Part shown: positions 1 to 64,000 of the stretch, piece by piece
Position numbering within the stretch: the stretch's first letter is position 1
Layout: each line of letters starts with the position of its first letter
Assembly: GCA_036380875.1 (NCBI GenBank)
Contig: DASVDX010000022.1
Location: forward strand, 15,753 to 79,752
Length of the DNA: 64,000 bases
Reading direction: 5' to 3'
Source: Acidimicrobiia bacterium
Lineage (GTDB): Bacteria > Actinomycetota > Acidimicrobiia > Spongiisociales > ZC4RG35
Notes under the pieces: generated by a model
The model's database searches: none
Told to the model about the DNA's origin: nothing
Seen by the model: the letters and a program-made list of their open reading frames with translations, nothing else
Program-made: the position numbers and the translations under genes

Positions 1-444
1 GACCGAAGCTCGGTCGAGCCATTGCGCATCCTCTACCAGACACAGCAGAGGCCGCTCATCGGCTGCAGCCGAGAGGAGATGCAGAACCCCGAGACCGACC
101 AGGAACTTGTCGGGTGCAGCTCCGCCTCGCAATCCCAGAGCGGTGCCCAGGGCGTCCTGTTGGGGCTCCGGCAGCAGGTCCAGGTGGTCCAACAGCGGAG
201 CGCACAACTGCTGGACGCCGGCGAAAGCGAGCTCCATCTCGGACTCGATTCCGACGGCGCGTTCCACGCGGAAGCTCGGATTGGCTTCCACGAGGTTCTC
301 CAGTAGGGTCGTCTTGCCGACGCCCGACTCACCCCTGACGATCAGCGCCTGAGCGTCGCCGCCCACCGCCCGGTCCATCGATCGCTGGAGCGACGCACGT
401 TCGGAATGACGGCCGTACAGGATCGGGGGATCCCTATCGGGCAC
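1..444 (-). CDS. LuxR-family large ATP-binding (LAL/AAA) transcriptional regulator, N-terminal about 148 aa; the rest lies beyond the left window edge
   Basis: Minus-strand translation VPDRDPPILYGRHSERASLQRSMDRAVGGDAQALIVRGESGVGKTTLLENLVEA...LLCLVDDAQWLDRAS carries a Walker A motif and a DD..W Walker B-like motif typical of LAL regulators. GTG start near 442-444 follows an in-frame TAG. It is absent from the ORF track because it runs off the edge. Confidence 0.7.
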   Translation of the reverse strand, partial: MPDRDPPILYGRHSERASLQRSMDRAVGGDAQALIVRGESGVGKTTLLENLVEANPSFRVERAVGIESEMELAFAGVQQLCAPLLDHLDLLPEPQQDALGTALGLRGGAAPDKFLVGLGVLHLLSAAADERPLLCLVEDAQWLDRASV

Positions 445-496
445 GTCGAACCACGACTTCCAACCCTACTCCTGCTCGCACGATACGTGGTCGGCC

Positions 497-1372
497 TCAG
501 GCGGGCGGGTTCGGTTCGAACGCAAACACCCGACGAGGAGCCGGGACTCCCTTGAGCTCATGGAGACCGCGATCGGTGAACGCCAGTCCCGCGCCGGAGC
601 TCAGCTCGTAGGTCGTGCTCGACACGAGTATGTCGCCCGCAGACGCCAGAGCGAGGATCCGTGCGGCTTCATGGACGGCGAGGCCCCGAACGTTGCCTGG
701 CACCAATTCGACCTCGCCGGTGTGGACAGCGACGCGGATGTCCAGTCCGATGGCCTCGAGCTCCTCGCGCATCGCGACGGCGGCGAGGACGGCGCGCCCC
801 GCTCCGTTGAATGTGGCGAGGAAGCCGTCGCCGGTCGTGTCGATCTCAGTTCCTCCGAATTCCTCCAGAGCCTCCCGGATGAGCGAGTTGTGGCGCTCCA
901 TGAGCTGATCCCACGCGGCGTCACCCACCCGGGCGGCATGAGCAGTGGAACCGGCGATGTCCGTGAACAAGAGCGTTGTCAGGATGCGGTTGCCGGTAGG
1001 GCTCTTGCCGAACCCTCGCCAGCCTCCCCATATCACCAGGACCGAGGGTTCGTCACCGACGACCCAGACATCGTGCCCGGCAGGTATGTCGAAGACATCG
1101 CCGGCCGTCACGCTGAACTCCGTTCCATCGTCCATGCGGAAGCGGAGCTCACCGCTCAACCCGACGCCGACATGATGGAACTGACAGGAGTCGGTGCCGG
1201 CGATGGGCTTGATCTGCTCGGCCCAATGCCAGCCTGGATTGCACACGATCTTGCCGATCACCAGGTCGCCGAGACGGACCGTCATGCCGGAGCCGTACGG
1301 GAACGCTTGGACCTCTTCGGCGTCGTCGAAACTCTGCGCGTATCGGATCGGTGGCCGAAGGGGAGTTTTCAC
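497..1372 (-). CDS. Cupin-domain / class III adenylate-guanylate cyclase fusion protein
   Basis: N-terminal cupin motifs (FHHVGVGLSGE...G.H) followed by cyclase motifs LLFTDIAGST, TTGDGFLATF and VRVAVHTGEV. Start is put at the GTG (VKTPLRPP) because GC3 falls to about 50% upstream of it. The stop of the preceding small ORF overlaps this start. Confidence 0.8.
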   Translation of the reverse strand: MKTPLRPPIRYAQSFDDAEEVQAFPYGSGMTVRLGDLVIGKIVCNPGWHWAEQIKPIAGTDSCQFHHVGVGLSGELRFRMDDGTEFSVTAGDVFDIPAGHDVWVVGDEPSVLVIWGGWRGFGKSPTGNRILTTLLFTDIAGSTAHAARVGDAAWDQLMERHNSLIREALEEFGGTEIDTTGDGFLATFNGAGRAVLAAVAMREELEAIGLDIRVAVHTGEVELVPGNVRGLAVHEAARILALASAGDILVSSTTYELSSGAGLAFTDRGLHELKGVPAPRRVFAFEPNPPA

Positions 1373-1620
1373 CCGGCGAGGTCCTGGGCTGGAGTGGACG
1401 GGCCCGGCTTCAGATCGACCAGCGTCTCCCACGCATGATCACGATCCAAGAACTTGGCCATCATGACGTCTTCGCCGTCGTTGACGACCCCGTGGATCAC
1501 CCAGTGATCGGCGGCGATCCGGACGATGTCGGAAGCGATGACCGCATGTTCGTCGATCATCCGTTCCAGGAATGCCTGCTGGGGGGAGAGGTCTTGCTCG
1601 AAGTCCGGGAAACGGTCCAT
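1369..1620 (-). CDS. Hypothetical small protein (about 83 aa), coupled upstream of the cupin-cyclase
   Basis: ORF MDRFPDFEQDLSPQQAFLERMIDEHAVIASDIVRIAADHWVIHGVVNDGEDVMMAKFLDRDHAWETLVDLK has high GC3 on the minus strand and lower GC3 in the overlapping plus-frame ORF. No domain recognised. Confidence 0.4.
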   Translation of the reverse strand: MDRFPDFEQDLSPQQAFLERMIDEHAVIASDIVRIAADHWVIHGVVNDGEDVMMAKFLDRDHAWETLVDLKPGPSTPAQDLAG

Positions 1621-1781
1621 GCCGCCATAGTGGCGATCAGTGCAGAGGGCTGCCTCCGTAGGAATCCCTAGTCGTGACCTCCGGGCGGAGGGCCACGTAG
1701 CGAATTGCCTCGCGGGATACTGCGTTTCTGGACGGAACACGACTCACCATCGACCGGAGGCTCGTCGACGCCACGCTGGCG

Positions 1782-2888
1782 GTGGCGTCGACAGCGGCAG
1801 TCGCTGCCGCCATCGCCGTCGCCCCCTCGCAGGGCGAGCCGCGCACCCTCGCCACCTACACCCTGGCGCCGGTGGTGGGTGCCCTGTCGCTCCTGCGGAG
1901 GCGATGGCCGCTCGGGGCGCTGCTCGTCTCGGCGGCGAGTCTCCAGATCTACAACCTGTTGGACAATCCCGGCATCTTCGCCGCCGTCCCCCTTTCGGTG
2001 ACGCTCGCTGCCGCCTGGGCGTCCGGACATCGACTGGTGTCGCTCGCCCTGGCGGTGTGGTTCGGCGTGAGCCCGGTCGTGTTCGCCCTGGTGGCCGACC
2101 TCCCGGAAGCGATGCGGACTCTGATCCTCGAGGGGGCGATTCCCGACGCAGCGCTGTTGGCTTCGGTCCTGCTGCTCGGGGAGGCCATCCGGAGCCGTCG
2201 CCAGCTGGACCGAGCCCACAACCTCCTCCTCGCCGAGCAGGACAGATCGGAGGCGCTCCTCCTCAACGTGCTTCCGGCCAGCATCGCCGACCGTCTCAAG
2301 CAGGACGAGAAAGTGATCGCCGACCAGTTCGACGACGTAACGGTGATGTTCGCCGACCTGGTGGGCTTCACCCAGGCCAGCCAGCAGGTCCGTCCCGACG
2401 AGTTGGTGGGGACGCTCGACGAGTTGTTCTCCACGTTCGACCGTCTCGTCGAACGCCACGGACTGGAGAAGATCAAGACCATCGGCGACGCCTACATGGT
2501 CGCCGGCGGGTTGCCCGACCCTAGACCCGATCATGCCGCGGCTGTTGCCGACATGGCGCTCGCACTGCGTCGCGCCGTCTCGGAGCGGGTCGACCCCGCC
2601 GGGCACCCGATGGACGTCCGGATCGGGATCGACACCGGTCCCGTGGTGGCCGGGGTGATCGGAAGACACAAGTTCGCCTACGACCTCTGGGGGGACACCG
2701 TCAACACCGCCAGCCGCATGGAATCCCACGGGGTGCCGGGCCGGATCCAAGTCACCGAGCGCACGTACCGCCGGCTGCGTGATGCGTACCTCTTCGAGCC
2801 GCGTGGACCCGTGGAGATCAAAGGGAAGGGAATCATGGACACGTGGTTCCTGCTCGGGAGATCGGGCGAAGACGAGCACGACGAATAG
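1782..2888 (+). CDS. Membrane-anchored class III adenylate/guanylate cyclase
   Basis: N-terminal about 170 aa of hydrophobic helices, then VTVMFADLVGFT...KTIGDAYMVAGG...VRIGIDTGPVVAGVIG...GDTVNTASRMES. GTG start, TAG stop at 2886-2888. Confidence 0.85.
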   Translation: MASTAAVAAAIAVAPSQGEPRTLATYTLAPVVGALSLLRRRWPLGALLVSAASLQIYNLLDNPGIFAAVPLSVTLAAAWASGHRLVSLALAVWFGVSPVVFALVADLPEAMRTLILEGAIPDAALLASVLLLGEAIRSRRQLDRAHNLLLAEQDRSEALLLNVLPASIADRLKQDEKVIADQFDDVTVMFADLVGFTQASQQVRPDELVGTLDELFSTFDRLVERHGLEKIKTIGDAYMVAGGLPDPRPDHAAAVADMALALRRAVSERVDPAGHPMDVRIGIDTGPVVAGVIGRHKFAYDLWGDTVNTASRMESHGVPGRIQVTERTYRRLRDAYLFEPRGPVEIKGKGIMDTWFLLGRSGEDEHDE

Positions 2889-2899
2889 AGGAGCCTCCA

Positions 2900-4279
2900 A
2901 TGGCCATGGCCATCGACCCCGTGTGCGGGATGAGGATCGACACCGACGATGCCGTCGCCCGCACCGAATACGAAGGAACCACGTACTACTTCTGCAGCCG
3001 GGTGTGTTACGAGGCGTTCGTCGCCGACCAGGGGCTGTACGCGATCGGGTCCGGGAGCGATCGCCTGGACGAAGAGGAGTTGGCGAAGCGCGGCTTCACG
3101 ACCCCCGAGCACGTCGCCCGGCTGGTCGAACTGGGGATCGTGGATCCGAAGGACGGAACATTCGACCAAGAGGACGTCATGCGGGTGCGGGTCGTCGCTC
3201 AGCTGCAGGAAGCAGGCATCGAGCTCGGAGCGCTGGCCGAGGCGCTACGCAGCGGCCACCTCACGCTGGGCTACATGCAGTCTTCGGCGAGGAAGCACCC
3301 GCGTTCCAAGGCGACCTTCGCCGGGGTAGCCGAAGAGATCGGGGTCGGCTTCGACGTCCTCGAACGCCTCTATCTGGCGATGGGGCTGGCGCGACCCGCC
3401 CCCGACGAGCCGGCGCGAGAAGAAGACAGGCAGGCTCTCCGGGGACTAGGGGTCTTGTTCGAGGCCGGCGTCGAGGTCGACGATGTCATTCGGATGGCAC
3501 GGCTGTGGGGAGACAGCGTCCGAAAGATCGCCCAATACGTCCCGCACTACTTCCACAACACCGTCGAGCAGCAGTACCGCAACCAGGGATTGTCCGACAA
3601 CCGGGCCTACGAGGAGGCACTACGCCAGGTCGGGTTGCGCATCGGGCGTTCCGGCGAAGACTTCCTCGGGTGGCTGTTCCGACGGCATACCGACAACTTT
3701 GCCGTCGCTCACCAGTTCGAGCACGTGGAGGCGGGTCTCGAGTTGGCCGGCGTGAGGCGGCGGTCGGAGCGGGGGATCGAGGCGGCGGTGTTCGCCGACC
3801 TGTCCGGGTTCACCGAGCTCACCGAACGTTCCGGCGACCGAGCCGCCGCCGACGTCGCCTTGTCTCTCGCCGAACTGGCCACGGAGGAGGCTGGGCGTCA
3901 TGGCGGAGAAGTCGTCAAGCTCCTCGGCGACGGTGTCCTCCTCCACCTACCTGACCCGACCGACGCCGTGCACGTCGCCCTGGCGATCGTCGACGGGGCC
4001 GACTCGTTGGGTCTTCCCCCCGCCCATGTCGGCGTCGAGGCCGGGTCGATGCTCTACGAGGGCGGCGACTACTTCGGGCGCACGGTCAACCTGGCCGCCC
4101 GCATCGCCTCGGAGGCGGGGCCGGGGCAGGTGTTCGTAGGGGAGGGGGTCGCCGCCAATGCCGCTGCCGAGGATTTCTCCCTCATCACAGCCGGTCATTT
4201 CACCCTGAAGGGCGTCTCCGGGAAGGTGGAGATCTTCGAGGTGACACGTGGCGCAACTCCGCCCCAGGGGACTGGTTGA
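2900..4279 (+). CDS. YHS/TRASH metal-binding domain + central domain + class III nucleotidyl cyclase domain protein
   Basis: N-terminus MAMAIDPVCGMRIDTDDAVARTEYEGTTYYFCSRVCYEAF matches the YHS/TRASH CGM...YYFCS..C motif. C-terminus AAVFADLSGFTEL...KLLGDGVLLH...GRTVNLAARIAS is a cyclase domain. RBS GAGGAG lies 7-9 nt upstream of the ATG at 2900. Confidence 0.85.
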   Translation: MAMAIDPVCGMRIDTDDAVARTEYEGTTYYFCSRVCYEAFVADQGLYAIGSGSDRLDEEELAKRGFTTPEHVARLVELGIVDPKDGTFDQEDVMRVRVVAQLQEAGIELGALAEALRSGHLTLGYMQSSARKHPRSKATFAGVAEEIGVGFDVLERLYLAMGLARPAPDEPAREEDRQALRGLGVLFEAGVEVDDVIRMARLWGDSVRKIAQYVPHYFHNTVEQQYRNQGLSDNRAYEEALRQVGLRIGRSGEDFLGWLFRRHTDNFAVAHQFEHVEAGLELAGVRRRSERGIEAAVFADLSGFTELTERSGDRAAADVALSLAELATEEAGRHGGEVVKLLGDGVLLHLPDPTDAVHVALAIVDGADSLGLPPAHVGVEAGSMLYEGGDYFGRTVNLAARIASEAGPGQVFVGEGVAANAAAEDFSLITAGHFTLKGVSGKVEIFEVTRGATPPQGTG

Positions 4280-4314
4280 CGGGGCGAGGGAGCCGGCTCT
4301 AAGGTGCGGCGGGT

Positions 4315-4330
4315 AATCGATTATCGAAGA
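4315..4330. promoter_or_regulatory. AT-rich palindrome AATCGATtATCGAAGA (core TCGATtATCGA) 40-55 bp upstream of the dikinase/GntR/Mo-hydroxylase operon start
   Basis: Perfect 5+1+5 inverted repeat in an otherwise 70% GC region. The identical core recurs at 13978-14000. Confidence 0.55.
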
Positions 4331-4370
4331 TAGGACCCGCGACCGGAGGCGAGCTGGAGAGGAGGACTCC

Positions 4371-6158
4371 GTGGCCGACAGCAGCCCTGTGATCAAGCAG
4401 TTCCTGGGAGACGAGAGCTTCCCGATCGAGTGGGAGTCCGAAGAGGAGAAGAAGCTCTTCTGGTTCTTCGACGACCTCCACTGTCCACAGCCTCTCTCGC
4501 CCATGTACTTCGACATCGGCGGATGGTGGCTGACCTGCGATCACATGTTCCGGCGATTCGGCACCCCGTTCGCCGTCGACTGGGTCGCCAAGAACGTCAA
4601 CGGCTATCTGTACACGGCTGCCATCCCGGCGGACCCCGACGTCCGCGTCGATGCCATGGAGTACGGGTACCGCTACGTGCCGCGGGTGCCGAAGGACGAC
4701 CCCAACTACGCCGCCGAGATGGGCGCCTACCTGAACGCCGTGCTCCCGGTGTACGGCCAGCACTTCGCCGACTGGTGGGAGAACCGCCTCGTCCCGGAGA
4801 TGAAGCGGAACTTCGCCTACCTCGAGGAGAAGATCGACAACTGGCAGGACATCTCTCTGATGGAGTGGGCGACGATCCTCGAGGACGCCATCGACATCCA
4901 CGATCGCCACTGGAAGATCCACTGGATGCTCAACTTCGCCCAGTTGTCCGCCACCTTGAACCTCGAGGCGACGATGCGCGAGGTGAAGGGTGAGGTAGAC
5001 CCGGAGATCCTCGGCCGCCTGCAGAACTCCGCCAAGGACCGCAACTGGGACTCGATCGAGGCCCTGTGGAAGATGAAGGAGGAGATCGTCGCCGACGAGG
5101 AGCTGTCGACGATCTTCGCCCGTGAGACCGGTGTCGACGTGATGGCGGCGCTCGAGGCCTCAGAGCGCGGCCGCCGCTTCATCGAGGAGCGACTCCGCCC
5201 CTACCAGCGCGAGTTCGGCTGGCATTCGGTGTGGAGCCACGAGTTCATCTTCCCCACTCGCTTCGAGCGTCCCGAGCCGATCCTCGAGGTGATCAAGGGC
5301 TACATCGAAACCGACTACGACTACCCGGCGCGGGTGGAGGAGCTGAGAAAGGACATCGAGGAGGCGTCCCGGCAGCTGCTCGAAGGCCTCGAGGGCGAAG
5401 CCCTCGAGAAGTTGCGGGCGGCGAACGAGATCAACCTGAAGATGGCGCCGCTCACGCCCGACCACCACTTCTACATCGACCAGGGCACCAACGCCCATCT
5501 CCGGGTCGTGCTGGTCTGCATCGGCCGAAAGCTCGTCGAAGCCGGTCATCTCGACGACCCCGAGGACGTGATCTTCCTGCGCTACAACGAGTTGCGCCGG
5601 TTCATGGCCGACCCGGAGAACTTCGACGCCCGCAGCATCGTGTCACAGCGCAAAGACGAGAGGGAGGCGGCCTACGACATCCGGCCCCGGGACTGGATCG
5701 GCACGGCCACGGAGCAGGCCCTCTCGTTCCCGTACCTCGGCCTGTGGGGCTTCCCCGAACGCCTGTACATGGAGCAGCCGGAAGCCGAGGACCAGGTCAA
5801 CGGCCTCGCGGCTTCTCCCGGCGTCGTCACCGGCACGGCCAAGGTCGTGTTGAGCGTGGACGAGTTCGACCAGGTCGAGAAGGGCGACATCCTCGTCTGC
5901 CAGATGACGAACCCGGCGTGGGTGGTGCTCTTCACCAAGATCTCCGGCCTCGTCACCGACGCGGGAGGCACCGCCTCGCATCCTGCCGTTCTCGCCCGCG
6001 AGTTCGGGATCCCCGCGGTCATCGGAACGTCCGTCGCCACGTCGCGGATCGAGTCGGGAGACAAGTTGCGCGTGAACGGATCGACCGGTGTGGTGGAGAT
6101 CCTCGGCGCCGACCACCAGGAGCGCGAGGCCCCCGCCAGCGACCTGTTCACTACATGA
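4371..6158 (+). CDS. PEP-synthase-like dikinase large subunit: about 480-aa N-terminal domain plus C-terminal PEP-utilizing swivel phospho-His domain (PpsA-like / RPH RD+HD-like)
   Basis: C-terminal motif GLVTDAGGTASHPAVLAREFGIPAVIGT is the PEP-utilizers mobile domain with the catalytic His. GTG start with RBS GGAGAGGAGG. Stop overlaps the GntR start (ATGA). Confidence 0.85.
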   Translation: MADSSPVIKQFLGDESFPIEWESEEEKKLFWFFDDLHCPQPLSPMYFDIGGWWLTCDHMFRRFGTPFAVDWVAKNVNGYLYTAAIPADPDVRVDAMEYGYRYVPRVPKDDPNYAAEMGAYLNAVLPVYGQHFADWWENRLVPEMKRNFAYLEEKIDNWQDISLMEWATILEDAIDIHDRHWKIHWMLNFAQLSATLNLEATMREVKGEVDPEILGRLQNSAKDRNWDSIEALWKMKEEIVADEELSTIFARETGVDVMAALEASERGRRFIEERLRPYQREFGWHSVWSHEFIFPTRFERPEPILEVIKGYIETDYDYPARVEELRKDIEEASRQLLEGLEGEALEKLRAANEINLKMAPLTPDHHFYIDQGTNAHLRVVLVCIGRKLVEAGHLDDPEDVIFLRYNELRRFMADPENFDARSIVSQRKDEREAAYDIRPRDWIGTATEQALSFPYLGLWGFPERLYMEQPEAEDQVNGLAASPGVVTGTAKVVLSVDEFDQVEKGDILVCQMTNPAWVVLFTKISGLVTDAGGTASHPAVLAREFGIPAVIGTSVATSRIESGDKLRVNGSTGVVEILGADHQEREAPASDLFTT

Positions 6159-6865
6159 CCGCAGAACGAGACGAAATCGAGCGAGACGACTTCGGACGCG
6201 AGGACCTCAACCGCGAGGTCCTCAGCGTTCAGGTGAAGGACCGGATCCTGCAGTGGATCATGGAGGGCGAGTTGCCGCCAGGCTCCCGCATCGTCGAGAC
6301 GCGGGTGGCCCGCCGCCTCGGGGTCAGCCAGGCCCCGGTCCGGGAGGCGCTGAGGGACCTCGCCAGCGTCGGCATCGTCCAGGTGGAGCCCTATAGGGGA
6401 GCGTTCGTTCGCGAGCCGAGCCGTGAGGAGCTCGTCGAGGCGATGACCCTGCGGGGGGAGCTCGAAGCGCTCGGCGCCCGATGGGCGGTGGAGCGCATCA
6501 CCGACGAGGACCTGGCCGAACTGCGGTGGCTGATCGGCGCCATGGAGGAAGCCGCCGAAGCCCACGACACCCACGCTCACGCCCTCCACAACACGAGATT
6601 CCACCAGCGGATCATGGAAGCCTCCGGCAATCGCTCGTTGTTGTGGGTGTGGTCGCTCCTCGAGCCCATGGCCCGCACCTACTACACGGCCGCCGTGTCG
6701 GGGGCAGACCTCGGCTGGCTCGGCCGCCGGCACGTAGCGATTCTCGAGGCGCTCGAGTCCCGTGACGCCGAGAAGGTGGCCGACGTGATGCGGGCCCACG
6801 CCATGGAGGCCGAAGAGATCGTTCTGTCCCACTACCCCGACACTGAAGGAGGAGACCCGCGGTGA
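6155..6865 (+). CDS. GntR-family (FadR/FCD subfamily) transcriptional regulator
   Basis: N-terminal wHTH (VETRVARRLGVSQAPVREALRDL) followed by an all-helical FCD-like C-terminal domain. 4-bp overlaps with both neighbouring genes (ATGA upstream, GTGA downstream). Confidence 0.85.
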   Translation: MTAERDEIERDDFGREDLNREVLSVQVKDRILQWIMEGELPPGSRIVETRVARRLGVSQAPVREALRDLASVGIVQVEPYRGAFVREPSREELVEAMTLRGELEALGARWAVERITDEDLAELRWLIGAMEEAAEAHDTHAHALHNTRFHQRIMEASGNRSLLWVWSLLEPMARTYYTAAVSGADLGWLGRRHVAILEALESRDAEKVADVMRAHAMEAEEIVLSHYPDTEGGDPR

Positions 6866-7806
6866 CCACCCAGGCAGACGCCATCCTGTGGTTCGACCAC
6901 GCCGACTGCCGGCGTGTCGAAGTCGCCGGCGGCAAGGGTGCCAGCCTGGCATCGATGACCGCCTTGGGGCTCCCGGTTCCGCCTGGATTCCTGGTGCCGG
7001 CTTCGGCACTCGACCGGGCGCTGCACCAATCCGGCCACGCCTCCGAGATGCTCTCGGTCCTCTCCTCGATCAAGGGGGAGAACGACGTCGAGCCCGCCTC
7101 GGAGCAGCTGCAGAGGCTCGTGCTGGACTCCCCGATCACCGGAACGCTGGCCGAAGCCATCGCCGATGCCTACGAGAGCCTCGATCAGGGCGGCGGGGTG
7201 GCGGTCCGCTCGAGCGCCTGTGCCGAAGACGGGGAGGTGGCCAGTTACGCCGGCCAGCAGGACACCTACCTCAACGTGAGAGGCGCCGACCAGGTGCTCC
7301 ACTACGTCAACCGTTGCTGGGCCTCGTTCTTCGGGACCCGTGCCCTCTTCTACCGCCGTCTCAAGGGGTCGCTCCAGGACCTGGGGATGGCCGTCGTCGT
7401 TCAACGCCAACTCGACGCCGACAAGGCGGGCGTCATGTTCACGATCGACCCGGTTCGGCGCCGCCGCGACCAGCTTCTCATCGAGGCGGCGTGGGGCCTG
7501 GGCGAGGCTGTCGTCTCCGGGGCGGTGATCCCTGACCAATACATCGTGGCCCGGGACGGCCGGCTCAAGAAGGCGCAGGTGTCGCGCCAGGACAAGATGG
7601 TCGTGCGCCGGGCCGACGGAGGGACGGAAGAGGTCGAGCTCTCCGAGGATCAGGCGACCAGCCAGGTCCTGGACGAAGCCGAACTGTCCCAGCTCGTCGA
7701 GCTGGGGCTGCGGGCCGAAGAGATCTTCGGCGGTCCCCAGGACGTGGAGTGGGCGTTCGAGAACGGAAGCCTCTACCTCCTCCAGTCCCGCCCTGTGACC
7801 GCCTGA
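6862..7806 (+). CDS. Pyruvate-phosphate-dikinase N-terminal (PPDK_N, ATP-grasp, PEP/pyruvate-binding) domain protein; dikinase ATP-binding subunit (PpsB-like / RPH AD-like)
   Basis: VEVAGGKGASLASM...GFLVPASAL...VAVRSSACAEDGEVASYAGQQDTYLNV...GVMFTIDP...QDVEWAF matches the PEP-synthase N-terminal ATP-binding domain. GTG start overlaps the GntR stop. Confidence 0.85.
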   Translation: MTTQADAILWFDHADCRRVEVAGGKGASLASMTALGLPVPPGFLVPASALDRALHQSGHASEMLSVLSSIKGENDVEPASEQLQRLVLDSPITGTLAEAIADAYESLDQGGGVAVRSSACAEDGEVASYAGQQDTYLNVRGADQVLHYVNRCWASFFGTRALFYRRLKGSLQDLGMAVVVQRQLDADKAGVMFTIDPVRRRRDQLLIEAAWGLGEAVVSGAVIPDQYIVARDGRLKKAQVSRQDKMVVRRADGGTEEVELSEDQATSQVLDEAELSQLVELGLRAEEIFGGPQDVEWAFENGSLYLLQSRPVTA

Positions 7807-7808
7807 TC

Positions 7809-8648
7809 GTGTTCGGTTACGCCCGACCCGAGTCACTTCCCGAAGCCCTCGAGCTCGTCGGCGCCGGGGCCCGCCCGCTCGCCGGCGGCACCGATCTCTT
7901 GGTCGGTCTGAGAAAAGGCAAGTTCACCGCGGACCGGGTGGTCGACCTGAAGGCGATCACGGAGCTCCAGCCAGCGATCTACGAGACCCATGGCGGTTGG
8001 GAGATCACCGCCGGCACGGTGATGAGTGACATCGTCGACCACCCGGGCGTCCGGGCGAGATATCCGGCGCTGGTCCAGGCGGCATCTGCGGTCGGCTCTA
8101 TCCAGATCCGCAACCGGGCGACGCTGGCCGGCAACGTGTGCAACGCCTCTCCCGCCGCCGACACGGCTCCGCCGCTCCTCGTCTACGACGCCTCCGTCGT
8201 GGTCGCGGGGGCCGACGGCGAGCGCACGATCTCGCTCGTCGACTTCTTCGTGGGTCCCGGCCAGACAGCCCTCCTCCCCGGCGAGCTGGTGACCCGTCTG
8301 GTGCTGCCGCCTCCCACACGGTCCGCCGCGTTCGCCCGCCTCACCCGGCGGCGAGGCGTCGACCTGGCGACGGTGAGCGTGTGCTGCGGGGTGGGTGACG
8401 ACGGCAGTGTCCGCTTCGCCCTCGGCGCCGCCGGACCGCGGCCGCTCGTGGTGGAGGACACAAGCGGGACGTTGGCGGACCCCGCCGCTCCGGAAGGGGA
8501 TGTCAGCGGCCGCATCGGCGAGCTCCTCGCAGTCGCCACTCCGATCTCCGATGTTCGCGCCGGCGCCGACTACCGCCGGGCGATGCTCGAAGTCCTCGCC
8601 CACCGGACTCTCGAGGCAGCGTTGGCCCAGAGGGAGGAGCGGCGATGA
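7809..8648 (+). CDS. Xanthine dehydrogenase family FAD-binding (medium, CoxM/XdhB-like) subunit
   Basis: FGYARPESLPEALELVG...AGGTDLLV and FAD-binding molybdopterin dehydrogenase motifs. GTG start 2 nt after the PPDK_N stop. Confidence 0.85.
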   Translation: MFGYARPESLPEALELVGAGARPLAGGTDLLVGLRKGKFTADRVVDLKAITELQPAIYETHGGWEITAGTVMSDIVDHPGVRARYPALVQAASAVGSIQIRNRATLAGNVCNASPAADTAPPLLVYDASVVVAGADGERTISLVDFFVGPGQTALLPGELVTRLVLPPPTRSAAFARLTRRRGVDLATVSVCCGVGDDGSVRFALGAAGPRPLVVEDTSGTLADPAAPEGDVSGRIGELLAVATPISDVRAGADYRRAMLEVLAHRTLEAALAQREERR

Positions 8649-9121
8649 CCCCGCAGACGATGAACATCACCCTGGTCGTCAACGGCCAGCACCATTCCCT
8701 CGACGTCGCCGTCCATCACTCGCTGCTCGACGTGCTCCGCAACGACCTGGACCTGACCGGGACGAAGGAGTGCTGTGCCGAAGGCGAGTGCGGCGCCTGC
8801 ACGGTGCGGATGGACGAAAAGGCCGTCAACGCCTGCCTGGTCCTCGCCGTGGAGGCCGACGGAAGAGACATAACCACCATCGAAGGTCTGGCGACTGAAG
8901 ACCATCTGAGCCCGGTGCAGCAGGCCTTCCTCGAGGAGGGGGCGGTCCAATGCGGCTTCTGCATCCCGGGAATGGTCATGTCGGCCGCCTATCTCCTCGA
9001 ACACAACGACGCGCCCACCGAGGAGGAGATCCGCGAAGCCCTCTCCGGCAACCTGTGCCGGTGCGCCGGCTACAAGCGGATCGTGCGGGCGGTGCAGCGG
9101 GCGGCGGAGGCGGGTAGATGA
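8645..9121 (+). CDS. (2Fe-2S)-binding small subunit of xanthine dehydrogenase family enzyme
   Basis: Cys motifs CAEGECGACTV and CGFC...CRCAGY. ATGA overlap upstream. Confidence 0.9.
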   Translation: MTPQTMNITLVVNGQHHSLDVAVHHSLLDVLRNDLDLTGTKECCAEGECGACTVRMDEKAVNACLVLAVEADGRDITTIEGLATEDHLSPVQQAFLEEGAVQCGFCIPGMVMSAAYLLEHNDAPTEEEIREALSGNLCRCAGYKRIVRAVQRAAEAGR

Positions 9122-11379
9122 CGACAGGAAACGTCGGCCGGCCCGCAGGACGCATCGGCGGACTCGACCGGGTCACCGGCCGCCAGCGTTACGTTGCCGA
9201 CCTCCGCCTCGACGACGCCCTCCACGTGAAGCTCGTGACGCTGCCCTGTGCCCGGGCCTGGATCGTGGACATCGACACGTCGAAGGCATGGGAGGTGCCG
9301 GGCGTGCGGACGATCTTCACCGCCGCCGACCTGCCGGACCCCATGCCCCGCTACGGAGTCCACTACGACGACCGTCCCGTCCTGGCGGTGGGCGAGACCA
9401 AGTTCCACGGCGAGCCCGTGGCGGCGGTGGCCGCCGACACCCTCGACGCCGCCCAGCGAGCCGCCGCCCTCGTGCAGGTCCAGTACGAGGAACTGCCCCC
9501 GGTCCTCGATGTGCGGGCTGCCCTCGACCCGGCGGCGCCGCTCGTCGTCGATCCCGTCCTGCGACCCGACGACCCTCTGGCGTCCACCAACATCCGCCGA
9601 GAGTTCCGTTACGCCTGGGGCGACGTCGACACGGCCACCGCGGACCTGGTGATCGAGAACACCTACACGTTCCCGATGGTCACCCATTTCGCCATCGAGC
9701 CGCACGGGTTCGTAGTCGCCGCCGACGAATCAGGCGTGACCGTGTGGAGTTCCATCCAGCACCCCTACATCCTCCAGCGGGTCATGGCCCGGGTCCTCGG
9801 GTTGCCGCTGTCGAGAGTGAGGGTCATCGCCCCCGACCCCGGCGGGGCATTCGGCGGGAAGGGCTACCCGAAATTCGAGCCTCTCCTGGCCTACATGGCC
9901 ATGGCCACCGGCCGCCCCTGCCGCCTCGTGCTCACGCTCGATGAGACGTTCCAGGCGGTGCGCCGCAACAACGCCGAGGTTCGTATACGCACCGGTTTCG
10001 ACTCCGACGGCACGATCCGCTTCCAGGACATCGAAGCCGACTTCCTGATGGGAGCCTACGTCGACATCTCTGCCCGGGTGATCTCGAAGAGCAGCCACCT
10101 CGCTGCCGGTCCCTATCGCGTCCCCAACGCCCGCATCCTCGCCCGGGCACTGCATTCCCACACCCCGCCGAGCACGGCCATGCGCGGCTTCGGCACTCCT
10201 CAGTTCAGCTGGGCCCTCGAGCAGCAGATGGACGAGGCCGCCCGTCGCCTCGACATGGATCGACTGGAGATCCGCCTCCGCAACCTCGCCCGCAAGGGCG
10301 AAGAGTTCATCCCGGGAGACACCCCCGCCGACGGCGACTGGTTCGAGTCGGTCCGGAGAGCTGCCGACGCCATCGGCTGGGGTGAGCCTCTACCCGACGG
10401 CCGGGGGAGAGGGCTGGCCGTCGGCATCAAGTCCTCCGCGACGGCCGGGGCGGCCTACTCCATCCTGCGTTTCCTCTACGACGGGAGCGTGTTCGTGCTC
10501 GTCGGCACGTCCGACATGGGTCAGGGAGCGCGCACCATCCTCACTCAGATCGTCTCCGACGAACTGGGTGTGCCGCCCGAAGCCGTCAACGTCGTCATGG
10601 GCGACACCGCCGCGGCACCCTTCGATTACTCGACATCGGCGAGCCGCTCCACCGTTTTCATGGGCGGGTCGGTGATGCGCGGATGCGCCGAGTTGAAAGA
10701 CCAAGTTCGAGAGATGGCCGCCCGCCTGCGCGGCTGCGAGCCAGAGGAGATCGAGATCGACCGGGGCGTGGTCACGTTCCCCGGCGGCGAGCAGAAGGGG
10801 ATCGTCGAGGTGGTCCAAGAAGGACTAGGCGCCGTCGGCGGCGAACTGATCGCCGTCGGGCTGATGCGGGGGGAGGCGGACCCGAATCACCCGATCGGGG
10901 GAAGGCCGTGGTTCTACGAGTTCAACTGCACGGCGGTCGAACTGGAAGTCGACCGCCGGACGGGCGAGGTTCTCATCCACAAGCATGTCACCGTGGCCGA
11001 CGTCGGAAAGGCCATCAACCCCCAGCACGTGGAGAGCCAGGACGAAGGGGCGGCGATCATGGGATTGGGGCACACGCTCATGGAGCACCTGGTGCTCGAC
11101 GAGCACGGGAGGATCGTGAACCTGGGAGCGCTCGACTATCGGATCCCCACCACCAAGGACATGCCGCTCGACCTCGAGTCGATCATCGTCGAAAACGGCG
11201 ACGGGCCCGGACCTCACGGCGCCAAGGGAGTGGGTGAGGGAGGGCTCTTGTGCGTCGCCGCCGCGGTCGCTTCGGCGGTGACCGACGCGACTGGCGTTGT
11301 GATCCGCGACTTGCCGCTCACCCCCGAGCGGATCTGGCGGGCGATCAACGAGGTCACACGGTCCGAGGTTTCTCCCTGA
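9118..11379 (+). CDS. Molybdopterin-binding large subunit of xanthine dehydrogenase / aldehyde oxidoreductase family enzyme
   Basis: 753 aa with an a/b hammerhead N-terminus, PDPGGAFGGK and AMRGFGTPQ active-site region. ATGA overlap with the FeS subunit. Confidence 0.9.
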   Translation: MTTGNVGRPAGRIGGLDRVTGRQRYVADLRLDDALHVKLVTLPCARAWIVDIDTSKAWEVPGVRTIFTAADLPDPMPRYGVHYDDRPVLAVGETKFHGEPVAAVAADTLDAAQRAAALVQVQYEELPPVLDVRAALDPAAPLVVDPVLRPDDPLASTNIRREFRYAWGDVDTATADLVIENTYTFPMVTHFAIEPHGFVVAADESGVTVWSSIQHPYILQRVMARVLGLPLSRVRVIAPDPGGAFGGKGYPKFEPLLAYMAMATGRPCRLVLTLDETFQAVRRNNAEVRIRTGFDSDGTIRFQDIEADFLMGAYVDISARVISKSSHLAAGPYRVPNARILARALHSHTPPSTAMRGFGTPQFSWALEQQMDEAARRLDMDRLEIRLRNLARKGEEFIPGDTPADGDWFESVRRAADAIGWGEPLPDGRGRGLAVGIKSSATAGAAYSILRFLYDGSVFVLVGTSDMGQGARTILTQIVSDELGVPPEAVNVVMGDTAAAPFDYSTSASRSTVFMGGSVMRGCAELKDQVREMAARLRGCEPEEIEIDRGVVTFPGGEQKGIVEVVQEGLGAVGGELIAVGLMRGEADPNHPIGGRPWFYEFNCTAVELEVDRRTGEVLIHKHVTVADVGKAINPQHVESQDEGAAIMGLGHTLMEHLVLDEHGRIVNLGALDYRIPTTKDMPLDLESIIVENGDGPGPHGAKGVGEGGLLCVAAAVASAVTDATGVVIRDLPLTPERIWRAINEVTRSEVSP

Positions 11380-12277
11380 CCGCCGCCGGCGGCTCGTCCA
11401 ACGGAACCAGCGTTCGCTGACGCTTCTCGAAACGCAGCCGATGGGTGTACCCCGCCTCGCGGGCGGCAGCCACCACCTCGGCATGACCCCAGGCGGCGTC
11501 GGCGGGCACGTGGGCGTCCGAGGCCAGCGTGATCGGAACACCGGCGTCGTGGAACATCTTCAGAAACCTCGGTCCCGGGTAGACCTCGGCAGCGGCCCGG
11601 CTCAGTCCGGCACTCGAGATCTCCACCGCGGTGCCGGTGGCGACGGCACCCTCGACGACCGGCTCGTAGAGGTCGTCGATGGGCCCATCGGGCCGGTAGC
11701 CGTTGCGCTTGATGATGTCGGCGTGAGCCAGCACGTCGACCATGCCGGAGGCGGCGAGCTGGGCCTCGAGGGCGAAGTACTGCTCGTAGACGGTCCGCAC
11801 GCCGCGGCGGGCGAACTCCTCGGCCACCAGGAATCGGTCGAACGACCAGGCGCCGATCCAGTGAACGGAGCCGATCAAGTAGTCCCAGGGGTAGTCGGCC
11901 AGCAGTTCGAGGACGGCTTCTTCGGTCCCGGGCTGGAAATCGACCTCGAGTCCCAGCTTCACGGGCAGCCCCCTGTCCTTGGCGTCGAGGACGACCTCGA
12001 CATATCGGTTGAGGGAGAGATTGCGCTCCTGGCGGATGAGATCGATCGCCCCGGCCCGCAAGTCCGGGTTGGGCTCGGACTCCCACCACTCGCCCAGCAC
12101 CGGCGCCGACTCCACACACCGGTAGAAGTGCTCGGTGAACCCCAACTCGGTGACACCCCTCTCCAGGGCGTGCTCCACGTACCGGTCGATATAGCCGGGC
12201 GGGTACTCGCCCGGCGGGGGAGCGTCCGAGCTGGGCCGATGGGTGTGGGGATGGAGGTGGAGGTGGTAGTCGCTCAT
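11354..12277 (-). CDS. PHP-family phosphatase (histidinol-phosphatase HisK-like)
   Basis: MSDYHLHLHPHTH...GFTEHF...LGLEVD...GSVHWI...ASDAHVP are the PHP-domain metal-binding His/Asp motifs. Confidence 0.8.
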   Translation of the reverse strand: MSDYHLHLHPHTHRPSSDAPPPGEYPPGYIDRYVEHALERGVTELGFTEHFYRCVESAPVLGEWWESEPNPDLRAGAIDLIRQERNLSLNRYVEVVLDAKDRGLPVKLGLEVDFQPGTEEAVLELLADYPWDYLIGSVHWIGAWSFDRFLVAEEFARRGVRTVYEQYFALEAQLAASGMVDVLAHADIIKRNGYRPDGPIDDLYEPVVEGAVATGTAVEISSAGLSRAAAEVYPGPRFLKMFHDAGVPITLASDAHVPADAAWGHAEVVAAAREAGYTHRLRFEKRQRTLVPLDEPPAAVREKPRTV

Positions 12278-12299
12278 CTAGTCGGCGCCGGGGCCCCCA

Positions 12300-13154
12300 T
12301 CACCCCTGTGTGAACTTGTCGTACAGGGAGGCGGCGTTGAGCGTCTGGATGTGGTCCATCATGTACTCCTGGCCGATGTCGACGGGGTAGCGATCCCGGA
12401 AGTGGACCCGCTCGATCGTCTCCTCCCGGCTCCAGCCCTTGGCCACCGCCGCCGCCACGGCTGCCTTCCACTCGAGGAGGACCGAGCGCTGCACCGCCAG
12501 ATAGCTCAGGTCAGTCACCTCCCCGTGCCCGGGCACCAAGTACTCGACATCCAGTTGGCGGATGCGTTCCAGTGCGGCGAGCCACTGGTCGACGTCGGAG
12601 GTCATCAGCCATGTCTGGCAGTCCTTGAACACCGTGTCGCCGGTGAACACCACCCGCTCCTCGGGCACGTAGACGGCCACCTGGCCGGGAGTGTGGCCGG
12701 GGGTGTGGAGCAGTTGGAAGGTGCGGTCGCCGACGTGGAGAGTCAGGTCTCCGGTGAACACGATGTCGCCCTTGTTGGGGTCGGCGTAGTAGGTGTCCCG
12801 GTCGGGGAAGATCGCCTCTCCTTCGGGGTCGTCGGTGGGGATCGCCTCGAGGGCGTAGGCGTAGGGGTCGAGATCGGGCGTCGGGACCATGAAATTGTCG
12901 TAGACCCCCTTGTGGTGGACGACCTGGCCGGCGCCTTTGAAGAAGTAGTTCCCGAAGATGTGGTCGACGTGGTGCTCGGTGTTGATCAGGTAGCGGATCG
13001 GCCCATGGGACTCGGCTTCCTCCCGCATGGCGACAGCCCGGGTCGGCAACTGGGGGGTGTCGATCACGACCACCCCGTCGGAGGTCACCACGTAGCTGGG
13101 GTTGCAGCCACGCAGCGTGGTGTTCGTGTAGACCCGGTCGGTAACTCGTTGCAT
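12300..13154 (-). CDS. MBL-fold metallo-hydrolase
   Basis: HHVDHIFGN and HTPGHTPG motifs. ATG (MQRVTDRV) preceded by an AGGAGA RBS. The long N-terminal extension in the ORF track was rejected as low-complexity. Confidence 0.8.
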   Translation of the reverse strand: MQRVTDRVYTNTTLRGCNPSYVVTSDGVVVIDTPQLPTRAVAMREEAESHGPIRYLINTEHHVDHIFGNYFFKGAGQVVHHKGVYDNFMVPTPDLDPYAYALEAIPTDDPEGEAIFPDRDTYYADPNKGDIVFTGDLTLHVGDRTFQLLHTPGHTPGQVAVYVPEERVVFTGDTVFKDCQTWLMTSDVDQWLAALERIRQLDVEYLVPGHGEVTDLSYLAVQRSVLLEWKAAVAAAVAKGWSREETIERVHFRDRYPVDIGQEYMMDHIQTLNAASLYDKFTQG

Positions 13155-13177
13155 CTTCCGTGGTCTCCTGTCTCGGA

Positions 13178-13963
13178 TCACTGGGTGGCCGTGAGGCCGC
13201 CGTCGATCGTCAATATCTGTCCGGTGATGAACGACGAGGCGTCGGAGCAGAACAACAGGGTGGCTCCGATCAGGTCCTCGGTCACGCCCACCCGCCGGAG
13301 CGGGATCCGGTTCACGAGGCGGGCCTTGAACTCGGGATCGTCGAGGAGCATCGCCACCTGGGGGGTGTCGACGAAGGTGGGCGAGATGGCGTTGACGGTG
13401 ATCCCGTAGCGGGCCCATTCGGTGGCCCATTGCCGGGTGAGGGAGTCGATGGCGCCTTTCGCCGCCACGTAGGCGGAGTAGCCGGCGTCGATTCCCAACT
13501 GGCCGCGGACCGAGGAGATGTTGAGGACGCGGCCACCCCGGCCCCCGTCGATCATCGCCTTGACCGCCGCCTGGGTGGGGAGGATGGTGGAACGGACATT
13601 GAGCTCGAAGATCCAGTCCCAGGCGTCCCGGGGGTACTCGTGGGCTGAATAGAGGACCTTCCCGGCGCCGCCGCCGACTGCGTTGACGATTATGTCCACC
13701 CGCCCGAACTGGTCGAGGGTCTCGTCGATGGCGCGCTGCGCCTCCTCTTCGGACGTCATGTCCCCGACCACCCCGTGGGCGCGGGCGCCATCGGCGACCA
13801 ACGACTTCGTGACCTCCTCGACCGTCTCGGGAGTGCGGCCGATGATCGTCACCGCCGCCCCCGCCTCGGCCAGTCCCGCCGCCAGGGCGGCGCCTATGGC
13901 GCCGTTTCCGCCCGGGACGACCGCCACGCGTCCTGTCAGGTCGAACCTATCCAGGTGCCCCAT
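13178..13963 (-). CDS. SDR-family oxidoreductase
   Basis: GGNGAIGAALA Rossmann motif, NAVG, and the S...Y..AAK catalytic triad region. RBS GGAGGA. Confidence 0.85.
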   Translation of the reverse strand: MGHLDRFDLTGRVAVVPGGNGAIGAALAAGLAEAGAAVTIIGRTPETVEEVTKSLVADGARAHGVVGDMTSEEEAQRAIDETLDQFGRVDIIVNAVGGGAGKVLYSAHEYPRDAWDWIFELNVRSTILPTQAAVKAMIDGGRGGRVLNISSVRGQLGIDAGYSAYVAAKGAIDSLTRQWATEWARYGITVNAISPTFVDTPQVAMLLDDPEFKARLVNRIPLRRVGVTEDLIGATLLFCSDASSFITGQILTIDGGLTATQ

Positions 13964-13977
13964 CGCTCCTCCGTGAG

Positions 13978-14000
13978 AAATGATCGATTATCGAGAATGA
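13978..14000. promoter_or_regulatory. Second copy of the palindrome (ATGATCGATtATCGAGAATGA) 15-37 bp upstream of the SDR/MBL/PHP-phosphatase operon (minus strand)
   Basis: Same TCGATtATCGA core as the 4315-4330 site. Lies just upstream of the GGAGGA RBS of the SDR gene. Confidence 0.55.
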
Positions 14001-14034
14001 CCCTACCCGGCGGATGTCGTGCCGGTCAAGGGAG

Positions 14035-15033
14035 TCAGGTCTCGCCCGTCACCCGGGCGTAGGCGGCGGCGACGAACACGATCATCGCCCCGAAGAGGAT
14101 CTGGCGGAGAGCCTCCGGGTACCCGAGCGAGGTGAGGAGGGAGGAGATCACGGTGAGGATGAGGGCACCGATGATCGTGCCGCCGTATCCGCCTCGGCCA
14201 CCGAGGATCGAGGTGCCGCCGATCACCGCCGCTGCCACCGAGGGGAGGAGGGAGGTGTCGACCAGTGTCACGCTCGCCACGTTGGTGAGCCCGGAGTAGA
14301 GGAACCCGGCGATCCCGGCGAGCACGGCCGAGATGACGTAGAGGACGATCAGCACCTGCCACGCCTTCACTCCGGCCAGGCGGGACGCCACCGGGTTGTC
14401 GCCGATGGCATAGAGGAGGCGCCCGTAACCGGTGCGGTTGAGCGTGATCAGCACCCAGGCGGCGACGGGGATGAAGACCACGAGGCTGTACGGGACGATG
14501 CCCTCGACCATGCCCGCCCCGAGACGGCGGAACAGGTCCGGCACGCCGGCGCCGGTCTGCACCATCTCCAACTGCCACACGTTGGCGAGGCCCAAGACGA
14601 CCAGGCTCATGCCGAGGGTCATGATCAGCGGGTGCACGCGGAACACGCCGACGCCGATGCCGTTGATGAGACCGGCGACGGCCGCCGCCGCCAGCGCAAC
14701 GGCGATCCCCACCCACAGCCCGGGGCCGTTGACCAGCGTCGCCACCACGAACCCGGACATCGAGGCGATGGCCGCCACCGACAGGTCGATGCCGCCGGTG
14801 AGCATCGTCATCGTCTGGCAGGCGGCGAGGATGGCCAGCGGGATGGCCGTCCGCACCATCACGCCCGCCCAGTTGAGGCTGACGATGCCGGGGCGGATGA
14901 TCTCGCTGAGGATCACGAGCAGGACCAGGATCACGAGCAAGGGGATGATCGGCCGCTCGCGGAACACCTTCACCCACGCCGACGGACGGAACCAGGAGGT
15001 GCGGGCTTCAGGAGTCGTTTCGGCGACGGTCAT
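14035..15033 (-). CDS. Sugar ABC transporter permease (CUT2 / RbsC-like)
   Basis: 332-aa polytopic protein with the AIGDNPVASRLAGV signature of ribose/xylose-type permeases. The track ORF was trimmed to the MTVAETTPE start. Confidence 0.8.
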   Translation of the reverse strand: MTVAETTPEARTSWFRPSAWVKVFRERPIIPLLVILVLLVILSEIIRPGIVSLNWAGVMVRTAIPLAILAACQTMTMLTGGIDLSVAAIASMSGFVVATLVNGPGLWVGIAVALAAAAVAGLINGIGVGVFRVHPLIMTLGMSLVVLGLANVWQLEMVQTGAGVPDLFRRLGAGMVEGIVPYSLVVFIPVAAWVLITLNRTGYGRLLYAIGDNPVASRLAGVKAWQVLIVLYVISAVLAGIAGFLYSGLTNVASVTLVDTSLLPSVAAAVIGGTSILGGRGGYGGTIIGALILTVISSLLTSLGYPEALRQILFGAMIVFVAAAYARVTGET

Positions 15034-16034
15034 CGGCGGCTCCTCCGCAACTGGATGAGGCTGCCCACCATGACGACCCCCACCAGGATGAAACCCTGCA
15101 CCACGGTGGCCAGGTTCGTGTTCACGTTGAGGAAGGTCATGATCGTGCGCAGCAGCGAGAGGATCACGACGGCGACGATCGGCCCGAAAACGCCGCCTCG
15201 GCCGCCGCTCAGGCTGACACCGCCGAGCACGACAGCGGCGACGCTCATCAGGGTGTAGGGGCCGGGGACCGGCGTGGCGATGCCGGTGGTGGCGGTGAGG
15301 CTCAGCCCGCCGAAGGCGGAGAACAGGCCGGTGAGCATGTAGGCGAAGATCTTCGTACGGCCCACCGAGATCCCGCTGCGAAACGCCGCCAGTGGCTCGC
15401 TGCCGATGGCGTAGAGGGACAGCCCCAATCGGGACCGCCGGATGGGCAGCCAGATCACGGCGACGATCAGGAGCATGACCACCGCCGCCTTCGGGATCCA
15501 GCTGCTGAGGAGCGGCCCGCTCGTGAGGCTGCGCAGCCATTGAGCGGAGGCGCCCCCCGGCGTTTCCATGACGAGGAGGGCGCATCCGGCCCACACGAAC
15601 AGCATCGCCAGGGTCACGACGATGTCCGGTACCCGGGTGACGACGATGAGCGTCCCGTTGACGGCTCCGAGCAGCAATCCGAGCAGCAGGACACCGAGGA
15701 CGATGCCGATGGCTGCGGTTTCGCTGCGGCCCTCCATCAGGGCGGCGGAGACGACGCTGGTCAGCGCCATCATCGAGCCGACCGAGAGGTCTATGCCTCG
15801 AGCGATGACCACCACCGCCTGGGCCACCGAAGCCAACGCCAGCGGCATCACCGAGATGGCCAGACCCTGGATTCCGGAGGCTCCGAACGTCGGCTGGATC
15901 GCTTTCGTGATCAGAAGGAGCACGGCGAGGATCCCGAGAAGGCTGATCGTCCATCCACTGCGGCGCAGGGCCGACACCAACGACGTCGACCACCCCGCCG
16001 AGGCTCGGGCGGAGGTAGATACGGCGGCGCTCAC
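15030..16034 (-). CDS. Sugar ABC transporter permease (CUT2 / RbsC-like), second permease
   Basis: Hydrophobic 334-aa protein with the AIGSEPLAAFRSGISV signature. 4-bp overlaps with its neighbours. Confidence 0.8.
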   Translation of the reverse strand: MSAAVSTSARASAGWSTSLVSALRRSGWTISLLGILAVLLLITKAIQPTFGASGIQGLAISVMPLALASVAQAVVVIARGIDLSVGSMMALTSVVSAALMEGRSETAAIGIVLGVLLLGLLLGAVNGTLIVVTRVPDIVVTLAMLFVWAGCALLVMETPGGASAQWLRSLTSGPLLSSWIPKAAVVMLLIVAVIWLPIRRSRLGLSLYAIGSEPLAAFRSGISVGRTKIFAYMLTGLFSAFGGLSLTATTGIATPVPGPYTLMSVAAVVLGGVSLSGGRGGVFGPIVAVVILSLLRTIMTFLNVNTNLATVVQGFILVGVVMVGSLIQLRRSRR

Positions 16035-17605
16035 GAGGGTGCCTCCTCTTCCTCGTCGGTCTCAGGGCCCAGCGGCACTGTTGTCGTCTCGCTGACCGCC
16101 TCGGCCATCTCCTTTTCGGTGCCGATGTTGTGGGCCGCCTTGAGGAGCGTCGGCTCGTCGGCGTGCCGGGCGTCCACCTCCCCGACGACCTCGCCACCGA
16201 AGATGACTATGGCGCGGTCGCAGACGAGCGGGATCTCGCTCAGCTCGGACGTATAGAGGAGGATCGCCGCTCCCGAGTCGGCCAGTTCCCGCAGCAGGAC
16301 GTATATCTGGTTCTTCGTTCGGATGTCGATGCCGCGGGTCGGGTCGAAGCACAGCAACGTCTCGACGCCGGAGGCCACCCAGCGGGCGATAGTCACCTTC
16401 TGCTGGTTGCCGCCCGACAGGCGACGGACCTCGCCCTGGGCCCGGGTGTCGATCTGGAGTTTCTCGATGGAGTGGGAGACCGTCTGATGCTCCTTCTTCT
16501 TCCTGATCCAACCCCATCGTGGTAGCCGGCTGGAGAAGGGGAGGGCGATGTTCTCGCGCACGGAGCGCTGCATCAGAAGCGCCTCGGCGCGGTCGGCCGG
16601 GACGAAGACGAGACCGGCCCGGATGGCGTCGGCGGGATGGCGGAACGACACCTGCTGTCCGTTGACGAAGATCTCCCCGGAGTGGGGTCGTTCCCATCCC
16701 GAGAGCACGTCGAACAACTCGTCCTGGCCCTGCCCTTCCAGGGCGACGACGCCCAGGACCTCACCTTCGTAGAGGTCGAAGGACACGTCCTTGAGACGGG
16801 TGTTGAGAGCCAGGTTGCGCACCGACACCCGGGGGGTGTGCTTGCGCTGCTCCGGAGCGACCACATGATGACGTTCGGCGAGAGCCTCCTGCTGGTCGAC
16901 CGCTTCGCCGAGCATCAACTCGACGATGCGCTCGGCCGAGCCCTCGCCCACGTCCACCACTCCCACCGTCTCGCCCTCCCGCAGGACCGTGGCGCGGTCG
17001 CACACCGACCCGATCTCGGTCATGCGGTGGGAGATGAAGATCACGCTGCTCGAGCCGCCCCGCATCCGGTTGAGGACCTCCAGTACCCGCTCGGTGAGGT
17101 TTGCCGGGAGGGCGGCGGTCATCTCGTCCAGCATCAGGACGTCGGGATCGATCGCCAGGGCTCGAGCGAGGTCGATGATGCGCAGTGATGCCAGCGGCAG
17201 GGTGCGGGCCATCGCCGACAGATCTAGGTCGGGCAATCCGAGCTCTTCGAGCCAGTGGCGGAAAGGTTCGATCGGCGTCTCCGTGAGACGCAAGTTGGAG
17301 AAGATGTCGAGGTCGGGGATCAGGGCGGGCTCCTGGTACACGGACACGAGGCCGCCCCGCCGGGCCTCGGCGGGAGAATGAGCGGTCCTCTCTCGTCCCC
17401 GGACCATGATCGTGCCGCCGTCGGGGCGCACCGCTCCGGTCAGGATCTTGACGAGGGTGCTCTTGCCGGCGCCGTTCGCTCCCATCAGCGCGTGGACCTC
17501 GCCCGGGCGGACGGCCAGAGAAGCCGAGCGCAAGGCCACGACGGCGCCGTAGTGCTTGGAGATGTCTTGAGCGTGGAGCAGGTAGTCGGTGGTGGTCGTT
17601 GTCAT
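16031..17605 (-). CDS. Sugar ABC transporter ATP-binding protein with duplicated NBD (RbsA/XylG-like)
   Basis: Two Walker A motifs (GANGAGKST, and the second NBD) plus LSGGNQQK and LSGG signatures. 524 aa. Confidence 0.85.
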   Translation of the reverse strand: MTTTTTDYLLHAQDISKHYGAVVALRSASLAVRPGEVHALMGANGAGKSTLVKILTGAVRPDGGTIMVRGRERTAHSPAEARRGGLVSVYQEPALIPDLDIFSNLRLTETPIEPFRHWLEELGLPDLDLSAMARTLPLASLRIIDLARALAIDPDVLMLDEMTAALPANLTERVLEVLNRMRGGSSSVIFISHRMTEIGSVCDRATVLREGETVGVVDVGEGSAERIVELMLGEAVDQQEALAERHHVVAPEQRKHTPRVSVRNLALNTRLKDVSFDLYEGEVLGVVALEGQGQDELFDVLSGWERPHSGEIFVNGQQVSFRHPADAIRAGLVFVPADRAEALLMQRSVRENIALPFSSRLPRWGWIRKKKEHQTVSHSIEKLQIDTRAQGEVRRLSGGNQQKVTIARWVASGVETLLCFDPTRGIDIRTKNQIYVLLRELADSGAAILLYTSELSEIPLVCDRAIVIFGGEVVGEVDARHADEPTLLKAAHNIGTEKEMAEAVSETTTVPLGPETDEEEEAPS

Positions 17606-17637
17606 CGGGTGGTCGAGGCGATCGTTACGGCTGGGAA

Positions 17638-17665
17638 GAAGGGGCCGCCTCTCGGCGGCCCCTTC
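17638..17665. terminator. GC-rich hairpin (12-bp perfect stem GAAGGGGCCGCC / GGCGGCCCCTTC, 4-nt loop) between the sugar SBP and ATPase genes; an intra-operon attenuator or mRNA-stabilising stem-loop
   Basis: Perfect inverted repeat in the 75-bp gap downstream of the SBP gene. No long U-tract, as expected in high-GC genomes. Confidence 0.5.
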
Positions 17666-17680
17666 CTGTTCGGCGTCTGA

Positions 17681-18895
17681 TCAGGCGCCGGGGCCTTCGC
17701 AGGCGATGGCCTGCTCGGGCGTGTAGCTCGTCCAGCCTTCGATCTGGAGGCCGAGCGGCCACAGCGGATCGAGCCCGTCCACCAGCCACGACTCCAGCGT
17801 GGCCCGTCCCTCGTCGGAGACGTTGTCGGCCAGCACCGGATCCAACAGGACCGTGTTGGGCTGGCTGGCGTCCGGAGCAGTCTCGACGGTCTCGCCGTTG
17901 AGCAGCTTGAGGGCGAGGTTGACGCCGGCACCACCGACGGCGGCGGTGTTGGTCACTGCCGCGCCGACGAGGCCCGGATAACCCTCCTCGTCCAGGAGCT
18001 GCTGCACGAACGCCCCGAGGTCGGCGCCGACGATCGGCACGAAGTCGAGGCCGGCATCGGCGATGGCATCCACGACCTGCGAGTCCATGCCGGAGGTCCA
18101 GATGCCGTCTATGCCCTGGTACTGGCCGGAGGCGATGAAGTCGTTGATCAGCTGGGTGGTCGTCGCCGGGTCCCAACCGGTGTGGACACCTTCGGGGCCG
18201 GGAACCACCTCGATGTTCGGGTACTCCTCCAACGCCATGTTGAAGCCGATGTGGCGGTCGTTGTCGGCCGGGTGGCCGGCGAAGCCCCGCATGTAGTAGA
18301 CGACACCTTCGCCGCCCAGCTGCTCGAACAGCCACTTGGCGCCGAGATAGGCGTACTGCACCTGGTTGTTGTACAGGTTGTAGGTGTCCTCGTGGGTCAC
18401 GTAGGCGTCGACCGACACGGTGATGATGCCGGCGGCGGCCGCCTCCTCGAGTGCCGGGTTGAGGGCGTCGGGGTCGTTCGGGTTGAAGACGATGGCGTCC
18501 ACGCCGGCGGCGATCAGGTCACGGATGTCGGACAACTGACCAGCGGCGTCGGTGTTCCGATGGATGGTGATCAGCTCGGTGACCTGCCCGGAGGCGAGAG
18601 CCTCGGCTTGCGCCGTGCACACCTGTTCCTCGCGGAAGCCGTTGCCGACACCGCCGCCGTTGGAGTAGCCGATGCGGAAACCCTCGCCGGCCGGCTCTTC
18701 GCCGACAGTGGTGTCGGGCGCGGCGGTTGTGTCGGGGGTCGTCTCTCCCGTCGTCTCGGGGGGAGTGGTCTCGGCGGCAGGTTCCGTCGCCGCCGTCGTC
18801 GTATCGGCGCTGCCGCCACCACCGCAAGCGGCGAGCAGCAAGGCCAGCACCAGGGTCAGGGCGATTCGCGCTGACCACTTTCGCTGTCTGGTCAT
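17681..18895 (-). CDS. Sugar ABC transporter substrate-binding lipoprotein (PBP type I)
   Basis: Signal peptide and lipobox LLLAACGGGG, a T/A/P/E-rich linker, then a periplasmic-binding-protein fold. RBS GGAGGAG. Confidence 0.8.
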   Translation of the reverse strand: MTRQRKWSARIALTLVLALLLAACGGGGSADTTTAATEPAAETTPPETTGETTPDTTAAPDTTVGEEPAGEGFRIGYSNGGGVGNGFREEQVCTAQAEALASGQVTELITIHRNTDAAGQLSDIRDLIAAGVDAIVFNPNDPDALNPALEEAAAAGIITVSVDAYVTHEDTYNLYNNQVQYAYLGAKWLFEQLGGEGVVYYMRGFAGHPADNDRHIGFNMALEEYPNIEVVPGPEGVHTGWDPATTTQLINDFIASGQYQGIDGIWTSGMDSQVVDAIADAGLDFVPIVGADLGAFVQQLLDEEGYPGLVGAAVTNTAAVGGAGVNLALKLLNGETVETAPDASQPNTVLLDPVLADNVSDEGRATLESWLVDGLDPLWPLGLQIEGWTSYTPEQAIACEGPGA

Positions 18896-18968
18896 GTTTG
18901 TCTCCTCCGTCTAACCGACCTGCCGGGCGGTAGTGTCACATCCCCCCGGCGGTTTGTCGAGTGCAATG

Positions 18969-18982
18969 TGTAACCGTTTTCC
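18969..18982. promoter_or_regulatory. LacI-type operator-like palindrome TGTAACCGTTTTCC upstream of the sugar ABC SBP gene
   Basis: Matches the LacI-family consensus TGnAAnCGnTTnCA with a central CG. Confidence 0.45.
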
Positions 18983-19079
18983 GTGCGCCTGTCCATCACA
19001 ACCGGGGGATTTTGTGACCCGGCGGCGGGATCGAGGGAACCGGTTGACCTCGCCGCCGGCCATGAGGTAGCCTCCTCAT

Positions 19080-19093
19080 GGAAAACGCTTGCC
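19080..19093. promoter_or_regulatory. LacI-type operator-like site GGAAAACGCTTGCC about 50 bp upstream of the LLM oxidoreductase gene
   Basis: AAnCGnTT core with GCC flank; same family as the other sites. Confidence 0.4.
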
Positions 19094-19141
19094 AGCCGGA
19101 TCGGTGTTGGCGGGCGGAGGAGAAGCGGCAAGGAAGGTCGT

Positions 19142-20152
19142 ATGCAAAACGTTGAGCGGTTCGGTGTGTTCCTGCCCTCGTTCATTTGGGCGGGCGACGG
19201 CCCGGAGCGAGCCCGGGGGATCAAGGACTTCGCTCGCCAGGTGGAGGACCTCGGATTCGATTCGATCTTCGTGACCGATCACTTGCTGGCTGCGAAGCAG
19301 TTCTACTCGGTGAACTTCCTCGAACCGATCTCGGCCTTGTCCGTCGCCGCCGGTGTCACGTCGCGGGTGAAGTTGGGCACCTCGGTCATGGTGCTCCCGA
19401 TCCGCGAGCCGGTGCTGCTCGCCAAGCAGCTGGCGACCTTGCACTTCCTCTCCGAGGGGAGGGCGATCCTCGGTGCCGGCATCGGCTGGTACCCGCCCGA
19501 ATACGCCGCCACCGGCGTGAAGAAGTCCGAGCGGGGGCCGCGCACCGACGAGATCCTCGACATCATCATCCCCGCCCTCGAAGGCAAGTCCGTCACCTAC
19601 AGCGGTCGCTTCTACCAGATCGAGGACGTGGAGATCGAGCCGCGCCTGCCCGAGCGTCCCGAGATCTGGATCGGTGGTGGCTCCCAGCTCGCCGATCCCG
19701 GCTCGCCCGACCTTCCCCGGTTCGTCGATGCGGTCAAGAAGCGCATCTTGCGCACGGAAGGGTGGATCCCCCGTCCCACGTGCCCGCCGGAGGACATCGC
19801 CCGGGACTGGGAGGAGCTGCAGGCATATCTCCGCGAGAACGGCCGTGACCCGTCGACCCTGACCGTGGCGCACGAGAACTTCATGCATCTCGTCCTGACC
19901 CAGGACCGGGAGAAGGCGCTGGCCGAGCAGCACGAGGCGTTCCTGCGGGTGATGAGCGAGGCCCGCGGGCGCGAGTACCTCGAGAAGGTGTACCTGTTCG
20001 GCACCCCCGACGACATCGTCGAGTCCCTGCAGGCGAGGATCGACGCCGGTGTGCAGCGTTTCATGCTCCACACCATGACGCCCGATCCGGGCCAGCTCGA
20101 GCATTGGATCACCGAGGTGATCGCCCACGTCCGGTTCCCGGACGAGGGATGA
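19142..20152 (+). CDS. LLM-class (luciferase-like) flavin/F420-dependent oxidoreductase
   Basis: GVFLP...GFDSIFVTDHL...LGTSVMVLPIREPVLLAKQLATL is the TIM-barrel LLM signature. RBS AAGGAAGG. Confidence 0.8.
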   Translation: MQNVERFGVFLPSFIWAGDGPERARGIKDFARQVEDLGFDSIFVTDHLLAAKQFYSVNFLEPISALSVAAGVTSRVKLGTSVMVLPIREPVLLAKQLATLHFLSEGRAILGAGIGWYPPEYAATGVKKSERGPRTDEILDIIIPALEGKSVTYSGRFYQIEDVEIEPRLPERPEIWIGGGSQLADPGSPDLPRFVDAVKKRILRTEGWIPRPTCPPEDIARDWEELQAYLRENGRDPSTLTVAHENFMHLVLTQDREKALAEQHEAFLRVMSEARGREYLEKVYLFGTPDDIVESLQARIDAGVQRFMLHTMTPDPGQLEHWITEVIAHVRFPDEG

Positions 20153-20158
20153 GGCCAG

Positions 20159-20199
20159 CACCTGCCGCGCCAACGTTGGCGGTCAGGTGGCGCGGCAGG
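20159..20199. terminator. Stem-loop after the LLM gene: 12-bp stem ACCTGCCGCGCC / GGCGCGGCAGGT with a 17-nt loop that itself contains the 14-bp palindrome CGCCAACGTTGGCG
   Basis: Nested inverted repeats in the 92-bp gap between the LLM and the NitT/TauT ATPase genes. Could act as a terminator/attenuator or as a protein-binding site. Confidence 0.45.
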
Positions 20200-20244
20200 T
20201 AGCGTGCGATCGGTAAGCGGTTTCCCTCCCCGAGGAGGCGGCTG

Positions 20245-21036
20245 GTGAGTCAACCGGAGGTCAGGTCGACCGTTGTGGATGAGGCGATCACGCTCCGGGG
20301 AGTCTCGAAGGTGTTCGGCACCGGCGACCGCGCCGTGACCGCTCTCCAGGCTCTGGACCTCGACATCGCCGCCGGCAGCTTCGTCTCTTTGCTCGGGCCG
20401 TCGGGCTGTGGGAAGACCACCCTGCTGCGCATGATCGGCGGCCTCGAAGAGCCCACCACGGGGACGATCGCCGTGGGCCGAGACTCGGTGGAGACCGCCC
20501 TGCGCAACCGCCTCTTCGGGTTCGTCTTCCAGGACGCCACCCTGCTGCCCTGGAGGACGGTCGAAGCCAACGCCTCGTTGCTCCTCGACGTCACGGGCCA
20601 GGGACCCGCCCGCCAGAAGGTGGCAGAGTTGCTGCGGCTCGTCGGACTCGCCGGCTTCGAACGCGCCTACCCGGACCAACTGTCGGGGGGGATGCGGCAG
20701 CGCGTCTCCCTCGCCCGGGCGCTGGCACTCGATCCCCGGGTGCTGCTCATGGACGAGCCCTTCGCCGCCCTCGACTCGATCACGCGGGACCGGATGGGTG
20801 AGGAGCTCCTGCGGATCTGGGATCGGTCGCGCACCGTGGTGTTCGTCACCCACTCGATCGCCGAAGCAGCCCTGCTGTCCGACCGGGTGCTCGTGTTGTC
20901 GGCCCGGCCCGGGCGGATCATCGCCGATGTGGCCATCGACCTCCCCCATCCCCGCACCGGGTCGGTACGGCAGACACCGGAGTTCTCGGAATACGTGCGG
21001 ATCCTGCGGTCCCACATCGAGGAGGCGTCTTCATGA
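20245..21036 (+). CDS. ABC transporter ATP-binding protein, NitT/TauT (SsuB/TauB-like) family
   Basis: Walker A GPSGCGKTT, LSGGMRQR signature and Walker B LLMDEPF. GTG start with RBS GAGGAGG. Confidence 0.85.
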   Translation: MSQPEVRSTVVDEAITLRGVSKVFGTGDRAVTALQALDLDIAAGSFVSLLGPSGCGKTTLLRMIGGLEEPTTGTIAVGRDSVETALRNRLFGFVFQDATLLPWRTVEANASLLLDVTGQGPARQKVAELLRLVGLAGFERAYPDQLSGGMRQRVSLARALALDPRVLLMDEPFAALDSITRDRMGEELLRIWDRSRTVVFVTHSIAEAALLSDRVLVLSARPGRIIADVAIDLPHPRTGSVRQTPEFSEYVRILRSHIEEASS

Positions 21037-21869
21037 CGGACGCCTCGGGCCTGCGGGTATCGACGGTCGACACCGAGGCGGCGGTCGTCCAGGCCGTCCG
21101 CCGCTCGGGTCTCTCGAATTGGCGGGCGTGGATCTATCCCAGCGCCTTCCTCGTTGCGCTCGTGCTGCTCTGGGAGTTGCTCGCCCGTCTGGAAGTGGTC
21201 GAGCCTTACATCCTCCCGGCGCCGACCGCGGTCCTCGACCGCATGGTGGCGGACTGGCCGGTCCTGTGGGACCACACGGTCACGACGCTGGCCGAGATCG
21301 GAGCGGGGTTCGGTCTCGGAGCCGTCGTCGGCATCGTGCTGGCGCTGCCCATCGCCTACTCGGCGGTCTTCCGCAACACCGTCTACCCGCTGATCGTCGC
21401 CTCCCAGGCGGTGCCGAAGATCGCCATCGCTCCCCTCCTCGTCCTCTGGCTCGGGTTCGGCATGTGGCCCAAGATCGTCATCACGGCGCTGATGGTCTTC
21501 TTCCCGGTGGTGGTGACCGCCGCCGAGGGCTTCGCCTCCGTCGACCGGTCCCTCCTCGAGTTGCTCCGCTCGGTCTCCGCGCCCCGCCACCAGATCTTTT
21601 CTCGCATCACCCTGCCCCACTCCCTGCCCCGAATCATGGCCGGTCTCAAGATCGGCATCACGCTGGCGGTCGTCGGCGCCATCGTCGGCGAGTGGGTCGG
21701 CGCCGACTCCGGCCTCGGGTACCTCCTCGTCTACGCCAACACCTTCCTCGACTCGACGCTTCTGTTCGCCTCGCTCGTGTTGCTCGTGGTGATCGGTGTC
21801 GTCCTGTTCATGCTCATCGGCGGTCTCGAGCGTCTGCTCATGCCCTGGCAGTACCGGTCCGGCAGGTGA
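21033..21869 (+). CDS. ABC transporter permease, NitT/TauT (SsuC/TauC-like) family
   Basis: Six hydrophobic segments and the permease EAA-like loop. ATGA overlap upstream. Confidence 0.8.
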   Translation: MTDASGLRVSTVDTEAAVVQAVRRSGLSNWRAWIYPSAFLVALVLLWELLARLEVVEPYILPAPTAVLDRMVADWPVLWDHTVTTLAEIGAGFGLGAVVGIVLALPIAYSAVFRNTVYPLIVASQAVPKIAIAPLLVLWLGFGMWPKIVITALMVFFPVVVTAAEGFASVDRSLLELLRSVSAPRHQIFSRITLPHSLPRIMAGLKIGITLAVVGAIVGEWVGADSGLGYLLVYANTFLDSTLLFASLVLLVVIGVVLFMLIGGLERLLMPWQYRSGR

Positions 21870-21911
21870 TCTCCGATGCCCCAACCTCCTTTCCTCGCTC
21901 CGGCCAACCCC

Positions 21912-21925
21912 AGTAAACGCTTGCC
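21912..21925. promoter_or_regulatory. LacI-type operator-like site AGTAAACGCTTGCC between the NitT/TauT permease and SBP genes
   Basis: AAnCGnTTGCC pattern. Confidence 0.4.
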
Positions 21926-21958
21926 GCCATGGTGGGCACGACCAACAGGGAGAGACAC

Positions 21959-23029
21959 ATGAGAAGCAAGAGAGCAGCACTCGCCATCGTTCTCGCGCTG
22001 GTGATCGCCGCCTGCGGTGGAGACGGGGGCGAGGCGACCACTACGGCCGCCGACGCCACGACCCCGCCGGCGACCGAGGCCACGACGCCCCCGGCCACCG
22101 AGGAGACGACTGCCACCAGCGCACCCGGGGAGACACCGACGGAGATGGCCTCGGTCAGGTTCCGTCTGAACTGGGTGATCGCCGGCAACCACGCCCCGTA
22201 CTTCCTGGCGAAGAAGGAAGGCTTTTGGGAGGCGTGTGGGCTCGACGTGACCCTCAACGCCGGCCAGGGCTCCGGCGACACCGCCCAACTCGTGGGAACC
22301 GGCGCCGAGGAGTTCGGGCTCACCGACGCGGTGTCGATCTCAGCGGGTCGCTCCCAGGGGCTTCCCATCAAGTCGATCGGCGTCATCTACCAGGACAACC
22401 CGTCGTCTCTCGTCTCCTACGTCGACACCGGGATCGAGGAGCTGGCCGACGTCGAGGGCAAGACCTACGGCGCGGTCCCGGGTGGCTCCCCTTATCTGCT
22501 CCTCCACGCCTTGTGGGAGGAGAACGGCATCGACGTCGACAGCATCCGCGAGGTGAGCGTGCCGGCACCGGGCATCGCCCAGCTCAAGACCCGCCAGGTC
22601 GACTTCATCACCTTCTTCGGCAACGAGGTGGTGAACATCGAAGCGGACACCAGCCTGCTCAACGTCCTCTTCTTCCGTGACTTCGGCCTGGAGAGCTACG
22701 GGTTGGCGCTGGCCGCCTCCGACGACTACATCGCCGAGAACCCCAACGCCGTGCAGTGCTTCGTCGACGGCGTCCGCCAGGGCTTCGAAGCCGCGGCGGC
22801 CGATCCCGAGGCGGCGCTGCAGGCCCTGTACGAAGCCGCTCCGGAGACGGAACAGGCTCCGGAGGTCCATCAGGCCATGCTCGAAGGTGCCTTCGAGTTC
22901 GCCGGTGACGACCTGCTCAGCCAGAACCTCGAGAAGTGGACCGCCACCCACGACTTCCTCTTCGAGGCAGGCGTGATCGAAGAGGCCGTGGACCCGGCGG
23001 AGCTGTTCACAGACGAGTTCGGTCAGTGA
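21959..23029 (+). CDS. ABC transporter substrate-binding lipoprotein, NMT1/SsuA/TauA-like
   Basis: Lipobox LVIAACGG, a T/A/P-rich linker, then the RLNWVIAGNHAPYFLA NMT1-like fold. A LacI-type palindrome lies 35 bp upstream. Confidence 0.8.
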   Translation: MRSKRAALAIVLALVIAACGGDGGEATTTAADATTPPATEATTPPATEETTATSAPGETPTEMASVRFRLNWVIAGNHAPYFLAKKEGFWEACGLDVTLNAGQGSGDTAQLVGTGAEEFGLTDAVSISAGRSQGLPIKSIGVIYQDNPSSLVSYVDTGIEELADVEGKTYGAVPGGSPYLLLHALWEENGIDVDSIREVSVPAPGIAQLKTRQVDFITFFGNEVVNIEADTSLLNVLFFRDFGLESYGLALAASDDYIAENPNAVQCFVDGVRQGFEAAAADPEAALQALYEAAPETEQAPEVHQAMLEGAFEFAGDDLLSQNLEKWTATHDFLFEAGVIEEAVDPAELFTDEFGQ

Positions 23030-23802
23030 CGGAGCCGACCGCCGTGTTCGACAACGCATTGGAAGGAAAGACCGTCCTGGTGACCGGCGGCAGCCGGGGC
23101 ATCGGTGCGGCCATCGCCACGGCCTGCGCCGATGCCGGCGCCGACGTGGCGGTCGGATACGTGGAGAATCGGGCCGGAGCCGAACGGACGGTCGAGGCCG
23201 TGGAGGAACGGGGTCGCAAGGCGGAGGCCTTCAAGGCCGACGTCAGCGACCCCGGCCAAGTGGCCGACATGGTCCGGGCCGTGACCGAGCGCTTCGGTCG
23301 CATCGACGCCCTCGTCAACAACGCCGGGATCATGCCCGAGTCCCCGGTCCTCGAGATGTCGGTCGAGGAGTGGAAGCGGGTCCTCGACGTCGACCTCACG
23401 GGTGCCTTCCTGTGCACTCGTGAGGTCGTCCCCGCGATGGTCGAGAGGGGTGAGGGATCGATCGTGATGATCGCTTCCCGTCTCGGCCAGATCGGCTTTG
23501 CCGGGGTAGCCCACTACGCCGCCGCCAAGGCGGGCGTCATTGGACTCACCAAGTCGCTCGCCAAGGAGCTCGGCCCCAAGGGAATCCGGGTCAACGCCGT
23601 GGCGCCCGGCGTGACCGTCACCGACATGGCGGCCGAAGTGATGCAAGGTGAAGTGGGCCAGAGGCGGCTCGCCGAACTCCCCGCCGGTCGCTTCGCCCGG
23701 CCCGAGGAAGTGGCAGCGAGCGTCGTGTTCCTGCTCTCTCCGGCCGCATCCATGTACTACGGGCAGACGCTGGCCCCCAACGGCGGGGGGTACATGGCAT
23801 GA
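23026..23802 (+). CDS. SDR-family oxidoreductase (FabG-like)
   Basis: TGGSRGIGAAIA, NNAG and YAAAKAG motifs. GTG start overlapping the SBP stop. Confidence 0.85.
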   Translation: MTEPTAVFDNALEGKTVLVTGGSRGIGAAIATACADAGADVAVGYVENRAGAERTVEAVEERGRKAEAFKADVSDPGQVADMVRAVTERFGRIDALVNNAGIMPESPVLEMSVEEWKRVLDVDLTGAFLCTREVVPAMVERGEGSIVMIASRLGQIGFAGVAHYAAAKAGVIGLTKSLAKELGPKGIRVNAVAPGVTVTDMAAEVMQGEVGQRRLAELPAGRFARPEEVAASVVFLLSPAASMYYGQTLAPNGGGYMA

Positions 23803-24575
23803 GCTCCGAACTGGTCGAGATCGAGGGCGGCCCCACCTCCATCCTGCGGCTCAACAACCCGCCGCTGAACCTCATCACGGTCGAGGTCACCCGCGCCCTC
23901 GATGCCGCCCTCGCCAGGCTCGAGGAGGATCCCGACGTCCGCGCCGTCGTGGTGACTGGCGCCGGCGATCGCGCATTCTGCGTCGGTTCCGACGTGAAGG
24001 AGTTCGAGTCGCTCAAGGGCCGCGTGGGCGAGGGCAAGCTCCTCCTCGAGAAGGCCGTCTACCGCCGGCTCGCCCGCCTCCCTGTGCCGACGATCGCCGC
24101 CATCGGCGGGGACGCATTGGGCGGCGGCCTGGAGCTCGCCCTGTGCTGCGACATCCTCGTCGCCGACGAGAACGCCCGCCTGGGCCTGCCCGAGGTGCGG
24201 CTCGGTGTGATGCCCGGGTCGGGCGGCACCCAACGCCTCCCGCGTCTCGTTGGGCTGGCCCGGGCCAAGGAGATGATCCTGACGGGCGAGATCTACGACG
24301 CCCACCAGGCCGAGAAGATGGGGCTCATCAACCGTGTCGCCGCCGCCGGCACCGCCCTCGAGGAGGCCCTGTCCATCGCCAGCACCATCGCCCAGCGCGG
24401 CCCGGTGGCGGTGCGGGAAGCCAAAAAGGTCATAGACCTGGCTCTCGACGTGCCTTTGGACCAGGGATTGGCGGCGGAACTGGACGCATCCGAGCGGGTG
24501 TTCCGGACCGAAGACATGCTCGAAGGAGCCCGCGCCTTCTTCGAAAAACGGCCCCCGGAGTTCAAGAACCGATGA
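23799..24575 (+). CDS. Enoyl-CoA hydratase/isomerase (crotonase) family protein
   Basis: Crotonase fold motifs [19 protein letters not shown] and [13 protein letters not shown]. Confidence 0.85.
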
Positions 24576-25441
24576 CAGCCGAAACGAGCACTCCGGCGAA
24601 GAGAGTGGCGCTGATCGGAAAGCCACTGCGCCGCCTCCACTCGCGGGTTATGCACAACGCCGCCTTTCGCCACTACGGGATCGAGGCCGATTACGAACTG
24701 GCCGAGATCGAGCCCGAGGAAGTCGGGGCCTTCGTCGCTTCCACACGGGCACCGGAGTGGTTCGGCTTCCAGATCACGGCTCCCTACAAGCAGGTGGTCG
24801 TCGAGCACCTCGACGAAGTGGAAGGGCCCGCCCGCGCCATCGGCGCAGTCAACTCGGTGGTTCGCGAGGCCGACGGTTCCCTGGTCGGGTTCAACACCGA
24901 CGCTCCCGGGTTCATCTCTGCCGTGAAAGGCGCGGGAGTGGACATCGCCGGCGTCCGCGCGGTGGTCGCCGGGGCGGGCGGGGCGGCACGAGCCGTGGTG
25001 TGGGGCCTCCTCGACGAGGGCGCCGCCGAGGTGACTGTCCTCAACCGGACACTGGAGCGCGCCGAGGCCCTGGCCGAGTCGATGGCGTCGGTGGGGACGG
25101 TCACGGCGCTCAGCGCGGAAGACCCCCGGGCGGCGGAGGCTCTATCCGGCTGCGGGATGGCGGTGAATGCGACCACCGTGGGGATGACCACTCCGGGGAC
25201 GGCCTTCGACGTCGAACTGCTGCCTGTCGACGCCGCCGTCTTCGACCTCGTCTACGTGCCTCCGATGACCCCGCTCGTGGAGGCGGCCAGCCGACGCGGT
25301 CTCGTGGTCCGCAACGGCCTCGACATGCTCGTCGCCCAAGCCGAGATCGCCTTCGGGCGCTGGACCGGCATCAGCGACGCCGGGCCTGTGATGCGCCGGG
25401 CGCTGGACGAGTGGGAAGGGCTGGAGAGCGGACAAGCCTGA
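24572..25441 (+). CDS. Shikimate/quinate 5-dehydrogenase family protein (AroE-like)
   Basis: NAAF...GFQITAPYK...VNSVV...GFNTDAPGF...VAGAGGAARAV...LNRT motifs. Start chosen at the ATG overlapping the crotonase stop; the 597-aa track ORF N-terminus was rejected. Confidence 0.8.
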   Translation: MTAETSTPAKRVALIGKPLRRLHSRVMHNAAFRHYGIEADYELAEIEPEEVGAFVASTRAPEWFGFQITAPYKQVVVEHLDEVEGPARAIGAVNSVVREADGSLVGFNTDAPGFISAVKGAGVDIAGVRAVVAGAGGAARAVVWGLLDEGAAEVTVLNRTLERAEALAESMASVGTVTALSAEDPRAAEALSGCGMAVNATTVGMTTPGTAFDVELLPVDAAVFDLVYVPPMTPLVEAASRRGLVVRNGLDMLVAQAEIAFGRWTGISDAGPVMRRALDEWEGLESGQA

Positions 25442-25442
25442 T

Positions 25443-26645
25443 ATGCGGCCCATCGAGCGAACACTCGCCGACGCTGGCCTCCCGCCTCTCGGCCGCACGG
25501 CCTGGGTCGAAGTCGACACCGACCAACTGACCGAAAACGCCCGGCGACTGGCCGCCTTCGTCGCCCCCCTCCAACTGGGGGCGGTCGTGAAAGCCGACGG
25601 GTACGGCCACGGTCTGGAGGTGGCGGCCCGGTGCGCGGTGCGGGGCGGGGCGACATGGCTGTGCACCGCCACCCTCGAGGAGGCGGTGCGGCTGCGCCTC
25701 GACGGATACGAAGGCAGGGTGTTCGTCCTCTATCCGATCCCCGCTTCCCAGGCGGCCGTCGCCCGCCAACGGGACATCGACGTGTCGATCGGTTCCCTCG
25801 CCGACCTGCGGCGGATCGAGGAGGTCGAAGGCCTGGCGGTTCACATAGAAGTCGACACCGGCATGACCCGGGGAGGCTGCCGTCCCGACGCCTTCGATCG
25901 CCTCCTCGCCGCCGTCCACGGCTCGGCGGTACGGCTCGTCGGGGTGTGGACGCATCTCGCTTCGCCCGAGGATCCGGCCGTCACGGAGCGGCAACTCGAC
26001 ATCTTCCATGAGGTGACCGACCCCGTCCCGGCCGACGTCCTCCGCCACACCGCCGCCTCGGGAGGGATCCTCGCCGCCGACCTCGCCGGGCAGCACCTGG
26101 TCCGAGCCGGCCTCGTCTACTACGGCTACCACCCGGGGACCGCAGAGGGCCTGCCGGAAGGTGTGGCTCCGGCCCTCGAGATCAAGGCCCATCCGGTGCG
26201 GGTGGCGGATGTCGACGAGGGAACAGGGGTGGGCTACGCCTCCACGTGGGTGGCGGCTCGCCCGTCTCGCATCGCAACCGTCCCGATGGGGTACGCCGAC
26301 GGGTGGGCGCGTGTCTTGTCCCCGGGATCGTCCGCCCTCGCCGGAGGTCGCCGTGTCCCCCTGGTGGGACGGATCTCCTCCGATGCCATCACCATCGATG
26401 TCACCGACGTGCCTGGAGTGGACGACGACACCGAAATCTGTTTGCTGGGCCGACAAGGCGGCGAATCCGTCACCGCCGACGAGATCGCCCGGCTCCGGGG
26501 ATCGATTTCCTGGGAGGTGCTTCAGCAACTCGGAGCCCGGCTTCCACGGGTCTACATCGCCGGCGGGCAGGCCGTGGGCGTCCGACCCGAGTTCGCCCGC
26601 CAGGTCACCTACGCCGCTTCTGGCGCCCTCTCCTATCGAGTCTGA
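25443..26645 (+). CDS. Alanine racemase family PLP enzyme
   Basis: AVVKADGYGHG PLP-lysine motif and the C-terminal alanine-racemase domain. 400 aa. Confidence 0.8.
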   Translation: MRPIERTLADAGLPPLGRTAWVEVDTDQLTENARRLAAFVAPLQLGAVVKADGYGHGLEVAARCAVRGGATWLCTATLEEAVRLRLDGYEGRVFVLYPIPASQAAVARQRDIDVSIGSLADLRRIEEVEGLAVHIEVDTGMTRGGCRPDAFDRLLAAVHGSAVRLVGVWTHLASPEDPAVTERQLDIFHEVTDPVPADVLRHTAASGGILAADLAGQHLVRAGLVYYGYHPGTAEGLPEGVAPALEIKAHPVRVADVDEGTGVGYASTWVAARPSRIATVPMGYADGWARVLSPGSSALAGGRRVPLVGRISSDAITIDVTDVPGVDDDTEICLLGRQGGESVTADEIARLRGSISWEVLQQLGARLPRVYIAGGQAVGVRPEFARQVTYAASGALSYRV

Positions 26646-26718
26646 TGGGCGCTTGCTCGGCTCGGCGGATCTCCTTATCCTGGGTCGTGGATAACGGTTT
26701 CCATCGGAAGGGGTAACC

Positions 26719-27885
26719 ATGGCGGCTCGGGTCAGGATTCCAACCGAAGACGGTTCGGCGATCGTCTACGAACTGGGCGAGCCGGTCGACTACCCCCGGC
26801 CGACGGCGCCCCTCACCAGTCGGCGCGCCTTTTCGGCGGTCCACGTCGTTGCCGACCCACTCGCCGAGAACAACGCCACCTCGGGAGCCAACATCGACTG
26901 GGACGCCACCTTGGCGTTCCGCCGCCACATCTGGTCGTGGGGCTTGTCCGTCGCCGATGCCATGGACACCGCCCAGCGGGGGATGGGGCTCGACTGGCCC
27001 GCCATCCAGGAACTTTGCCGCCGATCCGTCGCCGAGTCGAAGGCCGAGGGTGGTGACATCGCCTGTGGCATCAACACCGACCAGATCACCGAGCCGACTG
27101 CGTCGCTCGAGCAGATCATCGCCGCCTACCACGAGCAGTTGGACCTCGTCGAAGGGGAGGGCGGCCAGGCCGTGGTAATGGCCAGCCGCCATCTGGCCGC
27201 CGTCGCCCGGTCCCGGGAGGACTACGAGAGGGTGTACGCCGAGGTGCTGGCGGAGGCGCGCAGGCCGGTGATCATCCACTGGCTGGGCGACATGTTCGAC
27301 CCGCTCCTCGCCGGGTACTGGGGCTCAGAGGACCTCGACGTCGCCGCCGAGGCCTTCTTGGACATCCTCGCCGCCAACCGGGAGAAGATCGACGGCGTGA
27401 AGATCTCGCTCCTCGACAAGGACCGCGAGATCGAGTTGCGCCGGAGGCTCCCCGAGGGCCTGCGCATGTACACCGGCGACGACTTCAACTACCCCGAGCT
27501 GATCCGCGGCGACGGGACCCACCACAGCGATGCCTTCCTCGGAGCATTCGACGTGATCGCTCCCGCTGCTTCGGCCGCGATCCAGGCGCTCGACGCCGGG
27601 GAGGAAGAGCAGTTCGAGAAGATCCTGGCGCCGACGGTGCCGCTGGCCCGCCACGTCTTCGCGGCGCCCACCTTCTACTACAAGACGGGCGTCGTGTTCC
27701 AGGCGTACCTCAACGGTCTCCAGGACCACTTCCGGATGGTCTATGGGCTGGAGAGCGCCCGCTCGGTGGTCCACCTCGCCCGCCAGTTCGTGCTCGCCGA
27801 CCAGGCGGGGCTGCTCACCGACCCCGAGCTGGCGGCCCACCGCATGGCGCTGGTGCTCGAGCTCGCCGGATTCAGTCAGGACTGA
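26719..27885 (+). CDS. Hypothetical TIM-barrel-like protein (possibly DUF993 / DHDPS-like family)
   Basis: 388-aa ORF with high GC3 and no motif I can assign with certainty. It is the last gene of the SDR-crotonase-AroE-Alr operon. Confidence 0.55.
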   Translation: MAARVRIPTEDGSAIVYELGEPVDYPRPTAPLTSRRAFSAVHVVADPLAENNATSGANIDWDATLAFRRHIWSWGLSVADAMDTAQRGMGLDWPAIQELCRRSVAESKAEGGDIACGINTDQITEPTASLEQIIAAYHEQLDLVEGEGGQAVVMASRHLAAVARSREDYERVYAEVLAEARRPVIIHWLGDMFDPLLAGYWGSEDLDVAAEAFLDILAANREKIDGVKISLLDKDREIELRRRLPEGLRMYTGDDFNYPELIRGDGTHHSDAFLGAFDVIAPAASAAIQALDAGEEEQFEKILAPTVPLARHVFAAPTFYYKTGVVFQAYLNGLQDHFRMVYGLESARSVVHLARQFVLADQAGLLTDPELAAHRMALVLELAGFSQD

Positions 27886-27895
27886 CAGCTTCTCG

Positions 27896-28627
27896 TCAGG
27901 CGAGAGCGTCGAGCAGCATCTTCAGGGCGGACAGGGCCAGCACGCCCATGACGAGCCGGTTGAACACCGCCGGCGGGACACGGATCGCCAGCCGGGTGCC
28001 GAAGATCAGGACCGCGGTGGCGGCGACGGCGGCGACGATGCTGGCGACGATGGTGTCGGGGGTGTACATCCCGGCGGCGACGAATCCAACACCTTGGACG
28101 AGAGCGAACACCTGGAAGAGGGTCGAGATCGTGAACACGAACGCCCGGGGCGACACACCGAGAGCGTGGATGTAGGAGGCGAGGACGACCGACGACAGGC
28201 CGGTGGCACCCTGGAGCACCCCTCCCGCCAAGCCCACCGGCACGGCGGCCCACCGGGCCGTTTTGGGCGAGAGCTTCAGGTCGGGTCGGCGCCACTGGAC
28301 GAGGATGTAGGCGATCACCGTGACCGCCAGGATCACCCCAACGGTCGTCGTGTCGACGGTTGCCAATGCATAGACGCCGATAGGGGCCCCGATCGTCCCG
28401 GCGACGAGCATCGCCGGGAGGTTCTTTGCTTCCCGGGCGGCGTCTCGATAGGCCCACATCAGGTAGGTGTTGGTGACGATCGTCGACAACGTGACGATCA
28501 CCACGGCGTCCTGCGGACCGACGAACAGGGCGAGCACCGGGATGACGATCGGCGGCAAGCCCATTCCCGTGATCGATTTGATCAGTGCGCCGATGAGGAC
28601 GGCGACGCCGACGGCGAGGATCTCCAT
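27896..28627 (-). CDS. Sulfite exporter TauE/SafE family membrane protein
   Basis: About 243 aa with 7-8 hydrophobic helices and GxGGG-type motifs (SITGMGLPP, GGVLQGATG). Start placed at MEILAVGV; the upstream N-terminal extension is low-complexity. Confidence 0.75.
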   Translation of the reverse strand: MEILAVGVAVLIGALIKSITGMGLPPIVIPVLALFVGPQDAVVIVTLSTIVTNTYLMWAYRDAAREAKNLPAMLVAGTIGAPIGVYALATVDTTTVGVILAVTVIAYILVQWRRPDLKLSPKTARWAAVPVGLAGGVLQGATGLSSVVLASYIHALGVSPRAFVFTISTLFQVFALVQGVGFVAAGMYTPDTIVASIVAAVAATAVLIFGTRLAIRVPPAVFNRLVMGVLALSALKMLLDALA

Positions 28628-28960
28628 CACAGCGTCACCCGGCCATTCGATGCAGGCCGAGCCCGCGAGACTCCCGCCACGAACGTGTCGCGACGTCGAG
28701 GCGGGTGGACTCCTCGCCAGGCGGCTCGTACTCCGGCTTCTCGAGGAAGCACATATCCGCTCCATTCATGACAACGCAGATCGATGGCTCGGCCACCGGA
28801 AGATCTTCGAGCCAAGAGACTCGTACCGGCTCGGAGGGGGATGCAAATTCGACGCCCCGTCCCTTCCTGGTCGCCTCGTTGGGGGATCGATCGCTCTGAT
28901 CGCCGACGAAAGTCGAGCTCTTTCCGGACAGCGAAGCCCCGGCGGATTAGGGTCCTGGGC

Positions 28961-30016
28961 GTGACTTCCACAGCCCGCGACGCCAAGAACGACGGAATCA
29001 AGATCGCCTCGCTCCGGGACGTCGCCCGCACCGCAGGAGTCTCCGTGTCCACGGCCTCCCGGGTTCTGTCCGGGTCGTCCCACCCGGTGAGCGAACCGAC
29101 CCGACGACGTGTCCTCGAAGCGGCCGAGCGGCTCGGCTTCGAACCCAACCGGCTCGCCCGGGCCCTCGCCACCGCCCGGTCACGCACGATCGGTGTCGTC
29201 GTCCACGACGTCTCCGACCCGTACTACGCCGAGATCGTGCGCGGCTTGGAGGACGCCGCCGGGAGCCGGGACCATGCGCTCTTCGTCTCCAGCTCCGACC
29301 GCGACGTCGACAAGGAACTGGCGGTGATGAGGGCATTCGTCGCCAACCAGGTCGATGCGATCGTGCTGGTCGCTTCGGCCATCGACGACCCCCGCTACCT
29401 GGCGGAGGCTACGGCCATCCTCGACCGGTTCCGGGCGCTCGGCGGGGTGGTCGTGACGTTGTCGGAGCATGGGTACACCGCACCCCGGGTCGGGTACGGG
29501 AATCGAGAGGGCACGCAGCTGCTCGTCACCCACCTGCTCGATCTGGGCCACACCCGCATCGGCTACATCACCGGGCCGCCCTATTTGATGGTCACGAAGG
29601 CGCGCCGCAGCGGATACGAGACGGCCATGACCGAGCGGGGCCTGCGAGTCGATCCGGAACTGGTCATCGCCGGGGACTTCACGATCGAAGGCGGTGCGAG
29701 AGCGGCCGAGAAGCTGATGGCGGCGAATCCGACCGCCATCGTGGCCGCCAACGACATGATGGCGATCGGGGCGATCAGGTACCTGCTCGACCAAGGGAGC
29801 CGGGTCCCGGACGAGGTGTCGGTGGCAGGGTTCGACGACATCGAGTTCGCCGCTTACGCCGCGGTACCCCTCACCACCGTCCACGTGCCTCTGGGCGAGC
29901 TCGGACAGGTCGGGGGCCGGCTCGTGCTGGACCTCCTCGAAGGGAACCCGCCGGAGCAGTGGCCGCGGATCGACTTCCAATTGGTGATCCGCGAGTCGAC
30001 CGCGCCGCCCCGGTGA
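28961..30016 (+). CDS. LacI-family transcriptional regulator
   Basis: HTH IASLRDVARTAGVSVSTASRVLSG followed by a periplasmic-binding-protein-like effector domain. GTG start chosen about 10 aa before the HTH, so the start is uncertain. Confidence 0.75.
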   Translation: MTSTARDAKNDGIKIASLRDVARTAGVSVSTASRVLSGSSHPVSEPTRRRVLEAAERLGFEPNRLARALATARSRTIGVVVHDVSDPYYAEIVRGLEDAAGSRDHALFVSSSDRDVDKELAVMRAFVANQVDAIVLVASAIDDPRYLAEATAILDRFRALGGVVVTLSEHGYTAPRVGYGNREGTQLLVTHLLDLGHTRIGYITGPPYLMVTKARRSGYETAMTERGLRVDPELVIAGDFTIEGGARAAEKLMAANPTAIVAANDMMAIGAIRYLLDQGSRVPDEVSVAGFDDIEFAAYAAVPLTTVHVPLGELGQVGGRLVLDLLEGNPPEQWPRIDFQLVIRESTAPPR

Positions 30017-30032
30017 GAATCCCGGGCCGCCC

Positions 30033-31055
30033 CTAATCCCAGTCGAGCCAGGCCGGGAGCCGGTTGCGTTCGCGCAGGGTGCCGACGATCCCCAGCGGGA
30101 AGAACAGGAGCGTGACGACGAGGAGCAGGCCGGTCACGGCCAGGTTGAGCTCGGTCTGACCGAGGAGGGACACCGATGCCTCGTCGATGGCGATGATCAG
30201 GACGGCGCCGATGACAGGCCCCGCCACCGTGCCCCGGCCGCCGACGATCGACATCAGCACCATCCGGGCGGCCACGGAGATGATGAGGAAGATCACCGGG
30301 CGCAGGTACGACAGGTTGTAGCCCCACAGCGCTCCCACCACACCGGGGAAGAAGGCGCTGATCGAGAAGGCCATGACCTTGTACAGGCGGGTGTTGATGC
30401 CGGCCATCTCCGCCTTCACCTCGTCGGAGGCGATGGCGCGCAACGCCAGCCCGAACTTCGAATGCTGCACCCGATGACCGAGGATCACCGCACCGACCGC
30501 CGCCACCAGCATGGCGTAGTAGAACGGCACCTTCAGCCAGGACGGGTCGAACCCGGGCAAGGGGAGGCTGAGGCCGTTGGATCCGCCGAGATAACTCCAG
30601 TTGTCCATGAGAAGCGACACGACGAGCAGCAAAGCCACGGTTGAGATGATGAAGGACGTGCCGTGCGCCCGGTAGGTGATCAGGCCGGCCACGAGGCCGA
30701 GGGCCATGGCCACCAGACCCGCCAGCGGGGCGGTGGCGAACGGAGACCAGCCGAGCTCGAGGAGGAGCATGCCGGCTACGTATCCGCCTACGGCGAAGAA
30801 CACGTTGTGCCCGAGCGAGATGTAGCCCGTGTAGCCGCCGAGGATGTTCCAGCTCGAGGCCAGGGCGATCCACATCAGCGCGATCATTCCGAGCTGGAGC
30901 ACGTAGTTGTACGAGCCGAGGAAGCGGGCGAAGGGCAAGGCGATCGCGAGTGCCAGCACGGCTCCCAGCACCCACCACCGGCTGGGCCGCGGGATGTGCT
31001 CCTCTGTGGCGGCGGGAGCGCTGGCTTCGTCGACAGTGCGGACGTCTGTCATCAC
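30033..31055 (-). CDS. Branched-chain amino acid-type ABC transporter permease (LivM-like)
   Basis: Hydrophobic 340-aa protein with LivM signatures (ALSWNILGGYTGYISLGH). Confidence 0.8.
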   Translation of the reverse strand: MMTDVRTVDEASAPAATEEHIPRPSRWWVLGAVLALAIALPFARFLGSYNYVLQLGMIALMWIALASSWNILGGYTGYISLGHNVFFAVGGYVAGMLLLELGWSPFATAPLAGLVAMALGLVAGLITYRAHGTSFIISTVALLLVVSLLMDNWSYLGGSNGLSLPLPGFDPSWLKVPFYYAMLVAAVGAVILGHRVQHSKFGLALRAIASDEVKAEMAGINTRLYKVMAFSISAFFPGVVGALWGYNLSYLRPVIFLIISVAARMVLMSIVGGRGTVAGPVIGAVLIIAIDEASVSLLGQTELNLAVTGLLLVVTLLFFPLGIVGTLRERNRLPAWLDWD

Positions 31056-31927
31056 GCTCTCGCTTTCTTGCCGAACAGGCCTTCAGGCTTGACCATCAAG
31101 ACCACGAACAGGGCGCCGAAGAAGGTGATCGGGGCCCACACCGCACCCACGTGGGTGCTGACGAACGACGAGATGACGGCCAGGCCCAGGGCGCCGATGA
31201 CCGCACCCTTCAGGCTGCCCATTCCTCCCAGGACCACGAGCGCCAAGAGGATGGCGATCCACTGCCAGTGGCGGGAGGGATAGAAGGGGAAGATGAAGCT
31301 GATCAGGGCACCCGCCGCCCCGGCCAGAGCCATCCCGAGCCCGAACGCCACCGTCGAGACTCGCCGCACGTCCACTCCGACGAGCTGGGCGGCGTCGCGG
31401 TTCTGCATCGTCGCCCGCACGCCGTAGCCCGTCCGGGTGTACTTGAGGAACGCCCACAGGGCGACGAGGAACACGATGCTGGTGATGGCGGCGTAGAACT
31501 GGGCGGTGGGGACGTACAGATCGCCCAACAGGATGGCGTCCTGGGCGTAGGACGGTTTCGTCTGGCGGAAGATGCCGGTGAAGAAATGGGACATCACGCC
31601 TTCGGCGATGAAGGCGAATCCGAACGTCATCAGCACCGTCATCTCGGTGAAGCGCGGGGAGCCCTCGATCCGAGGGAAGACCAGCCGGTACAGCACCATT
31701 CCGAACACGAAGAACACCGGCACGGTGATGACGAGCGATACCAGCGGGTCGATCCCCAGCCCTTCCCACAGGAAGAAGCTCAGGAACGACGCCAGGACGA
31801 TGAAGGCGGCGTGAGCCAGGTTGACGACCCGCATGACACCGAACAGGAGCGTGAGACCCGACGCCATCAGGGCGTAGACGCCTCCCAGCAGGAGACCGAG
31901 GATGAGGACCTGGATGGAGTTGGTCAT
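31052..31927 (-). CDS. Branched-chain amino acid-type ABC transporter permease (LivH-like)
   Basis: 291 aa with the LivH signature GVMRVVNLAHAAF. Trimmed from the long track ORF to the MTNSIQVL start. Confidence 0.8.
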   Translation of the reverse strand: MTNSIQVLILGLLLGGVYALMASGLTLLFGVMRVVNLAHAAFIVLASFLSFFLWEGLGIDPLVSLVITVPVFFVFGMVLYRLVFPRIEGSPRFTEMTVLMTFGFAFIAEGVMSHFFTGIFRQTKPSYAQDAILLGDLYVPTAQFYAAITSIVFLVALWAFLKYTRTGYGVRATMQNRDAAQLVGVDVRRVSTVAFGLGMALAGAAGALISFIFPFYPSRHWQWIAILLALVVLGGMGSLKGAVIGALGLAVISSFVSTHVGAVWAPITFFGALFVVLMVKPEGLFGKKARA

Positions 31928-32676
31928 GACGTCTCCTCCGACTCCTTGGCGGCTTCGGCCAGTGACCCGAGGTACAGGTCGCGGATCCGTGGGTCGTCGA
32001 GGATCTCGTCGGCGGAGCCTTCGAATCGGCACGTGCCCAGGTCGAGGACGAAGGCCCAGTCGGCAACGTCGAGGCCTTTCTTCACGTTCTGCTCGATCAG
32101 AAGCACGGTGATGCCCATCTCGCTCGTGAGCGACCGGATGATGTCGAAGATCTGGCTGGAGACCTGGGGGGCGAGGCCGAGGCTGGGCTCGTCGATCATC
32201 ATCAGCCGCGGCTGGATCATGAGAGCGCGTGCCATGACGAGCATCTGTTGTTCGCCGCCCGACATCGTCTGGGCGAGCTGGGACGCGCGCTCGGCGAGCC
32301 GGGGGAACCGGTCCATGAGCTCGTCCACCCGCTGTTCGACCAGCTTCCTGTCGCGGAGCAGGAATCCGCCCATCACCAGGTTCTCGCGGACCGTCATCTG
32401 CGGGAAGATCGTGCGGTCTTGGGGGACGAAACACACCCCGGCGGCGAGCACCTGGTCGGGTCGTCGTCCGGCGATGCTCTGGCCGTCGAAGACGATGCCG
32501 CCGTCGCGGGGCGTGAGCAGCCCGGCGATTGTCTTCAGGAGGGTCGACTTGCCGGCGCCGTTGGGGCCGATGATGCAGTACGTGCGGCCCTCTTCGACGT
32601 CTATCGAGATGTCGGTGAGGATGTCGGGGCCGGCCCCGTACCCGGCGCGGACGTTGCGGACTTCGAGCAGCGCCAT
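31924..32676 (-). CDS. ABC transporter ATP-binding protein (LivF-like)
   Basis: GPNGAGKSTLL, MSGGEQQML and MIDEPSLGLAP motifs. 1-nt TGATG overlap with livG-like. Confidence 0.85.
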   Translation of the reverse strand: MALLEVRNVRAGYGAGPDILTDISIDVEEGRTYCIIGPNGAGKSTLLKTIAGLLTPRDGGIVFDGQSIAGRRPDQVLAAGVCFVPQDRTIFPQMTVRENLVMGGFLLRDRKLVEQRVDELMDRFPRLAERASQLAQTMSGGEQQMLVMARALMIQPRLMMIDEPSLGLAPQVSSQIFDIIRSLTSEMGITVLLIEQNVKKGLDVADWAFVLDLGTCRFEGSADEILDDPRIRDLYLGSLAEAAKESEETS

Positions 32677-33410
32677 CAGACGTCCCCCAGATAGGCGTCG
32701 AGGACACGCTGGTCTTCTCGCACTTCGGCGGGGCTGCCCTGGAGGATGACCTGGCCGTGCGCCATCACGATGATCGAATGGCTCAGGCGCATGACCACGT
32801 CCATGTTGTGCTCGACGATCAGGAACGTCGTGCCTTGGCGATTGATCTCCTCGATCCGGTCCATGATCCGCTCGAGGAGAGCGGGGTTCACGCCGCCGGC
32901 GGGCTCGTCGAGAAGCACGAGCCGCGGGTCGGTCATCAGGACCGATGCGAACTCCAAGAGCTTTCGCTGGCCGTAGGAGAGGCGCTTGGCCGGCTGGTGG
33001 GCGAGGCGATCGATGCCCACGAAGCGCAGCAGGTCCATCGCCTTCTCCCGCTCGGCAGGGTCGATCCTCTTGCCGAGCAGCGCCTTGAGGCTGTTGGGGA
33101 CCCGGGAGATGACCATGTTCTCGAGGACGGTCATGTCTCCGAGTTCCCGGGTGATCTGAAACGTGCGGCCGATGCCGGCCTTGTTGATCACATGGGACAT
33201 CAGCCCGGTGATGTCCTGCCCGTCGAACGTGATTCGGCCGCTGTCCGGCACCACTACTCCGCAGATCGTGTCGAATGCGGTTGTCTTGCCGGCGCCATTG
33301 GGGCCGATGAGGGCGGTGATGGTGCCTTCTTCCACGTCGAAGGAAGCGTGATTGACGGCGACGATCCCGCCGTAGGACTTCACAACGTCGCGGACTTCGA
33401 GAAGGGCCAT
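32676..33410 (-). CDS. ABC transporter ATP-binding protein (LivG-like)
   Basis: GPNGAGKTT, LSYGQRKLLE and LLDEPAGG motifs. Confidence 0.85.
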   Translation of the reverse strand: MALLEVRDVVKSYGGIVAVNHASFDVEEGTITALIGPNGAGKTTAFDTICGVVVPDSGRITFDGQDITGLMSHVINKAGIGRTFQITRELGDMTVLENMVISRVPNSLKALLGKRIDPAEREKAMDLLRFVGIDRLAHQPAKRLSYGQRKLLEFASVLMTDPRLVLLDEPAGGVNPALLERIMDRIEEINRQGTTFLIVEHNMDVVMRLSHSIIVMAHGQVILQGSPAEVREDQRVLDAYLGDV

Positions 33411-33451
33411 CAGGTGGGGGTCTTAGGGAGTCGGGCCATCTTATGGGAGGT

Positions 33452-33478
33452 GGGGGGACCTGGCTGGCGGGTCCCCCC
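33452..33478. terminator. Hairpin (9-bp stem GGGGGGACC / GGTCCCCCC, 9-nt loop) between the Liv-type SBP and livG-like genes
   Basis: Inverted repeat in the 82-bp intergenic gap downstream of the SBP gene. Confidence 0.45.
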
Positions 33479-33492
33479 ATTCATCTGAGTCT

Positions 33493-34899
33493 CTACCACT
33501 CGGGCTTCGGGTGGATGAGATCCACCGTGCCTTCGAACTCGCCGACCGGGAAGACGAACTCCAACTCGCCGTTCTGCCACTGGTTGACGAGGAAGCTCTT
33601 CCCCTCGGGGAGGCCCTTCTCGTCCCAGACGAAGTCGCCGAGGATCGTGCGCACCGGCTCTTCGGGCGTGCGGGAGTGCATCCATTCGCTCAGCTCGAGG
33701 TTGTCGGTGGTGCCGGTGGCCCGGATGGCTTGCTCGACGCCCTGGCACACGGCGAAGGGGATCGCCTCGTCCTCGTCCGGCGCGGTGCCCTTGGCTTCCG
33801 TGTAGTTGTTCACGAAGTCGGCGTTCGTGTAGGGCTCTCCCGCGAGCTCGCCCTCGAAGTTGGCGAGCGGGCTCCACACCGAGTGGATCAGGATGCCTTC
33901 GGCAGCGTCACCCAGTGCCTCCTGGAACTCGGACTGGGCGCCCTGGGCGGTGTAGAGGACATCGGGGTTGTAGCCGATGGTCTGCAGCGCCTGGACCAGG
34001 GCGATGACCTCGTCGACCGATGCGCTGGACACGATGAGCATGTCGGCGTCGGCGGTGCGGATCGAGTTCGCGAGCGTGATCCAGTCGGTGTAGCCGACGG
34101 GCCAGACCTCCTCGAGGACCAACTCGATGTCGTTGTCGGCGAGGAAGCCGGGCGCCAGCGAGATGACCTCTCCGGTGTCGGGGATCTCCACCTCTCCGCC
34201 GACGAGGCCCGTGGCGATCGAGGCGGCGAAGAAGTCGTCGGCGTACACGACCGCCGCCGTCTGCGGCATCTCTCCCACGATCCCCTGCTCGTTGTAGTGA
34301 GCGAGGGTGTCGAGGATCGCCTTGCCGGTGTACTCGCCGGGCAGGGCCTGGAAGTAGAAGATGTGGTTGTACCCGCGCTCCCACACCCGCAGGGCGGCCG
34401 ACGACGGCATCGGGTAGATCATGTTGTTCTGCTCCGCCACCGTCGAGGCGGGGAAGCCGAGGAGGCTGGAGAAAGTCCCGAGCAGCACGTCGGCCTGCTC
34501 GACGTTGATGAACCGCTCCATCTGCGTGACGATCACCTCGGTGTCCGAGCGGTTGTCCTCCACCAGCAATTCCACCGGCCGGCCGAGGATGCCACCCCGG
34601 GCGTTGATTTCGTCCACGCAGAACTGGTAGCCGTCGCGGTGCTTGGCGCCGGTGATCGAGAACTCGCCCGTCAGAGGCAGCGACGAGGCGAACACGATCG
34701 GGTCGCCTTCCGGCGCCTCGCCTCCGGTGGTCTCGGTCGTTTCGCCACCGGTGGTCGCCGGAGCCGTTGGCTCGGTGGCCCCTTCGGTGGTGGGGGTGGT
34801 GTCGGCGCCGGCCGTGGTCGTACTCGCCCCGTCGCCGCCACAGGCAGCGAGGATCAGGGCGAGCGCTGCCACCAGCGCTGTCCATCTGAGTCTCCTCAT
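33493..34899 (-). CDS. Liv-type (branched-chain amino acid/amide) ABC transporter substrate-binding lipoprotein
   Basis: Lipobox LILAACGGDG, a T/A/P/E-rich linker ending EAPEGDP, then a PBP type I fold. Start at MRRLRW with RBS GAGGAGA. Confidence 0.8.
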   Translation of the reverse strand: MRRLRWTALVAALALILAACGGDGASTTTAGADTTPTTEGATEPTAPATTGGETTETTGGEAPEGDPIVFASSLPLTGEFSITGAKHRDGYQFCVDEINARGGILGRPVELLVEDNRSDTEVIVTQMERFINVEQADVLLGTFSSLLGFPASTVAEQNNMIYPMPSSAALRVWERGYNHIFYFQALPGEYTGKAILDTLAHYNEQGIVGEMPQTAAVVYADDFFAASIATGLVGGEVEIPDTGEVISLAPGFLADNDIELVLEEVWPVGYTDWITLANSIRTADADMLIVSSASVDEVIALVQALQTIGYNPDVLYTAQGAQSEFQEALGDAAEGILIHSVWSPLANFEGELAGEPYTNADFVNNYTEAKGTAPDEDEAIPFAVCQGVEQAIRATGTTDNLELSEWMHSRTPEEPVRTILGDFVWDEKGLPEGKSFLVNQWQNGELEFVFPVGEFEGTVDLIHPKPEW

Positions 34900-35014
34900 C
34901 GAGGTTCTCCTCACGTCGGTGTCCTCCTCTTCGGTCGGCACAGAAGCGGCCCCGGTCGGCCCGCCCCTGCGTCAACCGGTTTCCATGCTACGCCCTAGAT
35001 CTGCAACCGGCCAT

Positions 35015-35028
35015 CACAAACGATTGCG
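35015..35028. promoter_or_regulatory. LacI-type operator-like site CACAAACGATTGCG upstream of Liv-type operon 1 (minus strand)
   Basis: Half-site CACAAA/ATTGCG also occurs at 36231 and 51745. An adjacent AT-rich palindrome GCAATATTTGC lies at about 35038-35048. Confidence 0.45.
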
Positions 35029-35079
35029 ACGAAGGCGCCGCAATATTTGCACGTCTGCGGTCTTCGCGCCAAAGAAGGA

Positions 35080-36108
35080 TCAAACGGCCGACCGGGGCGG
35101 GGCGGTGGACCCGCGGACCACGAGGGTGGGCGTGAGCAGCTTCGTGCCCTTGTGGTACTCGGTGCCGGCGATCATGGCCAGGAGGGTCGACGCCGCCTCG
35201 GCTCCCATCTGGCGGTGCGGCACTCGCACCGCCGTCATCGGCGGCTGCATGAGATCGAGGAGCGGGATGTCGTTGTAGCCGGTCACCGAGATGTCAGGGC
35301 CGACTTCCTTGCCCAACGACCGGATCGTCCGATAGCACCCCAGGGCCAGGAGGTCGTTGGCAGCGACGATGGCCGTCATGTCCGGATGGCGATCCAAGAG
35401 CGCTGCCGAGGCGTTGGCGCCCGGTTCGACTTGGTACCACTCCGCCTCTTCGATCACATCGGGCCCGGCGTCGAGGCCGTGGCGCTCCATGGCTGCCACG
35501 AAGGCGTCGCGGCGGCCGATGCCGGTAGACACCCACGAGGGCCCGGCGACGTGGCCGATGCGCCGGTGACCCAGGGACACCAGGTGGTCGACGGCGAGAG
35601 CGATGCCGGCATGGTCGTCGCCTACGATCGCCGGGACGTCGCCTTTGTCGACGGTGCGGTTGACGAGGACGATGGGAATCCCCTGCGAGCCGGCCATCGC
35701 CATCTGACCGTCGTCGCGGGTGGCGGTGGCGAGGATCAGGCCGTCCACGTGCCGTTCGATCATGTCCTCGATCACCGCCTCGGCGTGTTCCACGCCGCGA
35801 TCGGCGTTGCCGATCAGGAGCGAATAGCCATCCTCGACGAGGACGGATTCGGCGCCCGCCACGATCGGGCCGAACAGCGGGTTCTCGACATCGGGGATGA
35901 CCATCCCGATGGACATCGTCTGGTTGGTGCGCAGACCCCGGGCGAGCGGGTGCGGCCGATACCCCAGTCGCTCAGCAGCTTCGACGACCCGCTTCAGCGT
36001 CTCCGGGTTGACCACCGAAGACGTGGCAGGGTTGAGCGCCCGTGAGGCGGTGGAAACATGGACCCCGGCCTCGCGGGCAACATCTTTGAGTGTGGGTCGG
36101 CCGTTCAC
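35080..36108 (-). CDS. LacI-family transcriptional regulator
   Basis: HTH PTLKDVAREAGVHVSTASRALN followed by a sugar-binding domain. GTG start; the upstream part of the track ORF was rejected. Confidence 0.75.
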   Translation of the reverse strand: MNGRPTLKDVAREAGVHVSTASRALNPATSSVVNPETLKRVVEAAERLGYRPHPLARGLRTNQTMSIGMVIPDVENPLFGPIVAGAESVLVEDGYSLLIGNADRGVEHAEAVIEDMIERHVDGLILATATRDDGQMAMAGSQGIPIVLVNRTVDKGDVPAIVGDDHAGIALAVDHLVSLGHRRIGHVAGPSWVSTGIGRRDAFVAAMERHGLDAGPDVIEEAEWYQVEPGANASAALLDRHPDMTAIVAANDLLALGCYRTIRSLGKEVGPDISVTGYNDIPLLDLMQPPMTAVRVPHRQMGAEAASTLLAMIAGTEYHKGTKLLTPTLVVRGSTAPPRSAV

Positions 36109-36230
36109 GTTTTTCCAACATAATGCGCAGTGTCTGACGCGCGGCGTCAAGCAGCACTCGAGCGCACAATCGAAACTGCCGCAGGTGCCGATATCGAAAA
36201 CTTTGCGCTCGTCGTGAAAAAACACGATAC

Positions 36231-36244
36231 TACAAACGATTGCG
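36231..36244. promoter_or_regulatory. LacI-type operator-like site TACAAACGATTGCG in the divergent region between the LacI gene (35080-36108) and the HIBADH/SSADH/RidA operon
   Basis: Near-identical to the 35015 site. Confidence 0.45.
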
Positions 36245-36302
36245 TCGACGGGGTCGGCCAGACCGTTGGTTTGTTCGACGAGACGAGAGGAGTGAGGTCT
36301 CG

Positions 36303-37238
36303 ATGACGGATGCGAAGTTCCCCCACAAAGTGGGATGGATCGGTACAGGGAGGATGGGGTTCGAGCTGGCCAGCCGCCTCCTCGACGCCGGTGTGGACCT
36401 GTGGGTGTGGAACCGGACCCGTTCCAAGGCCGAACCTCTCGCCGAGAAGGGGGCCAAGGTGGTCGACTCGCCGGCAGAGCTGGCGGGGAGAGACATCGTG
36501 TTCACGATGGTGGCCGGGCCCCAGGACGTGCTGGAGGTGACGTTCGGGGACAACGGCGTCCTCGCCGGTGAGACCCGGCCCGGGATCATCGTCGACTCGA
36601 CGACCATAGATCCGCCCACGTCGCAGGAGCTGACCCGCCGGGCAGCCGAGGTGGGGACGTCGGTGCTGGCGGCGCCGGTGTCAGGCAATCCCAAGGTGGT
36701 GAAGTCGGGGAAGCTGACTTCAGTGGTGTCAGGCCCGCGAGACGCGTGGGAGACGGCCCGGCCCTACATCGAGCTCTTCGGACGACGGGCCACCTATGTC
36801 GGTGAAGGCGACGCGGCGCGTCTCGTCAAGATCTGCCACAACCTGATGCTGGGCGTGGTCGCCCAGATGATGGCCGAGGTCACCCTGCTCGCCGAGGCCT
36901 ACGGCGTTTCCCGCTACGACTTCCTCGAGTTCCTGAACGACAGCGTCATGGGCTCGACCTTCACCCGGTACAAGACCCCGGCGTTCGTGAACCTGGAGTA
37001 CGAGCCGCCCACGTTCACTTGGCATCTCCTCCGCAAGGACCTGGAGCTCGGCCTCGCCGCCGGGCGCGATCTCGATGTCCCCCTGCCGACGACGGCCCTC
37101 GTCCACCAGATCTTGGTCGACGGCATCGGCCAGGGCTATGGCGACCTCGACTTCGCGGCGTTGCTCTCGCGGCTCGCCGCCGGTGCCGGTCGTAAGATCG
37201 AACCCGAGAATCGAGAAGTCTCCGACGGATTGAGCTGA
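36303..37238 (+). CDS. NAD(P)-dependent 3-hydroxyacid dehydrogenase family protein (HIBADH / 6PGDH NAD-binding)
   Basis: VGWIGTGRMGFELASRL Rossmann motif and the 6PGDH NAD-binding C-terminal domain. RBS GAGAGGAG. Confidence 0.8.
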   Translation: MTDAKFPHKVGWIGTGRMGFELASRLLDAGVDLWVWNRTRSKAEPLAEKGAKVVDSPAELAGRDIVFTMVAGPQDVLEVTFGDNGVLAGETRPGIIVDSTTIDPPTSQELTRRAAEVGTSVLAAPVSGNPKVVKSGKLTSVVSGPRDAWETARPYIELFGRRATYVGEGDAARLVKICHNLMLGVVAQMMAEVTLLAEAYGVSRYDFLEFLNDSVMGSTFTRYKTPAFVNLEYEPPTFTWHLLRKDLELGLAAGRDLDVPLPTTALVHQILVDGIGQGYGDLDFAALLSRLAAGAGRKIEPENREVSDGLS

Positions 37239-37239
37239 C

Positions 37240-38706
37240 ATGACCGAGAACCCCGTCCTCGAACAGTTGAAGAAGCAGGGCCACGATCGTCTGCTGATCG
37301 GTGGCGAGTGGCGCGAGGCCTCCGACGGCGCCGAGATCGAGGTCCTCGATCCGTCGACGGGGGAGCCGGTGGCGTCGGTGCCGAGCGCTTCGGTCGACGA
37401 CGTCCTCGCCGCCGTGGACGCGGCGGAGGCTGCATCGGAGGCGTGGGCGGCGACGCCGCCTCGTCAACGGGGCGAGATCCTGCGGCGGGCCTTCGAGATG
37501 ATGATCGACCGGGCCGACGATCTCGCCTCCCTGATCGTGTTGGAGATGGGCAAGACCTTCGCCGAGTCGAAGGCGGAGATCGCGTATGCCGCCGAGTTCT
37601 ATCGCTGGTTCTCCGAGGAGGCGGTTCGCAACGACGGCTCGATCACGTTGGCGCCGGCCGGCGACAAGCGCATCATCGCCATCGGCCAGCCGATCGGGAT
37701 CTCGGTCCTGATCACCCCCTGGAACTTCCCGGCGGCGATGGCCACCCGCAAGATCGGCCCGGCACTCGCCGCCGGATGCACCGTGATCCTCAAGCCCGCC
37801 TCGGACACCCCGCTGACGGCCCTGGCGATCGCCGAGGTGATGGAGGAGGCAGGGGTGCCGGCGGGTGTCATCAACGTGGTGCCCTCTCGGCGTTCGTCGG
37901 AGGTCGTGCCCGCCATGCTGGGGGATCCCCGGGTGCGCAAGCTCTCTTTCACCGGCTCCACCGAGGTCGGCCGCACGCTCCTCGAGCAGGCGGCGGAGAG
38001 GATCATCTCCACGTCGATGGAACTCGGCGGCAATGCCCCGTTTTTGGTGTTCGAGGACGCCGACATCGACGCTGCGGTCGAGGGGGCGATGGTGGCGAAG
38101 ATGCGAAATGGCGGCCAGTCCTGCATCGCCGCCAACCGCTTCCTCGTGCACGAATCCGTGGCCGACGCGTTCGCGGCGGCGTTCGCCGAGCGGATGCGGG
38201 CGGTGAAGGTCGGTCCCGGCATGGAACCGGGCGTCGACCTCGGTCCGCTCATCAACAAGGGCGCCCAGGAGGACATGATCGAGTCGGTGGAACTGGCCAC
38301 TGAGTCCGGCGGCGATGTCCTCGCCGGCGGGAAGGCGCCGGACCGTCCCGGCTTCTTCTTTGAGCCGACGGTGCTGGCCAAGTTGCCCGCCGACGCCCCG
38401 GTTCTCGAGCGCGAGATCTTCGGCCCGGTGGCGCCCATCGTCACCTTCACCAGCGACGAAGAGGCAGTGGCCTTGGCCAACGACACCATCCATGGCCTCG
38501 CTGCCTACCTCTACAGCTCGGACTTGAGCCGGGGGCTGCGGGTGGCCGAGGCGTTGGAGTCGGGAATGGTCGGCATCAACCGGGGTCTGATCTCCGACCC
38601 GGCGGCACCGTTCGGCGGCGTGAAGCAGTCCGGTATCGGCCGCGAGGGCGGCCACGAGGGCATCAAAGAGTTCCTCGAGATCAAGTACATCGCTGCCTCT
38701 TGGTGA
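37240..38706 (+). CDS. NAD-dependent aldehyde dehydrogenase, succinate-semialdehyde dehydrogenase (GabD)-like
   Basis: Catalytic-region motifs ITPWNFP, GQSCIAANR and ELGGNAP. 488 aa. Confidence 0.85.
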   Translation: MTENPVLEQLKKQGHDRLLIGGEWREASDGAEIEVLDPSTGEPVASVPSASVDDVLAAVDAAEAASEAWAATPPRQRGEILRRAFEMMIDRADDLASLIVLEMGKTFAESKAEIAYAAEFYRWFSEEAVRNDGSITLAPAGDKRIIAIGQPIGISVLITPWNFPAAMATRKIGPALAAGCTVILKPASDTPLTALAIAEVMEEAGVPAGVINVVPSRRSSEVVPAMLGDPRVRKLSFTGSTEVGRTLLEQAAERIISTSMELGGNAPFLVFEDADIDAAVEGAMVAKMRNGGQSCIAANRFLVHESVADAFAAAFAERMRAVKVGPGMEPGVDLGPLINKGAQEDMIESVELATESGGDVLAGGKAPDRPGFFFEPTVLAKLPADAPVLEREIFGPVAPIVTFTSDEEAVALANDTIHGLAAYLYSSDLSRGLRVAEALESGMVGINRGLISDPAAPFGGVKQSGIGREGGHEGIKEFLEIKYIAASW

Positions 38707-38713
38707 GCAGGCC

Positions 38714-39115
38714 GTGCCCAAGACACACTCGAACCCCCCGTCCGTTCACCGGCCCAACAACGACGCCTACAGCCACGTCGTCGTGGTCGAAGGCGGCCGT
38801 CTGTTGTTCGTCTCCGGTCAGGTGGGGCTCGACCCCGACTTCAACCTCGTGGGCGACGACGTCTACACCCAGGCCCGCCAGGCTTTCGAGAACCTGCGGG
38901 CGGTGCTCGAAGCCCACGGGGCGACGCCGGCCGACATCATCAAGCTGACCACCTTCGTCGTGGGCGAGGCCCACACTCATCTGCCGGCGCTGGGGAGGGC
39001 CCGAGCCGAGATCCTCGACTTGGAGGTGCCACCCGCTTCGACCCTCGTCGGGGTCCAGTCGCTGGCGATCGAGGGTCTCCTGGTCGAGGTGGAGGCGGTC
39101 GCCGTCGTGGACTGA
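38714..39115 (+). CDS. RidA (YjgF/L-PSP) family enamine/imine deaminase
   Basis: 133-aa protein with the fold signature VSGQVGLDPD...ARAEI....STLVGVQSLAIEGLLVEVE. Confidence 0.8.
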   Translation: MPKTHSNPPSVHRPNNDAYSHVVVVEGGRLLFVSGQVGLDPDFNLVGDDVYTQARQAFENLRAVLEAHGATPADIIKLTTFVVGEAHTHLPALGRARAEILDLEVPPASTLVGVQSLAIEGLLVEVEAVAVVD

Positions 39116-39145
39116 TCCGGGCGGGCACTCCTGGTCGGCCCCCTC

Positions 39146-39159
39146 TACAAGCGTTTGCC
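39146..39159. promoter_or_regulatory. LacI-type operator-like site TACAAGCGTTTGCC upstream of the LacI gene at 39238
   Basis: AAnCGnTTGCC pattern. Confidence 0.4.
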
Positions 39160-39237
39160 GAAACTCCGACACGGGCAAACGCCGTGTGGAACAATGCCGC
39201 CACCACCGCCGGAGGAGGAGGTTCTGCCGACGTGAGC

Positions 39238-40239
39238 ATGCCGACGCTCGACGATGTCGCCCGGGAGGTGGGTGTCCACCCCTCCACCGTGTCGCGCGCT
39301 CTCAACCCGAATCGGGCCCAACTCGTCAACCCGGAGACGCGCAAGGCAGTCGAAGAGGCGGCCCGGCGGCTCGGCTATCGCCCGCACATGGTCGCCCGCG
39401 GGCTGCAGAGCGGCCGGACGGCCACCATCGGCGTCGTGGCCGCTGACCTCGGCAATCCCTTCGTCACCCCGATCATCCACGGCATCACCGCCTCTCTCGA
39501 GATCGGCGAGATCATGCCGGTCATCGCCGAGACCCAGGACGAGCACGAGCGTTTCTCCCGGATCCTCGATCACATGCTCTCCCGGCGCGTCGACGCCGTG
39601 ATCTCTCTCGCAACGCGCGCCGGCGACCGTCGGATACTCGAAGACGCCGCCCGCATCGCCCCGGTCGTGATCGCCGCCCGTCCCCTGCCGGAGAGCGATC
39701 TGCCCCAGGTGGTCCATGACGACGGCGGCGGCGCCACCATGGCCGCCGAGCACCTCCACCAGCTCGGGCACCGTCGGGTAGCCCAGCTCCGCGGCCCGCT
39801 CGACGTGGCCAACTTCTCCCATCGCGCCGAGGCCTTCACCGCCGCCTGTGCCCGACTCGGCATGACCGAGATCGAGGTCCCCGAGATGGCAGCTGTTCCC
39901 ACGATCGCCGAGGGGCGCCGCCTCACCGAGGCGCTTCTGGGAAGGGAGAAGGAGCCTCCGACCGCCATCTTCGCCCACAACGACCTCATGGCGATGGGCA
40001 CCCTGGCGGCACTCCGGGAAGCCGGGCTGCGCGTCCCCGACGACGTCTCCCTGATCGGGTACAACGACCTGCCGATGATGGATCTCGTCACCCCGGCCTT
40101 GACCACCATCCGCTATCCCAGCCGGGAGATCGGCCTCGCCGCGGGGGAATTGGTCATCGAGATACTGGCTGGGGAGGAGGTGAAGAACGTCTGCCTCCAG
40201 CCCGCCCTGGTGGTGCGGGACTCGACGCGCCCGATCTGA
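39238..40239 (+). CDS. LacI-family transcriptional regulator
   Basis: HTH MPTLDDVAREVGVHPSTVSRALN followed by an effector domain. Confidence 0.8.
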   Translation: MPTLDDVAREVGVHPSTVSRALNPNRAQLVNPETRKAVEEAARRLGYRPHMVARGLQSGRTATIGVVAADLGNPFVTPIIHGITASLEIGEIMPVIAETQDEHERFSRILDHMLSRRVDAVISLATRAGDRRILEDAARIAPVVIAARPLPESDLPQVVHDDGGGATMAAEHLHQLGHRRVAQLRGPLDVANFSHRAEAFTAACARLGMTEIEVPEMAAVPTIAEGRRLTEALLGREKEPPTAIFAHNDLMAMGTLAALREAGLRVPDDVSLIGYNDLPMMDLVTPALTTIRYPSREIGLAAGELVIEILAGEEVKNVCLQPALVVRDSTRPI

Positions 40240-40274
40240 TCCGGTCTTGGTAGGCTCTCGGCTACGTTCGAGCC

Positions 40275-40288
40275 TGCAAACGTTTGAA
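40275..40288. promoter_or_regulatory. LacI-type operator-like site TGCAAACGTTTGAA upstream of the SDR gene at 40323
   Basis: Near-perfect palindrome TGCAAACGTTTG. Confidence 0.5.
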
Positions 40289-40322
40289 GGCAGGAGGCGA
40301 GTCGACTCGTGAGGAGGCGTCG

Positions 40323-41021
40323 ATGAGTGGAAGCGTTGTCGTCATCGGGGGATCGTCCGGGCTGGGCAAGGCAGTCGCCGCCCATTACGCCGCCCAGGGC
40401 CGGCAGGTCGTCGTCACCAGCCGGGACGAGGAGAGGGCGGAAGAAGCCGCCCGCGAGATCGGCGGGTCGACGACCGGGATCGCCGTCGACATCAGTCGCC
40501 CGGCCGAGGTCGCCTCGGCCCTGGCCGGGGTCGGGCCCGTCCAGTACCTGGTGATCGCCGCCATCGAGCGCGACGAGAACACGATCCGTGACTACGCCGT
40601 CGACCGCGCCATCGACCTGGCGACGCTCAAGCTGGTCGGTTATCCGGCGGTGATCCACGCCCTCCACGACCGGTTCACCGATGACGCCGCCGTCGTCCTC
40701 TTCGGAGGTCTGGCCAAGGACAGGCCGTATCCCGGGTCCACGATGGTGAGCACGGTCAACGGGGGAATCTCCACCTTGATCAACACGCTGGCCCTCGAAC
40801 TGGCGCCCTTGCGCTTCAACGCCATCCACCCGGCGGTCGTCGGGGACACCCCCTACTGGCAGGCGAAGCCAGCCGAGGTGCTGGAGGGAATCCGGTCGCG
40901 CACGCCCACCGGGCGGCTGGTGACCACCGCCGACATCGTCCATGCGGTGGCGTTCCTCCTCGAGAACCAGGGCGTGAACGCCATCAACCTGGTGGTCGAC
41001 GGCGGGTCGCTGTTGAAGTGA
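40323..41021 (+). CDS. SDR-family oxidoreductase
   Basis: VIGGSSGLGKAVA Rossmann motif. 232 aa. Confidence 0.8.
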   Translation: MSGSVVVIGGSSGLGKAVAAHYAAQGRQVVVTSRDEERAEEAAREIGGSTTGIAVDISRPAEVASALAGVGPVQYLVIAAIERDENTIRDYAVDRAIDLATLKLVGYPAVIHALHDRFTDDAAVVLFGGLAKDRPYPGSTMVSTVNGGISTLINTLALELAPLRFNAIHPAVVGDTPYWQAKPAEVLEGIRSRTPTGRLVTTADIVHAVAFLLENQGVNAINLVVDGGSLLK

Positions 41022-41032
41022 GTGGGCGGCCG

Positions 41033-42067
41033 TCAGCCTTCGACGGCCGCCAACAAGATATCGAGATTGTCGGGGTCGGGGCGTAGCTCCCCCGCCTCGA
41101 TCCGACGAGCGACATCGACGACGGCCCGGTTCACCGGGGTGGCGACGCCGTGTCCGGCGCCGAGGCGGACCACGTTGCCGTTGATGTCGTGCACCTCCGA
41201 ACGCCGGCCCTTCATCCAGTCCTGGAGCACCGTGGTCTTCGTCTCGGGGAGCACGAAACCTTCGAGCAGTGTGTCCAGGAGGAACTCGGCCAGGTCGTAG
41301 GAGTCGTCGGGCATCTCGTCTCGGGTCACACCGAAGATCGGCAGGACGGGGTAACCGACCGCTTCGCCGACCTGCAGTGCCTCGTCGCTGGAGCGGATCA
41401 TGAGGCGACGCATCGCCGGGATGTGTGCGGCCTCGAGCATCGGCAATCCGAGGATGGCGGTGGTGACGAGCGTCGCCGCATTGCTCACCAACTTCATCCA
41501 CTTGGCGGCGAGGATCTCGTCCATGATCTCCACGGTCCCGGAATGCCGGAGCAGCGAGGCGACCTCCTCCTCCCGGCCACGGGTGCTCGGATGGAGGCTG
41601 CCGACGGCGAACCAGGAGCGTTCCGGGGGCGAGTTGCGCTCGACCACCCCCGGCTCCCACATCATCGAGGAGACCTCGATGACACAGCCGAGTGTTCGGT
41701 TCGGGCCCACCACTTCGGCGATCGTCTCGGCGGTCATGCCGTTCTGGACCCCGACGAGCAGTCCATCGGGTTTCAGGTAGGGCTCGATCAAATGGGCGGC
41801 CCAACGCGAGTCGTAGGCCTTCATCAGCATCAGGACGACGTCGAAGCGGTCGCGGAACGTCGCCACGTCGCACAGGTGGAACACGCGCACGTCCTGGGTC
41901 AGGGTCCGGTTCGGCATCTCGATGCGGATGCCGTTCTTCCGCATCGCCTCCACGTGCTCGGGCCACTGCTCGATCAGCACGACATCGACACCGGCGGCCG
42001 CGAGGTCGGCCCCGATCGATGCCCCGTTGGCTCCGGCTCCCAACACCGCGATCTTCGGCTGGCTCAC
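41033..42067 (-). CDS. Ketopantoate reductase (PanE/ApbA) family oxidoreductase, paralog A
   Basis: KIAVLGAGANGASIGADL N-terminal Rossmann motif and the PanE C-terminal domain. Confidence 0.8.
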   Translation of the reverse strand: MSQPKIAVLGAGANGASIGADLAAAGVDVVLIEQWPEHVEAMRKNGIRIEMPNRTLTQDVRVFHLCDVATFRDRFDVVLMLMKAYDSRWAAHLIEPYLKPDGLLVGVQNGMTAETIAEVVGPNRTLGCVIEVSSMMWEPGVVERNSPPERSWFAVGSLHPSTRGREEEVASLLRHSGTVEIMDEILAAKWMKLVSNAATLVTTAILGLPMLEAAHIPAMRRLMIRSSDEALQVGEAVGYPVLPIFGVTRDEMPDDSYDLAEFLLDTLLEGFVLPETKTTVLQDWMKGRRSEVHDINGNVVRLGAGHGVATPVNRAVVDVARRIEAGELRPDPDNLDILLAAVEG

Positions 42068-42210
42068 GTAGTCGATCCTCCTTCGTCTGCGCGGACGCTA
42101 CCAGCCGCCGTTTCAGCGTCGCTCGACAGCGCCCACCCCTGGTTGCCGGGCAATGCGGTTCGCGTATAGCGTCACTGAACACACCGCGCAGCGCGACTCG
42201 AGGAGGGACA

Positions 42211-43242
42211 GTGGACAAGAAGATCGCGGTCCTCGGCACGGGAGCCAACGGCGCCGGGATAGGCGCCGACATGGTGCGAGCCGGGCTGGACGTCACGTTC
42301 ATCGAGCAGTGGCCGGCTCACGTCGAGGCCATGCGGGCCGACGGCATCCGGGTCGTGATGCCCGACGAGACCACGGTGACGCCGGTGAGGGCGATCCACC
42401 TGTGTGAGGTGGCGACCTTGCGGGAGAAGTTCGACATCGTGTTCGTGGTGTTGAAGGCCTACGACACCCGGTGGGGCTGCGAGTTGATCAAACCGGTCCT
42501 CGCCGACGACGGTCTCGTCGTCGGCCTGCAGAACGGCATGTCGATCGACGACATCGCCGCCGCCGTGTCTCCGCAGCGGACGATCGGCGCCGTGATCGAG
42601 ATGGCGTCGAACATGTTCGATCCGGGCACGGTCGTGCGGGAGACGCCCCCGTCGGGATGCTGGTTCACGGTCGGCGCCATCCACCCCGACACGGTGGGAC
42701 GCGAGGACGAAGTGGTGGAGGTGCTGTCGCACTCGGGGGCGGTCGAGGTGTCCGAAGACATCCGCTCCTCGAAGTGGATGAAGCTCGTCGCCAACGCTGC
42801 CGAGCTCGTCCCGTCGGCCATCCTCAACCTGCCCTTGGCCGATGCCGTCCAGGTGCCGGGAATGCGCCAGTTCATGGACCGCAACGCGGTGGAGGCAATC
42901 GAAACCGCCATCGCCCTCGGCAACCGTCCCATGCCGATCTTCGGCCTGACCGAAGTCGGGTTGCCTCCGGCCGAGTATGCCATCCAACTCTTCGACATCG
43001 TGCTGGAGCGCTTCTCCACGCCCACGACCAGGACCACCGTCCTCCAGGACTGGCTGAAAGGACGTCGAGCCGAGATCCACGAGATCAATGGCCTCGTCGT
43101 CAGGGAGAGTGAGCGCCTCGGACGGCAGGCGCCGGCCAATACCCGTACGGTCGAGGTCGCCCGGCGGATCGAAGCCGGGGAGATCGAGGCTCACCCCGAC
43201 AACGTCGCCTTGTTGCTCGCCGACGATCTCGCCGCCGTGTGA
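42211..43242 (+). CDS. Ketopantoate reductase (PanE/ApbA) family oxidoreductase, paralog B
   Basis: KIAVLGTGANGAGIGADM motif. About 60% identical to paralog A and divergently transcribed from it. GTG start with RBS GAGGAGGG. Confidence 0.8.
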   Translation: MDKKIAVLGTGANGAGIGADMVRAGLDVTFIEQWPAHVEAMRADGIRVVMPDETTVTPVRAIHLCEVATLREKFDIVFVVLKAYDTRWGCELIKPVLADDGLVVGLQNGMSIDDIAAAVSPQRTIGAVIEMASNMFDPGTVVRETPPSGCWFTVGAIHPDTVGREDEVVEVLSHSGAVEVSEDIRSSKWMKLVANAAELVPSAILNLPLADAVQVPGMRQFMDRNAVEAIETAIALGNRPMPIFGLTEVGLPPAEYAIQLFDIVLERFSTPTTRTTVLQDWLKGRRAEIHEINGLVVRESERLGRQAPANTRTVEVARRIEAGEIEAHPDNVALLLADDLAAV

Positions 43243-43292
43243 AGTCTCCCGATCCCGCTTGACGACGCGCTCGCCCGTGTGGGAACATCGAT

Positions 43293-43306
43293 TGCAAGCG
43301 CCTGCA
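43293..43306. promoter_or_regulatory. LacI-type operator-like site TGCAAGCGCCTGCA upstream of the Liv-type SBP gene at 43426
   Basis: TGCAAnCGnnTGCA pattern. Confidence 0.45.
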
Positions 43307-43425
43307 AAGGTTTGGGCAGACGCCGCCGGCGACGAGGCGGGCCTCTCCAAGGGGGTCGCGGACGCGTCGGGTTCTCGTGTCTGAAGGGTTCGCCGTCCGG
43401 GCGAATGAACAGAGGAGGAACCTTG

Positions 43426-44811
43426 ATGAGAGGCAGAACCGGAACGCTCGGTGCGACCGGCAATCGTTTACTGGCCAGATGGGCACGACTGCTCGCCGCA
43501 GTGACGGCCCTGCTGCTGGTCCTCACCGCGTGTGGGGGAGCCGGCGGCGGTGACACCACCGCGGCTACGACCGGTGACACCCCAGCCGACACGACCGCCG
43601 AGACCACGGCGGAGACGACAGCCGACACGACCGCCGACACCACTGCCGATACCACCGCTACGACCGACGGAGGCGAGGCGCCTTCCGGTGACCCGATCAA
43701 GATCGGCGGCACTCTCGGCCTGACCGGCATCTACTCCGGTCCGTCCGCCGGTTACCAGATCGCCTACAACTACTGGGCCGATCAGGTCAACGCCAGCGGC
43801 GGCCTCCTGGGTCGTCCGGTCGAGCTGATCATCTACGACGACGAGAGCACGCCTCAGGTCGCTCAGCAGCTCTACCAGCGGCTGATCAACGAGGACCAGG
43901 TGGATCTCTTGTTCGCTCCCTACACCACCGCCGTCGGCGGCGCGGTGATCCCGATCACCGAGCGGGCCGGCAAGCTCGTGGTGAACGCCGGCTTCGTCGG
44001 CAAGGAGATCCACATGCAGTCGGAGCTCCTCGTGAGCACCTGGCCGTACCAGGACAACGAGTACCCGCGGCCTCTCTTCGAGTTCATCAAGACTCTCCCC
44101 GAGGACGAGCGGCCGCAGACCGTTGCCATTGCGACCGCCCAGAACCCGTTCACACTCGTCGCCCGTGACGGCGTCGACGGTGAAGGCGGCGTGATCAACT
44201 ACGCCGAGGAAGCCGGGCTCGAGGTGGTCGTCAACGAGGAGTACGACCAGACCGCCACCGACCTGTCCAGCCTGATCCAGCGGGTCCAGCAGTCGGACGC
44301 CGACGTGTTCGTGGCGCTCAGCCTGCCCAACGACGCCGCGCTGATCGCCAACACCGTCTACCAGGCCGGCTACAACCCGCAGATCTACTGCCAGTGCGGC
44401 TCTCAGGTCACCACCCTGCCCAACTGGCCGGACCTGGGGGAGGCCGGGATCAACGTGTTCGCCACCACGACGGCCTGGCCGACGCTGGACTACAACGGGC
44501 TGGCCGAGTTGACCGACTATCTGCTCGACGAGCTGGGTGTCCCCGTGCTCCCCGCCTACGCCGCCGCCGGTTACGCCGCCGGCCAGATCATCCAGCAGGC
44601 GGTGGAAGGCACGGGCAGCCTCGACTCCCAGGAGTTGCGCGAGTACATCGCCAACAACACCTTCGACACCGCCGTCGGCCAGATCAGCTACAACGAGGAC
44701 GGCACGGTGGCGTTCAACGCCCTGCTGCTCCAGTACCAGGAGGACGGCAACCAGGTGATCTGGCCCGAGAACGAGGCCACCGGCGAAGCGGTGATGCCGC
44801 TGCGTCCGTGA
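43426..44811 (+). CDS. Liv-type ABC transporter substrate-binding lipoprotein
   Basis: Lipobox LVLTACGGAGG, a (T-T-A-D/E)x6 linker ending EAPSGDP, then a PBP type I fold. RBS AGGAGGA 6 nt upstream. Confidence 0.8.
   Translation: MRGRTGTLGATGNRLLARWARLLAAVTALLLVLTACGGAGGGDTTAATTGDTPADTTAETTAETTADTTADTTADTTATTDGGEAPSGDPIKIGGTLGLTGIYSGPSAGYQIAYNYWADQVNASGGLLGRPVELIIYDDESTPQVAQQLYQRLINEDQVDLLFAPYTTAVGGAVIPITERAGKLVVNAGFVGKEIHMQSELLVSTWPYQDNEYPRPLFEFIKTLPEDERPQTVAIATAQNPFTLVARDGVDGEGGVINYAEEAGLEVVVNEEYDQTATDLSSLIQRVQQSDADVFVALSLPNDAALIANTVYQAGYNPQIYCQCGSQVTTLPNWPDLGEAGINVFATTTAWPTLDYNGLAELTDYLLDELGVPVLPAYAAAGYAAGQIIQQAVEGTGSLDSQELREYIANNTFDTAVGQISYNEDGTVAFNALLLQYQEDGNQVIWPENEATGEAVMPLRP
43589..43660 (+). 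repeat. Six tandem copies of a 12-nt unit (GACACGACCGCC-like) inside the SBP gene, encoding a (D/E-T-T-A)x6 linker
   Basis: gacacgaccgcc gagaccacggcg gagacgacagcc gacacgaccgcc gacaccactgcc gataccaccgct read directly from the sequence. Confidence 0.7.
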
Positions 44812-44832
44812 GGGCCGGAAGGTAGCGAGCCG

Positions 44833-45573
44833 ATGGGCCCGGTGATCGAAGCCGAGAAGCTGGTCAAACGGTTCGGCGGGATGACGGCTGTCGACGAGGC
44901 GTCGTTCACCGTCGAAGCGGGTGCGCTTCTCGGAGTCATCGGGCCCAACGGCTCCGGCAAGACCACGACGCTCAACATCCTCAACGGGGCGATCCGCCCT
45001 GACGACGGCGTCGTGCGCGTCAACGGCAAGGAGATGCAGGGCAAGGCGAGTACGGCGTTCGTCGGAGCCGGGGTGAGCCGGACCTTCCAGAACCCGCGGG
45101 TGTTCACGACGATCACCGCCCTGGAGAACATGCTCGTGCCTGTCCTCCACCAAAAGGGCAAGGGAGTGGACTGGCGCGAAAAGGCCTTGGAGCTGCTCGC
45201 CTTCGTGGGGCTGGAGGACCACCGCGACACCCCGGCGAGTGAGCTCTCCGGGGGCCAGCAGAAGCTGCTCGAGTTCGTACGGGCGCTGATGACCGACCCC
45301 TCGGTGGTCCTGATGGACGAGCCCTTTGCCGGAGTGCACCCGAGCGTGAAGGAGCTCATGCGCCAGCGAATCCTCGACCGCAACCGGGAGGGGACGGCGT
45401 TCGTGATCGTCAGTCACGAGATCCCCGACCTGACGCGCCTCTGCCCCCAGATCCTCTGCATGTCGAGTGGCAAGGTCGTCGCCTACGGCCCGCCTTCCGA
45501 AGTCACCTCCGACCCGCACGTCATCGAGGCCTACCTGGGCCACGGTCCGTCCGCCGGGAACGGTTCGTCATGA
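44833..45573 (+). CDS. ABC transporter ATP-binding protein (LivG-like)
   Basis: GPNGSGKTT, LSGGQQKLLE and LMDEPFAG motifs. Confidence 0.85.
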   Translation: MGPVIEAEKLVKRFGGMTAVDEASFTVEAGALLGVIGPNGSGKTTTLNILNGAIRPDDGVVRVNGKEMQGKASTAFVGAGVSRTFQNPRVFTTITALENMLVPVLHQKGKGVDWREKALELLAFVGLEDHRDTPASELSGGQQKLLEFVRALMTDPSVVLMDEPFAGVHPSVKELMRQRILDRNREGTAFVIVSHEIPDLTRLCPQILCMSSGKVVAYGPPSEVTSDPHVIEAYLGHGPSAGNGSS

Positions 45574-46316
45574 CCGTCGCCCAGACCGCCACCACCGCCC
45601 CCGAGCTGGTGCTCGACGATGTGACCGCCGGCTATTTCGACCACGATATCGTGCTCGACGGTGTGTCGATGCGGGTCACGCCCGGCAAGGTCACCGCCGT
45701 GCTGGGACCGAATGGGTCGGGGAAGTCGACCTCACTGCGGGTCCTGTCGGGCTTCCTAGTCCCCCGCCAGGGCGCGGTGCGGCTCGGCGACGAGGACATC
45801 ACACACCTCTCGCCAGGCGAACGCCTGGCTCGAGGCGTGGCGGTGTTGCCGCAGGGCCGCTCGGTCTTCCCCCAGCTCACCATCGACGAGAACCTGCGTC
45901 TCGGCGCCTGGCAGCTGCGCAAGGACAAGGCTCGCCTCGAGGATGCGGTCGAGGCGATGCTCGACCGCTACCCGATCCTGCGTCCGATCCGCAGCAAGCC
46001 GGCCGGAGCGTTGAGCGGCGGCCAGGCGCGGCTGCTCGAGTTCGCCCGGACGCTGATCCTCGACCCGAAGGTGCTCCTGATCGATGAGCCCTCCGTGGGG
46101 CTCGCCCCGGTTCTCGTCGACGAGGTCTACGAGGAACTCGGCCGCCTCAAGGAGGAAGGCCGCACCATCCTCCTCGTGGACCAGAACGTGCAGGCTGCGG
46201 TGGGCCTCGCCGACTACGTCTACACCCTCGCCTACGGGCGCAACCACCTGGAGGGCGCTCGTGACCAGTTCGCCGGCGAGCTCGACTCGCTGATCAAACA
46301 ATGGCTGAGCCTGTGA
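45570..46316 (+). CDS. ABC transporter ATP-binding protein (LivF-like)
   Basis: GPNGSGKST, LSGGQARLLE and LIDEPSVGLAP motifs. Confidence 0.85.
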   Translation: MTVAQTATTAPELVLDDVTAGYFDHDIVLDGVSMRVTPGKVTAVLGPNGSGKSTSLRVLSGFLVPRQGAVRLGDEDITHLSPGERLARGVAVLPQGRSVFPQLTIDENLRLGAWQLRKDKARLEDAVEAMLDRYPILRPIRSKPAGALSGGQARLLEFARTLILDPKVLLIDEPSVGLAPVLVDEVYEELGRLKEEGRTILLVDQNVQAAVGLADYVYTLAYGRNHLEGARDQFAGELDSLIKQWLSL

Positions 46317-46326
46317 GGGTGGCCCG

Positions 46327-47205
46327 ATGAGCTGGAGAGAGCTGGCCCAGGCGCTCATCAACGGATCGCTTCTCGGCGGTGTCTACGGCGGAGTGGCGAT
46401 GGGCCTCAGCCTGGTCCTCGGCGTCTTGCGGATCATCAACCTGGCTCACAGCGCGGTTCTGATCTTCGGGGCGCTCGTCTACTGGGAGCTGGTCAACGGG
46501 CTGGGCCTCGACCCCCTCCTGATGATCCTCCCGGTTGCCATCGGCGGCTATCTGTTCGGTCTCGTCGTCCATCGCGGCCTCACCCAATACCTGGCCCGGG
46601 AGAGCGACTCCACGGTGCTGCTCGGGTTCTTCGGCCTGATGGTGGTGATCGAGAGCATCGCCATCATGATCTGGACCACCGACACCCGCACGGTGAACAT
46701 CGGCTACCTCTCCGACGTCCTCCGCTTCGGTGGCATCGGGGTCCCGGTGGCCCGCATCGTCGCCGCCGTCATCACCGTGGTGGTGCTCGTCGCTCTCCAT
46801 CTGTTCCTCACCCGCACCCTCACCGGGGCGGCCGTCCGAGGGATGGCGGAGAACCCGGATGTGGCGACTCTCGTCGGCATCGAGGTGGGGACGCTGTCCC
46901 GGCGCATCTTCGCCGTCGGCATCGCCCTGGCGGCCTTCGGCGGGACGGTGCTGTCCCTCGTCCAGTCCTTCAATCCCCAAGAGCACGTTCGCTGGCTGGC
47001 CTGGGCGTTCCTCGTCGTGATCCTCGGTGGCCTCGGCTCGGCGATGCGCACCCTCGTCGCCGGCGTCTTCGTTGGCATCTTCGAGACCGTCGTCGGCCTC
47101 CTCGTCCCGTTCCAGTACACGTACCTGGCTCTCTACGCCCTGCTCGCCATCGCCCTCCTCGTCCGCAACGAAGGACTGGGCGCCGTCAGACTGAGGACGA
47201 TCTGA
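46327..47205 (+). CDS. ABC transporter permease (LivH-like)
   Basis: GVLRIINLAHSAV signature. 292 aa, hydrophobic. Confidence 0.8.
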   Translation: MSWRELAQALINGSLLGGVYGGVAMGLSLVLGVLRIINLAHSAVLIFGALVYWELVNGLGLDPLLMILPVAIGGYLFGLVVHRGLTQYLARESDSTVLLGFFGLMVVIESIAIMIWTTDTRTVNIGYLSDVLRFGGIGVPVARIVAAVITVVVLVALHLFLTRTLTGAAVRGMAENPDVATLVGIEVGTLSRRIFAVGIALAAFGGTVLSLVQSFNPQEHVRWLAWAFLVVILGGLGSAMRTLVAGVFVGIFETVVGLLVPFQYTYLALYALLAIALLVRNEGLGAVRLRTI

Positions 47206-48266
47206 TGTCGGCCGAGCCCGAACCGAAAGTGACCGAAGCGCCCGTCGAAGACATCGCCCTCGCCGGGGCGCGGGCCACCTATCGCGGGAAGAAGTTGCCC
47301 GCCTGGGTGATGCCGGTGATCGCCCTCGTGATTCTCGGGGCGCTCGGGGTGCTCGGTCTCGTCACTGACATGGGCATGCTCACCACCCTCACCAGCGTGC
47401 TCTTCTACATGGTGATCGCCCAGGGGTGGAACCTGCTCGGCGGCTACGGCGGGTACCTCAACTTCGGAGCCGCCATATTCGCCGGCAGCGGCGCTTACGC
47501 CGCCGCCTGGCTCTCCAACGAGTTCGGCTGGTCGATGTGGCAGACGTTCCTGCCCGCAGCGATCGCCGCGGTGCTCGTCTCTCTCGTCCTCGGGTACGCC
47601 ACGCTGCGCCTCCGCAGCCACTACTTCGCCATCTTCACGATCGTCTTCACTTTCCTGGCGATGGTCATCGTCAAGAACACGCCGGCGCTCGGCGGGTCGC
47701 TGGGCCTCTACGTTTTCCTCGATACAGATCTCGACGCCCGCGGACTGGCGCTGCTCTTCTACTACTCGTTGTTCGGGTTCGCGGTCCTCGCCACAGTGGT
47801 CGCCTACTTCGTCGACCACTCCAACTTCGGCTATGCCCTGCGGGCCATCAGCGAAGACGAACCGGCGGCGCAGGTGCTGGGCGTGAAGACGGTGTCGGTG
47901 AAGCTGCGGGCACTCGTCATCGGTGCCGCCTTCGGAGGTGTCGCCGGCAGTGTCTACGCCTTCCAGACCGGCTACATCGAACCGGCGGGCACATTCAGCC
48001 TCGACCTGGCACTCGACATCGTCCTCGTGTGTGTCATCGGCGGGCTCGCCACGTGGGTGGGGCCGATGATCGGTGCCGTGATCGTCGTGGTCCTCGAGCA
48101 GTGGCTGCGGGTGTTCGTTCCCCGGCTCGAATTCTTCGGGGTGGGGGTTCCGGCGGAGGCCAACCGCCTGGTCCTCGGGATCCTCCTCATCGTGTTCGCC
48201 CTCTTCATCCGTCGAGGGATCGTGGGGCTGTTCGTCGAGCGCCGCGGGCGGCGCATCACCGTCTGA
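47205..48266 (+). CDS. ABC transporter permease (LivM-like)
   Basis: AQGWNLLGGYGGYLNFG signature. 353 aa. Confidence 0.8.
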   Translation: MSAEPEPKVTEAPVEDIALAGARATYRGKKLPAWVMPVIALVILGALGVLGLVTDMGMLTTLTSVLFYMVIAQGWNLLGGYGGYLNFGAAIFAGSGAYAAAWLSNEFGWSMWQTFLPAAIAAVLVSLVLGYATLRLRSHYFAIFTIVFTFLAMVIVKNTPALGGSLGLYVFLDTDLDARGLALLFYYSLFGFAVLATVVAYFVDHSNFGYALRAISEDEPAAQVLGVKTVSVKLRALVIGAAFGGVAGSVYAFQTGYIEPAGTFSLDLALDIVLVCVIGGLATWVGPMIGAVIVVVLEQWLRVFVPRLEFFGVGVPAEANRLVLGILLIVFALFIRRGIVGLFVERRGRRITV

Positions 48267-48267
48267 G

Positions 48268-49296
48268 TCAGAGCCGGGGGTCGATCAGGACTTTCCCCGC
48301 CACCTGCCCGGCGGCCATCTCGTCCAACGTGTCCGGGATGGCCGACAGAGGACGCACCGAATCCACCAACTCTTCCGCCAGCTTCGTCTCACACAGGAGG
48401 TCGAGCGCCGCCGGCAAGTCCTCTTCGATGACCAGGGCGACGGTGGTGTCGATGGTTATCTCGTTGAACACGACATGGTGGACGTCGATCTCAGCCCGCC
48501 GGGCGGGCATACCCACCGCCAGCACCCGCCCTCCCGGACGGACCAACTCGGTGGCCCGGGTCAGCAGTTCGGGGACGCCCGCCGCCTCGATCGCCAAGTC
48601 GGCGCCCTCGAGGTCACGGAGGTCCTCCCGGCCATCGACAGTGGCGTCGGCGCCGAGCCGGGCGGCCCTCTCCAGCCGGGAACCGTCGACATCGACCACT
48701 GTGATGTATAGCCCGTCTGCCAGGTGGCGGAGACCCGAGAGCACGAACGTCCCGATGGACCCGGCGCCAAACAACACGACGCGGTCGCCTGGGCGGGCGC
48801 CGGCCCGGCGGGCGGCGTGGACGCCCACGGCCAACGGCTGGGCGATGCCGGCGGCGTCGATCGAAAGCCCTTCTGGCAGCGGGACGAACGAAGGTGCCGG
48901 TCCGGCCACGTACTCGGCATGGCTCCCTGGAGCGTTCAGGCCCAGGCTGTAGAGGCGCTGGCAGATGTTCGTGCGGCCCTCGCGGCAGCGGTCGCATTCC
49001 CAGCACGGCACCGAGGCCGCTCCGGCGACGAGCGTGCCTGGCTCTACCTCCGGGGATTTGCTCTCCACCACCCGGCCCACCATCTCGTGACCGGGGATCA
49101 TCGGGCCCATGTGACCCGAGTTCGGGTGGCGGGAATGGAGCGGGATCAGCTTCGGTCCCGCCACCCACTCGGTCACGTCGGTGCCGCACAGACCCGATCG
49201 CAGCACCTCGATCAGCACCTCACCCTCGCCCGGGCTCGGCACCGGCACCTCTTCCAGCCGGATGTCGCGGGGCCCGTGGTAGACCGCTGCCCGCAT
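48268..49296 (-). CDS. Zinc-binding alcohol dehydrogenase (MDR family, sorbitol/threonine dehydrogenase-like)
   Basis: GLCGTDV...GHEMVG zinc site, second zinc C..C..C motif (CWECDRCREGRTNIC), and GAGSIG Rossmann. Start at MRAAVYHG. Confidence 0.8.
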   Translation of the reverse strand: MRAAVYHGPRDIRLEEVPVPSPGEGEVLIEVLRSGLCGTDVTEWVAGPKLIPLHSRHPNSGHMGPMIPGHEMVGRVVESKSPEVEPGTLVAGAASVPCWECDRCREGRTNICQRLYSLGLNAPGSHAEYVAGPAPSFVPLPEGLSIDAAGIAQPLAVGVHAARRAGARPGDRVVLFGAGSIGTFVLSGLRHLADGLYITVVDVDGSRLERAARLGADATVDGREDLRDLEGADLAIEAAGVPELLTRATELVRPGGRVLAVGMPARRAEIDVHHVVFNEITIDTTVALVIEEDLPAALDLLCETKLAEELVDSVRPLSAIPDTLDEMAAGQVAGKVLIDPRL

Positions 49297-49307
49297 GACA
49301 GCAGGCG

Positions 49308-50213
49308 TCAACCCGACTGCTCCGACAGCCTGTCCGTGAGGTACTTCCAGTCGCGGGCGAACCTGTACGAGTGGCGCGGTGGGGGAGCGGGAGTGGCGGT
49401 CTCCAGCCAACGCACCCGCTCGGTGCCCGGATTGGCGAACTCGTGCACGCATCCCACTCCGGCGAATGCGAAGTCACCCGCTTCGAGCCGGTACTCGTGG
49501 CCGTCGAAGCGGGCGTCCACCCCGCCGTCGAGGATGAGGTACGACTCCTCCAGCGGATGATCGTGGGCTCCGGCGAAGCCGTTCGGCTCGTACTGCACCA
49601 TGAACATCGTGTGGAGCTGGGCCCCGAGGTCCGAGTCGACCATCATCTTCACGGTGATCCCGCTGTAGACGAGCAGCGCGGTGCGCATGCTGGCAGACAC
49701 CGCCAGCCGGTCCTGGGTCTGCTTGTCGACGTCCATGTTCTCGGGATCTATGTGCCCGTAGTTGCGGGTCCGGGGATCGCGGACGTCGACCGAAATCGGG
49801 TCGGGCGCCTCGAAGGCAGGCACGAAATAGGTGTCGCCGTTGTGGCTCGACCGTGGCTGGGGGGCGAGCATCTCCGCCCAACGCGCCGGAGCCGAACCGG
49901 TGTTGCGGAACCGATGCTCGACACCCACAGGCACGAATCCGTAGTCGCCCTCACGCAGGGTGACGGCGCCGCCCGGTGTCTCGCACACGACTTCTCCCTC
50001 CAGCACGAGGAAACTCTCCTCGAAGGAATGGACGTGGGCGTCGATGGTGCCGCCGGGCTCGAGGCGGCATACACCGAAGCCGGTGTGCACCGCCGCCGGG
50101 TGGCTGTCGTCGGCCACGGTCCAGCGAGTGAAGCCTTCGCTGTGGCCGCGGTAGATGTCGGGTTCGATGTAGGCGGCGTCGGCCGCCCGGGCGATGATGT
50201 GACGTGACTGCAT
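49308..50213 (-). CDS. Bicupin protein (two cupin domains; possible dioxygenase or aminohydrolase-like)
   Basis: Two copies of G.....H.H...E......G / P.G..H...N-type cupin motifs (HVHSFEESFLVLEGE...VEHRFRN and AHDHPLEESYLILDG...VHEFANPG). Confidence 0.7.
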   Translation of the reverse strand: MQSRHIIARAADAAYIEPDIYRGHSEGFTRWTVADDSHPAAVHTGFGVCRLEPGGTIDAHVHSFEESFLVLEGEVVCETPGGAVTLREGDYGFVPVGVEHRFRNTGSAPARWAEMLAPQPRSSHNGDTYFVPAFEAPDPISVDVRDPRTRNYGHIDPENMDVDKQTQDRLAVSASMRTALLVYSGITVKMMVDSDLGAQLHTMFMVQYEPNGFAGAHDHPLEESYLILDGGVDARFDGHEYRLEAGDFAFAGVGCVHEFANPGTERVRWLETATPAPPPRHSYRFARDWKYLTDRLSEQSG

Positions 50214-50219
50214 GTGCTC

Positions 50220-51590
50220 CTATCCGATCGGAAGCCACTCGGGCTTGCGGTTCTGGTTCTGGCTGACGAGGTAGTCGCGCGACTGAGAGACGAGGTCGAC
50301 CGCTCGGGCCACATCGGCCACCAGCTTGCCGTCTCGCTTGTGGATCTCGCCGTCGATGATGACCGTGTCCACGTTGGAGACGTCGGCAGCCAACACGACA
50401 ACCGCCACCGGGTCGATCACCGGAGCGGTGTTGATGTCGTCCCCCCGGATCACGACGACATCGGCGGCTTTGCCCGGCGTCAGCGACCCGGTGCGATCCT
50501 CGAGGCCCACCGTGTAGGCGCCGTTGATCGTCGCCATCTCGAGGCACTCGCGGGCCGTGATCGTGTCCTCGGGTATGGGGCAGTCCTCCTTCCACGCCTC
50601 GGCGTTGACCAGCACCCGTTCTGCCCCGAACACGGCGCGCATCTGCGTGAACATGTCGCCCGGCACGGTCGTGACCACGTCGATCGAGAGGCTGGGGCGC
50701 AACTGGTTCAGGCGGCAGGGGGCGACGGGAGGCTGGCCATGGCCCATCTGCAGCTCGACCTGGGCGGCGATCGAGATGGTCCCACCGGTGTCCTTCACCA
50801 TCTGCCACTCCTCGTCGCTCAGGTAGCAGGAGTGGATGTAGGTGGTGTCTGCCCCGAGCAGCCCCATGTCCGACAGTTGCTCGACCATGCCGAAGCGGCC
50901 GGCGAGACGTCCCATGCCGACATGGACGGTGATCGGAATCCCCAGTTCCCGGGCGAGGTTCCACTCGGCCTGCACCACCTCGGGCTTGCAGAATCCCGGG
51001 CCCCGGGTCGCCAGGGCCATCGTCAGCTTCCCGTCGTCGGACGAGAAGTACGTCTCCTTCACCCGGCGGACGTCGTCGGCGGGGATAGCGATGGAGCTCT
51101 CGAACCAGTAGTCGGCGAGCGACGTGTTGGCGCTGCCGTAGGCGTACACCGCCCGGATCCCGCTGTCCTTCAGGCCCTGGATGGCAGCGTCGGGATGTTC
51201 GGGAGTGTTGTTGATGTGGGACCAGTCGAGCAGCGTGGTGATCCCGGCGTTGATGCATTCGAGGGCGCCGGCCAGGTTGGAGGCGTAGACGTCCTCGGGG
51301 CGATAGAGCGGCGCGAACGAGTCGAGGATCTCGACGAAGTAGTCGTCGAGGGTGGCATTGGGAGCCGATCCGCGGATGGCGGTCTCCCACGTGTGGCGGT
51401 GGCTGTCGATGAAGCCGGGGATGACGATGTCTCCCGTGACGTCTATCACCTCGGCGTCGGCCGCCTCCAGGTCCGGCCCCACCGCGGCGATCTTGGAGCC
51501 TTCGATCAGCACATCTCCACGGGGGAAGTCGCCCAATTGCGGGTCCATGGTGATGACGTGACCACCTTTGAGCAGCATGCGGTTGGCCAT
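50220..51590 (-). CDS. Amidohydrolase-superfamily deaminase/chlorohydrolase-like enzyme (TrzA/AtzA/SsnA/cytosine-deaminase class)
   Basis: Metal-binding motifs GFIDSHRHTWE, HVG and HSCYL. 456 aa. Confidence 0.8.
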   Translation of the reverse strand: MANRMLLKGGHVITMDPQLGDFPRGDVLIEGSKIAAVGPDLEAADAEVIDVTGDIVIPGFIDSHRHTWETAIRGSAPNATLDDYFVEILDSFAPLYRPEDVYASNLAGALECINAGITTLLDWSHINNTPEHPDAAIQGLKDSGIRAVYAYGSANTSLADYWFESSIAIPADDVRRVKETYFSSDDGKLTMALATRGPGFCKPEVVQAEWNLARELGIPITVHVGMGRLAGRFGMVEQLSDMGLLGADTTYIHSCYLSDEEWQMVKDTGGTISIAAQVELQMGHGQPPVAPCRLNQLRPSLSIDVVTTVPGDMFTQMRAVFGAERVLVNAEAWKEDCPIPEDTITARECLEMATINGAYTVGLEDRTGSLTPGKAADVVVIRGDDINTAPVIDPVAVVVLAADVSNVDTVIIDGEIHKRDGKLVADVARAVDLVSQSRDYLVSQNQNRKPEWLPIG

Positions 51591-51639
51591 CGCTCCTCCT
51601 TCCTCCGTCTACGCCCCCTGCGTCAGGCGATCGTATCTT

Positions 51640-51653
51640 TGCAAGCGCTTGCT
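51640..51653. promoter_or_regulatory. LacI-type operator-like perfect palindrome TGCAAGCGCTTGCT in the amidohydrolase / SBP divergent region
   Basis: GCAAGCGCTTGC is a perfect 12-bp palindrome. First of three sites in this 200-bp region. Confidence 0.5.
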
Positions 51654-51700
51654 GGCAAGAGGGGTAGGGCGAGGTGGTCCCGCGGAAAGAATGCTGCGGA

Positions 51701-51714
51701 TTCAAGCGATTGCT
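51701..51714. promoter_or_regulatory. LacI-type operator-like site TTCAAGCGATTGCT (second site in the same divergent region)
   Basis: AAnCGnTTGC core. Confidence 0.4.
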
Positions 51715-51744
51715 GGGTCGATTGCTGTAATGTGCCGACGGCCC

Positions 51745-51758
51745 CACAAACGGTTGCA
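51745..51758. promoter_or_regulatory. LacI-type operator-like site CACAAACGGTTGCA (third site, about 40 bp upstream of the SBP start)
   Basis: CACAAA half-site as at 35015 and 36231. Confidence 0.45.
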
Positions 51759-51794
51759 AGGCCGGATGGAGCCGAAGGAACGAGGAGGGAAGGG

Positions 51795-53147
51795 ATGAAG
51801 CGAGTGATCGCTCTTGTGGCCGTGCTGGCGATGGTCCTCGTCGCCTGTGGAGGTGGGGGAGGACAGGCCACGACCGCGGCTCCCGACACCACCGCCGGGC
51901 CTGCCACGACGCCGGCGGCTGAGGAGCCCGCCACGACGGCCGAAACGGAAGGCGACGGGGAGGCCGAAGCGCCTTCCGGCGATCCCATCGTCATCGGCAG
52001 CACGCTGGCGCTCACCGGGCCGCTGGCGCCGACGGCGGCCATACACAAGGTGGCCGGTGATCTGTTCGTGGAGCGGCTGAACGCCGGCGGTGGGTTGTTG
52101 GGACGGCCGGTCGAGTGGCGGGTGCTCGACGACGAGTCCGTGGCCGACCAGGCGGCGGCACTGTACGAGCGGCTCATCACCGAGGACCAGGTGGACCTCA
52201 TCATGGGTCCCTACGGCACCGGTGCGATCGCAGCCGCCATCCAGGTGGCGGAGCGATACGGATACGTGTACCCGCAGCACACCGGGAGCCTGACGTATGC
52301 CTTCGGCTACGAATGTCATTTCCCCTCGTGGCCGACGGGCCGGTACCCCAACCAGACCAACCCGTCGCTCGTGTACGACGCGCTGGAGTCGACGGGCAAC
52401 CCGCCTGAGACGATCGCCTTCGTGATCAACCAGTTCCCCGGCTCGATGTTCGTGGCCTACGGCAACCCAGACACGGGAGATCCCAACGACGCCACGGGGG
52501 CAAAGCAGATCGCCGAAGAGCGCGGTTACGAGGTGGTGCTCGACGTCCAGTATCCGCTCGACATCAGCGACTGGGGACCGATCGCCGCCCAGGTCCGTGA
52601 CGCCGATCCCGATTTCGTCTATCTGGGCGCTCTGGGGGTGGACGGCCCCAACCTGATCGCGGCGCTCGACGCGTTGAACTACCGGCCGGCCGGCATGTTC
52701 ATGCAGTGGCCCGCTCCCGGCCCGGTCCTCGGCGCCGGGGAGAGCGCCGAAGGTGTGCTGTCGGTGACGGCCTTCGAGTCGCATCCGCCCTTCACGGACG
52801 ACCCGGAGAATGCCGAGATCGCCGATGCGTTCAGGGAGGCGGCCACCGCAGCCGGGATCCCCTATCCGGAGATGGAGACCCAGGCCAGCGCCTCGTGGGC
52901 GGCTTGGCAGACCTTGGTGCAGGGCGTCGAGGGCGCTGGGTCGCTCGATCACGAGCAGATCTGCGACTACCTGCGGAACAACACTGTCAGGACGATCTTC
53001 GGTGAGTACCAATACGGCACCGAGGAGAACAACTACTACGGCGACTTGTCGTACGTGAAGCAGGTCCAGGACGGCGACTGGTGGGTCGTCTACCCCGAGG
53101 AGAAGGCGGCGCCGGACCGCACTCTGGAATACTCGCCGGACAACTAG
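51795..53147 (+). CDS. Liv-type/amide-type ABC transporter substrate-binding lipoprotein
   Basis: Lipobox LVACGGGGG, a T/A/P/E linker ending EAPSGDP, then a PBP type I fold. RBS GAGGAGGGAAGGG. Trimmed from the 977-aa track ORF. Confidence 0.8.
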   Translation: MKRVIALVAVLAMVLVACGGGGGQATTAAPDTTAGPATTPAAEEPATTAETEGDGEAEAPSGDPIVIGSTLALTGPLAPTAAIHKVAGDLFVERLNAGGGLLGRPVEWRVLDDESVADQAAALYERLITEDQVDLIMGPYGTGAIAAAIQVAERYGYVYPQHTGSLTYAFGYECHFPSWPTGRYPNQTNPSLVYDALESTGNPPETIAFVINQFPGSMFVAYGNPDTGDPNDATGAKQIAEERGYEVVLDVQYPLDISDWGPIAAQVRDADPDFVYLGALGVDGPNLIAALDALNYRPAGMFMQWPAPGPVLGAGESAEGVLSVTAFESHPPFTDDPENAEIADAFREAATAAGIPYPEMETQASASWAAWQTLVQGVEGAGSLDHEQICDYLRNNTVRTIFGEYQYGTEENNYYGDLSYVKQVQDGDWWVVYPEEKAAPDRTLEYSPDN

Positions 53148-53158
53148 CCGATGAAGTC

Positions 53159-53186
53159 GGAGGAGGCGCCGCTCGGCGCCTCCTCC
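53159..53186. terminator. Hairpin (12-bp perfect stem GGAGGAGGCGCC / GGCGCCTCCTCC, 4-nt loop) between the SBP and first permease of Liv-type operon 3
   Basis: Perfect inverted repeat immediately after the SBP stop codon. Confidence 0.5.
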
Positions 53187-53211
53187 CCGACCTGCAGGAG
53201 TAGTCCGCCCC

Positions 53212-54081
53212 GTGTCACTCTGGGCACAATCCATCGTGTCGGGGCTCCTCAGCGGGGGCCTCTACGCGATGATGTCCCTCGGCATGTCCCTTTCCTGGGG
53301 CGTGCTGAAGATCATCAACCTGGCGCACTTCTCCTTCATCCTCTTCTCCGGGTACATCACCTACCAGTTGGCCTTCTCTTATGGGTGGGACCCGTTCCTC
53401 GCCATCGTCGTGTGCGTCCCTGTGTTCGCCTTGGCCGGCATGGCCCTGCAGTGGGTCTTCGACAAGCTGCGTATCTCCGAGTTCGAGTCTCTGCTCCTGA
53501 CCTTCGGGCTGTTCATCATCTTCGAGAGCGTGACCTCCGCCATCTGGACCGCCGACTTCCGCCGTATGGACACCGTCCAGAACCCGTACCAGTCGCAGTC
53601 GGTGTGGCTGGGTGATCTCGCCCTGCCGGTGCCGCAACTCGCCGCGTTCCTCGTGGCCCTCGTGATCGCCCTCGGCACCCGTTACTTGATGGACCGGACG
53701 GATTTCGGCCGGGCGGTACGCGCCCTGTCCCAGGACCGCGACATCGCTCGAGCCTTCGGCATCGATCCACACCGGGTGGCGATGCAGCTCGCCGGGTTGG
53801 CAGCGGGTTTCGCAGCGATCGCCGGCGTCTTCGTGGCCATGAGCCGGGCGCTGTTCCCGGGCCTGGCCGTCGAGTGGTTCGGCATCGTCTTCTCGGTCGT
53901 GATCCTCGGCGGCCTGGGAAGCACCCTGGGGACTCTGATCGCCGCCGCCATCGTCGGGGTGGTGGGAGGCATTGCCACCGTGATCGGGGGACCGCCGCTG
54001 GCGCCCCTGGCGATCTTCCTCGTTCTCATCGCCACCTTGCTGTTCCGGCCCCAGGGGATCATGGGGAGGTCTGCGACGTGA
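53212..54081 (+). CDS. ABC transporter permease (LivH-like)
   Basis: GVLKIINLAHFSF signature. Confidence 0.8.
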   Translation: MSLWAQSIVSGLLSGGLYAMMSLGMSLSWGVLKIINLAHFSFILFSGYITYQLAFSYGWDPFLAIVVCVPVFALAGMALQWVFDKLRISEFESLLLTFGLFIIFESVTSAIWTADFRRMDTVQNPYQSQSVWLGDLALPVPQLAAFLVALVIALGTRYLMDRTDFGRAVRALSQDRDIARAFGIDPHRVAMQLAGLAAGFAAIAGVFVAMSRALFPGLAVEWFGIVFSVVILGGLGSTLGTLIAAAIVGVVGGIATVIGGPPLAPLAIFLVLIATLLFRPQGIMGRSAT

Positions 54082-55232
54082 AAAAGCCGCGGCCGTGGCT
54101 GGCGCCCGCCGCCACCCTCGTGATCGCGGTGGCGATGTGGTTCTACCCCGACCTCGTGGACGCTGCCGGCTGGCCGATCTTCTATCTGCTCTTCGCCTAC
54201 ACGGTCTTCTTCTGGACCGCCCAGGCTTCGTCGTGGAATCTGTTCACCGGGTTCTCCGGCTATTTCAGCTTCGGGCAGGGCGCTTTCTACGGCGTCGGCG
54301 TCTACACGGTCGGCGTGATGGTTGTGAAACGCGGATGGCCGCTCCTGCCCACCTTCCTCGTGGGGGGGATCCTGGCGGCGGCCCTCGGGTTGTCCATCGG
54401 CCTGGTGGTGTTCCGGCTCCGACGGCTTCGGGGCGAGATCTTCGCTCTCATGACACTCGCTGTGGCATTCGTGCTCGGTGCGGTCGCCCGCATCAGCTCC
54501 ACGATCGACGGGGGGCAAGGCATCCCGCTGTCGTCTGTTCCCACCCCCGAAGCGCTCGGCACCCACCCGCAGATGATCTTCCGGCTGGGCCTCATCACTG
54601 CCGTGCTGGCCGTGGTCGTCGCCCAGGTGGTCCAGCACTCGCGTCTCGGATGGGGCCTGTTCTCGATCCGTGACGACGAGGACGTCGCCGAGACTCTGGG
54701 GGTGCCCACCTTCAGGTTCAAGATGATCGCCCTCGGCCTGACCGGGTTCCTGGCGGGCCTGTCGGGCGCGGTCCATGCCCTCCAGGTGAGCTACGTCACC
54801 ATCGAAGAGGTATTCAACATCCGGGTGCCGCTGATGGTGATCCTCATGAGCATTCTCGGCGGTACCCGCCACTGGATGGGCCCCGTCCTCGGGGCTCTCG
54901 TCGTGCACACGATGAGCGATCGGCTCAACCGAGCCGGCCTCGAGGCGGTGAGCGACATCATCGTCGGCGCCCTCCTGATCCTGATGATCGTGGCCATGAA
55001 GGAAGGCCTGTACCTGAGGATGCGCCAGCGGCCGCTCATCACCGCCATCGGCGCCGCGGTCGGAGTGGCGGGGGGTTTCGTGCTGGGGCCGCTCGACTCG
55101 GCCGTCACCCATCTCGGCTACACGCTCTTGGGGGCGGTACTGGGGGCGATGATCCCGGTGGGTAGTCGCCGGCAGCGGCCCGAGCGGGGAGCGCCCGCCG
55201 CCCAGGCGATCGAGGAGGTGGTCGGTGGCTGA
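54078..55232 (+). CDS. ABC transporter permease (LivM-like)
   Basis: AQASSWNLFTGFSGYFSFGQ signature. GTGA overlap with the preceding permease. Confidence 0.75.
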   Translation: MKKPRPWLAPAATLVIAVAMWFYPDLVDAAGWPIFYLLFAYTVFFWTAQASSWNLFTGFSGYFSFGQGAFYGVGVYTVGVMVVKRGWPLLPTFLVGGILAAALGLSIGLVVFRLRRLRGEIFALMTLAVAFVLGAVARISSTIDGGQGIPLSSVPTPEALGTHPQMIFRLGLITAVLAVVVAQVVQHSRLGWGLFSIRDDEDVAETLGVPTFRFKMIALGLTGFLAGLSGAVHALQVSYVTIEEVFNIRVPLMVILMSILGGTRHWMGPVLGALVVHTMSDRLNRAGLEAVSDIIVGALLILMIVAMKEGLYLRMRQRPLITAIGAAVGVAGGFVLGPLDSAVTHLGYTLLGAVLGAMIPVGSRRQRPERGAPAAQAIEEVVGG

Positions 55233-55956
55233 CCTCCGCTTCGAGAACCTCGTCAAGCATTTCGGTGGCGTCCACGCCCTCGATGGGGTGAGCGGCCACG
55301 TCGGCGAAGGCGAGATCGTCGGTCTCGTCGGCCCCAACGGGTCCGGGAAGTCGACTCTGATCAACGTCCTCAGCGGCCACTACGAGGCGGACAGCGGAAA
55401 GATCGTCCTCGACGGCGAGGACATCACGGACCGCCCGGCCCACCGGATCATCGAGATGGGCCTGGCCCGCACGTACCAGATCCCGCGCCCGTTCTCCACC
55501 ATGACCGCACTGGAGAACGTGTCTGTGCCGCTCATGTTCGGCAGCGAGCCGATGAGCCCCGGCGCCGCCCGGGAGGCGGCCCTCGAGTGGCTCGAGTTCA
55601 CCGGACTCGACGCCTACGCCGACGAACCCGTGTCGAGCCTCAACCTCCACCAACTCAAGTACCTGGAACTGGCGCGGGCCCTGGCGGCCCGCCCGAGACT
55701 CGTCTTCTTGGACGAGGTCTTGTCGGGCCTCAACCCGGCCGAGGTGAACGAGTCGATCGAGATGGTGAGACGCATCCATGCCTCAGGGATCACGATCGTC
55801 ATCGTCGAGCACCTGGTCCGGGTGGTGACGTCGCTCGCCACGCGGATCATGGTCCTCGATCGGGGCAGGGTCATCGCCGACGGCGACCCCACGGAGGTCA
55901 TGCGTCAGCCGGAGGTAGTGACCGCCTATCTCGGAAAGCGAGCGCAGAGTGCTTGA
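55225..55956 (+). CDS. ABC transporter ATP-binding protein (LivG-like)
   Basis: GPNGSGKSTL Walker A and Walker B LVFLDEVLSGL. Confidence 0.85.
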   Translation: MADLRFENLVKHFGGVHALDGVSGHVGEGEIVGLVGPNGSGKSTLINVLSGHYEADSGKIVLDGEDITDRPAHRIIEMGLARTYQIPRPFSTMTALENVSVPLMFGSEPMSPGAAREAALEWLEFTGLDAYADEPVSSLNLHQLKYLELARALAARPRLVFLDEVLSGLNPAEVNESIEMVRRIHASGITIVIVEHLVRVVTSLATRIMVLDRGRVIADGDPTEVMRQPEVVTAYLGKRAQSA

Positions 55957-56653
55957 GGTCGATTCGGTCAGCGCCGGCTACGGGAAGGCTCGAGCCCTCT
56001 GGGACGTGACGCTCCGGGTGGGCGACGGCGAGATCATCACGATCATCGGGCCGAACGGCGCCGGGAAGAGCACGTTGGTCAACGTCCTCGCCGGTATCCA
56101 CCCCGCCTGGGGAGGCCGGATCGTCTTCGACGGGACCGAGATCACATCTCTCGAGCCGTACGAAGTTTGCGCAGCCGGGATCGCGGTGGTCCCCGAAGGG
56201 CGGCAGGTCTTCGCCGATATGACGGTCTCGGACAACCTGCTGATCGGCGGTTACCACGCGGCGGCTCGGGCCCGGCGCAAGGAGAACTATGAGCGGGTCT
56301 GCGAGATCTTTCCGATCCTGGCCGAGCGGTCCAACCAACTCGCTGGCAGTCTGAGCGGCGGCGAGCAACAGATGCTCGCCATCGGCCGGGCGCTCATGGC
56401 CGAGCCCCGTCTCCTCCTCCTGGACGAGCCGTCACTCGGGCTCGCCCCGGTGATCGTCGACACGATCTTCGAAGTCCTCCAGCACATCAACGCCGAAGGC
56501 ACGTCGGTCCTGGTGGTGGAGCAGAACGTGGTCGAAGCGCTCGAACTGGCGTCGCGGGGATACGTACTTGAGCAGGGGAGGATCGTGAAGGAGGGGGCGG
56601 CTGCCGACTTGCTCGACGACCCCGACGTGCGCACCGCCTATCTGGGCGTCTGA
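55949..56653 (+). CDS. ABC transporter ATP-binding protein (LivF-like)
   Basis: GPNGAGKSTL, LSGGEQQML and LLDEPSLGLAP motifs. Confidence 0.85.
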   Translation: MLEVDSVSAGYGKARALWDVTLRVGDGEIITIIGPNGAGKSTLVNVLAGIHPAWGGRIVFDGTEITSLEPYEVCAAGIAVVPEGRQVFADMTVSDNLLIGGYHAAARARRKENYERVCEIFPILAERSNQLAGSLSGGEQQMLAIGRALMAEPRLLLLDEPSLGLAPVIVDTIFEVLQHINAEGTSVLVVEQNVVEALELASRGYVLEQGRIVKEGAAADLLDDPDVRTAYLGV

Positions 56654-56680
56654 ACTTCCCGTCGAACGTCCGCTTCGTGA

Positions 56681-56694
56681 GAAAAGCGTTTGAA
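56681..56694. promoter_or_regulatory. LacI-type operator-like site GAAAAGCGTTTGAA upstream of doxX-marR
   Basis: Shares the TTTGAAGG right half with the 40275 and 60632 sites. Confidence 0.35.
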
Positions 56695-56695
56695 G

Positions 56696-56714
56696 GTAGT
56701 TAGAGTTCTAACTA
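56696..56714. promoter_or_regulatory. AT-rich perfect inverted repeat TAGTTAGA-gt-TCTAACTA upstream of doxX-marR (candidate MarR operator)
   Basis: 8-bp perfect arms with a 2-bp spacer, in the lowest-GC stretch of the window, immediately upstream of the operon. Confidence 0.5.
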
Positions 56715-56718
56715 GTTT

Positions 56719-56733
56719 GTCTCATCATGAGAC
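56719..56733. promoter_or_regulatory. Second palindrome GTCTCATcATGAGAC overlapping the doxX start codon
   Basis: 7-bp perfect arms; the ATG of doxX lies inside the right arm. Confidence 0.4.
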
Positions 56734-57107
56734 GTGCAGACTTGCTCAGGTACGCCGGGTGGGCGCTCCTTTTGGCAGCCGCGGTGTTCTTCGTCCAAAA
56801 CGGCATCCAGAAGCTCATCGGAACGGAGCCGATGGTCCAGTTGTTTGCTGCCCTCGGTTACCCGGGTTGGGTGCGGTACGGGGTGGGTGTAGTCGAGATC
56901 GTCGGCGGAGCGTGCCTTCTAGTGCCACGGCTCAAGTCGTGGGCTGCTGCCGCCCTCGGCGGACTGATGGCCGGAGCGGCGGCGTCCGAGCTCCGGGCTG
57001 GGCACTCTTTCGAGGTCCTGATCCCGATGCAGTGGCTGGTCTTCTTCGGCCTCGTCGTCTGGCTCCACAGCCGCCGCCGTCGCCACGTCGATGAGCGACC
57101 GGCATGA
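56727..57107 (+). CDS. DoxX-family membrane protein
   Basis: 126 aa with hydrophobic helices and the DoxX motif LIGTEPMVQLFAALGYPGWVRYGVGVVEIVGG. Confidence 0.75.
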   Translation: MRRADLLRYAGWALLLAAAVFFVQNGIQKLIGTEPMVQLFAALGYPGWVRYGVGVVEIVGGACLLVPRLKSWAAAALGGLMAGAAASELRAGHSFEVLIPMQWLVFFGLVVWLHSRRRRHVDERPA

Positions 57108-57565
57108 CGCTCCCGGAGGCCTCGGTGGCGTGGGATTGGGAGCACGGTCCCACCGGGCGACTGTTGAAGATCGCTTACACGGCGGTGCGGCGAGAGTTGG
57201 ACAAGCTGGCCCGGGCGGAGGGCCTCACTTCCGCCCAATGGAGCGCCCTGGGTGTGCTCCTCCACTTCCCTGGCGCCACCAACTCGGATCTCGAGGCGAT
57301 CCTCCTCGTCGAGCGGCCGAGCGTGACGAGCCTCATCAAGGGGTTGGAGCGTCACGGTTGGGTGGTGCGCCGGGACCATCCCGAGGACGCCCGCTCCAAG
57401 CAGTTCTTCCTCACTGAAAGGGGGCGAGAGCTGGCCGAGCGCACCCGCACCCTCGCCGAGGAGGCGGACCGGCGCATCCTGGGAAGCCTGGCCGACCGCG
57501 AAACCCGACAGCTGCGCCGGCTCCTGGCCAAGGTGGTCCGAGCCAGCGGGGTGCCTCTGCCGTGA
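57104..57565 (+). CDS. MarR-family transcriptional regulator
   Basis: wHTH LTSAQWSALGVLLHFPGATNSDLEAILLVERPSVTSLIKGLERHGWVVRRDHPEDARSK. ATGA overlap with doxX. Confidence 0.85.
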   Translation: MTLPEASVAWDWEHGPTGRLLKIAYTAVRRELDKLARAEGLTSAQWSALGVLLHFPGATNSDLEAILLVERPSVTSLIKGLERHGWVVRRDHPEDARSKQFFLTERGRELAERTRTLAEEADRRILGSLADRETRQLRRLLAKVVRASGVPLP

Positions 57566-57605
57566 TCCGGCTTCGATCGGTCGTCACGATGATGGTTCCT
57601 AGAAT

Positions 57606-57619
57606 CTGCAACCGATTGC
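57606..57619. promoter_or_regulatory. LacI-type operator-like site TGCAACCGATTGCA upstream of the PPOX/amidohydrolase operon
   Basis: Perfect TGCAA/TTGCA half-sites around a central CG. Confidence 0.5.
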
Positions 57620-57641
57620 AGGCTTTGGTAGGCTCGCAGTC

Positions 57642-58025
57642 ATGCTGGATTCCAAGGCCATCGATCTCCTCCGCGGGGCGAACTACGCCGCCCTCACCAC
57701 CCTCATGCCCGACGGCCACCCGCAGACCCAGATCGTGTGGGTCGACACCGACGGTGAGCACGTCCTGGTGAACACCGAGCGGCATCGGCAGAAGGCACGT
57801 AACGTGCAGCGCGACCCGCGGGTGACGGTGTTGGTGTGGGACCGCAACGACATGTGGAAACGCGCCGAGATCCGCGGCGAGGTGGTGGAGATCGTCGGGG
57901 GCCCGGAAGGCCGAGAGATGATCGATCGACTTTCGAACAAGTACCTGGGTCACGACTATCGCAACCCGATCCAGACAGAGCGGGTCACCCTGAAGATCGC
58001 TCCCCGCCGCGTCCTGGTGTCGTGA
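57642..58025 (+). CDS. PPOX-class (pyridoxamine 5-phosphate oxidase-like) probable F420-dependent enzyme
   Basis: 127 aa; LLRGANYAALTTLMPDGHPQTQIVWV and VLVNTERHRQKARNVQRDPRVTV are the split-barrel signature. Confidence 0.8.
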   Translation: MLDSKAIDLLRGANYAALTTLMPDGHPQTQIVWVDTDGEHVLVNTERHRQKARNVQRDPRVTVLVWDRNDMWKRAEIRGEVVEIVGGPEGREMIDRLSNKYLGHDYRNPIQTERVTLKIAPRRVLVS

Positions 58026-59608
58026 CTCCGGATCTCCTCGTTGCCGGCGGTCCGATCTGGACCGGTTCTCGAACGGTCGAGGCGGTCGGGATCTCCGGCG
58101 GCCGGGTCGTCGCTGCCGGGGCGAGGGACGACGTCCAGTCGGCGCTCCGCAGGGGCTGGCAGGAGATCGACCTCCAAGGTCGGCGCGCCATCCCGGGGCT
58201 CATCGACTCCCACGTCCACGTGCTGCGGGCCGGGCTGACGTGGAACGACATCGTCCGCTGGGATGACATCACATCACTGGCGGCAGGTTTGGAGCGGATC
58301 CGAGAGGCGGCCGAGTCTCGCCCCGGATCCACCTGGATTCGCGTGCTGGGCGGATGGCACCCGGGCCGCTTCGCCGAAGGGAGAGGGCCAACCCGGGGTG
58401 AGCTCGACTCCGTCGGGGGCGAGCATCCCGTCTACGTCCAGCTCCTGTACGAGGAGGGAGTCCTCAACTCGAAAGGGCTCGAGCTGGTCCTCGCCGATGG
58501 GGAGGTGCCCGGTGTGGAGCGCGACGACGAGGGTCGGCCGACCGGCAAGATCACCGGTCAGCCGGCGTTCGGCCGGGTGCTCTCGCTCTTCGAGCGCCCC
58601 AGCTTCTCCGAGCAGAAGGCATCCACGCAGGCGCTGGTGGCCGACTTCCTGTCACGAGGTGTCACCGGTGCCATCGACCCTGGCGGCTTCGGGATCACCC
58701 CGGAGTCGTACAACGCCATGTTCGATCTGTGGCGCAACGACCAACTCGACATGCGCATCCGGCTCTACCTGGTGCCGCAGGGCCGGGGCAACGAACTCGC
58801 CGACGTTCGCAACTGGGTCCGCTACGTCCAGCCCGGCTTCGGGGACGACATGCTCCGCTACGTCGGGATGGGAGAGATCGTCAGCTTCGCCTGCCACGAC
58901 ATGGAGGGTGTGCGACCCTTCGAGGTGACCGAGGAGGCGAAACGGGAGCTCCTCGAGGCGGTCGACGTGCTGGCCGAGCACGGCTGGCCGGTCCACCTCC
59001 ACGCCATCTTCGACACCACGATCTCGGCGGTGCTGGACGTCCTCGAAGAGGTCGACCGCAAGCACGGTCTTCCGGGACGGCGGTTCTCCCTGGCTCACGC
59101 CGAGGCGATCAGCCGCCCGAACCTGGAACGGGTCCGGCGCCTGGGGATGGGACTCGCCATCCAGAACCGCCTCATCTACCGCTGCGCCGATTCCGCCGCC
59201 CTGTGGGGAGAAGAAGCGGCGGCGAACGCTCCGCCGCTCGGGGATGTCCTCGAGATGGGCATCCCGCTCGGGGCCGGCACCGACGCCACCGTCGTCACCC
59301 CGCACGACCCGTGGCTGGCGATCTGGTGGCTCGTCACCGGGGAGTCGTTCGACGGCGCCCCGCCCCGGGCCGCCCGTCACCGCCTGTCGACAGAGCAGGC
59401 TCTCGTGGCCTACACGCGGGGGAGTGCCTGGTTCAGCTTCGAAGAAGGCCAGCGGGGCCACTTGGAGCCGGGGGCTTTGGCTGATGTCGCCGTGTTGTCG
59501 GCCGACCCCTTCGAAGTCGATCCGGCCGATCTGCCGAGCATCTACTCGGAGTTGACGCTGGTGGGAGGAAAGCCAGTCCACACCGGCCCGGCCTACGCCG
59601 GCCTATGA
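58022..59608 (+). CDS. Amidohydrolase family 3 (YtcJ/N-substituted formamide deformylase-like) metal-dependent hydrolase
   Basis: GLIDSHVHV and HLHAIFDT motifs plus a C-terminal amidohydrolase_3 region. GTGA overlap with the PPOX gene. Confidence 0.8.
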   Translation: MTPDLLVAGGPIWTGSRTVEAVGISGGRVVAAGARDDVQSALRRGWQEIDLQGRRAIPGLIDSHVHVLRAGLTWNDIVRWDDITSLAAGLERIREAAESRPGSTWIRVLGGWHPGRFAEGRGPTRGELDSVGGEHPVYVQLLYEEGVLNSKGLELVLADGEVPGVERDDEGRPTGKITGQPAFGRVLSLFERPSFSEQKASTQALVADFLSRGVTGAIDPGGFGITPESYNAMFDLWRNDQLDMRIRLYLVPQGRGNELADVRNWVRYVQPGFGDDMLRYVGMGEIVSFACHDMEGVRPFEVTEEAKRELLEAVDVLAEHGWPVHLHAIFDTTISAVLDVLEEVDRKHGLPGRRFSLAHAEAISRPNLERVRRLGMGLAIQNRLIYRCADSAALWGEEAAANAPPLGDVLEMGIPLGAGTDATVVTPHDPWLAIWWLVTGESFDGAPPRAARHRLSTEQALVAYTRGSAWFSFEEGQRGHLEPGALADVAVLSADPFEVDPADLPSIYSELTLVGGKPVHTGPAYAGL

Positions 59609-60492
59609 CCTCCCTCCCGCAACAGAGCGGCCAGGCCGCTCATGTCGTCGGGCCCCATCCCGGCGTCGACCGCTCGTCTCGTCAATTCGGCGGTGGCGGC
59701 GAGTTGCTCCACAGGGGCGCCGACCCGCTCGGCCAGACCGAGGATGAGCTCGAGATCCTTCGCCACCAGATCGAGGCTGAACGCCACCGGCACCTCGCCC
59801 GGCCGTTCGAACGCCTGCCGCTTGTACAGGAGAAACGGCGACGCCGCGGCGCTGTTGGCGAACACCTCGTAGGCCTTCTCGCGTTCGACGCCTGCCTTCT
59901 CCGCCAGGACGAGCGCCTCGGAGATGGCGAGGTTGGTGGCGTGGACGAGGGAGTTCACTGCGAGCTTTATCGTCGCTCCCGTGCCGTTGGCGCCGAGGTG
60001 GAACACTGTCTTCGAGTAGGTGTCGATGACGGGTTTCGCCTTGTCCAGAGCTGTGGCGTCGCCGCCCACCATCGACGTGAGGGCTCCCTGTTCGAGGAGC
60101 GACACGCTTCCCGACACCGGGGCGTCCAAGAGCCACGCTCCCGCCTCCCGGTAGCGGGGCGCGATGGAGGTGATCGTCTCGGGGTCCACGGTGCTCGTCT
60201 CCACCACCACCGCTCCGGACCCGATGCCGTCGAGGATCCCTCCCGCTCCGGCGTGGGCTGCCTCCAGAGCGGCGTCGTCGGCCAGGCTGCACACCACGAC
60301 CTCGGCCGAGGCGGCGGCGTCAGCGGCGCTGCCCGCCACCTCGGCGCCGATCTCCTCTGCCACGGCGGCAGCTCTCTCGGGCGTTCGGTTCCACACCACC
60401 GTCTGGAAGCCGGCGCCGGCGATACGGCGGGCCATCGCCGACCCCATGCGCCCCATCCCGATGACGCTCACGGTGCCGATTTCGTCGGTCAT
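59593..60492 (-). CDS. NAD(P)-dependent oxidoreductase, 6PGDH NAD-binding / HIBADH family
   Basis: VSVIGMGRMGSAMARRI Rossmann motif and the HIBADH C-terminal domain. Start at MTDEIG. Confidence 0.8.
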   Translation of the reverse strand: MTDEIGTVSVIGMGRMGSAMARRIAGAGFQTVVWNRTPERAAAVAEEIGAEVAGSAADAAASAEVVVCSLADDAALEAAHAGAGGILDGIGSGAVVVETSTVDPETITSIAPRYREAGAWLLDAPVSGSVSLLEQGALTSMVGGDATALDKAKPVIDTYSKTVFHLGANGTGATIKLAVNSLVHATNLAISEALVLAEKAGVEREKAYEVFANSAAASPFLLYKRQAFERPGEVPVAFSLDLVAKDLELILGLAERVGAPVEQLAATAELTRRAVDAGMGPDDMSGLAALLREGGHRPA

Positions 60493-60552
60493 CTCGCCTC
60501 TCCTTTGGTCGTTGTCTGCCCGGGTTCGCCGTGCCACGTTCTCCCCAGGAGC

Positions 60553-60566
60553 CGCAAGCGATTGCA
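60553..60566. promoter_or_regulatory. LacI-type operator-like site CGCAAGCGATTGCA in the 6PGDH-like / M24 peptidase divergent region
   Basis: GCAAnCGnTTGCA pattern. Confidence 0.45.
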
Positions 60567-60631
60567 GCCCGGTCTATCCTCTGGGAGCGGCACTTGCCGG
60601 AGGGAACCACATTTGTCCTGATCCGGGGAAC

Positions 60632-60645
60632 GGCAAACGTTTGAA
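60632..60645. promoter_or_regulatory. LacI-type operator-like site GGCAAACGTTTGAA about 40 bp upstream of the M24 peptidase gene
   Basis: CAAACGTTTG perfect core. Confidence 0.45.
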
Positions 60646-60683
60646 GTCATTAGAGTGCAACCTTAGAGAGAAGGAGATGAACC

Positions 60684-61937
60684 ATGTCTGAGTTCCCCGT
60701 TGCTACAACTCCCGCTCCCGGCGTGATGGCGGTGGACTGGGAGCAGCGGGTCGACTTCGAGCGCCTTCGCCAATACCGGCTCGACCGGGCGCGTCGTCAG
60801 ATGGAAGAAGACGACCTGGGTGCTCTGCTCCTCTTCGAGACTTCGAACATCCGTTACGTGACGTCCACCCAGATCGGCTACTGGGCGTTCAACAAGGGCG
60901 AACGCTGGGCGCTCTTGACTCGCAACGGTCGGCCTCGGATCTGGGACTTCGGCTCGGCGGCCAAGGCCCATCGCATCCAACTTCCTCACATGTTCGACCA
61001 GGAGAACTCGGTGGGCGGCAACACCGGTCTCCAGGGAGCCATCGGCCCCGAGGCCGGGCTCCACGCCCGGGCCGCCAAGGAGATCGCCGACGTCCTCCGC
61101 GACGAGGGCCTCGAGAACGAGAGACTCGGCGTCGACATGGCCGAGACTGCCGTCTTCCTCGCCCTGCAGAAGGAAGGTCTCAACGTCGTCGACGGCCAGC
61201 AGACCATGATGAAGGCCCGGGAGATCAAGAGCCCAGACGAGATCGTCCTCCTCACCCAGGCCTCGGCGATGGTCGATGGCGTCTACCAGGACATCTTCGA
61301 GGCGCTGAAGCCGGGGGTCCGCGAGTCCGATATCGTCGCCCTCGCCCACGCCCGCCTCTTCGAGATGGGATCGGAGTTCGTCGAGGCGATCAACTCGATC
61401 GCCGGGGAGCGTTGCTCGCCGCATCCGCACGTGTTCTCCGACCGGATGATCCGCCCAGGAGACCAGGCTTACTTCGACATCATCCACGCCTACAACGGCT
61501 ACCGCACCTGCTACTACCGGACGTTCGTGGTGGGGCGGGCCACCCAGGCCCAGCGCGACGCCTTCAAGCAGGCTCGGGAGTGGATGGACGCTGCCATCGA
61601 ACTGGTGCGGCCGGGCAACACCACCGACATGATCGCCAAGGTGTGGCCCGAGGCCCACGAGTTCGGCTTCCAGGACGAGATGGACGCCTTCGGCCTCCAG
61701 TTCGGCCACGGTGTGGGCGTCGGCCTCCACGAACGGCCGATCATCAGCCGCCTCAACTCGATCGACGACCCGATCGAGATCAAGGAGGGCATGTACTTCG
61801 CCCTCGAGACGTATGCTCCCGCCAAGGACGGTAGGTCGGCGGCTCGTATCGAGGAGATGATGGTGGTCACCAAGGACGGACCGCAGATCACCACCCTGTT
61901 CCCATGCGAGGAGTTGATGGTCGCCAATGAGTACTGA
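60684..61937 (+). CDS. M24-family metallopeptidase (creatinase/prolidase N-domain + M24; Xaa-Pro peptidase-like)
   Basis: Creatinase_N region, then M24 metal ligands (HGVGVGLHE and the D..D/H/E/E pattern). RBS AAGGAG. Confidence 0.8.
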   Translation: MSEFPVATTPAPGVMAVDWEQRVDFERLRQYRLDRARRQMEEDDLGALLLFETSNIRYVTSTQIGYWAFNKGERWALLTRNGRPRIWDFGSAAKAHRIQLPHMFDQENSVGGNTGLQGAIGPEAGLHARAAKEIADVLRDEGLENERLGVDMAETAVFLALQKEGLNVVDGQQTMMKAREIKSPDEIVLLTQASAMVDGVYQDIFEALKPGVRESDIVALAHARLFEMGSEFVEAINSIAGERCSPHPHVFSDRMIRPGDQAYFDIIHAYNGYRTCYYRTFVVGRATQAQRDAFKQAREWMDAAIELVRPGNTTDMIAKVWPEAHEFGFQDEMDAFGLQFGHGVGVGLHERPIISRLNSIDDPIEIKEGMYFALETYAPAKDGRSAARIEEMMVVTKDGPQITTLFPCEELMVANEY

Positions 61938-63000
61938 GACGTTCGACCCGCAGCTGCTCGACTACGCCAACCGTCCGCCGCGGCTGCCATCGCCTCCCAA
62001 CGAAGAGAACGATCGGCTCGACATCCCCCTCGACCAGAGGATCCGCATGTACGAGTTGCAGCAAGAGCTGCGGCAGTTCGAGAAGCGGGCCTACGACCTG
62101 TTCATGCAGAACCTGGTCAAGGGAACCAGCCACCTCTCATTGGGAATGGAGGCGGTGGCGACGGGCTTCGCCATGGCGATGCGGCCCGACGACTACACCT
62201 TCGCCACCTACCGCGGTCATGCGCACACGCTCGCCCGCGGCGTGCCCATGGGCCCGGTGATGGCCGAGCTGTTGGGCCGCCGCAGCGGCCTGCTGGGCGG
62301 AAAGGGCGGGTCCATGCACCTCACCTCGGTGGAACACGGGATGATGGGCTCGTACGCCATCATTGGGGCCCACCTGTGCATCGCCAACGGTGCCGCCTGG
62401 TCGGCCCAGATGCGGGGAAGCGACCAGGTCACGGTGGCGTTCTTCGGCGACGGAACCACCAACATCGGCGCCTTCCACGAGGCGGTGAACTTCGCCGCGG
62501 TCTGGAACCTTCCGATCGTGTTCGTGTGCGAGAACAACCTCTACATGGAGTACACGCCGATCGACCTGGTGACGCCGGTGAAGAACCCTGCCGCCGACCG
62601 GGCCTCTGCCTACGGGCTGGAGCGGATCGTTGTCGACGGCAACGACGCCGATGAGGTGTACGTCACCGCCAAGCGTCTGATCGAGCAGGCTCGCTCCGGT
62701 GGCGGACCTTCGATGGTGGAGGCCGTCACGTACCGTCATGGCGGTCACTCCCGGGCCGACCCAGGCAAGTACCGTCCCAAGGAAGAGGTCGAGGCCTGGC
62801 TGCAGCGCGACCCCCTGACTATCTACCACCAGCGGCTTCTCCGGCTCGGAGTCCCTGAGATCGACTTGACCAACATCGCTCAGGACGTAGCCCGCCGCGT
62901 CGACGAAGCGACCGAGTTCGCCAAGTCGAGCCCGCCCCCGAGCCCGGAGAGCCTCATGACCGACGTGTGGGCCGATGGAGGTTCTTCATGGCGGAGATGA
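61927..63000 (+). CDS. TPP-dependent 2-oxoacid dehydrogenase E1 component alpha subunit (pyruvate/acetoin/branched-chain family)
   Basis: GDGTTNIGAFHEAVNFAAVWNLPIVFVCENN matches the TPP-binding GDG...N motif. Confidence 0.85.
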   Translation: MSTETFDPQLLDYANRPPRLPSPPNEENDRLDIPLDQRIRMYELQQELRQFEKRAYDLFMQNLVKGTSHLSLGMEAVATGFAMAMRPDDYTFATYRGHAHTLARGVPMGPVMAELLGRRSGLLGGKGGSMHLTSVEHGMMGSYAIIGAHLCIANGAAWSAQMRGSDQVTVAFFGDGTTNIGAFHEAVNFAAVWNLPIVFVCENNLYMEYTPIDLVTPVKNPAADRASAYGLERIVVDGNDADEVYVTAKRLIEQARSGGGPSMVEAVTYRHGGHSRADPGKYRPKEEVEAWLQRDPLTIYHQRLLRLGVPEIDLTNIAQDVARRVDEATEFAKSSPPPSPESLMTDVWADGGSSWRR

Positions 63001-63962
63001 GCTATCGCGATGCGGTCGCGTACGGGATCGCCCAGGAGATGCGGCGGGATCCCCGCCTGGTGATGCTGGGCGAGGACATCGCTGCCGCCGGAGGCGTGTT
63101 CAAGACCACCGTCGGGTTGCTCGAGCAGTTCGGGCCCGACCGGATCCGTGACACCCCGATCGCCGAGCAGGCCATCCTCGGCGCGGCGATGGGGGCGGCC
63201 ATGACCGGCATCCCGGTGATCGCCGAGATCATGTTCTCGGACTTCATCGCCGTCTGCTTCGACATCCTCGCCAATCAGATGGCCAAGACCCGCTACATGA
63301 CCGGCGGGCAGGTGACGGTCCCGGTCGTGATCCGGACCCACAACGGCGGCGGCTCCCGCTTCGGGGCTCAGCACTCCCAGTCGGTGGAGAACTGGTGCAT
63401 GATGATCCCCGGGCTCAAAGTCGTCGCTCCGTCGACACCCCGGGACGTCGTGGGCCTGCTCGCGGCTTCGGTGCGTGACCCGGACCCCGTCGTGTTCCTC
63501 GAGCACAAGTCGCTGCTCGCCACCAAGGGCGAAGTGCCCGAGGGAGAGATCGTCGACGAGTTGGGTGTGGCCAAGGTCGTCCGCGAGGGCACCGACTGCA
63601 CGATCGCCGCTCTCGCTCTCATGGTGCCCCGTGCGCTGCAAGCGGCAGAGCGTCTCGCCGAGGAAGGGATCTCCGCCGAGGTGATCGACGTGCGGACTCT
63701 CGTTCCCCTCGACACCCAGACCATCCTCGACTCGGTGGCCAAGACCAGCCGGCTCTTCACGGTCGAGGAGAACCCGCGCCTGTGCGGCTGGGGAGCCGAG
63801 GTGGCTTCGATCGTCAGCCATGAGGCGTTCTGGGATCTCGACGGGCCGGTCGTGCGGATCACCACTCCCCACATCCCGCTGCCTGCGGCCGAGACACTGG
63901 AGGACATGGCCATCCCCAGCGTCGACCGGATCTACAAAGAGATCGTCGAGGCGATGGACTGA
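62988..63962 (+). CDS. 2-oxoacid dehydrogenase E1 component beta subunit
   Basis: Transketolase-like pyrimidine-binding region MTGIPVIAEIMFSDF and C-terminal domain. RBS GGAGG. Overlaps the E1 alpha 3-prime end. Confidence 0.85.
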   Translation: MAEMSYRDAVAYGIAQEMRRDPRLVMLGEDIAAAGGVFKTTVGLLEQFGPDRIRDTPIAEQAILGAAMGAAMTGIPVIAEIMFSDFIAVCFDILANQMAKTRYMTGGQVTVPVVIRTHNGGGSRFGAQHSQSVENWCMMIPGLKVVAPSTPRDVVGLLAASVRDPDPVVFLEHKSLLATKGEVPEGEIVDELGVAKVVREGTDCTIAALALMVPRALQAAERLAEEGISAEVIDVRTLVPLDTQTILDSVAKTSRLFTVEENPRLCGWGAEVASIVSHEAFWDLDGPVVRITTPHIPLPAAETLEDMAIPSVDRIYKEIVEAMD

Positions 63963-64000
63963 CCCGGGTTCATCCGTAGAGGACCACGACAGCCAGCGGG

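Follow-up and report, generated by a model that had tools for sequence, protein, structure and literature searches.

The gene studied here lies in a 64,000-nucleotide stretch of an Acidimicrobiia bacterium assembly (GenBank GCA_036380875.1, contig DASVDX010000022.1; the whole stretch is called the window below) and joins a YHS/TRASH module to a class III nucleotidyl cyclase. It raises the question of whether a metal could be read out as a cyclic nucleotide and, if so, through which parts of the protein. Almost all that is understood, to our knowledge, of how bacteria sense copper concerns transcription factors (CueR, CsoR, CopY) and two-component systems, and the YHS cyclase of M. phlei is the only biochemical hint of copper being read out as cAMP. 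A sequence-only reading of the gene had described a metal-binding YHS/TRASH domain, a helical linker of about 230 amino acids and a cyclase producing a cyclic nucleotide, and knew of no characterised example.

The gene and its immediate surroundings

The ATG at position 2900 is almost certainly the true start of the gene, because a GGAG Shine-Dalgarno sequence precedes it and homologues begin with MAMxxDPVCGM. The GTG at position 2843, from which the ORF listing reads the frame (2843..4279, plus strand), was rejected on these same two grounds, the ribosome binding site and the N-termini of the homologues. Coordinates of the features are given in Table 1.

The gap between the upstream cyclase gene and the ATG is 11 nt, and the two genes are probably co-transcribed and translationally coupled, judging from the sequence. 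The same pairing with an upstream membrane cyclase gene was found in locus L003 (82% identity) and in L001. The arrangement of the window was nevertheless rejected as a conserved operon, since the upstream membrane cyclase is common only to L003 and to L001/L039; the downstream PEP-utilising genes are, among the related loci, common only to L003. The genes within 13 kb downstream of the YHS cyclase are PEP-utilising, GntR, Mo-hydroxylase and similar genes. A scan of positions 1300-4500 gave no sigma-70 promoter and no intrinsic terminator, such a scan being uninformative at 67% GC in an actinobacterial-type genome. A protein identical to that of the window (P0001) is present in public metagenomes, where its relatives number in the thousands, and the fusion is therefore not an assembly artefact.

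Table 1. Positions of genes, domains and signals in the window (numbering of the window; residues are those of the 459-aa protein).
Feature	Position	Strand	Basis and remarks
Third cyclase, cupin + class III cyclase, 311 aa	497..1432	-	Divergent; PF00211 40.4 bits
Upstream class III cyclase with hydrophobic N-terminal region, 368 aa	1782..2888	+	PF00211 215 bits
GGAG Shine-Dalgarno sequence	2890..2893	+	Sequence; 6 nt 5' of the ATG, 1 nt 3' of the upstream TAG (2886-2888)
YHS cyclase fusion gene, 459 aa	2900..4279	+	ORF listing; stop codon 4277-4279
YHS/TRASH domain, residues 5-48	2912..3043	+	Pfam PF04945; putative ligands D6, C9, C32, C36
Short fusion linker, residues 49-57 (...IGSGSDRL...)	3044..3070	+	pLDDT <50 at residues 50-52
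MerR-like winged-helix / Rv1828_C-like segment, residues ~58-130	3071..3289	+	First part of the regulatory domain
Rv1264-type regulatory domain, residues ~135-285	3302..3754	+	PF16701; second HTH-like unit, long helices 193-227 and 254-282 running into the catalytic domain
Class III cyclase homology domain, residues ~290-450	3767..4249	+	PF00211; alignment with Rv1264 and Ma1120; Foldseek

The YHS domain

The fusion of a YHS/TRASH domain to a class III cyclase was borne out, as both domains scored above their Pfam cut-offs and every motif quoted in the sequence-only reading is present. The N-terminal CGM...YYFCS..C motif scored as YHS (PF04945, E 9.7e-13, 48.3 bits against a cut-off of 30.3) over profile positions 2-44 of 47. 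The cysteines are spaced C-x22-C-x3-C with Asp6 before them, in agreement with the TRASH pattern C-x(19-22)-C-x3-C, and D6, C9, C32 and C36 are invariant in an alignment of 36 fused homologues. The predicted model folds this segment into four short strands and a helix (pLDDT ~85-92), and a Foldseek search with the fold gave weak matches (E 0.3-0.7) to L24e and MMOH, which are carriers of TRASH/YHS domains; similarity of the segment to zf-FCS and L24e is also weak.

We infer from the sequence that this domain binds a transition metal. Copper responsiveness of the protein is plausible, because the Asp/Cys3 set is conserved, because of the M. phlei precedent and because multicopper oxidase/heavy-metal-binding (HMBD) genes occur near the YHS cyclase gene in 25 of the 81 related loci.

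The catalytic domain

The cyclase homology domain matched PF00211 over residues 297-446 (30.7 bits against a cut-off of 21.9), as the earlier reading had expected, and the predicted fold matched the catalytic domains of Ma1120 and Rv1900c with a target TM of ~0.85. Alignment with Rv1264 and Ma1120 assigned D300 and D344 to metal binding, K340 and D390 to adenine recognition, and N397 and R401 to the transition state; K437 is also present. The Asp pair and the transition-state residues, on which the earlier proposal of an active cyclase depended, are thus all in place. The catalytic residues are kept in 30 close relatives and in 123 more distant family representatives. Among 124 family sequences, D300, D344, N397 and R401 are retained in 118-124, K340, which precedes D344 by four residues, in 122, and D390, located in GDYFG, in 121. 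The equivalent of D344 in Rv1264, D265, is essential for activity (PMC8856561).

A Lys/Asp pair at the substrate-specifying positions denotes ATP, as opposed to a Glu/Cys-type pair for GTP. K340 and D390 therefore indicate cAMP as the product; the cyclase assignment of the earlier reading stands, while its unspecified cyclic nucleotide is narrowed to cAMP. The window protein is apparently a catalytically competent adenylyl cyclase, to go by these residues, and a pseudo-cyclase is ruled out by the complete and conserved canonical set.

The regulatory domain

The region between the YHS and the catalytic domain, which had been read as a helical linker of about 230 amino acids, is identified by its sequence similarities as an Rv1264-type autoinhibitory regulatory domain. 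The best sequence match of the protein was the Rv1264 holoenzyme (1y10; phmmer E 1e-22, query residues 142-454 against chain residues 71-380). The PF16701 (Ad_Cy_reg) profile passed marginally, with 29.6 bits against a cut-off of 28.6 over profile positions 60-140, and it is also recorded for most homologues. In the Foldseek search 1y10 and 1y11 held ranks 1-5 (E ~1e-15, 372-390 columns), with a TM of 0.3-0.4 that is low because the orientation of the domains differs.

The first part of this region carries the precomputed family annotation PF28507 (Rv1828_C). Its match to MerR_1 was weak (17.1 bits against a cut-off of 21.6, profile positions 23-67 only), as were the FtsR matches to residues ~55-125, and the sequence match to 5ydc had an E of 0.37. 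A more distant relative, P0254, passes the MerR_1 cut-off with 43.7 bits. A Foldseek search with residues 1-135 gave MerR-family winged helix-turn-helix domains, CbpM, 5ydc and Rv1264N; its matches were all weak (E 0.06-0.7), those to the MerR family having E 0.06-0.5. The predicted model of these residues (pTM 0.76) hints at a defined packing of the YHS against the regulatory segment.

Four histidines of the regulatory domain, H216, H219, H271 and H275, are invariant and specific to the clade. The Rv1264-type regulatory domain senses pH in Rv1264 and fatty acids in Rv2212. By analogy, the window enzyme probably has two or more inputs, of which the YHS is one, since the regulatory domain is itself a known sensor module.

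Split and fused forms of the module

Comparison of 81 related loci showed that the YHS is a separate gene of ~50 aa in 57 of them and is fused to the cyclase in 22. The window protein represents the fused state of a YHS/cyclase module that consists of two genes, and the position of its linker is occupied in split relatives by a stop codon, a spacer and a start codon. The split YHS ORFs lie -46 to +74 nt from the likely start of the cyclase, most of them at -11 to +49 nt; the frame varies among them, each of the three stop codons is used, and start and stop overlap by 4 nt in several cases. In the gene calls of the public collection itself, the 403-aa core P0086 is preceded at a distance of 12 nt by a 49-aa PF04945 gene (locus L086, 2304-2453). 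Throughout the 81 loci the YHS gene directly adjoins the cyclase core. More distant members of the core family, at 31-35% identity, carry an independently fused YHS at the C-terminus. This pattern of split and fused genes supports a functional coupling of the YHS and the cyclase core.

Two other accounts of the split loci were rejected. The YHS-less paralogues of ~403 aa do not call for repeated loss of the domain, since most of them are the core half of a split pair. Stop readthrough or selenocysteine insertion at the TGA that stands in frame in some of the split loci is unlikely, as TAG and TAA are also used, the frame differs or there is a 4-nt overlap in other loci, and every core is provided with its own start codon. 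A practical consequence for annotation is that cyclases of ~400 aa that seem to lack a YHS may have their sensor in an overlooked upstream gene of 50 codons. The clade of YHS-associated Rv1264-type cyclases is large and uncharacterised and belongs to uncultured soil Actinomycetota and Chloroflexota.

Copper-related and cNMP-binding genes near the module

A multicopper oxidase gene with an HMBD insert is located in the flank of 25 of the 81 loci, often in the same apparent operon, and this family was the commonest neighbour at the first and at the second position. In nine loci the oxidase gene immediately precedes the YHS on the same strand, with 9-124 nt between it and the start of the YHS, and in two of these loci, L059 and L073, the YHS ORF begins 9-10 nt past it; the oxidase gene can also be separated from the YHS by another gene or lie on the opposite strand. 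Genes for Pyr_redox_3 flavoprotein oxidoreductases are placed between the oxidase and the YHS in 11 loci, an HMA-type P1B ATPase gene is near the YHS cyclase in L052, and a cNMP-binding membrane protein is encoded nearby in 18 of the 81 loci. The flank is free of the oxidase in 56 of 81 loci; the window is one of them, and 18 of the 22 loci with a fused YHS are among them.

For the window itself, tblastn searches of the 64 kb and of the closest relative, L003, gave no match for the multicopper oxidase or the cNMP-binding membrane protein, and Pfam searches of the 14 flanking ORFs of the window gave no copper or cAMP-receptor genes. The linkage to the oxidase is clustered in a small number of related sub-lineages among uncultured Actinomycetes, and part of it may therefore be inherited synteny.

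Comparison with characterised proteins

The closest characterised system is the M. phlei YHS adenylyl cyclase MpAC (EID14989.1, Linder 2015), a protein of 233 aa in which a linker of 8 residues joins a bare catalytic domain to a C-terminal YHS through which Cu2+ activates the enzyme (PMC4626032). It supplies the characterised example that the sequence-only reading had been unable to name. Activation was specific for copper, zinc being without effect, and was abolished when EDTA was added as a quench after pre-incubation with Cu2+, which pointed to binding rather than oxidation (PMC4626032). The same paper, the sole relevant one returned by our literature search on YHS/TRASH with cyclase, Rv1264 or copper, lists about 20 YHS cyclases, all with a C-terminal YHS, and describes no split YHS/cyclase gene pairs (PMC4626032).

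MpAC and the window protein both combine a class III cyclase, class IIIc-like in its cyclase domain, with a YHS carrying an Asp and three Cys, and we propose YHS-dependent metal regulation as the principle of the window protein, as in MpAC. The window protein, however, has its YHS at the N-terminus and a regulatory domain of ~240 residues of the Rv1264 type before the catalytic domain, instead of the MpAC layout of a YHS placed directly at the C-terminus after a short linker with no other domain. The coupling therefore cannot match that of MpAC in detail. Copper-switched YHS cyclases are already known, while the layout of an N-terminal YHS on an Rv1264-type enzyme is uncharacterised; the split and fused YHS gene module, the oxidase neighbours, the cNMP-binding neighbours and the distant members with a C-terminal YHS are new here.

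Rv1264 (1y10, inhibited; 1y11, active; regulatory domain 2ev1-2ev4) and its paralogue Rv2212 share PF16701 and the same catalytic residues with the window protein, which presumably, by this analogy, uses the same mechanism of autoinhibition and release. Unlike the window protein, Rv1264 has neither a YHS nor the Rv1828_C-like first segment and the invariant His216, His219, His271 and His275 of the window clade, and its identity to the window protein is only ~25%. We know of no report that either Rv1264 or Rv2212 responds to metals.

TRASH/YHS domains also occur in copper-transporting P-type ATPases, in archaeal HTH-TRASH copper regulators and in L24e (Ettema et al. 2003, as cited in PMC4626032). 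These domains share with the window YHS the small Cys-rich module C-x(19-22)-C-x3-C, whereas the output of the window protein is a second-messenger cyclase and not transport or transcription. A TRASH domain beside a helix-turn-helix module recalls the archaeal regulators. Metal occupancy varies within the group, as the TRASH domain of L24e binds Zn/Cd structurally and the YHS of toluene-4-monooxygenase has no bound metal (PMC4626032). Residues ~55-125 of the window protein resemble, in sequence and in predicted fold, the C-terminal domain of Rv1828/FtsR (5ydc/5ydd, PF28507) and the winged helices of the MerR family. Rv1828 acts on ftsZ as a dimeric transcription factor of the MerR type (PMC6683498), whereas the segment of the window protein lies within the regulatory domain of a cyclase and falls below the MerR_1 cut-off.

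Proposed mode of regulation and its alternatives

The reading that we favour, and to which we give somewhat better than even credence, is that the window gene encodes a soluble, competent adenylyl cyclase built on the Rv1264 plan, whose N-terminal YHS, most probably loaded with copper, raises cAMP by way of the regulatory domain. The dimeric and mostly helical regulatory domain would hold two catalytic domains inactive until a signal arrives. A thiophilic metal, most probably copper, would bind the Asp/Cys3 site of the YHS, and the loaded YHS would act on the MerR-like segment that lies next to it in the regulatory domain, shifting the enzyme to its active state and increasing cAMP; a further input, such as pH or a lipid as in Rv1264 and Rv2212, may come in through the regulatory domain. 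Within this reading we infer the binding of the metal, its identity, the activating direction and the relief of autoinhibition.

The enzyme could instead be controlled by pH and/or fatty acids in the manner of Rv1264 and Rv2212, with the YHS as a constitutive, zinc-ribbon-like structural Zn element that stabilises or dimerises the N-terminus. The well-conserved Rv1264-like regulatory domain is consistent with this, as are the invariant histidines of its helices, which would suit pH sensing, the weak similarity of the YHS to zf-FCS and L24e, the absence of copper genes near the window gene, and the structural Zn/Cd of the L24e TRASH and the metal-free YHS of toluene-4-monooxygenase (PMC4626032). 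We regard it as rather unlikely: one would not expect an element of structural function alone to persist as a separate, translationally coupled gene of 50 aa in 57 of 81 loci or to be recruited independently to the opposite terminus, the oxidase and HMBD neighbours in 25 of 81 loci would be left without explanation, and the only YHS cyclase tested was specific for copper, with Zn inert (PMC4626032). Those neighbours would be accommodated if the YHS were mainly a copper chaperone-like partner of the multicopper oxidase and the cyclase read the loading of the chaperone and not free metal. The start of the YHS ORF 9-10 nt after the oxidase gene in L059 and L073 and within 124 nt in nine loci, the HMBD metal-binding insert of the oxidase, and the small, free-standing YHS protein of most loci agree with such a role. 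We nevertheless find it improbable, as 56 of 81 loci, among them the window and 18 of 22 fused forms, have no oxidase in the flank, as the YHS always adjoins the cyclase core while the oxidase may be one gene away or on the other strand, and as every fusion of the YHS in these 81 loci is with the cyclase and none is with the oxidase.

Control by oxidation of the three cysteines, the YHS acting as a thiol redox sensor without metal coordination, would draw on the invariance of these cysteines and on the Pyr_redox_3 genes between oxidase and YHS in 11 loci. The loss of MpAC activation after the EDTA quench following Cu2+ (PMC4626032) argues against it. The conserved Asp and the C-x22-C-x3-C spacing are moreover the signature of a metal site, and we hold redox sensing to be highly improbable. 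It would be a very distant prospect that the MerR-like winged helix still binds DNA and that the protein is a bifunctional metal-responsive regulator and cyclase, even though the fold matches include DNA-binding MerR-family domains and P0254 scored 43.7 bits with MerR_1. MerR regulators are classic metal sensors, a point in favour of DNA binding. The window protein, in contrast, reached only 17.1 bits against 21.6 with a partial profile, its closest sequence matches are the non-DNA-binding C-terminal domain of Rv1828 and the regulatory domain of Rv1264, and the corresponding region of Rv1264 belongs to the regulatory dimer (PDB 1y10/1y11). The winged helix is probably not DNA-binding.

The favoured reading of a metal-loaded YHS acting through the regulatory domain can be taken further, tentatively and with more doubt than confidence. 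The YHS might be a detachable copper-sensing subunit for a whole clade of Rv1264-type adenylyl cyclases, supplied as a 50-aa protein or fused, that docks in a metal-dependent manner on the MerR-like lobe, where it may complete a site with His216, His219, His271 and His275. Docking would release autoinhibition, and cytoplasmic copper would lead through cAMP to the neighbouring cNMP-binding membrane proteins and on to copper oxidation or efflux. If this is true, a widespread copper-to-cAMP pathway operates in soil Actinomycetota and Chloroflexota, in trans and in cis; if copper has no effect, the finding shrinks to another multi-domain class III cyclase. The natural split and fused pairs, set on the structurally understood switch of Rv1264, offer a tractable system for YHS/TRASH metal signalling and a candidate pathway joining copper, cAMP and multicopper oxidase.

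The product of the divergent cyclase gene upstream of the pair showed a weak Cupin_2 match (22.1 bits against a cut-off of 27.2) and a LipJ-like C-terminal match of 168.6 bits.

The YHS-cyclase gene and its product

The results of our Pfam scans showed that the 459-aa product of the gene at 2900-4279 carries a YHS domain and a class III cyclase domain, both scoring over their cut-offs (see the table), and the fusion is real, since public data contain an identical protein, along with thousands of relatives. This upholds the sequence-only reading of the gene, all of whose quoted motifs were found in the product. The ATG at 2900 was taken as the working start within the ORF at 2843-4279; the TAG of the preceding gene (2886-2888) is followed by GGAG at 2890-2893 and, after six nucleotides, by this ATG, and the homologues, from many sources, begin with MAM(V/I)xDPVCGM.

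Features of the YHS-cyclase gene, its product and the surrounding genes
Feature	Position in window	Strand	Residues	Remarks
Cupin-like class III cyclase gene	497-1432	-
Class III cyclase gene with hydrophobic/membrane N-terminal part	1782-2888	+
ORF containing the YHS-cyclase gene	2843-4279	+		ORF listing of window
YHS-cyclase gene	2900-4279	+		459-aa product; working start ATG at 2900
YHS (PF04945)			5-48	Pfam E 9.7e-13, 48.3 bits, cut-off 30.3
Short linker			49-57	Low model confidence
MerR-like/Rv1828_C-like lobe			about 58-130
Ad_Cy_reg (PF16701)			139-217	Pfam 29.6 bits, cut-off 28.6
Two long Ad_Cy_reg helices			193-227 and 254-282
His216-Glu277 stretch	3545-3730		216-277
Cyclase domain			about 290-450
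Guanylate_cyc (PF00211)			297-446	Pfam 30.7 bits, cut-off 21.9
Downstream cluster, PEP-utilising and hydroxylase genes	4371-11379	+
PEP-utilising enzyme, part 1	4371-6158	+		595 aa, C-terminal mobile domain only
GntR/FCD regulator	about 6152-6865	+		Interrupts the split PEP-utilising enzyme
PEP-utilising enzyme, part 2	6862-7806	+		PPDK_N ATP-binding protein
Three-subunit molybdenum hydroxylase, xanthine-dehydrogenase/CO-dehydrogenase type	7749-11379	+		FAD, 2Fe-2S and molybdopterin subunits

The segment between the two domains, previously described as a helical linker, is in fact a known Rv1264-type regulatory domain. The Mycobacterium tuberculosis Rv1264 holoenzyme was the best solved-structure relative by sequence (E 1e-22), and residues 142-454 of the window protein are collinear with residues 71-380 of the Rv1264 chain, so that the match covers both the regulatory and the catalytic domains. 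With an AlphaFold2 model of the window protein (mean pLDDT 82.8), Foldseek placed the Rv1264 holoenzyme, in its inhibited (1y10) and active (1y11) forms, at ranks 1-5 over 372-390 columns, followed by Ma1120 and Rv1900c, each as an isolated catalytic domain.

The YHS domain adjoins a MerR-like lobe. Residues 78-117 gave a MerR_1 match below the Pfam cut-off, and in NCBIfam residues 52-123 matched FtsR, an actinobacterial regulator, over its C-terminal half; this segment carries PF28507 (Rv1828_C) in the precomputed annotation of homologues. In a separate model of residues 1-135 (pLDDT 86.5), residues about 55-130 consistently matched the MerR-family winged-helix domains of MtaN, SoxR, MerR and CbpM, and also the Rv1828 C-terminal domain (5ydc) and Rv1264N (2ev1), while the YHS part matched L24e and methane monooxygenase hydroxylase, all with weak E-values (0.06-0.7). 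The pTM of this model, 0.76, hints that the YHS domain and the lobe may be held in a defined packing.

Catalytic residues and the YHS site

HMMER alignments to Rv1264 and Ma1120 identified the catalytic residues of the window protein as D300 in FADLSGFT, K340 and D344 in VKLLGDG, D390, N397 and R401 in GDYFGRTVNLAAR, and K437 in LKG. Among 30 close homologues these positions vary little or not at all, and in the wider family (n=124) D300 was conserved in 124 proteins, K340 in 122, D344 in 123, D390 in 121, N397 in 118 and R401 in 123. A lysine/aspartate pair is the adenine-specifying combination in class III cyclases (Linder and Schultz 2003, as cited in PMC4626032). The cyclase is therefore predicted from its residues to be intact and ATP-specific, which narrows the cNMP output proposed earlier to cAMP through K340/D390. 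A pseudo-cyclase, which had been named as one outcome that would overturn the proposal, does not fit, the metal-binding aspartate pair and the transition-state residues being all present and conserved. D344 aligns with D265 of Rv1264, whose substitution by alanine abolishes activity (PMC8856561).

In the YHS domain, D6, C9, C32 and C36 (spacing D-x2-C-x22-C-x3-C) were invariant in 36 fused homologues. The same aspartate and three cysteines were proposed, by analogy with TRASH, as the copper ligands of MpAC, the YHS adenylyl cyclase of Mycobacterium phlei, a 233-aa enzyme in which the catalytic domain is followed, after 8 residues, by a C-terminal YHS (PMC4626032). MpAC was inactive with Mg-ATP and was turned on by 1-10 uM Cu2+, which required the YHS domain and was reversed by EDTA, whereas Zn, Fe, Cr, Co and Ni had no effect; the roughly 20 YHS cyclases known in 2015 all had a C-terminal YHS (PMC4626032). 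This study, the sole directly relevant paper in the literature searched (Linder 2015), is a characterised example of a metal-responsive YHS cyclase, of which the earlier reading was not aware, and YHS copper sensing with a cAMP output was thus already published as a concept. The window protein differs in carrying its YHS at the N-terminus of an Rv1264-type holoenzyme, an arrangement not previously published.

Distribution and the split and fused forms

Word-indexed searching retrieved 2894 proteins at E <= 1e-5, with the YHS motif in 104 of the best 120. When 1.84 billion cluster representatives were scanned in full with HMMER, 266 matched at E <= 1e-30, nearly all of them ~400-aa proteins aligned over residues about 54-450 only; clustering at 50% shrinks the whole YHS-associated clade to about one representative. 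The 80 genome loci retrieved, all from uncultured MAGs, belong to Acidimicrobiia, other Actinomycetota, Propionibacteriaceae, Nocardioidaceae and Chloroflexota/Limnocylindria, with a few in bins labelled Acidobacteriota or Gemmatimonadota.

Inspection of the DNA showed that seemingly YHS-less homologues usually have the YHS as a separate ORF upstream: among 81 distinct loci, 57 were split, 22 fused, one was without YHS and one lay at a contig edge. The separate ORF encodes 48-52 aa (MAMVTDPVCGM...YYFCSQxCHDAF...), and its stop codon may be TGA, TAG or TAA. The core gene, encoding the regulatory and cyclase domains, starts from -46 to +74 nt relative to it, mostly from -11 to +49 nt (these starts are start-codon estimates), in any of the three frames, with 4-nt start/stop overlaps at several loci. 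Public gene calls agree, a 49-aa PF04945 gene being placed 12 nt upstream of the 403-aa homologue P0086. A common variant has one in-frame stop, a 12-nt spacer and an ATG; it was seen in about 17 split loci, with mostly TGA as the stop, and 23 have any same-frame spacing. Same-frame loci include L004-L010, L012, L014, L026, L029 and L034, with the junction at about 8140-8170 in each. Readthrough of the stop codon at these junctions seems unlikely; judging from the sequence, loss of one stop codon would suffice for fusion, and one altered codon would carry either form into the other.

In a neighbour-joining tree built from the core region the fused forms are intermingled with the split ones, so conversion between them happened repeatedly. 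Five wider-family representatives of 31-35% identity (P0220, P0254, P0264, P0266 and P0269) have the order MerR_1, Ad_Cy_reg, Guanylate_cyc, YHS, and their C-terminal YHS represents an independent recruitment. Their N-terminal MerR_1 matches are over the cut-off (P0254 at 43.7 bits), which shows that a genuine winged helix of the MerR type forms the start of the regulatory domain. Core-family members of 36-40% identity had no upstream YHS gene among those examined. Evidence of a classic kind thus speaks for an action of the YHS module on the cyclase: the two are tightly coupled, they have fused and separated repeatedly, and YHS has been recruited independently to one terminus or the other.

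Neighbouring genes in related loci

In Pfam scans of 129 first and 133 second neighbours of YHS-cyclase loci, multicopper oxidase domains and the heavy-metal-binding domain HMBD ranked first or close to it both times (11 in the first list, 8-9 in the second), followed by cNMP_binding (6 in each). The oxidase is a ~550-aa, three-domain protein with an HMBD insert, CPMDP...CPICGM, located at residues 361-387 between cupredoxin domains (for example L037, 3739-5388, +). By tblastn, it lay within the retrieved flank at 25 of the 81 loci, which are not 25 independent events because they are confined to a few related sub-lineages. At 9 loci it shared the strand of the YHS and lay immediately upstream, 9-124 nt before the YHS start; at 11 it was separated from the YHS by one Pyr_redox_3 flavoprotein gene, at 4 fused loci it was upstream on the opposite strand and 0.5-3.7 kb away, and at one (L068) it was downstream on the opposite strand. 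At L059 and L073 the oxidase gene ends 9-10 nt ahead of the YHS mini-gene. An HMA-type P1B ATPase was found two genes from the YHS cyclase at one locus, L052.

Eighteen of the 81 loci have, close to the YHS cyclase, a gene for a ~950-aa protein that joins a TLC/MFS-like membrane part to HEAT repeats and, at its C-terminus, a cNMP-binding domain; at several of these loci the gene lies downstream on the same strand, at a distance of 11-36 nt. The protein is a candidate for a transporter or receptor gated by cAMP. Its genes (L034, 9374-12223, +; also L043, L045, L068, L009 and L023) immediately adjoin cyclase genes of the Rv1264 type, whether these carry YHS or not, and at L083 the gene (581-3385) overlaps a YHS-free core-family cyclase gene.

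Proposed mechanism

By analogy with Rv1264, the regulatory domain would hold the catalytic dimer in a separated state until released by a signal, a model that rests on the inhibited and active structures (1y10 and 1y11) and on the pH sensitivity of the inhibitory domain of Rv1264 (PMC8856561). From MpAC and the gene neighbourhood, the signal, or one of several, would be copper bound at the Asp/Cys3 site of the YHS. His216, His219, His271 and His275, on the two long regulatory helices, are invariant across the YHS-associated clade, fused and split; the wider ~400-aa family does not conserve them and Rv1264 lacks them, whereas Glu277 and Arg262 are conserved family-wide. Speculatively, these histidines could serve in pH sensing or form part of a composite (metal) site.

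The earlier interpretation finds partial support: our data establish the architecture, the catalytic residues, the conserved ligands, the genetic coupling and the gene context, while copper as the signal itself is what we infer. No unknown principle and no uncharacterised fold is involved; joining a YHS sensor to an Rv1264-type switch gives a new architecture within a kind of sensor cyclase that is already known, and the split/fused organisation and the copper-oxidase context in relatives were previously unreported. The boldest reading, that the YHS is a trans-acting copper sensor serving a widespread cAMP pathway, is less likely than not.

Surroundings of the gene in the window

Neither a multicopper oxidase nor the cNMP-binding membrane protein was found by tblastn in the 64-kb window or in the closest locus, L003, from an Acidimicrobiia MAG (76% identity). 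The window itself is probably from a related actinobacterium. Three cyclase genes with different N-terminal parts (cupin-like, hydrophobic/membrane, and YHS with Rv1264-type) are adjacent in the window, and a 123-aa ORF between the first two (1369-1740, -), with a coding-like GC3 of 0.74, gave no match in a Pfam search. The membrane-cyclase and YHS-cyclase genes are 11 nt apart, and this pair also occurs in L003 and in L001 (Chloroflexia); at many loci the YHS cyclase has further cyclase genes in its vicinity. The flanking genes of the window are present in L003, with 82% identity for the cyclase upstream and 93% and 82% for the PEP-utilising genes downstream.

What the first reader, a model, noticed from the sequence alone, without database searches (positions are those of the whole stretch)
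4315..14000. Identical AT-rich palindrome TCGATtATCGA in the promoters of two convergent operons: a candidate regulon linking the dikinase/Mo-hydroxylase operon to an SDR-MBL hydrolase-PHP phosphatase operon
Seen in sequence:
- AATCGATTATCGAAGA sits at about 4315-4330, 40-55 bp upstream of the dikinase GTG.
- ATGATCGATTATCGAGAATGA sits at about 13978-14000, directly upstream of the RBS of the minus-strand SDR gene that heads the SDR/MBL/PHP-phosphatase operon (13963 down to 11354).
- The core is a perfect 5-1-5 inverted repeat and is conspicuously AT-rich in a 70% GC background. I found no third copy in the window.
- The two operons converge, overlapping by 26 bp at 11354-11379.

Inference:
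- A dikinase in one operon and a PHP-family phosphoesterase in the other form a plausible phosphorylation/dephosphorylation pair.
- The embedded GntR is the obvious candidate binder of the shared site.
Basis: seen in the sequence. Interest (0 to 1): 0.7.

Follow-up and report, generated by a model that had tools for sequence, protein, structure and literature searches.

The report
Operator of a GntR catabolic regulon
The repeated 11-base palindrome is real and is very probably the docking site of the GntR repressor encoded in the first operon, so the two operons share one switch; the switch type is ordinary, but it is conserved across at least two bacterial phyla and controls a pathway nobody has characterised.

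Summary
TCGATTATCGA occurs exactly twice in the 64-kb window, at 4317-4327 and 13984-13994. Each copy lies just downstream of a conserved TTGAC(G/C)-N18-TA(A/G)GGT promoter. One promoter drives dikA-gntR-dikB-coxMSL; the other drives SDR-MBL-PHP.

Comparative evidence makes it a genuine regulatory site. In 80 dikA-centred loci (1.37 Mb, Acidimicrobiia and Chloroflexota), TCGATnATCGA occurs 110 times against about 3.5 expected. About 80% of exact copies are intergenic, although intergenic DNA is only 8%. They recur at the same promoters: the dikA operon, the SDR-MBL(-PHP) operon and a small set of other catabolic and transport operons.

Site presence tracks the operon-encoded FCD-type GntR gene. 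46 of 47 gntR+ loci carry a site, against 5 of 15 gntR-less loci. There are at least three lineage-separate gntR-less groups, some with decayed operator remnants. A GntR-anchored metagenome sample and the cultured Thermomicrobium roseum show the same pattern.

Best reading: an autoregulated GntR/FadR-subfamily repressor with a non-canonical operator (GA/TC where the family has GT/AC). This is a new member of a known kind. The effector and pathway are unknown; the closest precedent is the 3-hydroxypyridine (3hpd) cluster. The dikinase/PHP phosphatase pairing remains untested.

The parts
4276..4281 (+). Inferred -35 hexamer TTGACG of the dikA operon promoter; it overlaps the stop codon of the upstream YHS/adenylate-cyclase gene
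   Evidence: Invariant in the alignment of the window with L005, L027 and L006. No TSS data exist, so this is an inference.
4300..4305 (+). Inferred -10 hexamer TAAGGT (TAnnnT type), 18 nt after the -35
   Evidence: Conserved as TAAGGT or TATTGT. The strict sigma-70 scan does not call it.
4312..4332 (.). Operator O-dik: GGTAA-TCGATTATCGA-AGATA, core 4317-4327. The core starts 11 nt after the -10, at roughly +5 to +15.
   Evidence: Scores 31.7 bits against the matrix. Orthologous sites lie upstream of dikA operons in many loci.
4371..6158 (+). dikA: large subunit of a two-component small-molecule dikinase (Rph-like substrate domain plus phosphohistidine swivel domain)
   Evidence: PF00391 at 83 bits. 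PF27448 Rph_4th is recorded for the identical called gene. D530, G532, G533 and H537 are invariant. Below every NCBIfam cut-off.
6155..6865 (+). gntR: GntR/FadR-subfamily (FCD) regulator, 236 aa, start overlapping the dikA stop (ATGA). Proposed binder of both operators and autoregulated.
   Evidence: PF00392 at 59.5 bits and PF07729 at 88.2 bits. Start codon. Co-occurrence with the sites.
6862..7806 (+). dikB: ATP-grasp (PPDK_N) subunit of the dikinase
   Evidence: PF01326 at 299 bits.
7809..11379 (+). coxM (7809-8648, FAD), coxS (8645-9121, 2Fe-2S) and coxL (9118-11379, Mo): xanthine-dehydrogenase-family hydroxylase
   Evidence: Pfam domains. Gene calls for coxM and coxS, and the cut-off start of coxL, agree with the public calls on L001. 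Best NCBIfam models are 4-hydroxybenzoyl-CoA reductase alpha and XdhA, both below cut-off.
11354..12277 (-). PHP-domain phosphoesterase, last gene of the minus-strand operon
   Evidence: PF02811. Passes the NCBIfam subfamily PRK07328 'histidinol-phosphatase' (224 bits, cut-off 202).
12300..13154 (-). Metallo-beta-lactamase-fold hydrolase; the start is uncertain and alternative in-frame starts lie upstream
   Evidence: PF00753 at 107 bits. Start chosen by codon-usage scoring.
13178..13963 (-). SDR oxidoreductase, first gene of the minus-strand operon
   Evidence: PF13561 and PF00106. Nearest solved structures are gluconate 5-dehydrogenase-type SDRs.
13979..13999 (.). Operator O-sdr: AATGA-TCGATTATCGA-GAATG, core 13984-13994. 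On the gene strand the core starts 5 nt after the -10, so it covers the expected TSS.
   Evidence: Scores 30.8 bits. Invariant in the A3 alignment. Orthologous sites lie upstream of SDR in both Acidimicrobiia and Chloroflexota loci.
14000..14005 (-). Inferred -10 hexamer TAGGGT of the SDR operon promoter
   Evidence: Conserved as TAGGGT or TAGAGT.
14024..14029 (-). Inferred -35 hexamer TTGACC, 18-nt spacer, 5 nt after the stop of the upstream ABC permease gene
   Evidence: TTGACCGG is invariant.

Best explanation
The palindrome is the operator of the FCD-type GntR regulator encoded between dikA and dikB. A GntR dimer is proposed to bind the 21-bp site tATcA-TCGAT-n-ATCGA-TgATa, which lies on or just downstream of the transcription start of both promoters.

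Binding would block transcription of dikA-gntR-dikB-coxMSL, which makes the regulator autoregulated. It would also block SDR-MBL-PHP.

A pathway substrate or intermediate bound in the FCD domain would release the repressor, so both operons would be induced together.

Shown here: the sites, their conservation and placement, and their co-occurrence with gntR. Inferred: physical binding, the sign of regulation, and the effector.
For: 1. Enrichment. There are 110 exact TCGATnATCGA in 1.37 Mb of related loci, against about 3.5 expected under a first-order Markov model. 91 of the 112 exact sites (window included) are intergenic, while intergenic DNA is 8.4% of the sequence. Matrix hits of at least 14 bits are 131 intergenic against 5 coding.

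2. Same targets in different phyla. Sites lie upstream of dikA operons and SDR-MBL(-PHP) operons in Acidimicrobiia and Chloroflexota. They also lie upstream of a recurring set of neighbours: a transaldolase-like gene, a PPDK-like 710-aa gene, UPF0261, a cupin, an E1 dehydrogenase, an aldehyde dehydrogenase, a branched-chain-type ABC transporter, and gntR itself.

3. Link to the regulator. 46 of 47 gntR+ loci of at least 12 kb carry a strong site, against 5 of 15 gntR-less loci (Fisher p = 3e-7, not corrected for phylogeny).

4. Repeated loss. gntR-less loci fall in three separate DikA groups. Each is 82-87% identical to gntR+ relatives within its group, while the groups differ at 60-67%. Three gntR-less loci keep decayed site remnants at the same position (L072, L073, L074).

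5. Independent sample. In metagenome contigs anchored on GntR rather than dikA, 28 of 34 contigs of at least 6 kb carry sites of at least 16 bits next to the same gene families.

6. Cultured relative. On the Thermomicrobium roseum megaplasmid, the best matrix hits in 43.6 kb lie upstream of the GntR orthologue (43% identity) and of the cluster's ABC transporter operon.

7. Repressor-type placement. In the window and its three closest relatives, both operators follow a conserved TTGAC(G/C)-N18-TAnnnT by 5 or 11 nt. Across all loci, TAnnnT occurs 0-12 nt upstream of the core in 47 of 124 gene-facing orientations against 11 of 72 others (p = 0.001).

8. Family geometry. The site has the 11-bp frame of FadR-subfamily operators (TKGT-N3-ACMA; PMC4494728). 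The recognition helix S-Q-A-P-V-R-E-A-L is almost invariant in 61 orthologues (Q59 in 61 of 61, A60 in 58 of 61). Four of the five closest solved FCD homologues have Arg where this family has Gln, and McbR has Ile. That fits an altered base specificity.
Against: There is no binding or expression experiment.

The operator lacks the GT/AC dinucleotides that define most GntR operators.

Five gntR-less loci still carry a site (L033, L035, L043, L072, L081). Most are explicable by contig ends, by a gntR copy elsewhere, or by a merged gene call, but this was not proven.

Promoter hexamers are inferred from conservation in four close relatives. The strict sigma-70 scan finds nothing. The full -35/-10 pattern is not significantly enriched across all loci (22 of 124 against 8 of 72).

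A genome-wide count of sites in one complete genome could not be made.
Confidence: 0.85

Rival explanations
1. The site is a real operator but is bound by a different transcription factor encoded elsewhere; the embedded GntR recognises some other sequence.
For: No binding data exist. The site lacks the canonical GT/AC of GntR operators. A few gntR-less loci keep a site.
Against: Site presence or absence follows gntR in three separate lineages, with decay of the site after gntR loss. GntR-anchored sampling recovers the same sites. No other regulator gene recurs in the loci. Sites lie upstream of gntR itself when it is transcribed separately (L053, L054, L041, T. roseum).
Confidence: 0.06
2. GntR binds the site but acts as an activator or dual regulator rather than as a simple repressor.
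For: The sign of regulation is inferred only from position. In some loci sites lie 150-400 nt upstream of the start codon, or occur as pairs about 110-120 nt apart.
Against: In the window and close relatives the core lies 5-11 nt downstream of a conserved -10, which is the position typical of repressors. Most characterised FadR-subfamily local regulators of catabolic operons are effector-released repressors (general knowledge; for example DipR, PMC11472048, listed).
Confidence: 0.07
3. The palindrome works at the RNA level, as a 5'-UTR hairpin or a known riboregulator.
For: If the inferred promoters are right, the dikA site would be transcribed.
Against: No Rfam family matches window 3500-15000 even at E <= 1. 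Folding of either site is no better than shuffled sequence (z = -1.2 and -0.8), and the dikA palindrome is unpaired in its minimum-energy fold. The ten specified core bases are invariant in sequence rather than covarying. In the Chloroflexota SDR promoters inspected, the operator flank coincides with the likely -10 hexamer.
Confidence: 0.01
4. Chance, a duplicated promoter fragment, a dispersed repeat, or a restriction/methylation target (ATCGAT is the ClaI site) with no regulatory role.
For: Within the window alone, two copies against about 0.16 expected is only moderately unlikely. One-mismatch copies are not enriched.
Against: There is about 30-fold enrichment across 1.37 Mb, a strong intergenic bias, fixed positions relative to the same gene families in different phyla, and no similarity of the surrounding DNA beyond promoter hexamers.
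Confidence: 0.01

Closest known systems
FadR-subfamily (FCD) GntR repressors and their palindromic operators, such as FadR, LldR, PdhR, GlcC and DipR
   Same: Same domain architecture (GntR wHTH plus FCD). The regulator gene sits inside or next to the catabolic operon it controls. The operator is an A/T-rich palindrome in an 11-bp frame with outer T/A and inner G/C at the same positions as TKGT-N3-ACMA. Weaker flanking boxes lie 7-10 nt from the centre, as described for the family (PMC4494728).
   Different: The conserved dinucleotides are GA/TC, not GT/AC. The first residues of the recognition helix are S-Q-A-P instead of the usual S/T-R-x-x. No NCBIfam equivalog is reached; the best is PhnR at 139 bits against a cut-off of 271.5. 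The motif was not found in the literature library or in the stored supplement of the 2015 GntR compendium.
3hpd cluster of Ensifer adhaerens HP1 (3-hydroxypyridine catabolism; bioRxiv 10.1101/2020.01.08.898148)
   Same: A xanthine-dehydrogenase-family Mo hydroxylase is clustered with a GntR gene (orf7), a 'pyruvate-phosphate dikinase' (orf9) and a 'PEP-utilizing mobile subunit' (orf10). The two dikinase genes are essential for hydroxylation, and orthologous clusters are reported in Actinobacteria.
   Different: No separate SRPBCC subunit and no maleamate-pathway genes were found in the two window operons. The partner genes here are an SDR, an MBL hydrolase and a PHP enzyme. Sequence identity to the Ensifer proteins could not be measured. 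Neither the operator nor the role of orf7 has been described.
Two-component small-molecule dikinases PpsAB, CreHI and HpeHI, with the pathway phosphatase HpeD
   Same: The split is the same: a large subunit with an Rph-like substrate domain plus a His swivel domain, and a smaller ATP-grasp subunit. Phosphorylation followed later by a dedicated phosphatase is an established pathway logic (PMC9618137 and PMC12167813).
   Different: Those pathways use carboxylases or P450s, not Mo hydroxylases. HpeD's closest characterised homologue is NagD, not a PHP enzyme. DikA is below the cut-off of every NCBIfam model, and its substrate is unknown.
NanR of E. coli, a FadR-subfamily GntR that binds tandem (GGTATA)3 repeats
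   Same: Many sites here continue as ATCGATn repeats in a 7-bp register, shown by matrix hits offset by 7 nt. This recalls multi-dimer binding to tandem hexamers (PMC8012715 abstract).
   Different: The core here is a true two-fold palindrome, and single 21-bp sites are the rule. Cooperative multi-dimer binding is only a possibility.

Membership tests
GntR family, FadR subfamily (FCD) | N-terminal GntR winged-helix DNA-binding domain (PF00392) | tested here: met
   59.5 bits against a cut-off of 27.
GntR family, FadR subfamily (FCD) | All-helical C-terminal FCD effector domain (PF07729) with a conserved Asp/His metal-site pattern | tested here: met
   88.2 bits against a cut-off of 24.3. D138, H150, H193 and H215 are invariant in 13 diverse orthologues. 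Assigning them as metal ligands is an inference.
GntR family, FadR subfamily (FCD) | Palindromic operator matching NyGT-Nx-ACNy (TKGT-N3-ACMA) | tested here: not met
   The site has the same 11-bp frame and the outer T and inner G are kept, but GT/AC is replaced by GA/TC in all 110 exact sites. Exceptions to this consensus are known in the family, so this does not exclude membership of the protein family.
GntR family, FadR subfamily (FCD) | Specific binding of the protein to the site, released by a small-molecule effector | not testable with these tools
   Only co-occurrence and position are available.
Named GntR equivalogs (PhnR, LldR, PdhR, NanR, GlcC, CsiR, HutC) | Score above the NCBIfam curated cut-off | tested here: not met
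   The best is TIGR03338 phnR_burk at 139.3 bits against 271.5; all others score lower.
Two-component small-molecule dikinase (PpsAB/CreHI/HpeHI type) | Large subunit with an Rph-like substrate domain plus a swivel domain carrying T/SxxGGxxxH | tested here: met
   PF00391 at 83 bits. PF27448 Rph_4th is recorded for the identical gene. D530, G532, G533 and H537 are invariant. The Rph structures 5fbs and 5hv1 are the top PDB hits.
Two-component small-molecule dikinase (PpsAB/CreHI/HpeHI type) | Separate ATP-grasp (PPDK_N) subunit encoded alongside | tested here: met
   dikB scores 299 bits against PF01326. In 47 related loci it is replaced at that position by an unannotated 295-aa protein.
Two-component small-molecule dikinase (PpsAB/CreHI/HpeHI type) | ATP-dependent phosphorylation of a phenolic or enolic hydroxyl | not testable with these tools
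3hpd-type 3-hydroxypyridine cluster | Mo hydroxylase L/M/S subunits clustered with a dikinase pair and a GntR gene | tested here: met
   Gene content of 4371-11379, compared.
3hpd-type 3-hydroxypyridine cluster | Separate SRPBCC subunit (HpdA3) and adjacent maleamate-pathway genes (hpdBCDE) | tested here: not met
   No such domains occur among the ten proteins of the two operons. The rest of the window was not fully annotated.

The most novel reading that the evidence does not exclude
The operator/GntR pair defines a regulon conserved in both Acidimicrobiia and Chloroflexota. It ties a two-component small-molecule dikinase and a Mo hydroxylase to an SDR, an MBL hydrolase, a PHP phosphoesterase, a transaldolase-like enzyme, a cyclase, a cupin, UPF0261 and dedicated transporters. 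That would be an uncharacterised, environmentally widespread catabolic pathway whose members can now be listed by operator scanning.

It may also explain why Mo hydroxylases of the 3hpd type need a dikinase. In addition, the regulator would carry a new GntR recognition code, with Gln/Ala in place of the usual Arg at the start of the recognition helix and GA/TC in place of GT/AC in the operator.
Probability: 0.5. Interest if true: 0.55.

Novelty: new member of a known kind. Interest (0 to 1): 0.4.

Why it matters
The result turns two adjacent 'hypothetical catabolic' operons into one testable regulon with a defined 21-bp operator and a named candidate repressor.

The pair is conserved in hundreds of soil and marine Acidimicrobiia and Chloroflexota MAGs. 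It is also present in the cultured Thermomicrobium roseum. Operator scanning therefore gives a principled list of genes belonging to an unknown pathway built around a dikinase-dependent Mo hydroxylase. The only studied relative of that enzyme combination, the 3hpd cluster, still has an unexplained requirement for the dikinase.

It also adds a clean natural example of a FadR-subfamily regulator that has left the GT/AC operator rule, with an invariant helix change that could be tested for causality.

It does not reveal a new kind of regulatory mechanism.

Tried and rejected
1. Vitamin-B6 catabolism. I asked whether SDR plus MBL could be pyridoxal 4-dehydrogenase plus 4-pyridoxolactonase. The only support was a 29.9-bit NCBIfam hit against a cut-off of 325. 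PDB sequence searches put an unnamed MBL (8d2z) and gluconate 5-dehydrogenase-type SDRs on top, with no pyridoxal enzyme among the 60 MBL hits shown or the SDR hits at E <= 1e-40. Dropped.

2. Known RNA element. There is no Rfam match at E <= 1 and no folding signal.

3. Canonical sigma-70 promoter scan. It found nothing at either site. The promoters were instead inferred from phylogenetic footprints.

4. Literature search for the motif strings. It returned only unrelated oligonucleotides. The stored supplement of the 2015 GntR motif compendium has no Thermomicrobium entry and no ATCGAT-type operator.

5. A third regulon member in the window. There is no further site scoring at least 10 bits in 64 kb. 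This includes the regions upstream of the sugar-type ABC transporter and of the window's paralogues of aldehyde dehydrogenase, E1-alpha and alcohol dehydrogenase.

6. Genome-wide site count.

7. A simple test using only the region immediately upstream of dikA gave 12 apparent gntR+/site- loci. In most of them dikA is not the first gene of the operon and the site lies upstream of a leading gene such as UPF0261 or an ABC transporter; a few others were gene-start artefacts. A per-locus count was used instead.

Full report
**Observation**

The sequence TCGATTATCGA is present exactly at window 4317-4327 and 13984-13994, and nowhere else in the 64 kb. The first copy lies 44-54 nt upstream of the GTG at 4371. 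The second lies 21 nt upstream of the minus-strand ATG at 13963, next to a GGAGGA ribosome-binding site.

Copies with one mismatch are not enriched: 6 are found against 3.4 expected, and 13 of 100 shuffles do as well. Under a first-order Markov model, about 0.16 exact copies are expected per 64 kb. The window alone is therefore suggestive but not conclusive.

**Genes**

The plus-strand operon was annotated from Pfam, codon-usage gene calls and public gene calls on an identical metagenome contig:
- dikA (4371-6158): Rph-like substrate domain plus phosphohistidine swivel domain.
- gntR (6155-6865): GntR plus FCD domains, with its start overlapping the dikA stop.
- dikB (6862-7806): PPDK_N ATP-grasp domain.
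- coxM, coxS and coxL (7809-11379): a xanthine-dehydrogenase-family Mo hydroxylase.

The minus-strand operon is SDR (13963-13178), MBL-fold hydrolase (about 13154-12300) and PHP phosphoesterase (12277-11354). It converges on coxL with a 26-bp overlap.

Upstream of the SDR gene, on the same strand, lies a sugar-type ABC transporter (18895-14035). The second palindrome therefore sits at an internal promoter, between the last permease gene and the SDR gene.

The organism belongs to the Acidimicrobiia. The GntR protein is 100% identical on metagenome contig Ga0207873_1000756.

**Comparative test anchored on dikA**

A profile of DikA homologues retrieved 80 loci from species-representative genomes: Acidimicrobiia, several Chloroflexota lineages and a few other bins. 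These total 1,365,837 bp at 68% GC.

- TCGATnATCGA occurs 110 times, against 0.3 expected under a zero-order model and 3.5 under a first-order model.
- With a codon-usage gene caller that reproduces the public calls, 91 of 112 exact sites (window included) are intergenic, although only 8.4% of the DNA is intergenic.
- Of 136 hits scoring at least 14 bits against a 21-bp matrix, 131 are intergenic.
- The conserved element is a 21-bp palindrome, tATcA-TCGAT-n-ATCGA-TgATa. It often continues in a 7-bp register (ATCGATn repeats), seen as matrix hits offset by 7 nt.

**Targets**

The genes immediately downstream of sites are the same families again and again:
- the dikA operon;
- the SDR-MBL(-PHP) operon;
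- a transaldolase-like gene transcribed divergently from dikA;
- a 710-aa protein with PPDK_N and swivel domains;
- UPF0261 followed by a PEP-hydrolase-like gene;
- a cupin operon;
- an E1 dehydrogenase and an aldehyde dehydrogenase;
- a branched-chain-type ABC transporter;
- gntR itself, where it is transcribed separately.

The exact arrangement of the window, coxL followed by convergent PHP-MBL-SDR with a site at the SDR promoter, recurs in Acidimicrobiia (L005, L027) and in Chloroflexota (L048, L055, L068).

**Who binds the site**

Presence of the site follows presence of the gntR orthologue. Among loci of at least 12 kb, 46 of 47 gntR+ loci have at least one site scoring 20 bits or more. 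Only 5 of 15 gntR-less loci do (Fisher p = 3e-7, uncorrected for phylogeny).

The gntR-less loci fall into three DikA groups that differ from one another at 60-67% identity. Within each group they are 82-87% identical to gntR+ relatives with the same synteny. This implies at least three separate losses or gains. Examples are L078 against L077 and L073, L014 and L018 against L012 and L017, and L065 against L037.

In three gntR-less loci a decayed copy remains at the orthologous position upstream of dikA (L072, L073, L074).

The five exceptions are L033, L035, L043, L072 and L081. They are explicable by contig ends, by a gntR copy elsewhere (several genomes carry a second copy near the cupin operon), or by a merged gene call. 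This was not proven.

A second, independent sample was anchored on GntR rather than on DikA, using public metagenome contigs. It gave the same picture: 28 of 34 contigs of at least 6 kb carry sites of at least 16 bits, always next to the same gene families.

In the cultured Thermomicrobium roseum DSM 5159, a related cluster lies on the megaplasmid. It encodes a branched-chain-type ABC transporter, a Tm-1-like protein, a PEP hydrolase, GntR (43% identity), a cyclase, dikB, coxM, a fumarylacetoacetate hydrolase, an ABM protein, dikA (49% identity), coxL and coxS. The best matrix hits in 43.6 kb lie directly upstream of gntR (AATCGATTCTCGAT) and upstream of the transporter operon (ACGATTATCGATTATC).

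**How it most likely works**

The two window promoters were aligned with their three closest relatives. In both, a conserved TTGAC(G/C) is followed by an 18-nt spacer and TA(A/G)GGT. The operator core then starts 11 nt downstream for dikA and 5 nt downstream for SDR. That puts it on the expected transcription start and the first transcribed bases.

In several Chloroflexota SDR promoters, the left arm of the operator (TATTCT or TATCAT) appears to be the -10 hexamer itself, 17-18 nt after TTGAC. Across all loci, a TAnnnT lies 0-12 nt upstream of the core in 38% of gene-facing orientations against 15% of the others (p = 0.001). The full -35/-10 pattern is not significantly enriched, and the strict sigma-70 scan is negative.

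This placement is typical of a repressor that blocks RNA polymerase. Because gntR is inside the dikA operon, the regulator would be autoregulated. Repression and effector-dependent release are inferences from position and from what is generally known of FadR-subfamily regulators. They are not shown here.

**Comparison with the family**

FadR-subfamily operators are A/T-rich palindromes with conserved TKGT/ACMA boxes, usually 3 nt apart. They often have weaker extra boxes 7-12 nt from the centre (PMC4494728).

The present site has the same 11-bp frame and keeps the outer T and inner G, but it reads TCGA-TnA-TCGA. The family's hallmark GT/AC is replaced by GA/TC.

The recognition helix of the 61 orthologues reads S58-Q59-A60-P61-V-R-E-A-L (Q59 in 61 of 61, A60 in 58 of 61). 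Four of the five closest solved FCD structures, and the entries of the 2015 compendium seen here, have Arg at the Gln position; McbR has Ile. From memory of the FadR-DNA structures, that Arg (Arg45) contacts the G of GT. The substitution is therefore a plausible specificity determinant, but this is inference.

The protein reaches no NCBIfam equivalog. Neither the motif strings nor a Thermomicrobium regulog were found in the searchable literature or in the stored compendium supplement.

**What the regulon does**

DikA and DikB match the two-component small-molecule dikinases PpsAB, CreHI and HpeHI. These phosphorylate phenolic hydroxyls, and in the Hpe pathway a dedicated phosphatase follows (PMC9618137 and PMC12167813).

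The closest known gene cluster is 3hpd of Ensifer adhaerens. There a Mo hydroxylase converts 3-hydroxypyridine only when the adjacent dikinase pair is present, and a GntR gene (orf7) lies alongside.

The window lacks the SRPBCC subunit and the maleamate-pathway genes of 3hpd. The substrate is therefore probably different, and it remains unknown.

PHP is found in only 10 of 80 loci, against 38 for SDR and 35 for MBL. A vitamin-B6 reading of the SDR-MBL pair was tested and dropped.

**Rivals**

- A different, unlinked regulator is made unlikely by the gntR co-occurrence.
- An RNA element is unlikely: there is no Rfam hit, no folding signal, and the core is invariant in sequence rather than covarying.
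- Chance or a dispersed repeat is contradicted by the enrichment and by the fixed placement of the sites.

**Verdict**

This is an autoregulated FadR-subfamily GntR repressor with a non-canonical operator, co-controlling the dikinase/Mo-hydroxylase operon and the SDR-MBL-PHP operon. It is a new member of a known kind.

Its value lies in the regulon it defines for an uncharacterised and widespread pathway, and in a testable change in the GntR recognition code. Confidence in the operator and regulon assignment is about 0.85. Confidence in repression as the mode of action is somewhat lower.

Noticed in passing
L056:12521-13408 and 46 other loci (cluster c6); absent from the window: A protein of about 295 aa with no Pfam or NCBIfam match (contains GGESNHGKS) lies between gntR and coxM in 47 of 80 loci. 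That is exactly where the window has dikB. Those loci usually carry a 710-aa PPDK_N-plus-swivel protein after coxL, so the ATP-grasp partner of DikA seems to be interchangeable.
   Followed up: partly
L072 9942, L073 and L074, upstream of dikA: gntR-less loci keep decayed copies of the operator at the orthologous position (20.8, 11.6 and 11.2 bits). This looks like erosion after loss of the regulator.
   Followed up: partly
L009 17920, L013 12078, L024 12072, L033 10123, L035 8547, L038 16620, L066 17906, L084 17888: TCGATGATCGA also recurs, with GC-rich flanks, in the sequence conserved just downstream of coxL, where the codon-usage caller places the 3' end of the 'cyclase' gene. It looks like a coding coincidence rather than an operator.
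   Followed up: partly
NC_011961.1 (Thermomicrobium roseum DSM 5159 megaplasmid) 56-73 kb; L085 and L086: A cultured organism carries a related cluster with a GntR orthologue and variant operator sites at two promoters. It is a practical system for experiments.
   Followed up: yes
window 2900-4279: A YHS-domain/adenylate-cyclase-like gene ends inside the inferred -35 of the dikA promoter. It is conserved at this position only in the closest relatives, L005 and L027.
   Followed up: no
window 18896-19141: The divergent region between the ABC-transporter binding-protein gene and a luciferase-like monooxygenase gene has no TCGAT site. It contains an inverted pair of CGTTTTCC 8-mers (18975-18982 and 19080-19087), which is probably chance.
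   Followed up: no
L041, L046, L059, L070, L120, L145 and others: Some Chloroflexota genomes carry two close gntR copies, each scoring about 340 bits against the orthologue profile. One lies in the dikA operon and one lies next to a cupin-containing three-gene operon (cupin plus two unannotated genes). Both are flanked by the same operator.
   Followed up: partly

Follow-up and report, generated by a model that had tools for sequence, protein, structure and literature searches.

A predicted two-component dikinase encoded beside a molybdenum enzyme and a GntR regulator in an Acidimicrobiia bacterium

Two-component dikinases were formally described as a subfamily in 2025, with HpeHI of Rhodococcus, AcvAB of Sphingobium, CreHI of Corynebacterium and PpsAB of Thauera, and every characterised one performs the first step of its pathway (PMC12167813). 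Their known partners are a biotin carboxylase, a P450 or a UbiD carboxylase. A dikinase (orf9/orf10) has also been described in the 3hpd cluster of Ensifer adhaerens HP1, together with the 3-hydroxypyridine dehydrogenase HpdA1-4. It is genetically essential for HpdA activity, as the hydroxylase genes gave no conversion of 3-hydroxypyridine unless the dikinase genes were present; a phosphorylated intermediate was not detected in that study (10.1101/2020.01.08.898148). In Desulfatiglans anilini, the pps-alpha/beta genes share one cluster with those of 4-hydroxybenzoyl-CoA reductase (4-HBCR) (PMC6114531).

The locus described here lies in a 64-kb window, the whole stretch of DNA that was analysed. 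Six ORFs at positions 4371-11379, their domains and their five junctions were found by ORF calling, Pfam and reading of the sequence to be as first described in an earlier note (Table 1). The FadR-like GntR gene is placed between the two dikinase genes, overlapping dikA by ATGA and dikB by GTGA. The gene of the FAD subunit begins with GTG after a gap of 2 nt and is followed by the [2Fe-2S] and Mo subunit genes, both through ATGA overlaps. Sequences resembling a Shine-Dalgarno site lie ahead of dikA, dikB and the FeS gene. The ORFs retained by the GC3 filter, which are those of dikA, dikB, the three Xdh subunits and neighbouring genes, have a GC3 of 0.83-0.92; this list is without the GntR ORF, for which the script gives only a longer, upstream-extended ORF (5231-6865). 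One enoyl-CoA hydratase is also present among the GC3-selected ORFs of the window.

Table 1. Positions of the features of the locus in the 64-kb window.
Feature	Position	Strand	Properties
Predicted GntR operator 1, GTAATCGATTAT	4313..4324	.	47 nt upstream of DikA start codon
DikA, dikinase large subunit	4371..6158	+	595 aa, GTG start; PF00391 match
FadR-subfamily GntR regulator	6155..6865	+	236 aa; HTH PF00392 and FCD effector domain PF07729
DikB, stand-alone ATP-grasp (nucleotide-binding) subunit	6862..7806	+	314 aa; PPDK_N alone, E 6e-89
FAD-binding subunit, xanthine-dehydrogenase-family enzyme	7809..8648	+	279 aa; FAD_binding_5 PF00941 and CO_deh_flav_C PF03450
Two-[2Fe-2S] subunit	8645..9121	+	Fer2 PF00111 and Fer2_2 PF01799
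Molybdopterin-binding catalytic subunit	9118..11379	+	Ald_Xan_dh_C PF01315, MoCoBD_1 PF02738, MoCoBD_2 PF20256
PHP-domain phosphoesterase, HisJ-like histidinol-phosphatase subfamily	11354..12277	-	PF02811; candidate dephosphorylating enzyme
Metallo-beta-lactamase (MBL)-fold hydrolase	12300..13154	-	PF00753; 284 aa, start revised to ATG 13154
Short-chain dehydrogenase/reductase (SDR)	13178..13963	-	PF13561 and PF00106
Predicted GntR operator 2, ATGATCGATTAT	13980..13991	.	39-nt permease/SDR gap, 17 nt upstream of SDR start
ABC transporter: two permeases, double ATPase, Peripla_BP_4 binding protein	14003..18895	-	Pfam matches

The split of the dikinase is genuine and not an assembly artefact, because it recurs in about 12 independent MAGs as well as in Thermomicrobium roseum, a cultured organism. 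Nor could a frameshift give such a module order. The ORF lengths and spacings are identical in the gene calls of a 93%-identical metagenome contig, L004.

DikA contains GGTASHPAVLAREFGIPAVIGT and, as previously read from the sequence, combines an N-terminal domain of about 480 residues with a swivel (PEP-utilizers) domain, located by Pfam at residues 503-573 (E 9e-24). The predicted catalytic residue, His537, sits in the motif TDAGGTASH and is invariant across 16 sequences. Residues ~1-480 correspond to a substrate-binding domain of the rifampin-phosphotransferase (RPH) type: PF27448 (Rph_4th) is precomputed on every close DikA homolog, and the RPH-Lm structures (PDB 5fbs, 5hv1) are the top PDB sequence match and the sole significant fold matches (E 6e-13 to 5e-10, ~470 columns), being the only solved ones that match beyond the swivel domain. 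RPH-Lm has the three modules and the swivel-His phosphotransfer mechanism in common with DikA and DikB, but it is a single chain ordered ATP-grasp, substrate domain, His domain, it serves antibiotic resistance, and it is only ~20% identical to DikA, with the NCBIfam RPH models far under cutoff. None of the NCBIfam model cutoffs is reached by DikA, and its AF2 model is poor (pLDDT 62). In DikB, PPDK_N spans residues 20-313 and aligns with PEP synthase and RPH in their ATP-grasp domains; no other domain was found by Pfam, in agreement with the earlier description as a stand-alone module. A PEP/pyruvate TIM-barrel domain is absent from both proteins (Pfam). Sequence and fold comparison supports DikA and DikB as the substrate-plus-His half and the ATP-grasp half of an RPH-like dikinase, and they belong to the already described two-component small-molecule dikinases.

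Like HpeHI, AcvAB, CreHI and PpsAB, the pair consists of a ~600-aa large subunit, with an RPH-type substrate domain and a C-terminal swivel His domain, and a separate ATP-grasp subunit (31-40 kDa) lacking the TIM barrel. As in PpsA and CreH, a Ser directly precedes the catalytic His (PMC12167813). A Rhizobium plasmid carries an Acv/Hpe-type cluster in which the substrate-plus-His gene likewise comes first and the ATP-grasp gene follows, and therefore the gene order is no new permutation, although it had been presented as undescribed. The relationship is distant, the pair belonging to a remote clade: DikA is 33% identical to the A subunit over the C-terminal 234 residues only, and DikB is 37% identical to the B subunit. 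The window differs from the known two-component systems by the GntR gene inserted between the subunit genes and by its partner, a Mo hydroxylase, and it lacks a PpsC-like third subunit.

Compared by gene description, the 3hpd cluster shares with the window a split dikinase (a PPDK-like and a PEP-utilizing mobile subunit) beside a Mo enzyme of the xanthine-dehydrogenase (XDH) family, a GntR regulator and an ABC transporter. In contrast, the window has three Mo-enzyme subunits with no separate SRPBCC subunit, it has no maleamate-pathway genes, and the GntR gene of 3hpd is found at the opposite flank of the hydroxylase genes. The proposed pathway logic, in which an aromatic or N-heterocyclic compound is phosphorylated and also oxidised by the Mo enzyme, agrees with this published case. 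Dikinase and Mo-enzyme genes have thus been reported together before (bioRxiv 10.1101/2020.01.08.898148; PMC6114531), and the novelty claimed earlier was overstated, while the observation itself is confirmed.

The closest cultured relative found, in a plasmid collection, is T. roseum DSM 5159, with a cluster on the megaplasmid NC_011961.1 (TRD_RS09580-09660). Its DikA and stand-alone DikB are 48.7% and 49% identical to those of the window, and a GntR gene and the XDH Mo, FeS and FAD subunits are present as well. The gene order is scrambled relative to the window, and the cluster has additional cyclase, Tm-1-like/UPF0261, PEP-hydrolase-like, FAH and ABM genes. UPF0261, the family of the aromatic kinase MarK (PMC12624787), also flanks DikA in several relatives, a setting that favours phosphorylation of aromatics.

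Large-subunit relatives occur in at least 535 species genomes. The best 80 loci, 65-95% identical in DikA, are spread over phyla, and 66 loci were informative for neighbourhood counts. XDH-family genes adjoin dikA in 64 of these 66 (97%), in Acidimicrobiia, Chloroflexota, Acidobacteriota and Gammaproteobacteria. This frequency indicates that the linkage to a Mo enzyme, noted at first for this one locus, is not due to chance. A stand-alone DikB never occurs together with a long PPDK_N+PEP-utilizers gene (0/9 versus 37/47), which suggests that the ATP-binding partner is usually encoded nearby. Such a gene was present in 46 of the 56 loci having at least 8 kb downstream, to which these ATP-module counts were limited.

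A GntR gene lies directly 3' of dikA in 47 of the 66 informative loci. The embedded position of the regulator is common, being found in 10 of 14 DikB-type loci, but it is not universal, and most relatives have something other than an ATP-grasp gene after GntR. The 12-bp palindrome ATAATCGATTAT matches the window at only two sites with up to two mismatches, and these mark both convergent operons. In 1.32 Mb of related loci it occurs 67 times, versus 0.2 expected from shuffles, and it accompanies the GntR gene (40/53 versus 2/18 loci, Fisher p = 2e-6). A palindrome with a AATCGATT core is also present upstream of the T. roseum GntR gene. This predicted operator, which tracks the regulator, is new in this analysis; the GntR protein is predicted to be an autorepressor.

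The convergent PHP gene overlaps the Mo subunit gene by 26 nt. Its product exceeds the cutoff of NF005596 (224 versus 202 bits), and the gene adjoins the cluster in 10 of the 66 loci, Chloroflexota included. With LMWPc in three of the 66, a recognisable phosphatase is found in only a minority of related loci. An MBL-fold gene (40/66) and an SDR gene (33/66) are the commonest accessory genes near dikA; the revised MBL start agrees with the 284-aa product called on L004. The ABC transporter genes lie upstream of SDR-MBL-PHP in the same direction, and L004 is arranged alike. They possibly encode an uptake system, whose membership in the cluster is uncertain; relatives have another transporter type (Peripla_BP_6). 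The binding protein is of the sugar type and the SDR resembles gluconate 5-dehydrogenases, and therefore the substrate need not be aromatic.

The Mo subunit indeed contains the active-site loop AMRGFGTPQ, keeping the hydroxylase-type Gln of GFGTPQ, and also the C-terminal GVGEGG Glu. Its best PDB match is HcrA (1rm6, 326 bits; next 241 bits), and none of the NCBIfam equivalog cutoffs is reached. The FAD subunit differs from that of HcrCAB, having only three Cys and no [4Fe-4S] insert, and its match to the 4-HBCR beta model is split in two and falls well under cutoff.

Taken together, we consider it fairly probable that the locus encodes an ATP-dependent two-component dikinase working with the Mo enzyme and the convergent operon under GntR repression. 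The phosphotransfer mechanism and the family placement are drawn from HpeHI, PpsAB and CreHI (PMC12167813). DikB would bind ATP, and His537 on the swivel domain of DikA would accept the phosphate and pass it to a hydroxyl of a small substrate held in the RPH-type domain, giving a phosphoester, AMP and Pi. The domains, the conserved linkage and the correlation of operator and regulator are observed; we infer the chemistry, the step order and the class of the substrates, which are probably small aromatic molecules of a phenolic or hydroxy-N-heteroaromatic kind. The dikinase would cooperate with the co-transcribed three-subunit enzyme, whose substrate would most likely be the phosphorylated compound, as inferred for 3-hydroxypyridine dehydrogenase. 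The SDR, MBL-fold and PHP proteins may then process and dephosphorylate the product, and the FCD-type regulator, acting at ATAATCGATTAT-like operators, would keep the two operons repressed until it is bound by a metabolite of the pathway.

The reverse order is unlikely; here DikAB would follow the Mo hydroxylase and phosphorylate the hydroxyl or lactam just formed, thereby activating this group for attack by the MBL-fold hydrolase or for some other later step. The conserved linkage leaves the reaction order unfixed, and both the frequent MBL-fold and SDR genes and the undetected Ensifer phospho-intermediate are consistent with it. However, the dikinase requirement in Ensifer fits phosphorylation before or during hydroxylation, and the characterised two-component dikinases all act first (PMC12167813).

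Rather unlikely too is a Cre-like pathway (PMC12167813 and the Ensifer preprint both refer to the Cre precedent), where a phenolic OH bears the phosphate as a handle or protecting group and the Mo enzyme is an aldehyde oxidoreductase that oxidises a side chain with alcohol dehydrogenases instead of hydroxylating a ring. A Zn-alcohol dehydrogenase accompanies the Mo genes in 19 of the 66 loci, SDR genes are frequent, and aldehyde oxidoreductases belong to the XDH family and are among the matches obtained; yet the window cluster is without the Zn-enzyme, and the Mo subunit scores lower with PaoC/aldehyde oxidoreductase models than with those of HcrA/XdhA.

It is highly improbable that the locus serves an anaerobic-phenol-type pathway, with DikAB as phenylphosphate synthase and a reductive dehydroxylase like 4-HBCR as the Mo enzyme, although the HcrA match and the D. 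anilini cluster might suggest it. TIGR03194 reaches 458 bits where its cutoff is 995, the [4Fe-4S] insert is missing, GFGTPQ stands where HcrA has GHGTVD, and UbiD-type carboxylase and CoA-ligase Pfam domains are absent from the GC3-selected ORFs of the window. A PEP synthase, rifamycin-resistance enzyme or PigC-like ligase merely beside an unrelated Mo enzyme has partial NCBIfam matches (PEP synthase, RPH, PigC/RedH) in its favour, but with scores far under cutoff (RPH 125 versus 999, PEP synthase 108 versus 598), no TIM barrel and a linkage extending across phyla, it has a negligible chance and is effectively refuted by the neighbourhood statistics.

The cluster is real and widely conserved, and its design is already known in outline. 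New here are its distribution, the operator that tracks the GntR regulator, and the mutual exclusivity of DikB and the long PPDK-like gene.

The cluster formed by DikA (the large dikinase subunit), the FadR-like regulator GntR, DikB (the stand-alone ATP-grasp subunit) and the three Mo-enzyme genes is real and biologically coherent. The elements described in the earlier note, a dikinase split around a regulator gene and followed by a molybdenum hydroxylase, were all recovered where it had placed them by ORF calling, Pfam searches and reading of the junctions. The five junctions from DikA through the Mo gene, read directly from the sequence, are in order ATGA, GTGA, a 2-nt gap, ATGA and ATGA. 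Gene calls on a contig 93% identical to the window yield identical boundaries. The window has a G+C content of ~67%, and codon-position G+C supports the ORFs that pass the filter, GntR being listed there only in a longer, upstream-extended form. The closest relatives of the window are Acidimicrobiia MAGs, with a protein identity of 93-95%.

Coordinates of the described features (window positions unless another sequence is named)
Feature	Position	Strand	Length	Content
Two adenylate/guanylate-cyclase-domain genes	1782-4279	+		
DikA	4371-6158		595 aa	PF00391 PEP-utilizers swivel domain, residues 503-573
GntR	6155-6865			GntR HTH and FCD
DikB	6862-7806		314 aa	PPDK_N ATP-grasp alone, residues 20-313
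FAD subunit, xanthine-dehydrogenase-family enzyme	7809-8648			Pfam assignment
2x[2Fe-2S] subunit, same enzyme	8645-9121			Pfam assignment
Molybdopterin (Mo) subunit, same enzyme	9118-11379			Pfam assignment
3'-end overlap of the Mo-subunit and PHP genes	11354-11379		26 nt	convergent genes
DUF993 protein, full-length	26719-27885	+		597 bits
E1 alpha/beta 2-oxoacid dehydrogenase genes	61927-63962	+		
E1 alpha/beta genes, gammaproteobacterial locus (L001)	589-2558			
Long PPDK-type gene, related locus L040	16344-18455			
Long PPDK-type gene, related locus L060	17002-19143			
Thermomicrobium roseum cluster, megaplasmid NC_011961.1	56-73 kb			

The split of the dikinase does not originate from an assembly frameshift, as about a dozen independent assemblies show it and a frameshift could not produce this order of modules. 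The Mo-subunit gene and the convergent gene of a PHP phosphoesterase overlap at their 3' ends, by 29 nt in the 93%-identical contig. Directly upstream of DikA lie two cyclase-domain genes, the second of which encodes a regulatory domain and, at the N terminus, a YHS domain. These genes are kept only in the relatives with 93-95% identity and are thus probably unrelated to the cluster. Elsewhere in the window, the DUF993 protein is encoded amid LacI regulators and ABC transporters, and the E1 genes occupy the far end. In a gammaproteobacterial locus, E1 genes also directly precede the transporter genes of the cluster, which may be coincidental. A promoter and terminator scan and an Rfam search of the window gave nothing informative.

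The PEP-utilizers swivel domain is the only match of DikA in the local copy of Pfam, and DikB matches PPDK_N, in agreement with the profile assignments expected for the two halves. DikA contains GGTASHPAVLAREFGIPAVIGT. Its catalytic residue, His537, sits in TDAGGTASH, which fits the pattern T/SxxGGxxxH within ~60 residues of the C terminus and is invariant at this histidine among 16 homologs. In all close DikA homologs, the newer Pfam family PF27448 (Rph_4th) is located N-terminal to PF00391. The best sequence match of DikA among solved structures is the rifampin phosphotransferase (RPH) from Listeria, the alignment starting at the end of the rifampin-binding domain and extending across the swivel domain. 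An AlphaFold (AF2) model of modest confidence (pLDDT 62), which served solely to confirm RPH as the single significant fold match, has six RPH structures as its only significant matches, over ~470 columns. A search of a representative library with the N-terminal domain of DikA returned mostly fragments and a few full-length, divergent relatives. Over its whole length, DikB can be aligned to the ATP-grasp domains of PEP synthase, of RPH and of a 387-aa stand-alone chain.

Neither protein reaches the cutoff of any NCBIfam model, and the PEP/pyruvate TIM barrel (PF02896) is absent from both in Pfam. Membership in the rifampin phosphotransferases, which are single-chain enzymes, is rejected, DikA scoring 125 bits and DikB 270 bits against a cutoff of 999 (NF041857). 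PEP synthase/PPDK, which joins ATP-grasp, swivel and PEP-utilizers_C domains in a single polypeptide, is rejected as well: the scores are 108 (DikA) and 287 (DikB) against 598 (NF005057), and the TIM barrel is missing. PigC/RedH membership is rejected on scores below the NCBIfam cutoffs and on the same missing domain.

The pair resembles a recently described group. The two-component dikinases of small molecules HpeHI, CreHI, PpsAB and AcvAB, described in 2025, consist of an RPH-type substrate and swivel subunit and a separate ATP-grasp subunit (PMC12167813). The histidine of their T/SxxGGxxxH motif is pyrophosphorylated from ATP, the gamma phosphate is lost, and the beta phosphate is transferred to a phenolic hydroxyl (PMC12167813). 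Like these enzymes, DikA has a substrate-binding domain of RPH type and, C-terminal to it, a swivel domain; the ATP-grasp subunit is encoded separately nearby, and the TIM barrel is lacking. Unlike the characterised large subunits, which share ~45% pairwise identity, DikA is only 33% identical to the Acv/Hpe-type subunit of a Rhizobium leguminosarum plasmid, and over its C-terminal 234 aa only, which places it in a separate, deeper clade. DikB is 37% identical to the corresponding B subunit. The cluster on this plasmid is ordered as large subunit, ATP-grasp subunit, biotin carboxylase genes and HAD phosphatase, and the pps, cre and hpe genes are lettered in the same order, large subunit before ATP-grasp. 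A large-subunit-first arrangement has therefore already been seen in a typical family member, and the gene order of the window is not the undescribed permutation that had been proposed.

When one genome per species was scanned with a pattern, at least 535 relatives of DikA were found. The best 80 of them are 64-95% identical and belong to MAGs of Acidimicrobiia, Chloroflexota (Limnocylindria), Acidobacteriota, Gemmatimonadota and Proteobacteria. Gene neighbourhoods were compared by searching six-frame ORFs of the loci with the proteins of the window and of the gammaproteobacterial locus, and were counted in the 66 loci whose downstream sequence is 3 kb or longer. Xanthine-dehydrogenase-family (XDH) genes are found near DikA in 64 of these, which indicates that the dikinase and the Mo enzyme form a conserved functional unit rather than a chance association. 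The GntR gene directly follows DikA in 47/66 loci; a metallo-beta-lactamase-fold (MBL) gene is nearby in 40/66 and a short-chain dehydrogenase (SDR) gene in 33/66. Among the 80 genome loci and the window, 51 have an adjacent GntR gene; in 15 of them there is a 4-nt overlap between the DikA stop and the GntR start, and the spacing in the others is mostly within ~20 nt, with a few larger values. The stand-alone ATP-grasp gene is present in only 9/66 loci.

In the collection of plasmids searched, the only close DikA homolog is that of Thermomicrobium roseum, a cultured organism. Its megaplasmid encodes DikA and DikB homologs (~49% identical), GntR and XDH subunits. The same cluster also holds cyclase, Tm-1-like/UPF0261, PEP-hydrolase-like, FAH and ABM genes and a branched-chain-type ABC transporter.

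In a neighbour-joining tree of DikA, the nine loci with a stand-alone ATP-grasp gene group as a single clade. Most other loci have two genes instead: one encodes a long PPDK-type protein, and the other, which occupies the slot after GntR, a ~292-aa protein without Pfam domain. The long protein (704-714 aa) combines PPDK_N and PEP-utilizers domains with ~250 C-terminal residues that have no domain assignment. The two ATP forms are mutually exclusive: where 8 kb or more of downstream sequence is available, the long gene occurs in none of the nine loci with a stand-alone ATP-grasp and in 37 of the 47 without. From this it appears that an ATP-binding partner for DikA is usually encoded in the vicinity (46/56 loci).

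The regulator shows both domains of the FadR subfamily of GntR proteins, an N-terminal winged HTH (PF00392, 60 bits) and a C-terminal FCD domain (PF07729, 90 bits), each scoring above its cutoff. At 48 nt upstream of the start of DikA there is a perfect 10-bp palindrome, TAATCGATTA, and a one-mismatch copy lies on the other strand, 17 nt upstream of the SDR start. Allowing up to two mismatches, ATAATCGATTAT has only two matches in the 64-kb window, which are these upstream copies. With up to one mismatch, the 12-mer occurs 67 times in 1.32 Mb of related loci, compared with 0.2 times in shuffled sequence, and 30 of these 67 are upstream of DikA at a distance of at most 400 nt. Of the loci with a GntR gene, 40/53 carry the motif, against 2/18 of those lacking the gene (Fisher p = 2e-6). 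In T. roseum, AGAATCGATTCT is found 40 nt upstream of the GntR gene. Given these sites and their co-occurrence with the regulator, the embedded GntR is probably an autorepressor of two convergent operons, the predicted targets being DikA-GntR-DikB-Xdh and SDR-MBL-PHP.

No NCBIfam cutoff is reached by the Mo enzyme. Its Mo subunit retains the Gln of GFGTPQ, a segment that reads GHGTVD in HcrA, the Mo subunit found in 4-hydroxybenzoyl-CoA reductase (4-HBCR), and the C-terminal catalytic Glu. The FAD subunit, of 279 residues with three Cys, has no [4Fe-4S] insert. Among the window ORFs scanned with Pfam, no UbiD carboxylase, CoA ligase or maleamate-pathway enzyme was found. The kept Gln and Glu, the missing insert and the absence of UbiD and CoA ligase favour an oxidative hydroxylase or dehydrogenase over a reductive dehydroxylase. 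A 4-HBCR-type reductase has a clustering precedent, as the reductase genes of Desulfatiglans anilini are found with pps-alpha/beta (PMC6114531), but it is rejected on these residues and on its scores, 458 against 995 bits for the alpha model (TIGR03194) and 117 against 405 for the beta model, which matches in two pieces.

A precedent for the pairing is the 3-hydroxypyridine (3hpd) cluster of Ensifer adhaerens HP1, whose four-component dehydrogenase converts its substrate only with the adjacent PPDK-like and PEP-utilizing genes; knock-out of either gene abolishes growth (bioRxiv 10.1101/2020.01.08.898148). As in 3hpd, the Mo, FeS and FAD genes of the window are contiguous with split dikinase genes. 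Unlike 3hpd as described, with its separate SRPBCC subunit HpdA3 and hpdBCDE, the window has no SRPBCC or CoxG Pfam match in the cluster or in the other scanned ORFs and no adjacent maleamate-pathway genes, its accessory genes being SDR, MBL and PHP. On this gene content, orthology to 3hpd is not supported. Vitamin B6 catabolism, with the SDR as pyridoxal dehydrogenase and the MBL protein as 4-pyridoxolactonase, is not supported either: the MBL protein scores 29.9 bits with the pyridoxolactonase model, whose cutoff is 325, and the best SDR matches are gluconate 5-dehydrogenases. Some clusters are accompanied by a PHP phosphoesterase (above an NCBIfam cutoff) or a low-molecular-weight phosphatase, which fits a logic of phosphorylation, transformation and dephosphorylation like that of the Cre, Hpe and Acv pathways. 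UPF0261 genes are neighbours of DikA in T. roseum as well as in several relatives; MarK is an aromatic kinase of the UPF0261 family (PMC12624787).

It is proposed that DikB binds ATP and that the swivel His537 of DikA would carry phosphate to the hydroxyl of a small substrate, probably phenolic or hydroxy-N-heteroaromatic. The phosphoester would be oxidised by the Mo enzyme, and the SDR, the MBL-fold hydrolase and PHP would finish and dephosphorylate the product. GntR would repress both operons until an effector binds. The domain identities, gene linkage and operator correlation are direct observations, while we infer the chemistry, the order of the reactions and the substrate.

The coupling of a split dikinase to a Mo hydroxylase, the central claim of the earlier note, thus stands, but neither the permutation nor the pairing is novel, both being already known in kind. 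What is new is a clade that branches deeply, is very widespread and has a regulon signature of its own as well as exchangeable ATP modules. A wider reading, which we consider rather doubtful, is that dikinase and Mo hydroxylase may form a general, ancient two-enzyme module. Phosphorylation would then be obligatory for Mo-dependent oxidation, the phosphate serving as binding handle or electronic activator, and uncultured Acidimicrobiia and Chloroflexota would widely consume an abundant environmental compound. On this view the ATP donor could be swapped, with a stand-alone ATP-grasp in some lineages, that of the window among them, and in others the long PPDK-like protein with its Pfam-less, kinase-like partner of PEPCK/HPr-kinase fold.

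The wide occurrence of phosphorylation as the first step of aromatic catabolism has been recognised only recently (HpeHI and MarK, both 2025), and the dependence of a Mo hydroxylase on a dikinase has been without explanation since the 2020 report on 3-hydroxypyridine. The compact six-gene operon and T. roseum, as a cultured relative and possible experimental model, are practical entry points, and the predicted operator and repressor could offer a way to find the inducer, and hence the substrate. The pairing of dikinase and Mo enzyme is not the curiosity of one soil isolate: as a strongly conserved module, it occurs in hundreds of species from soil, freshwater and the sea, most of them uncultured.
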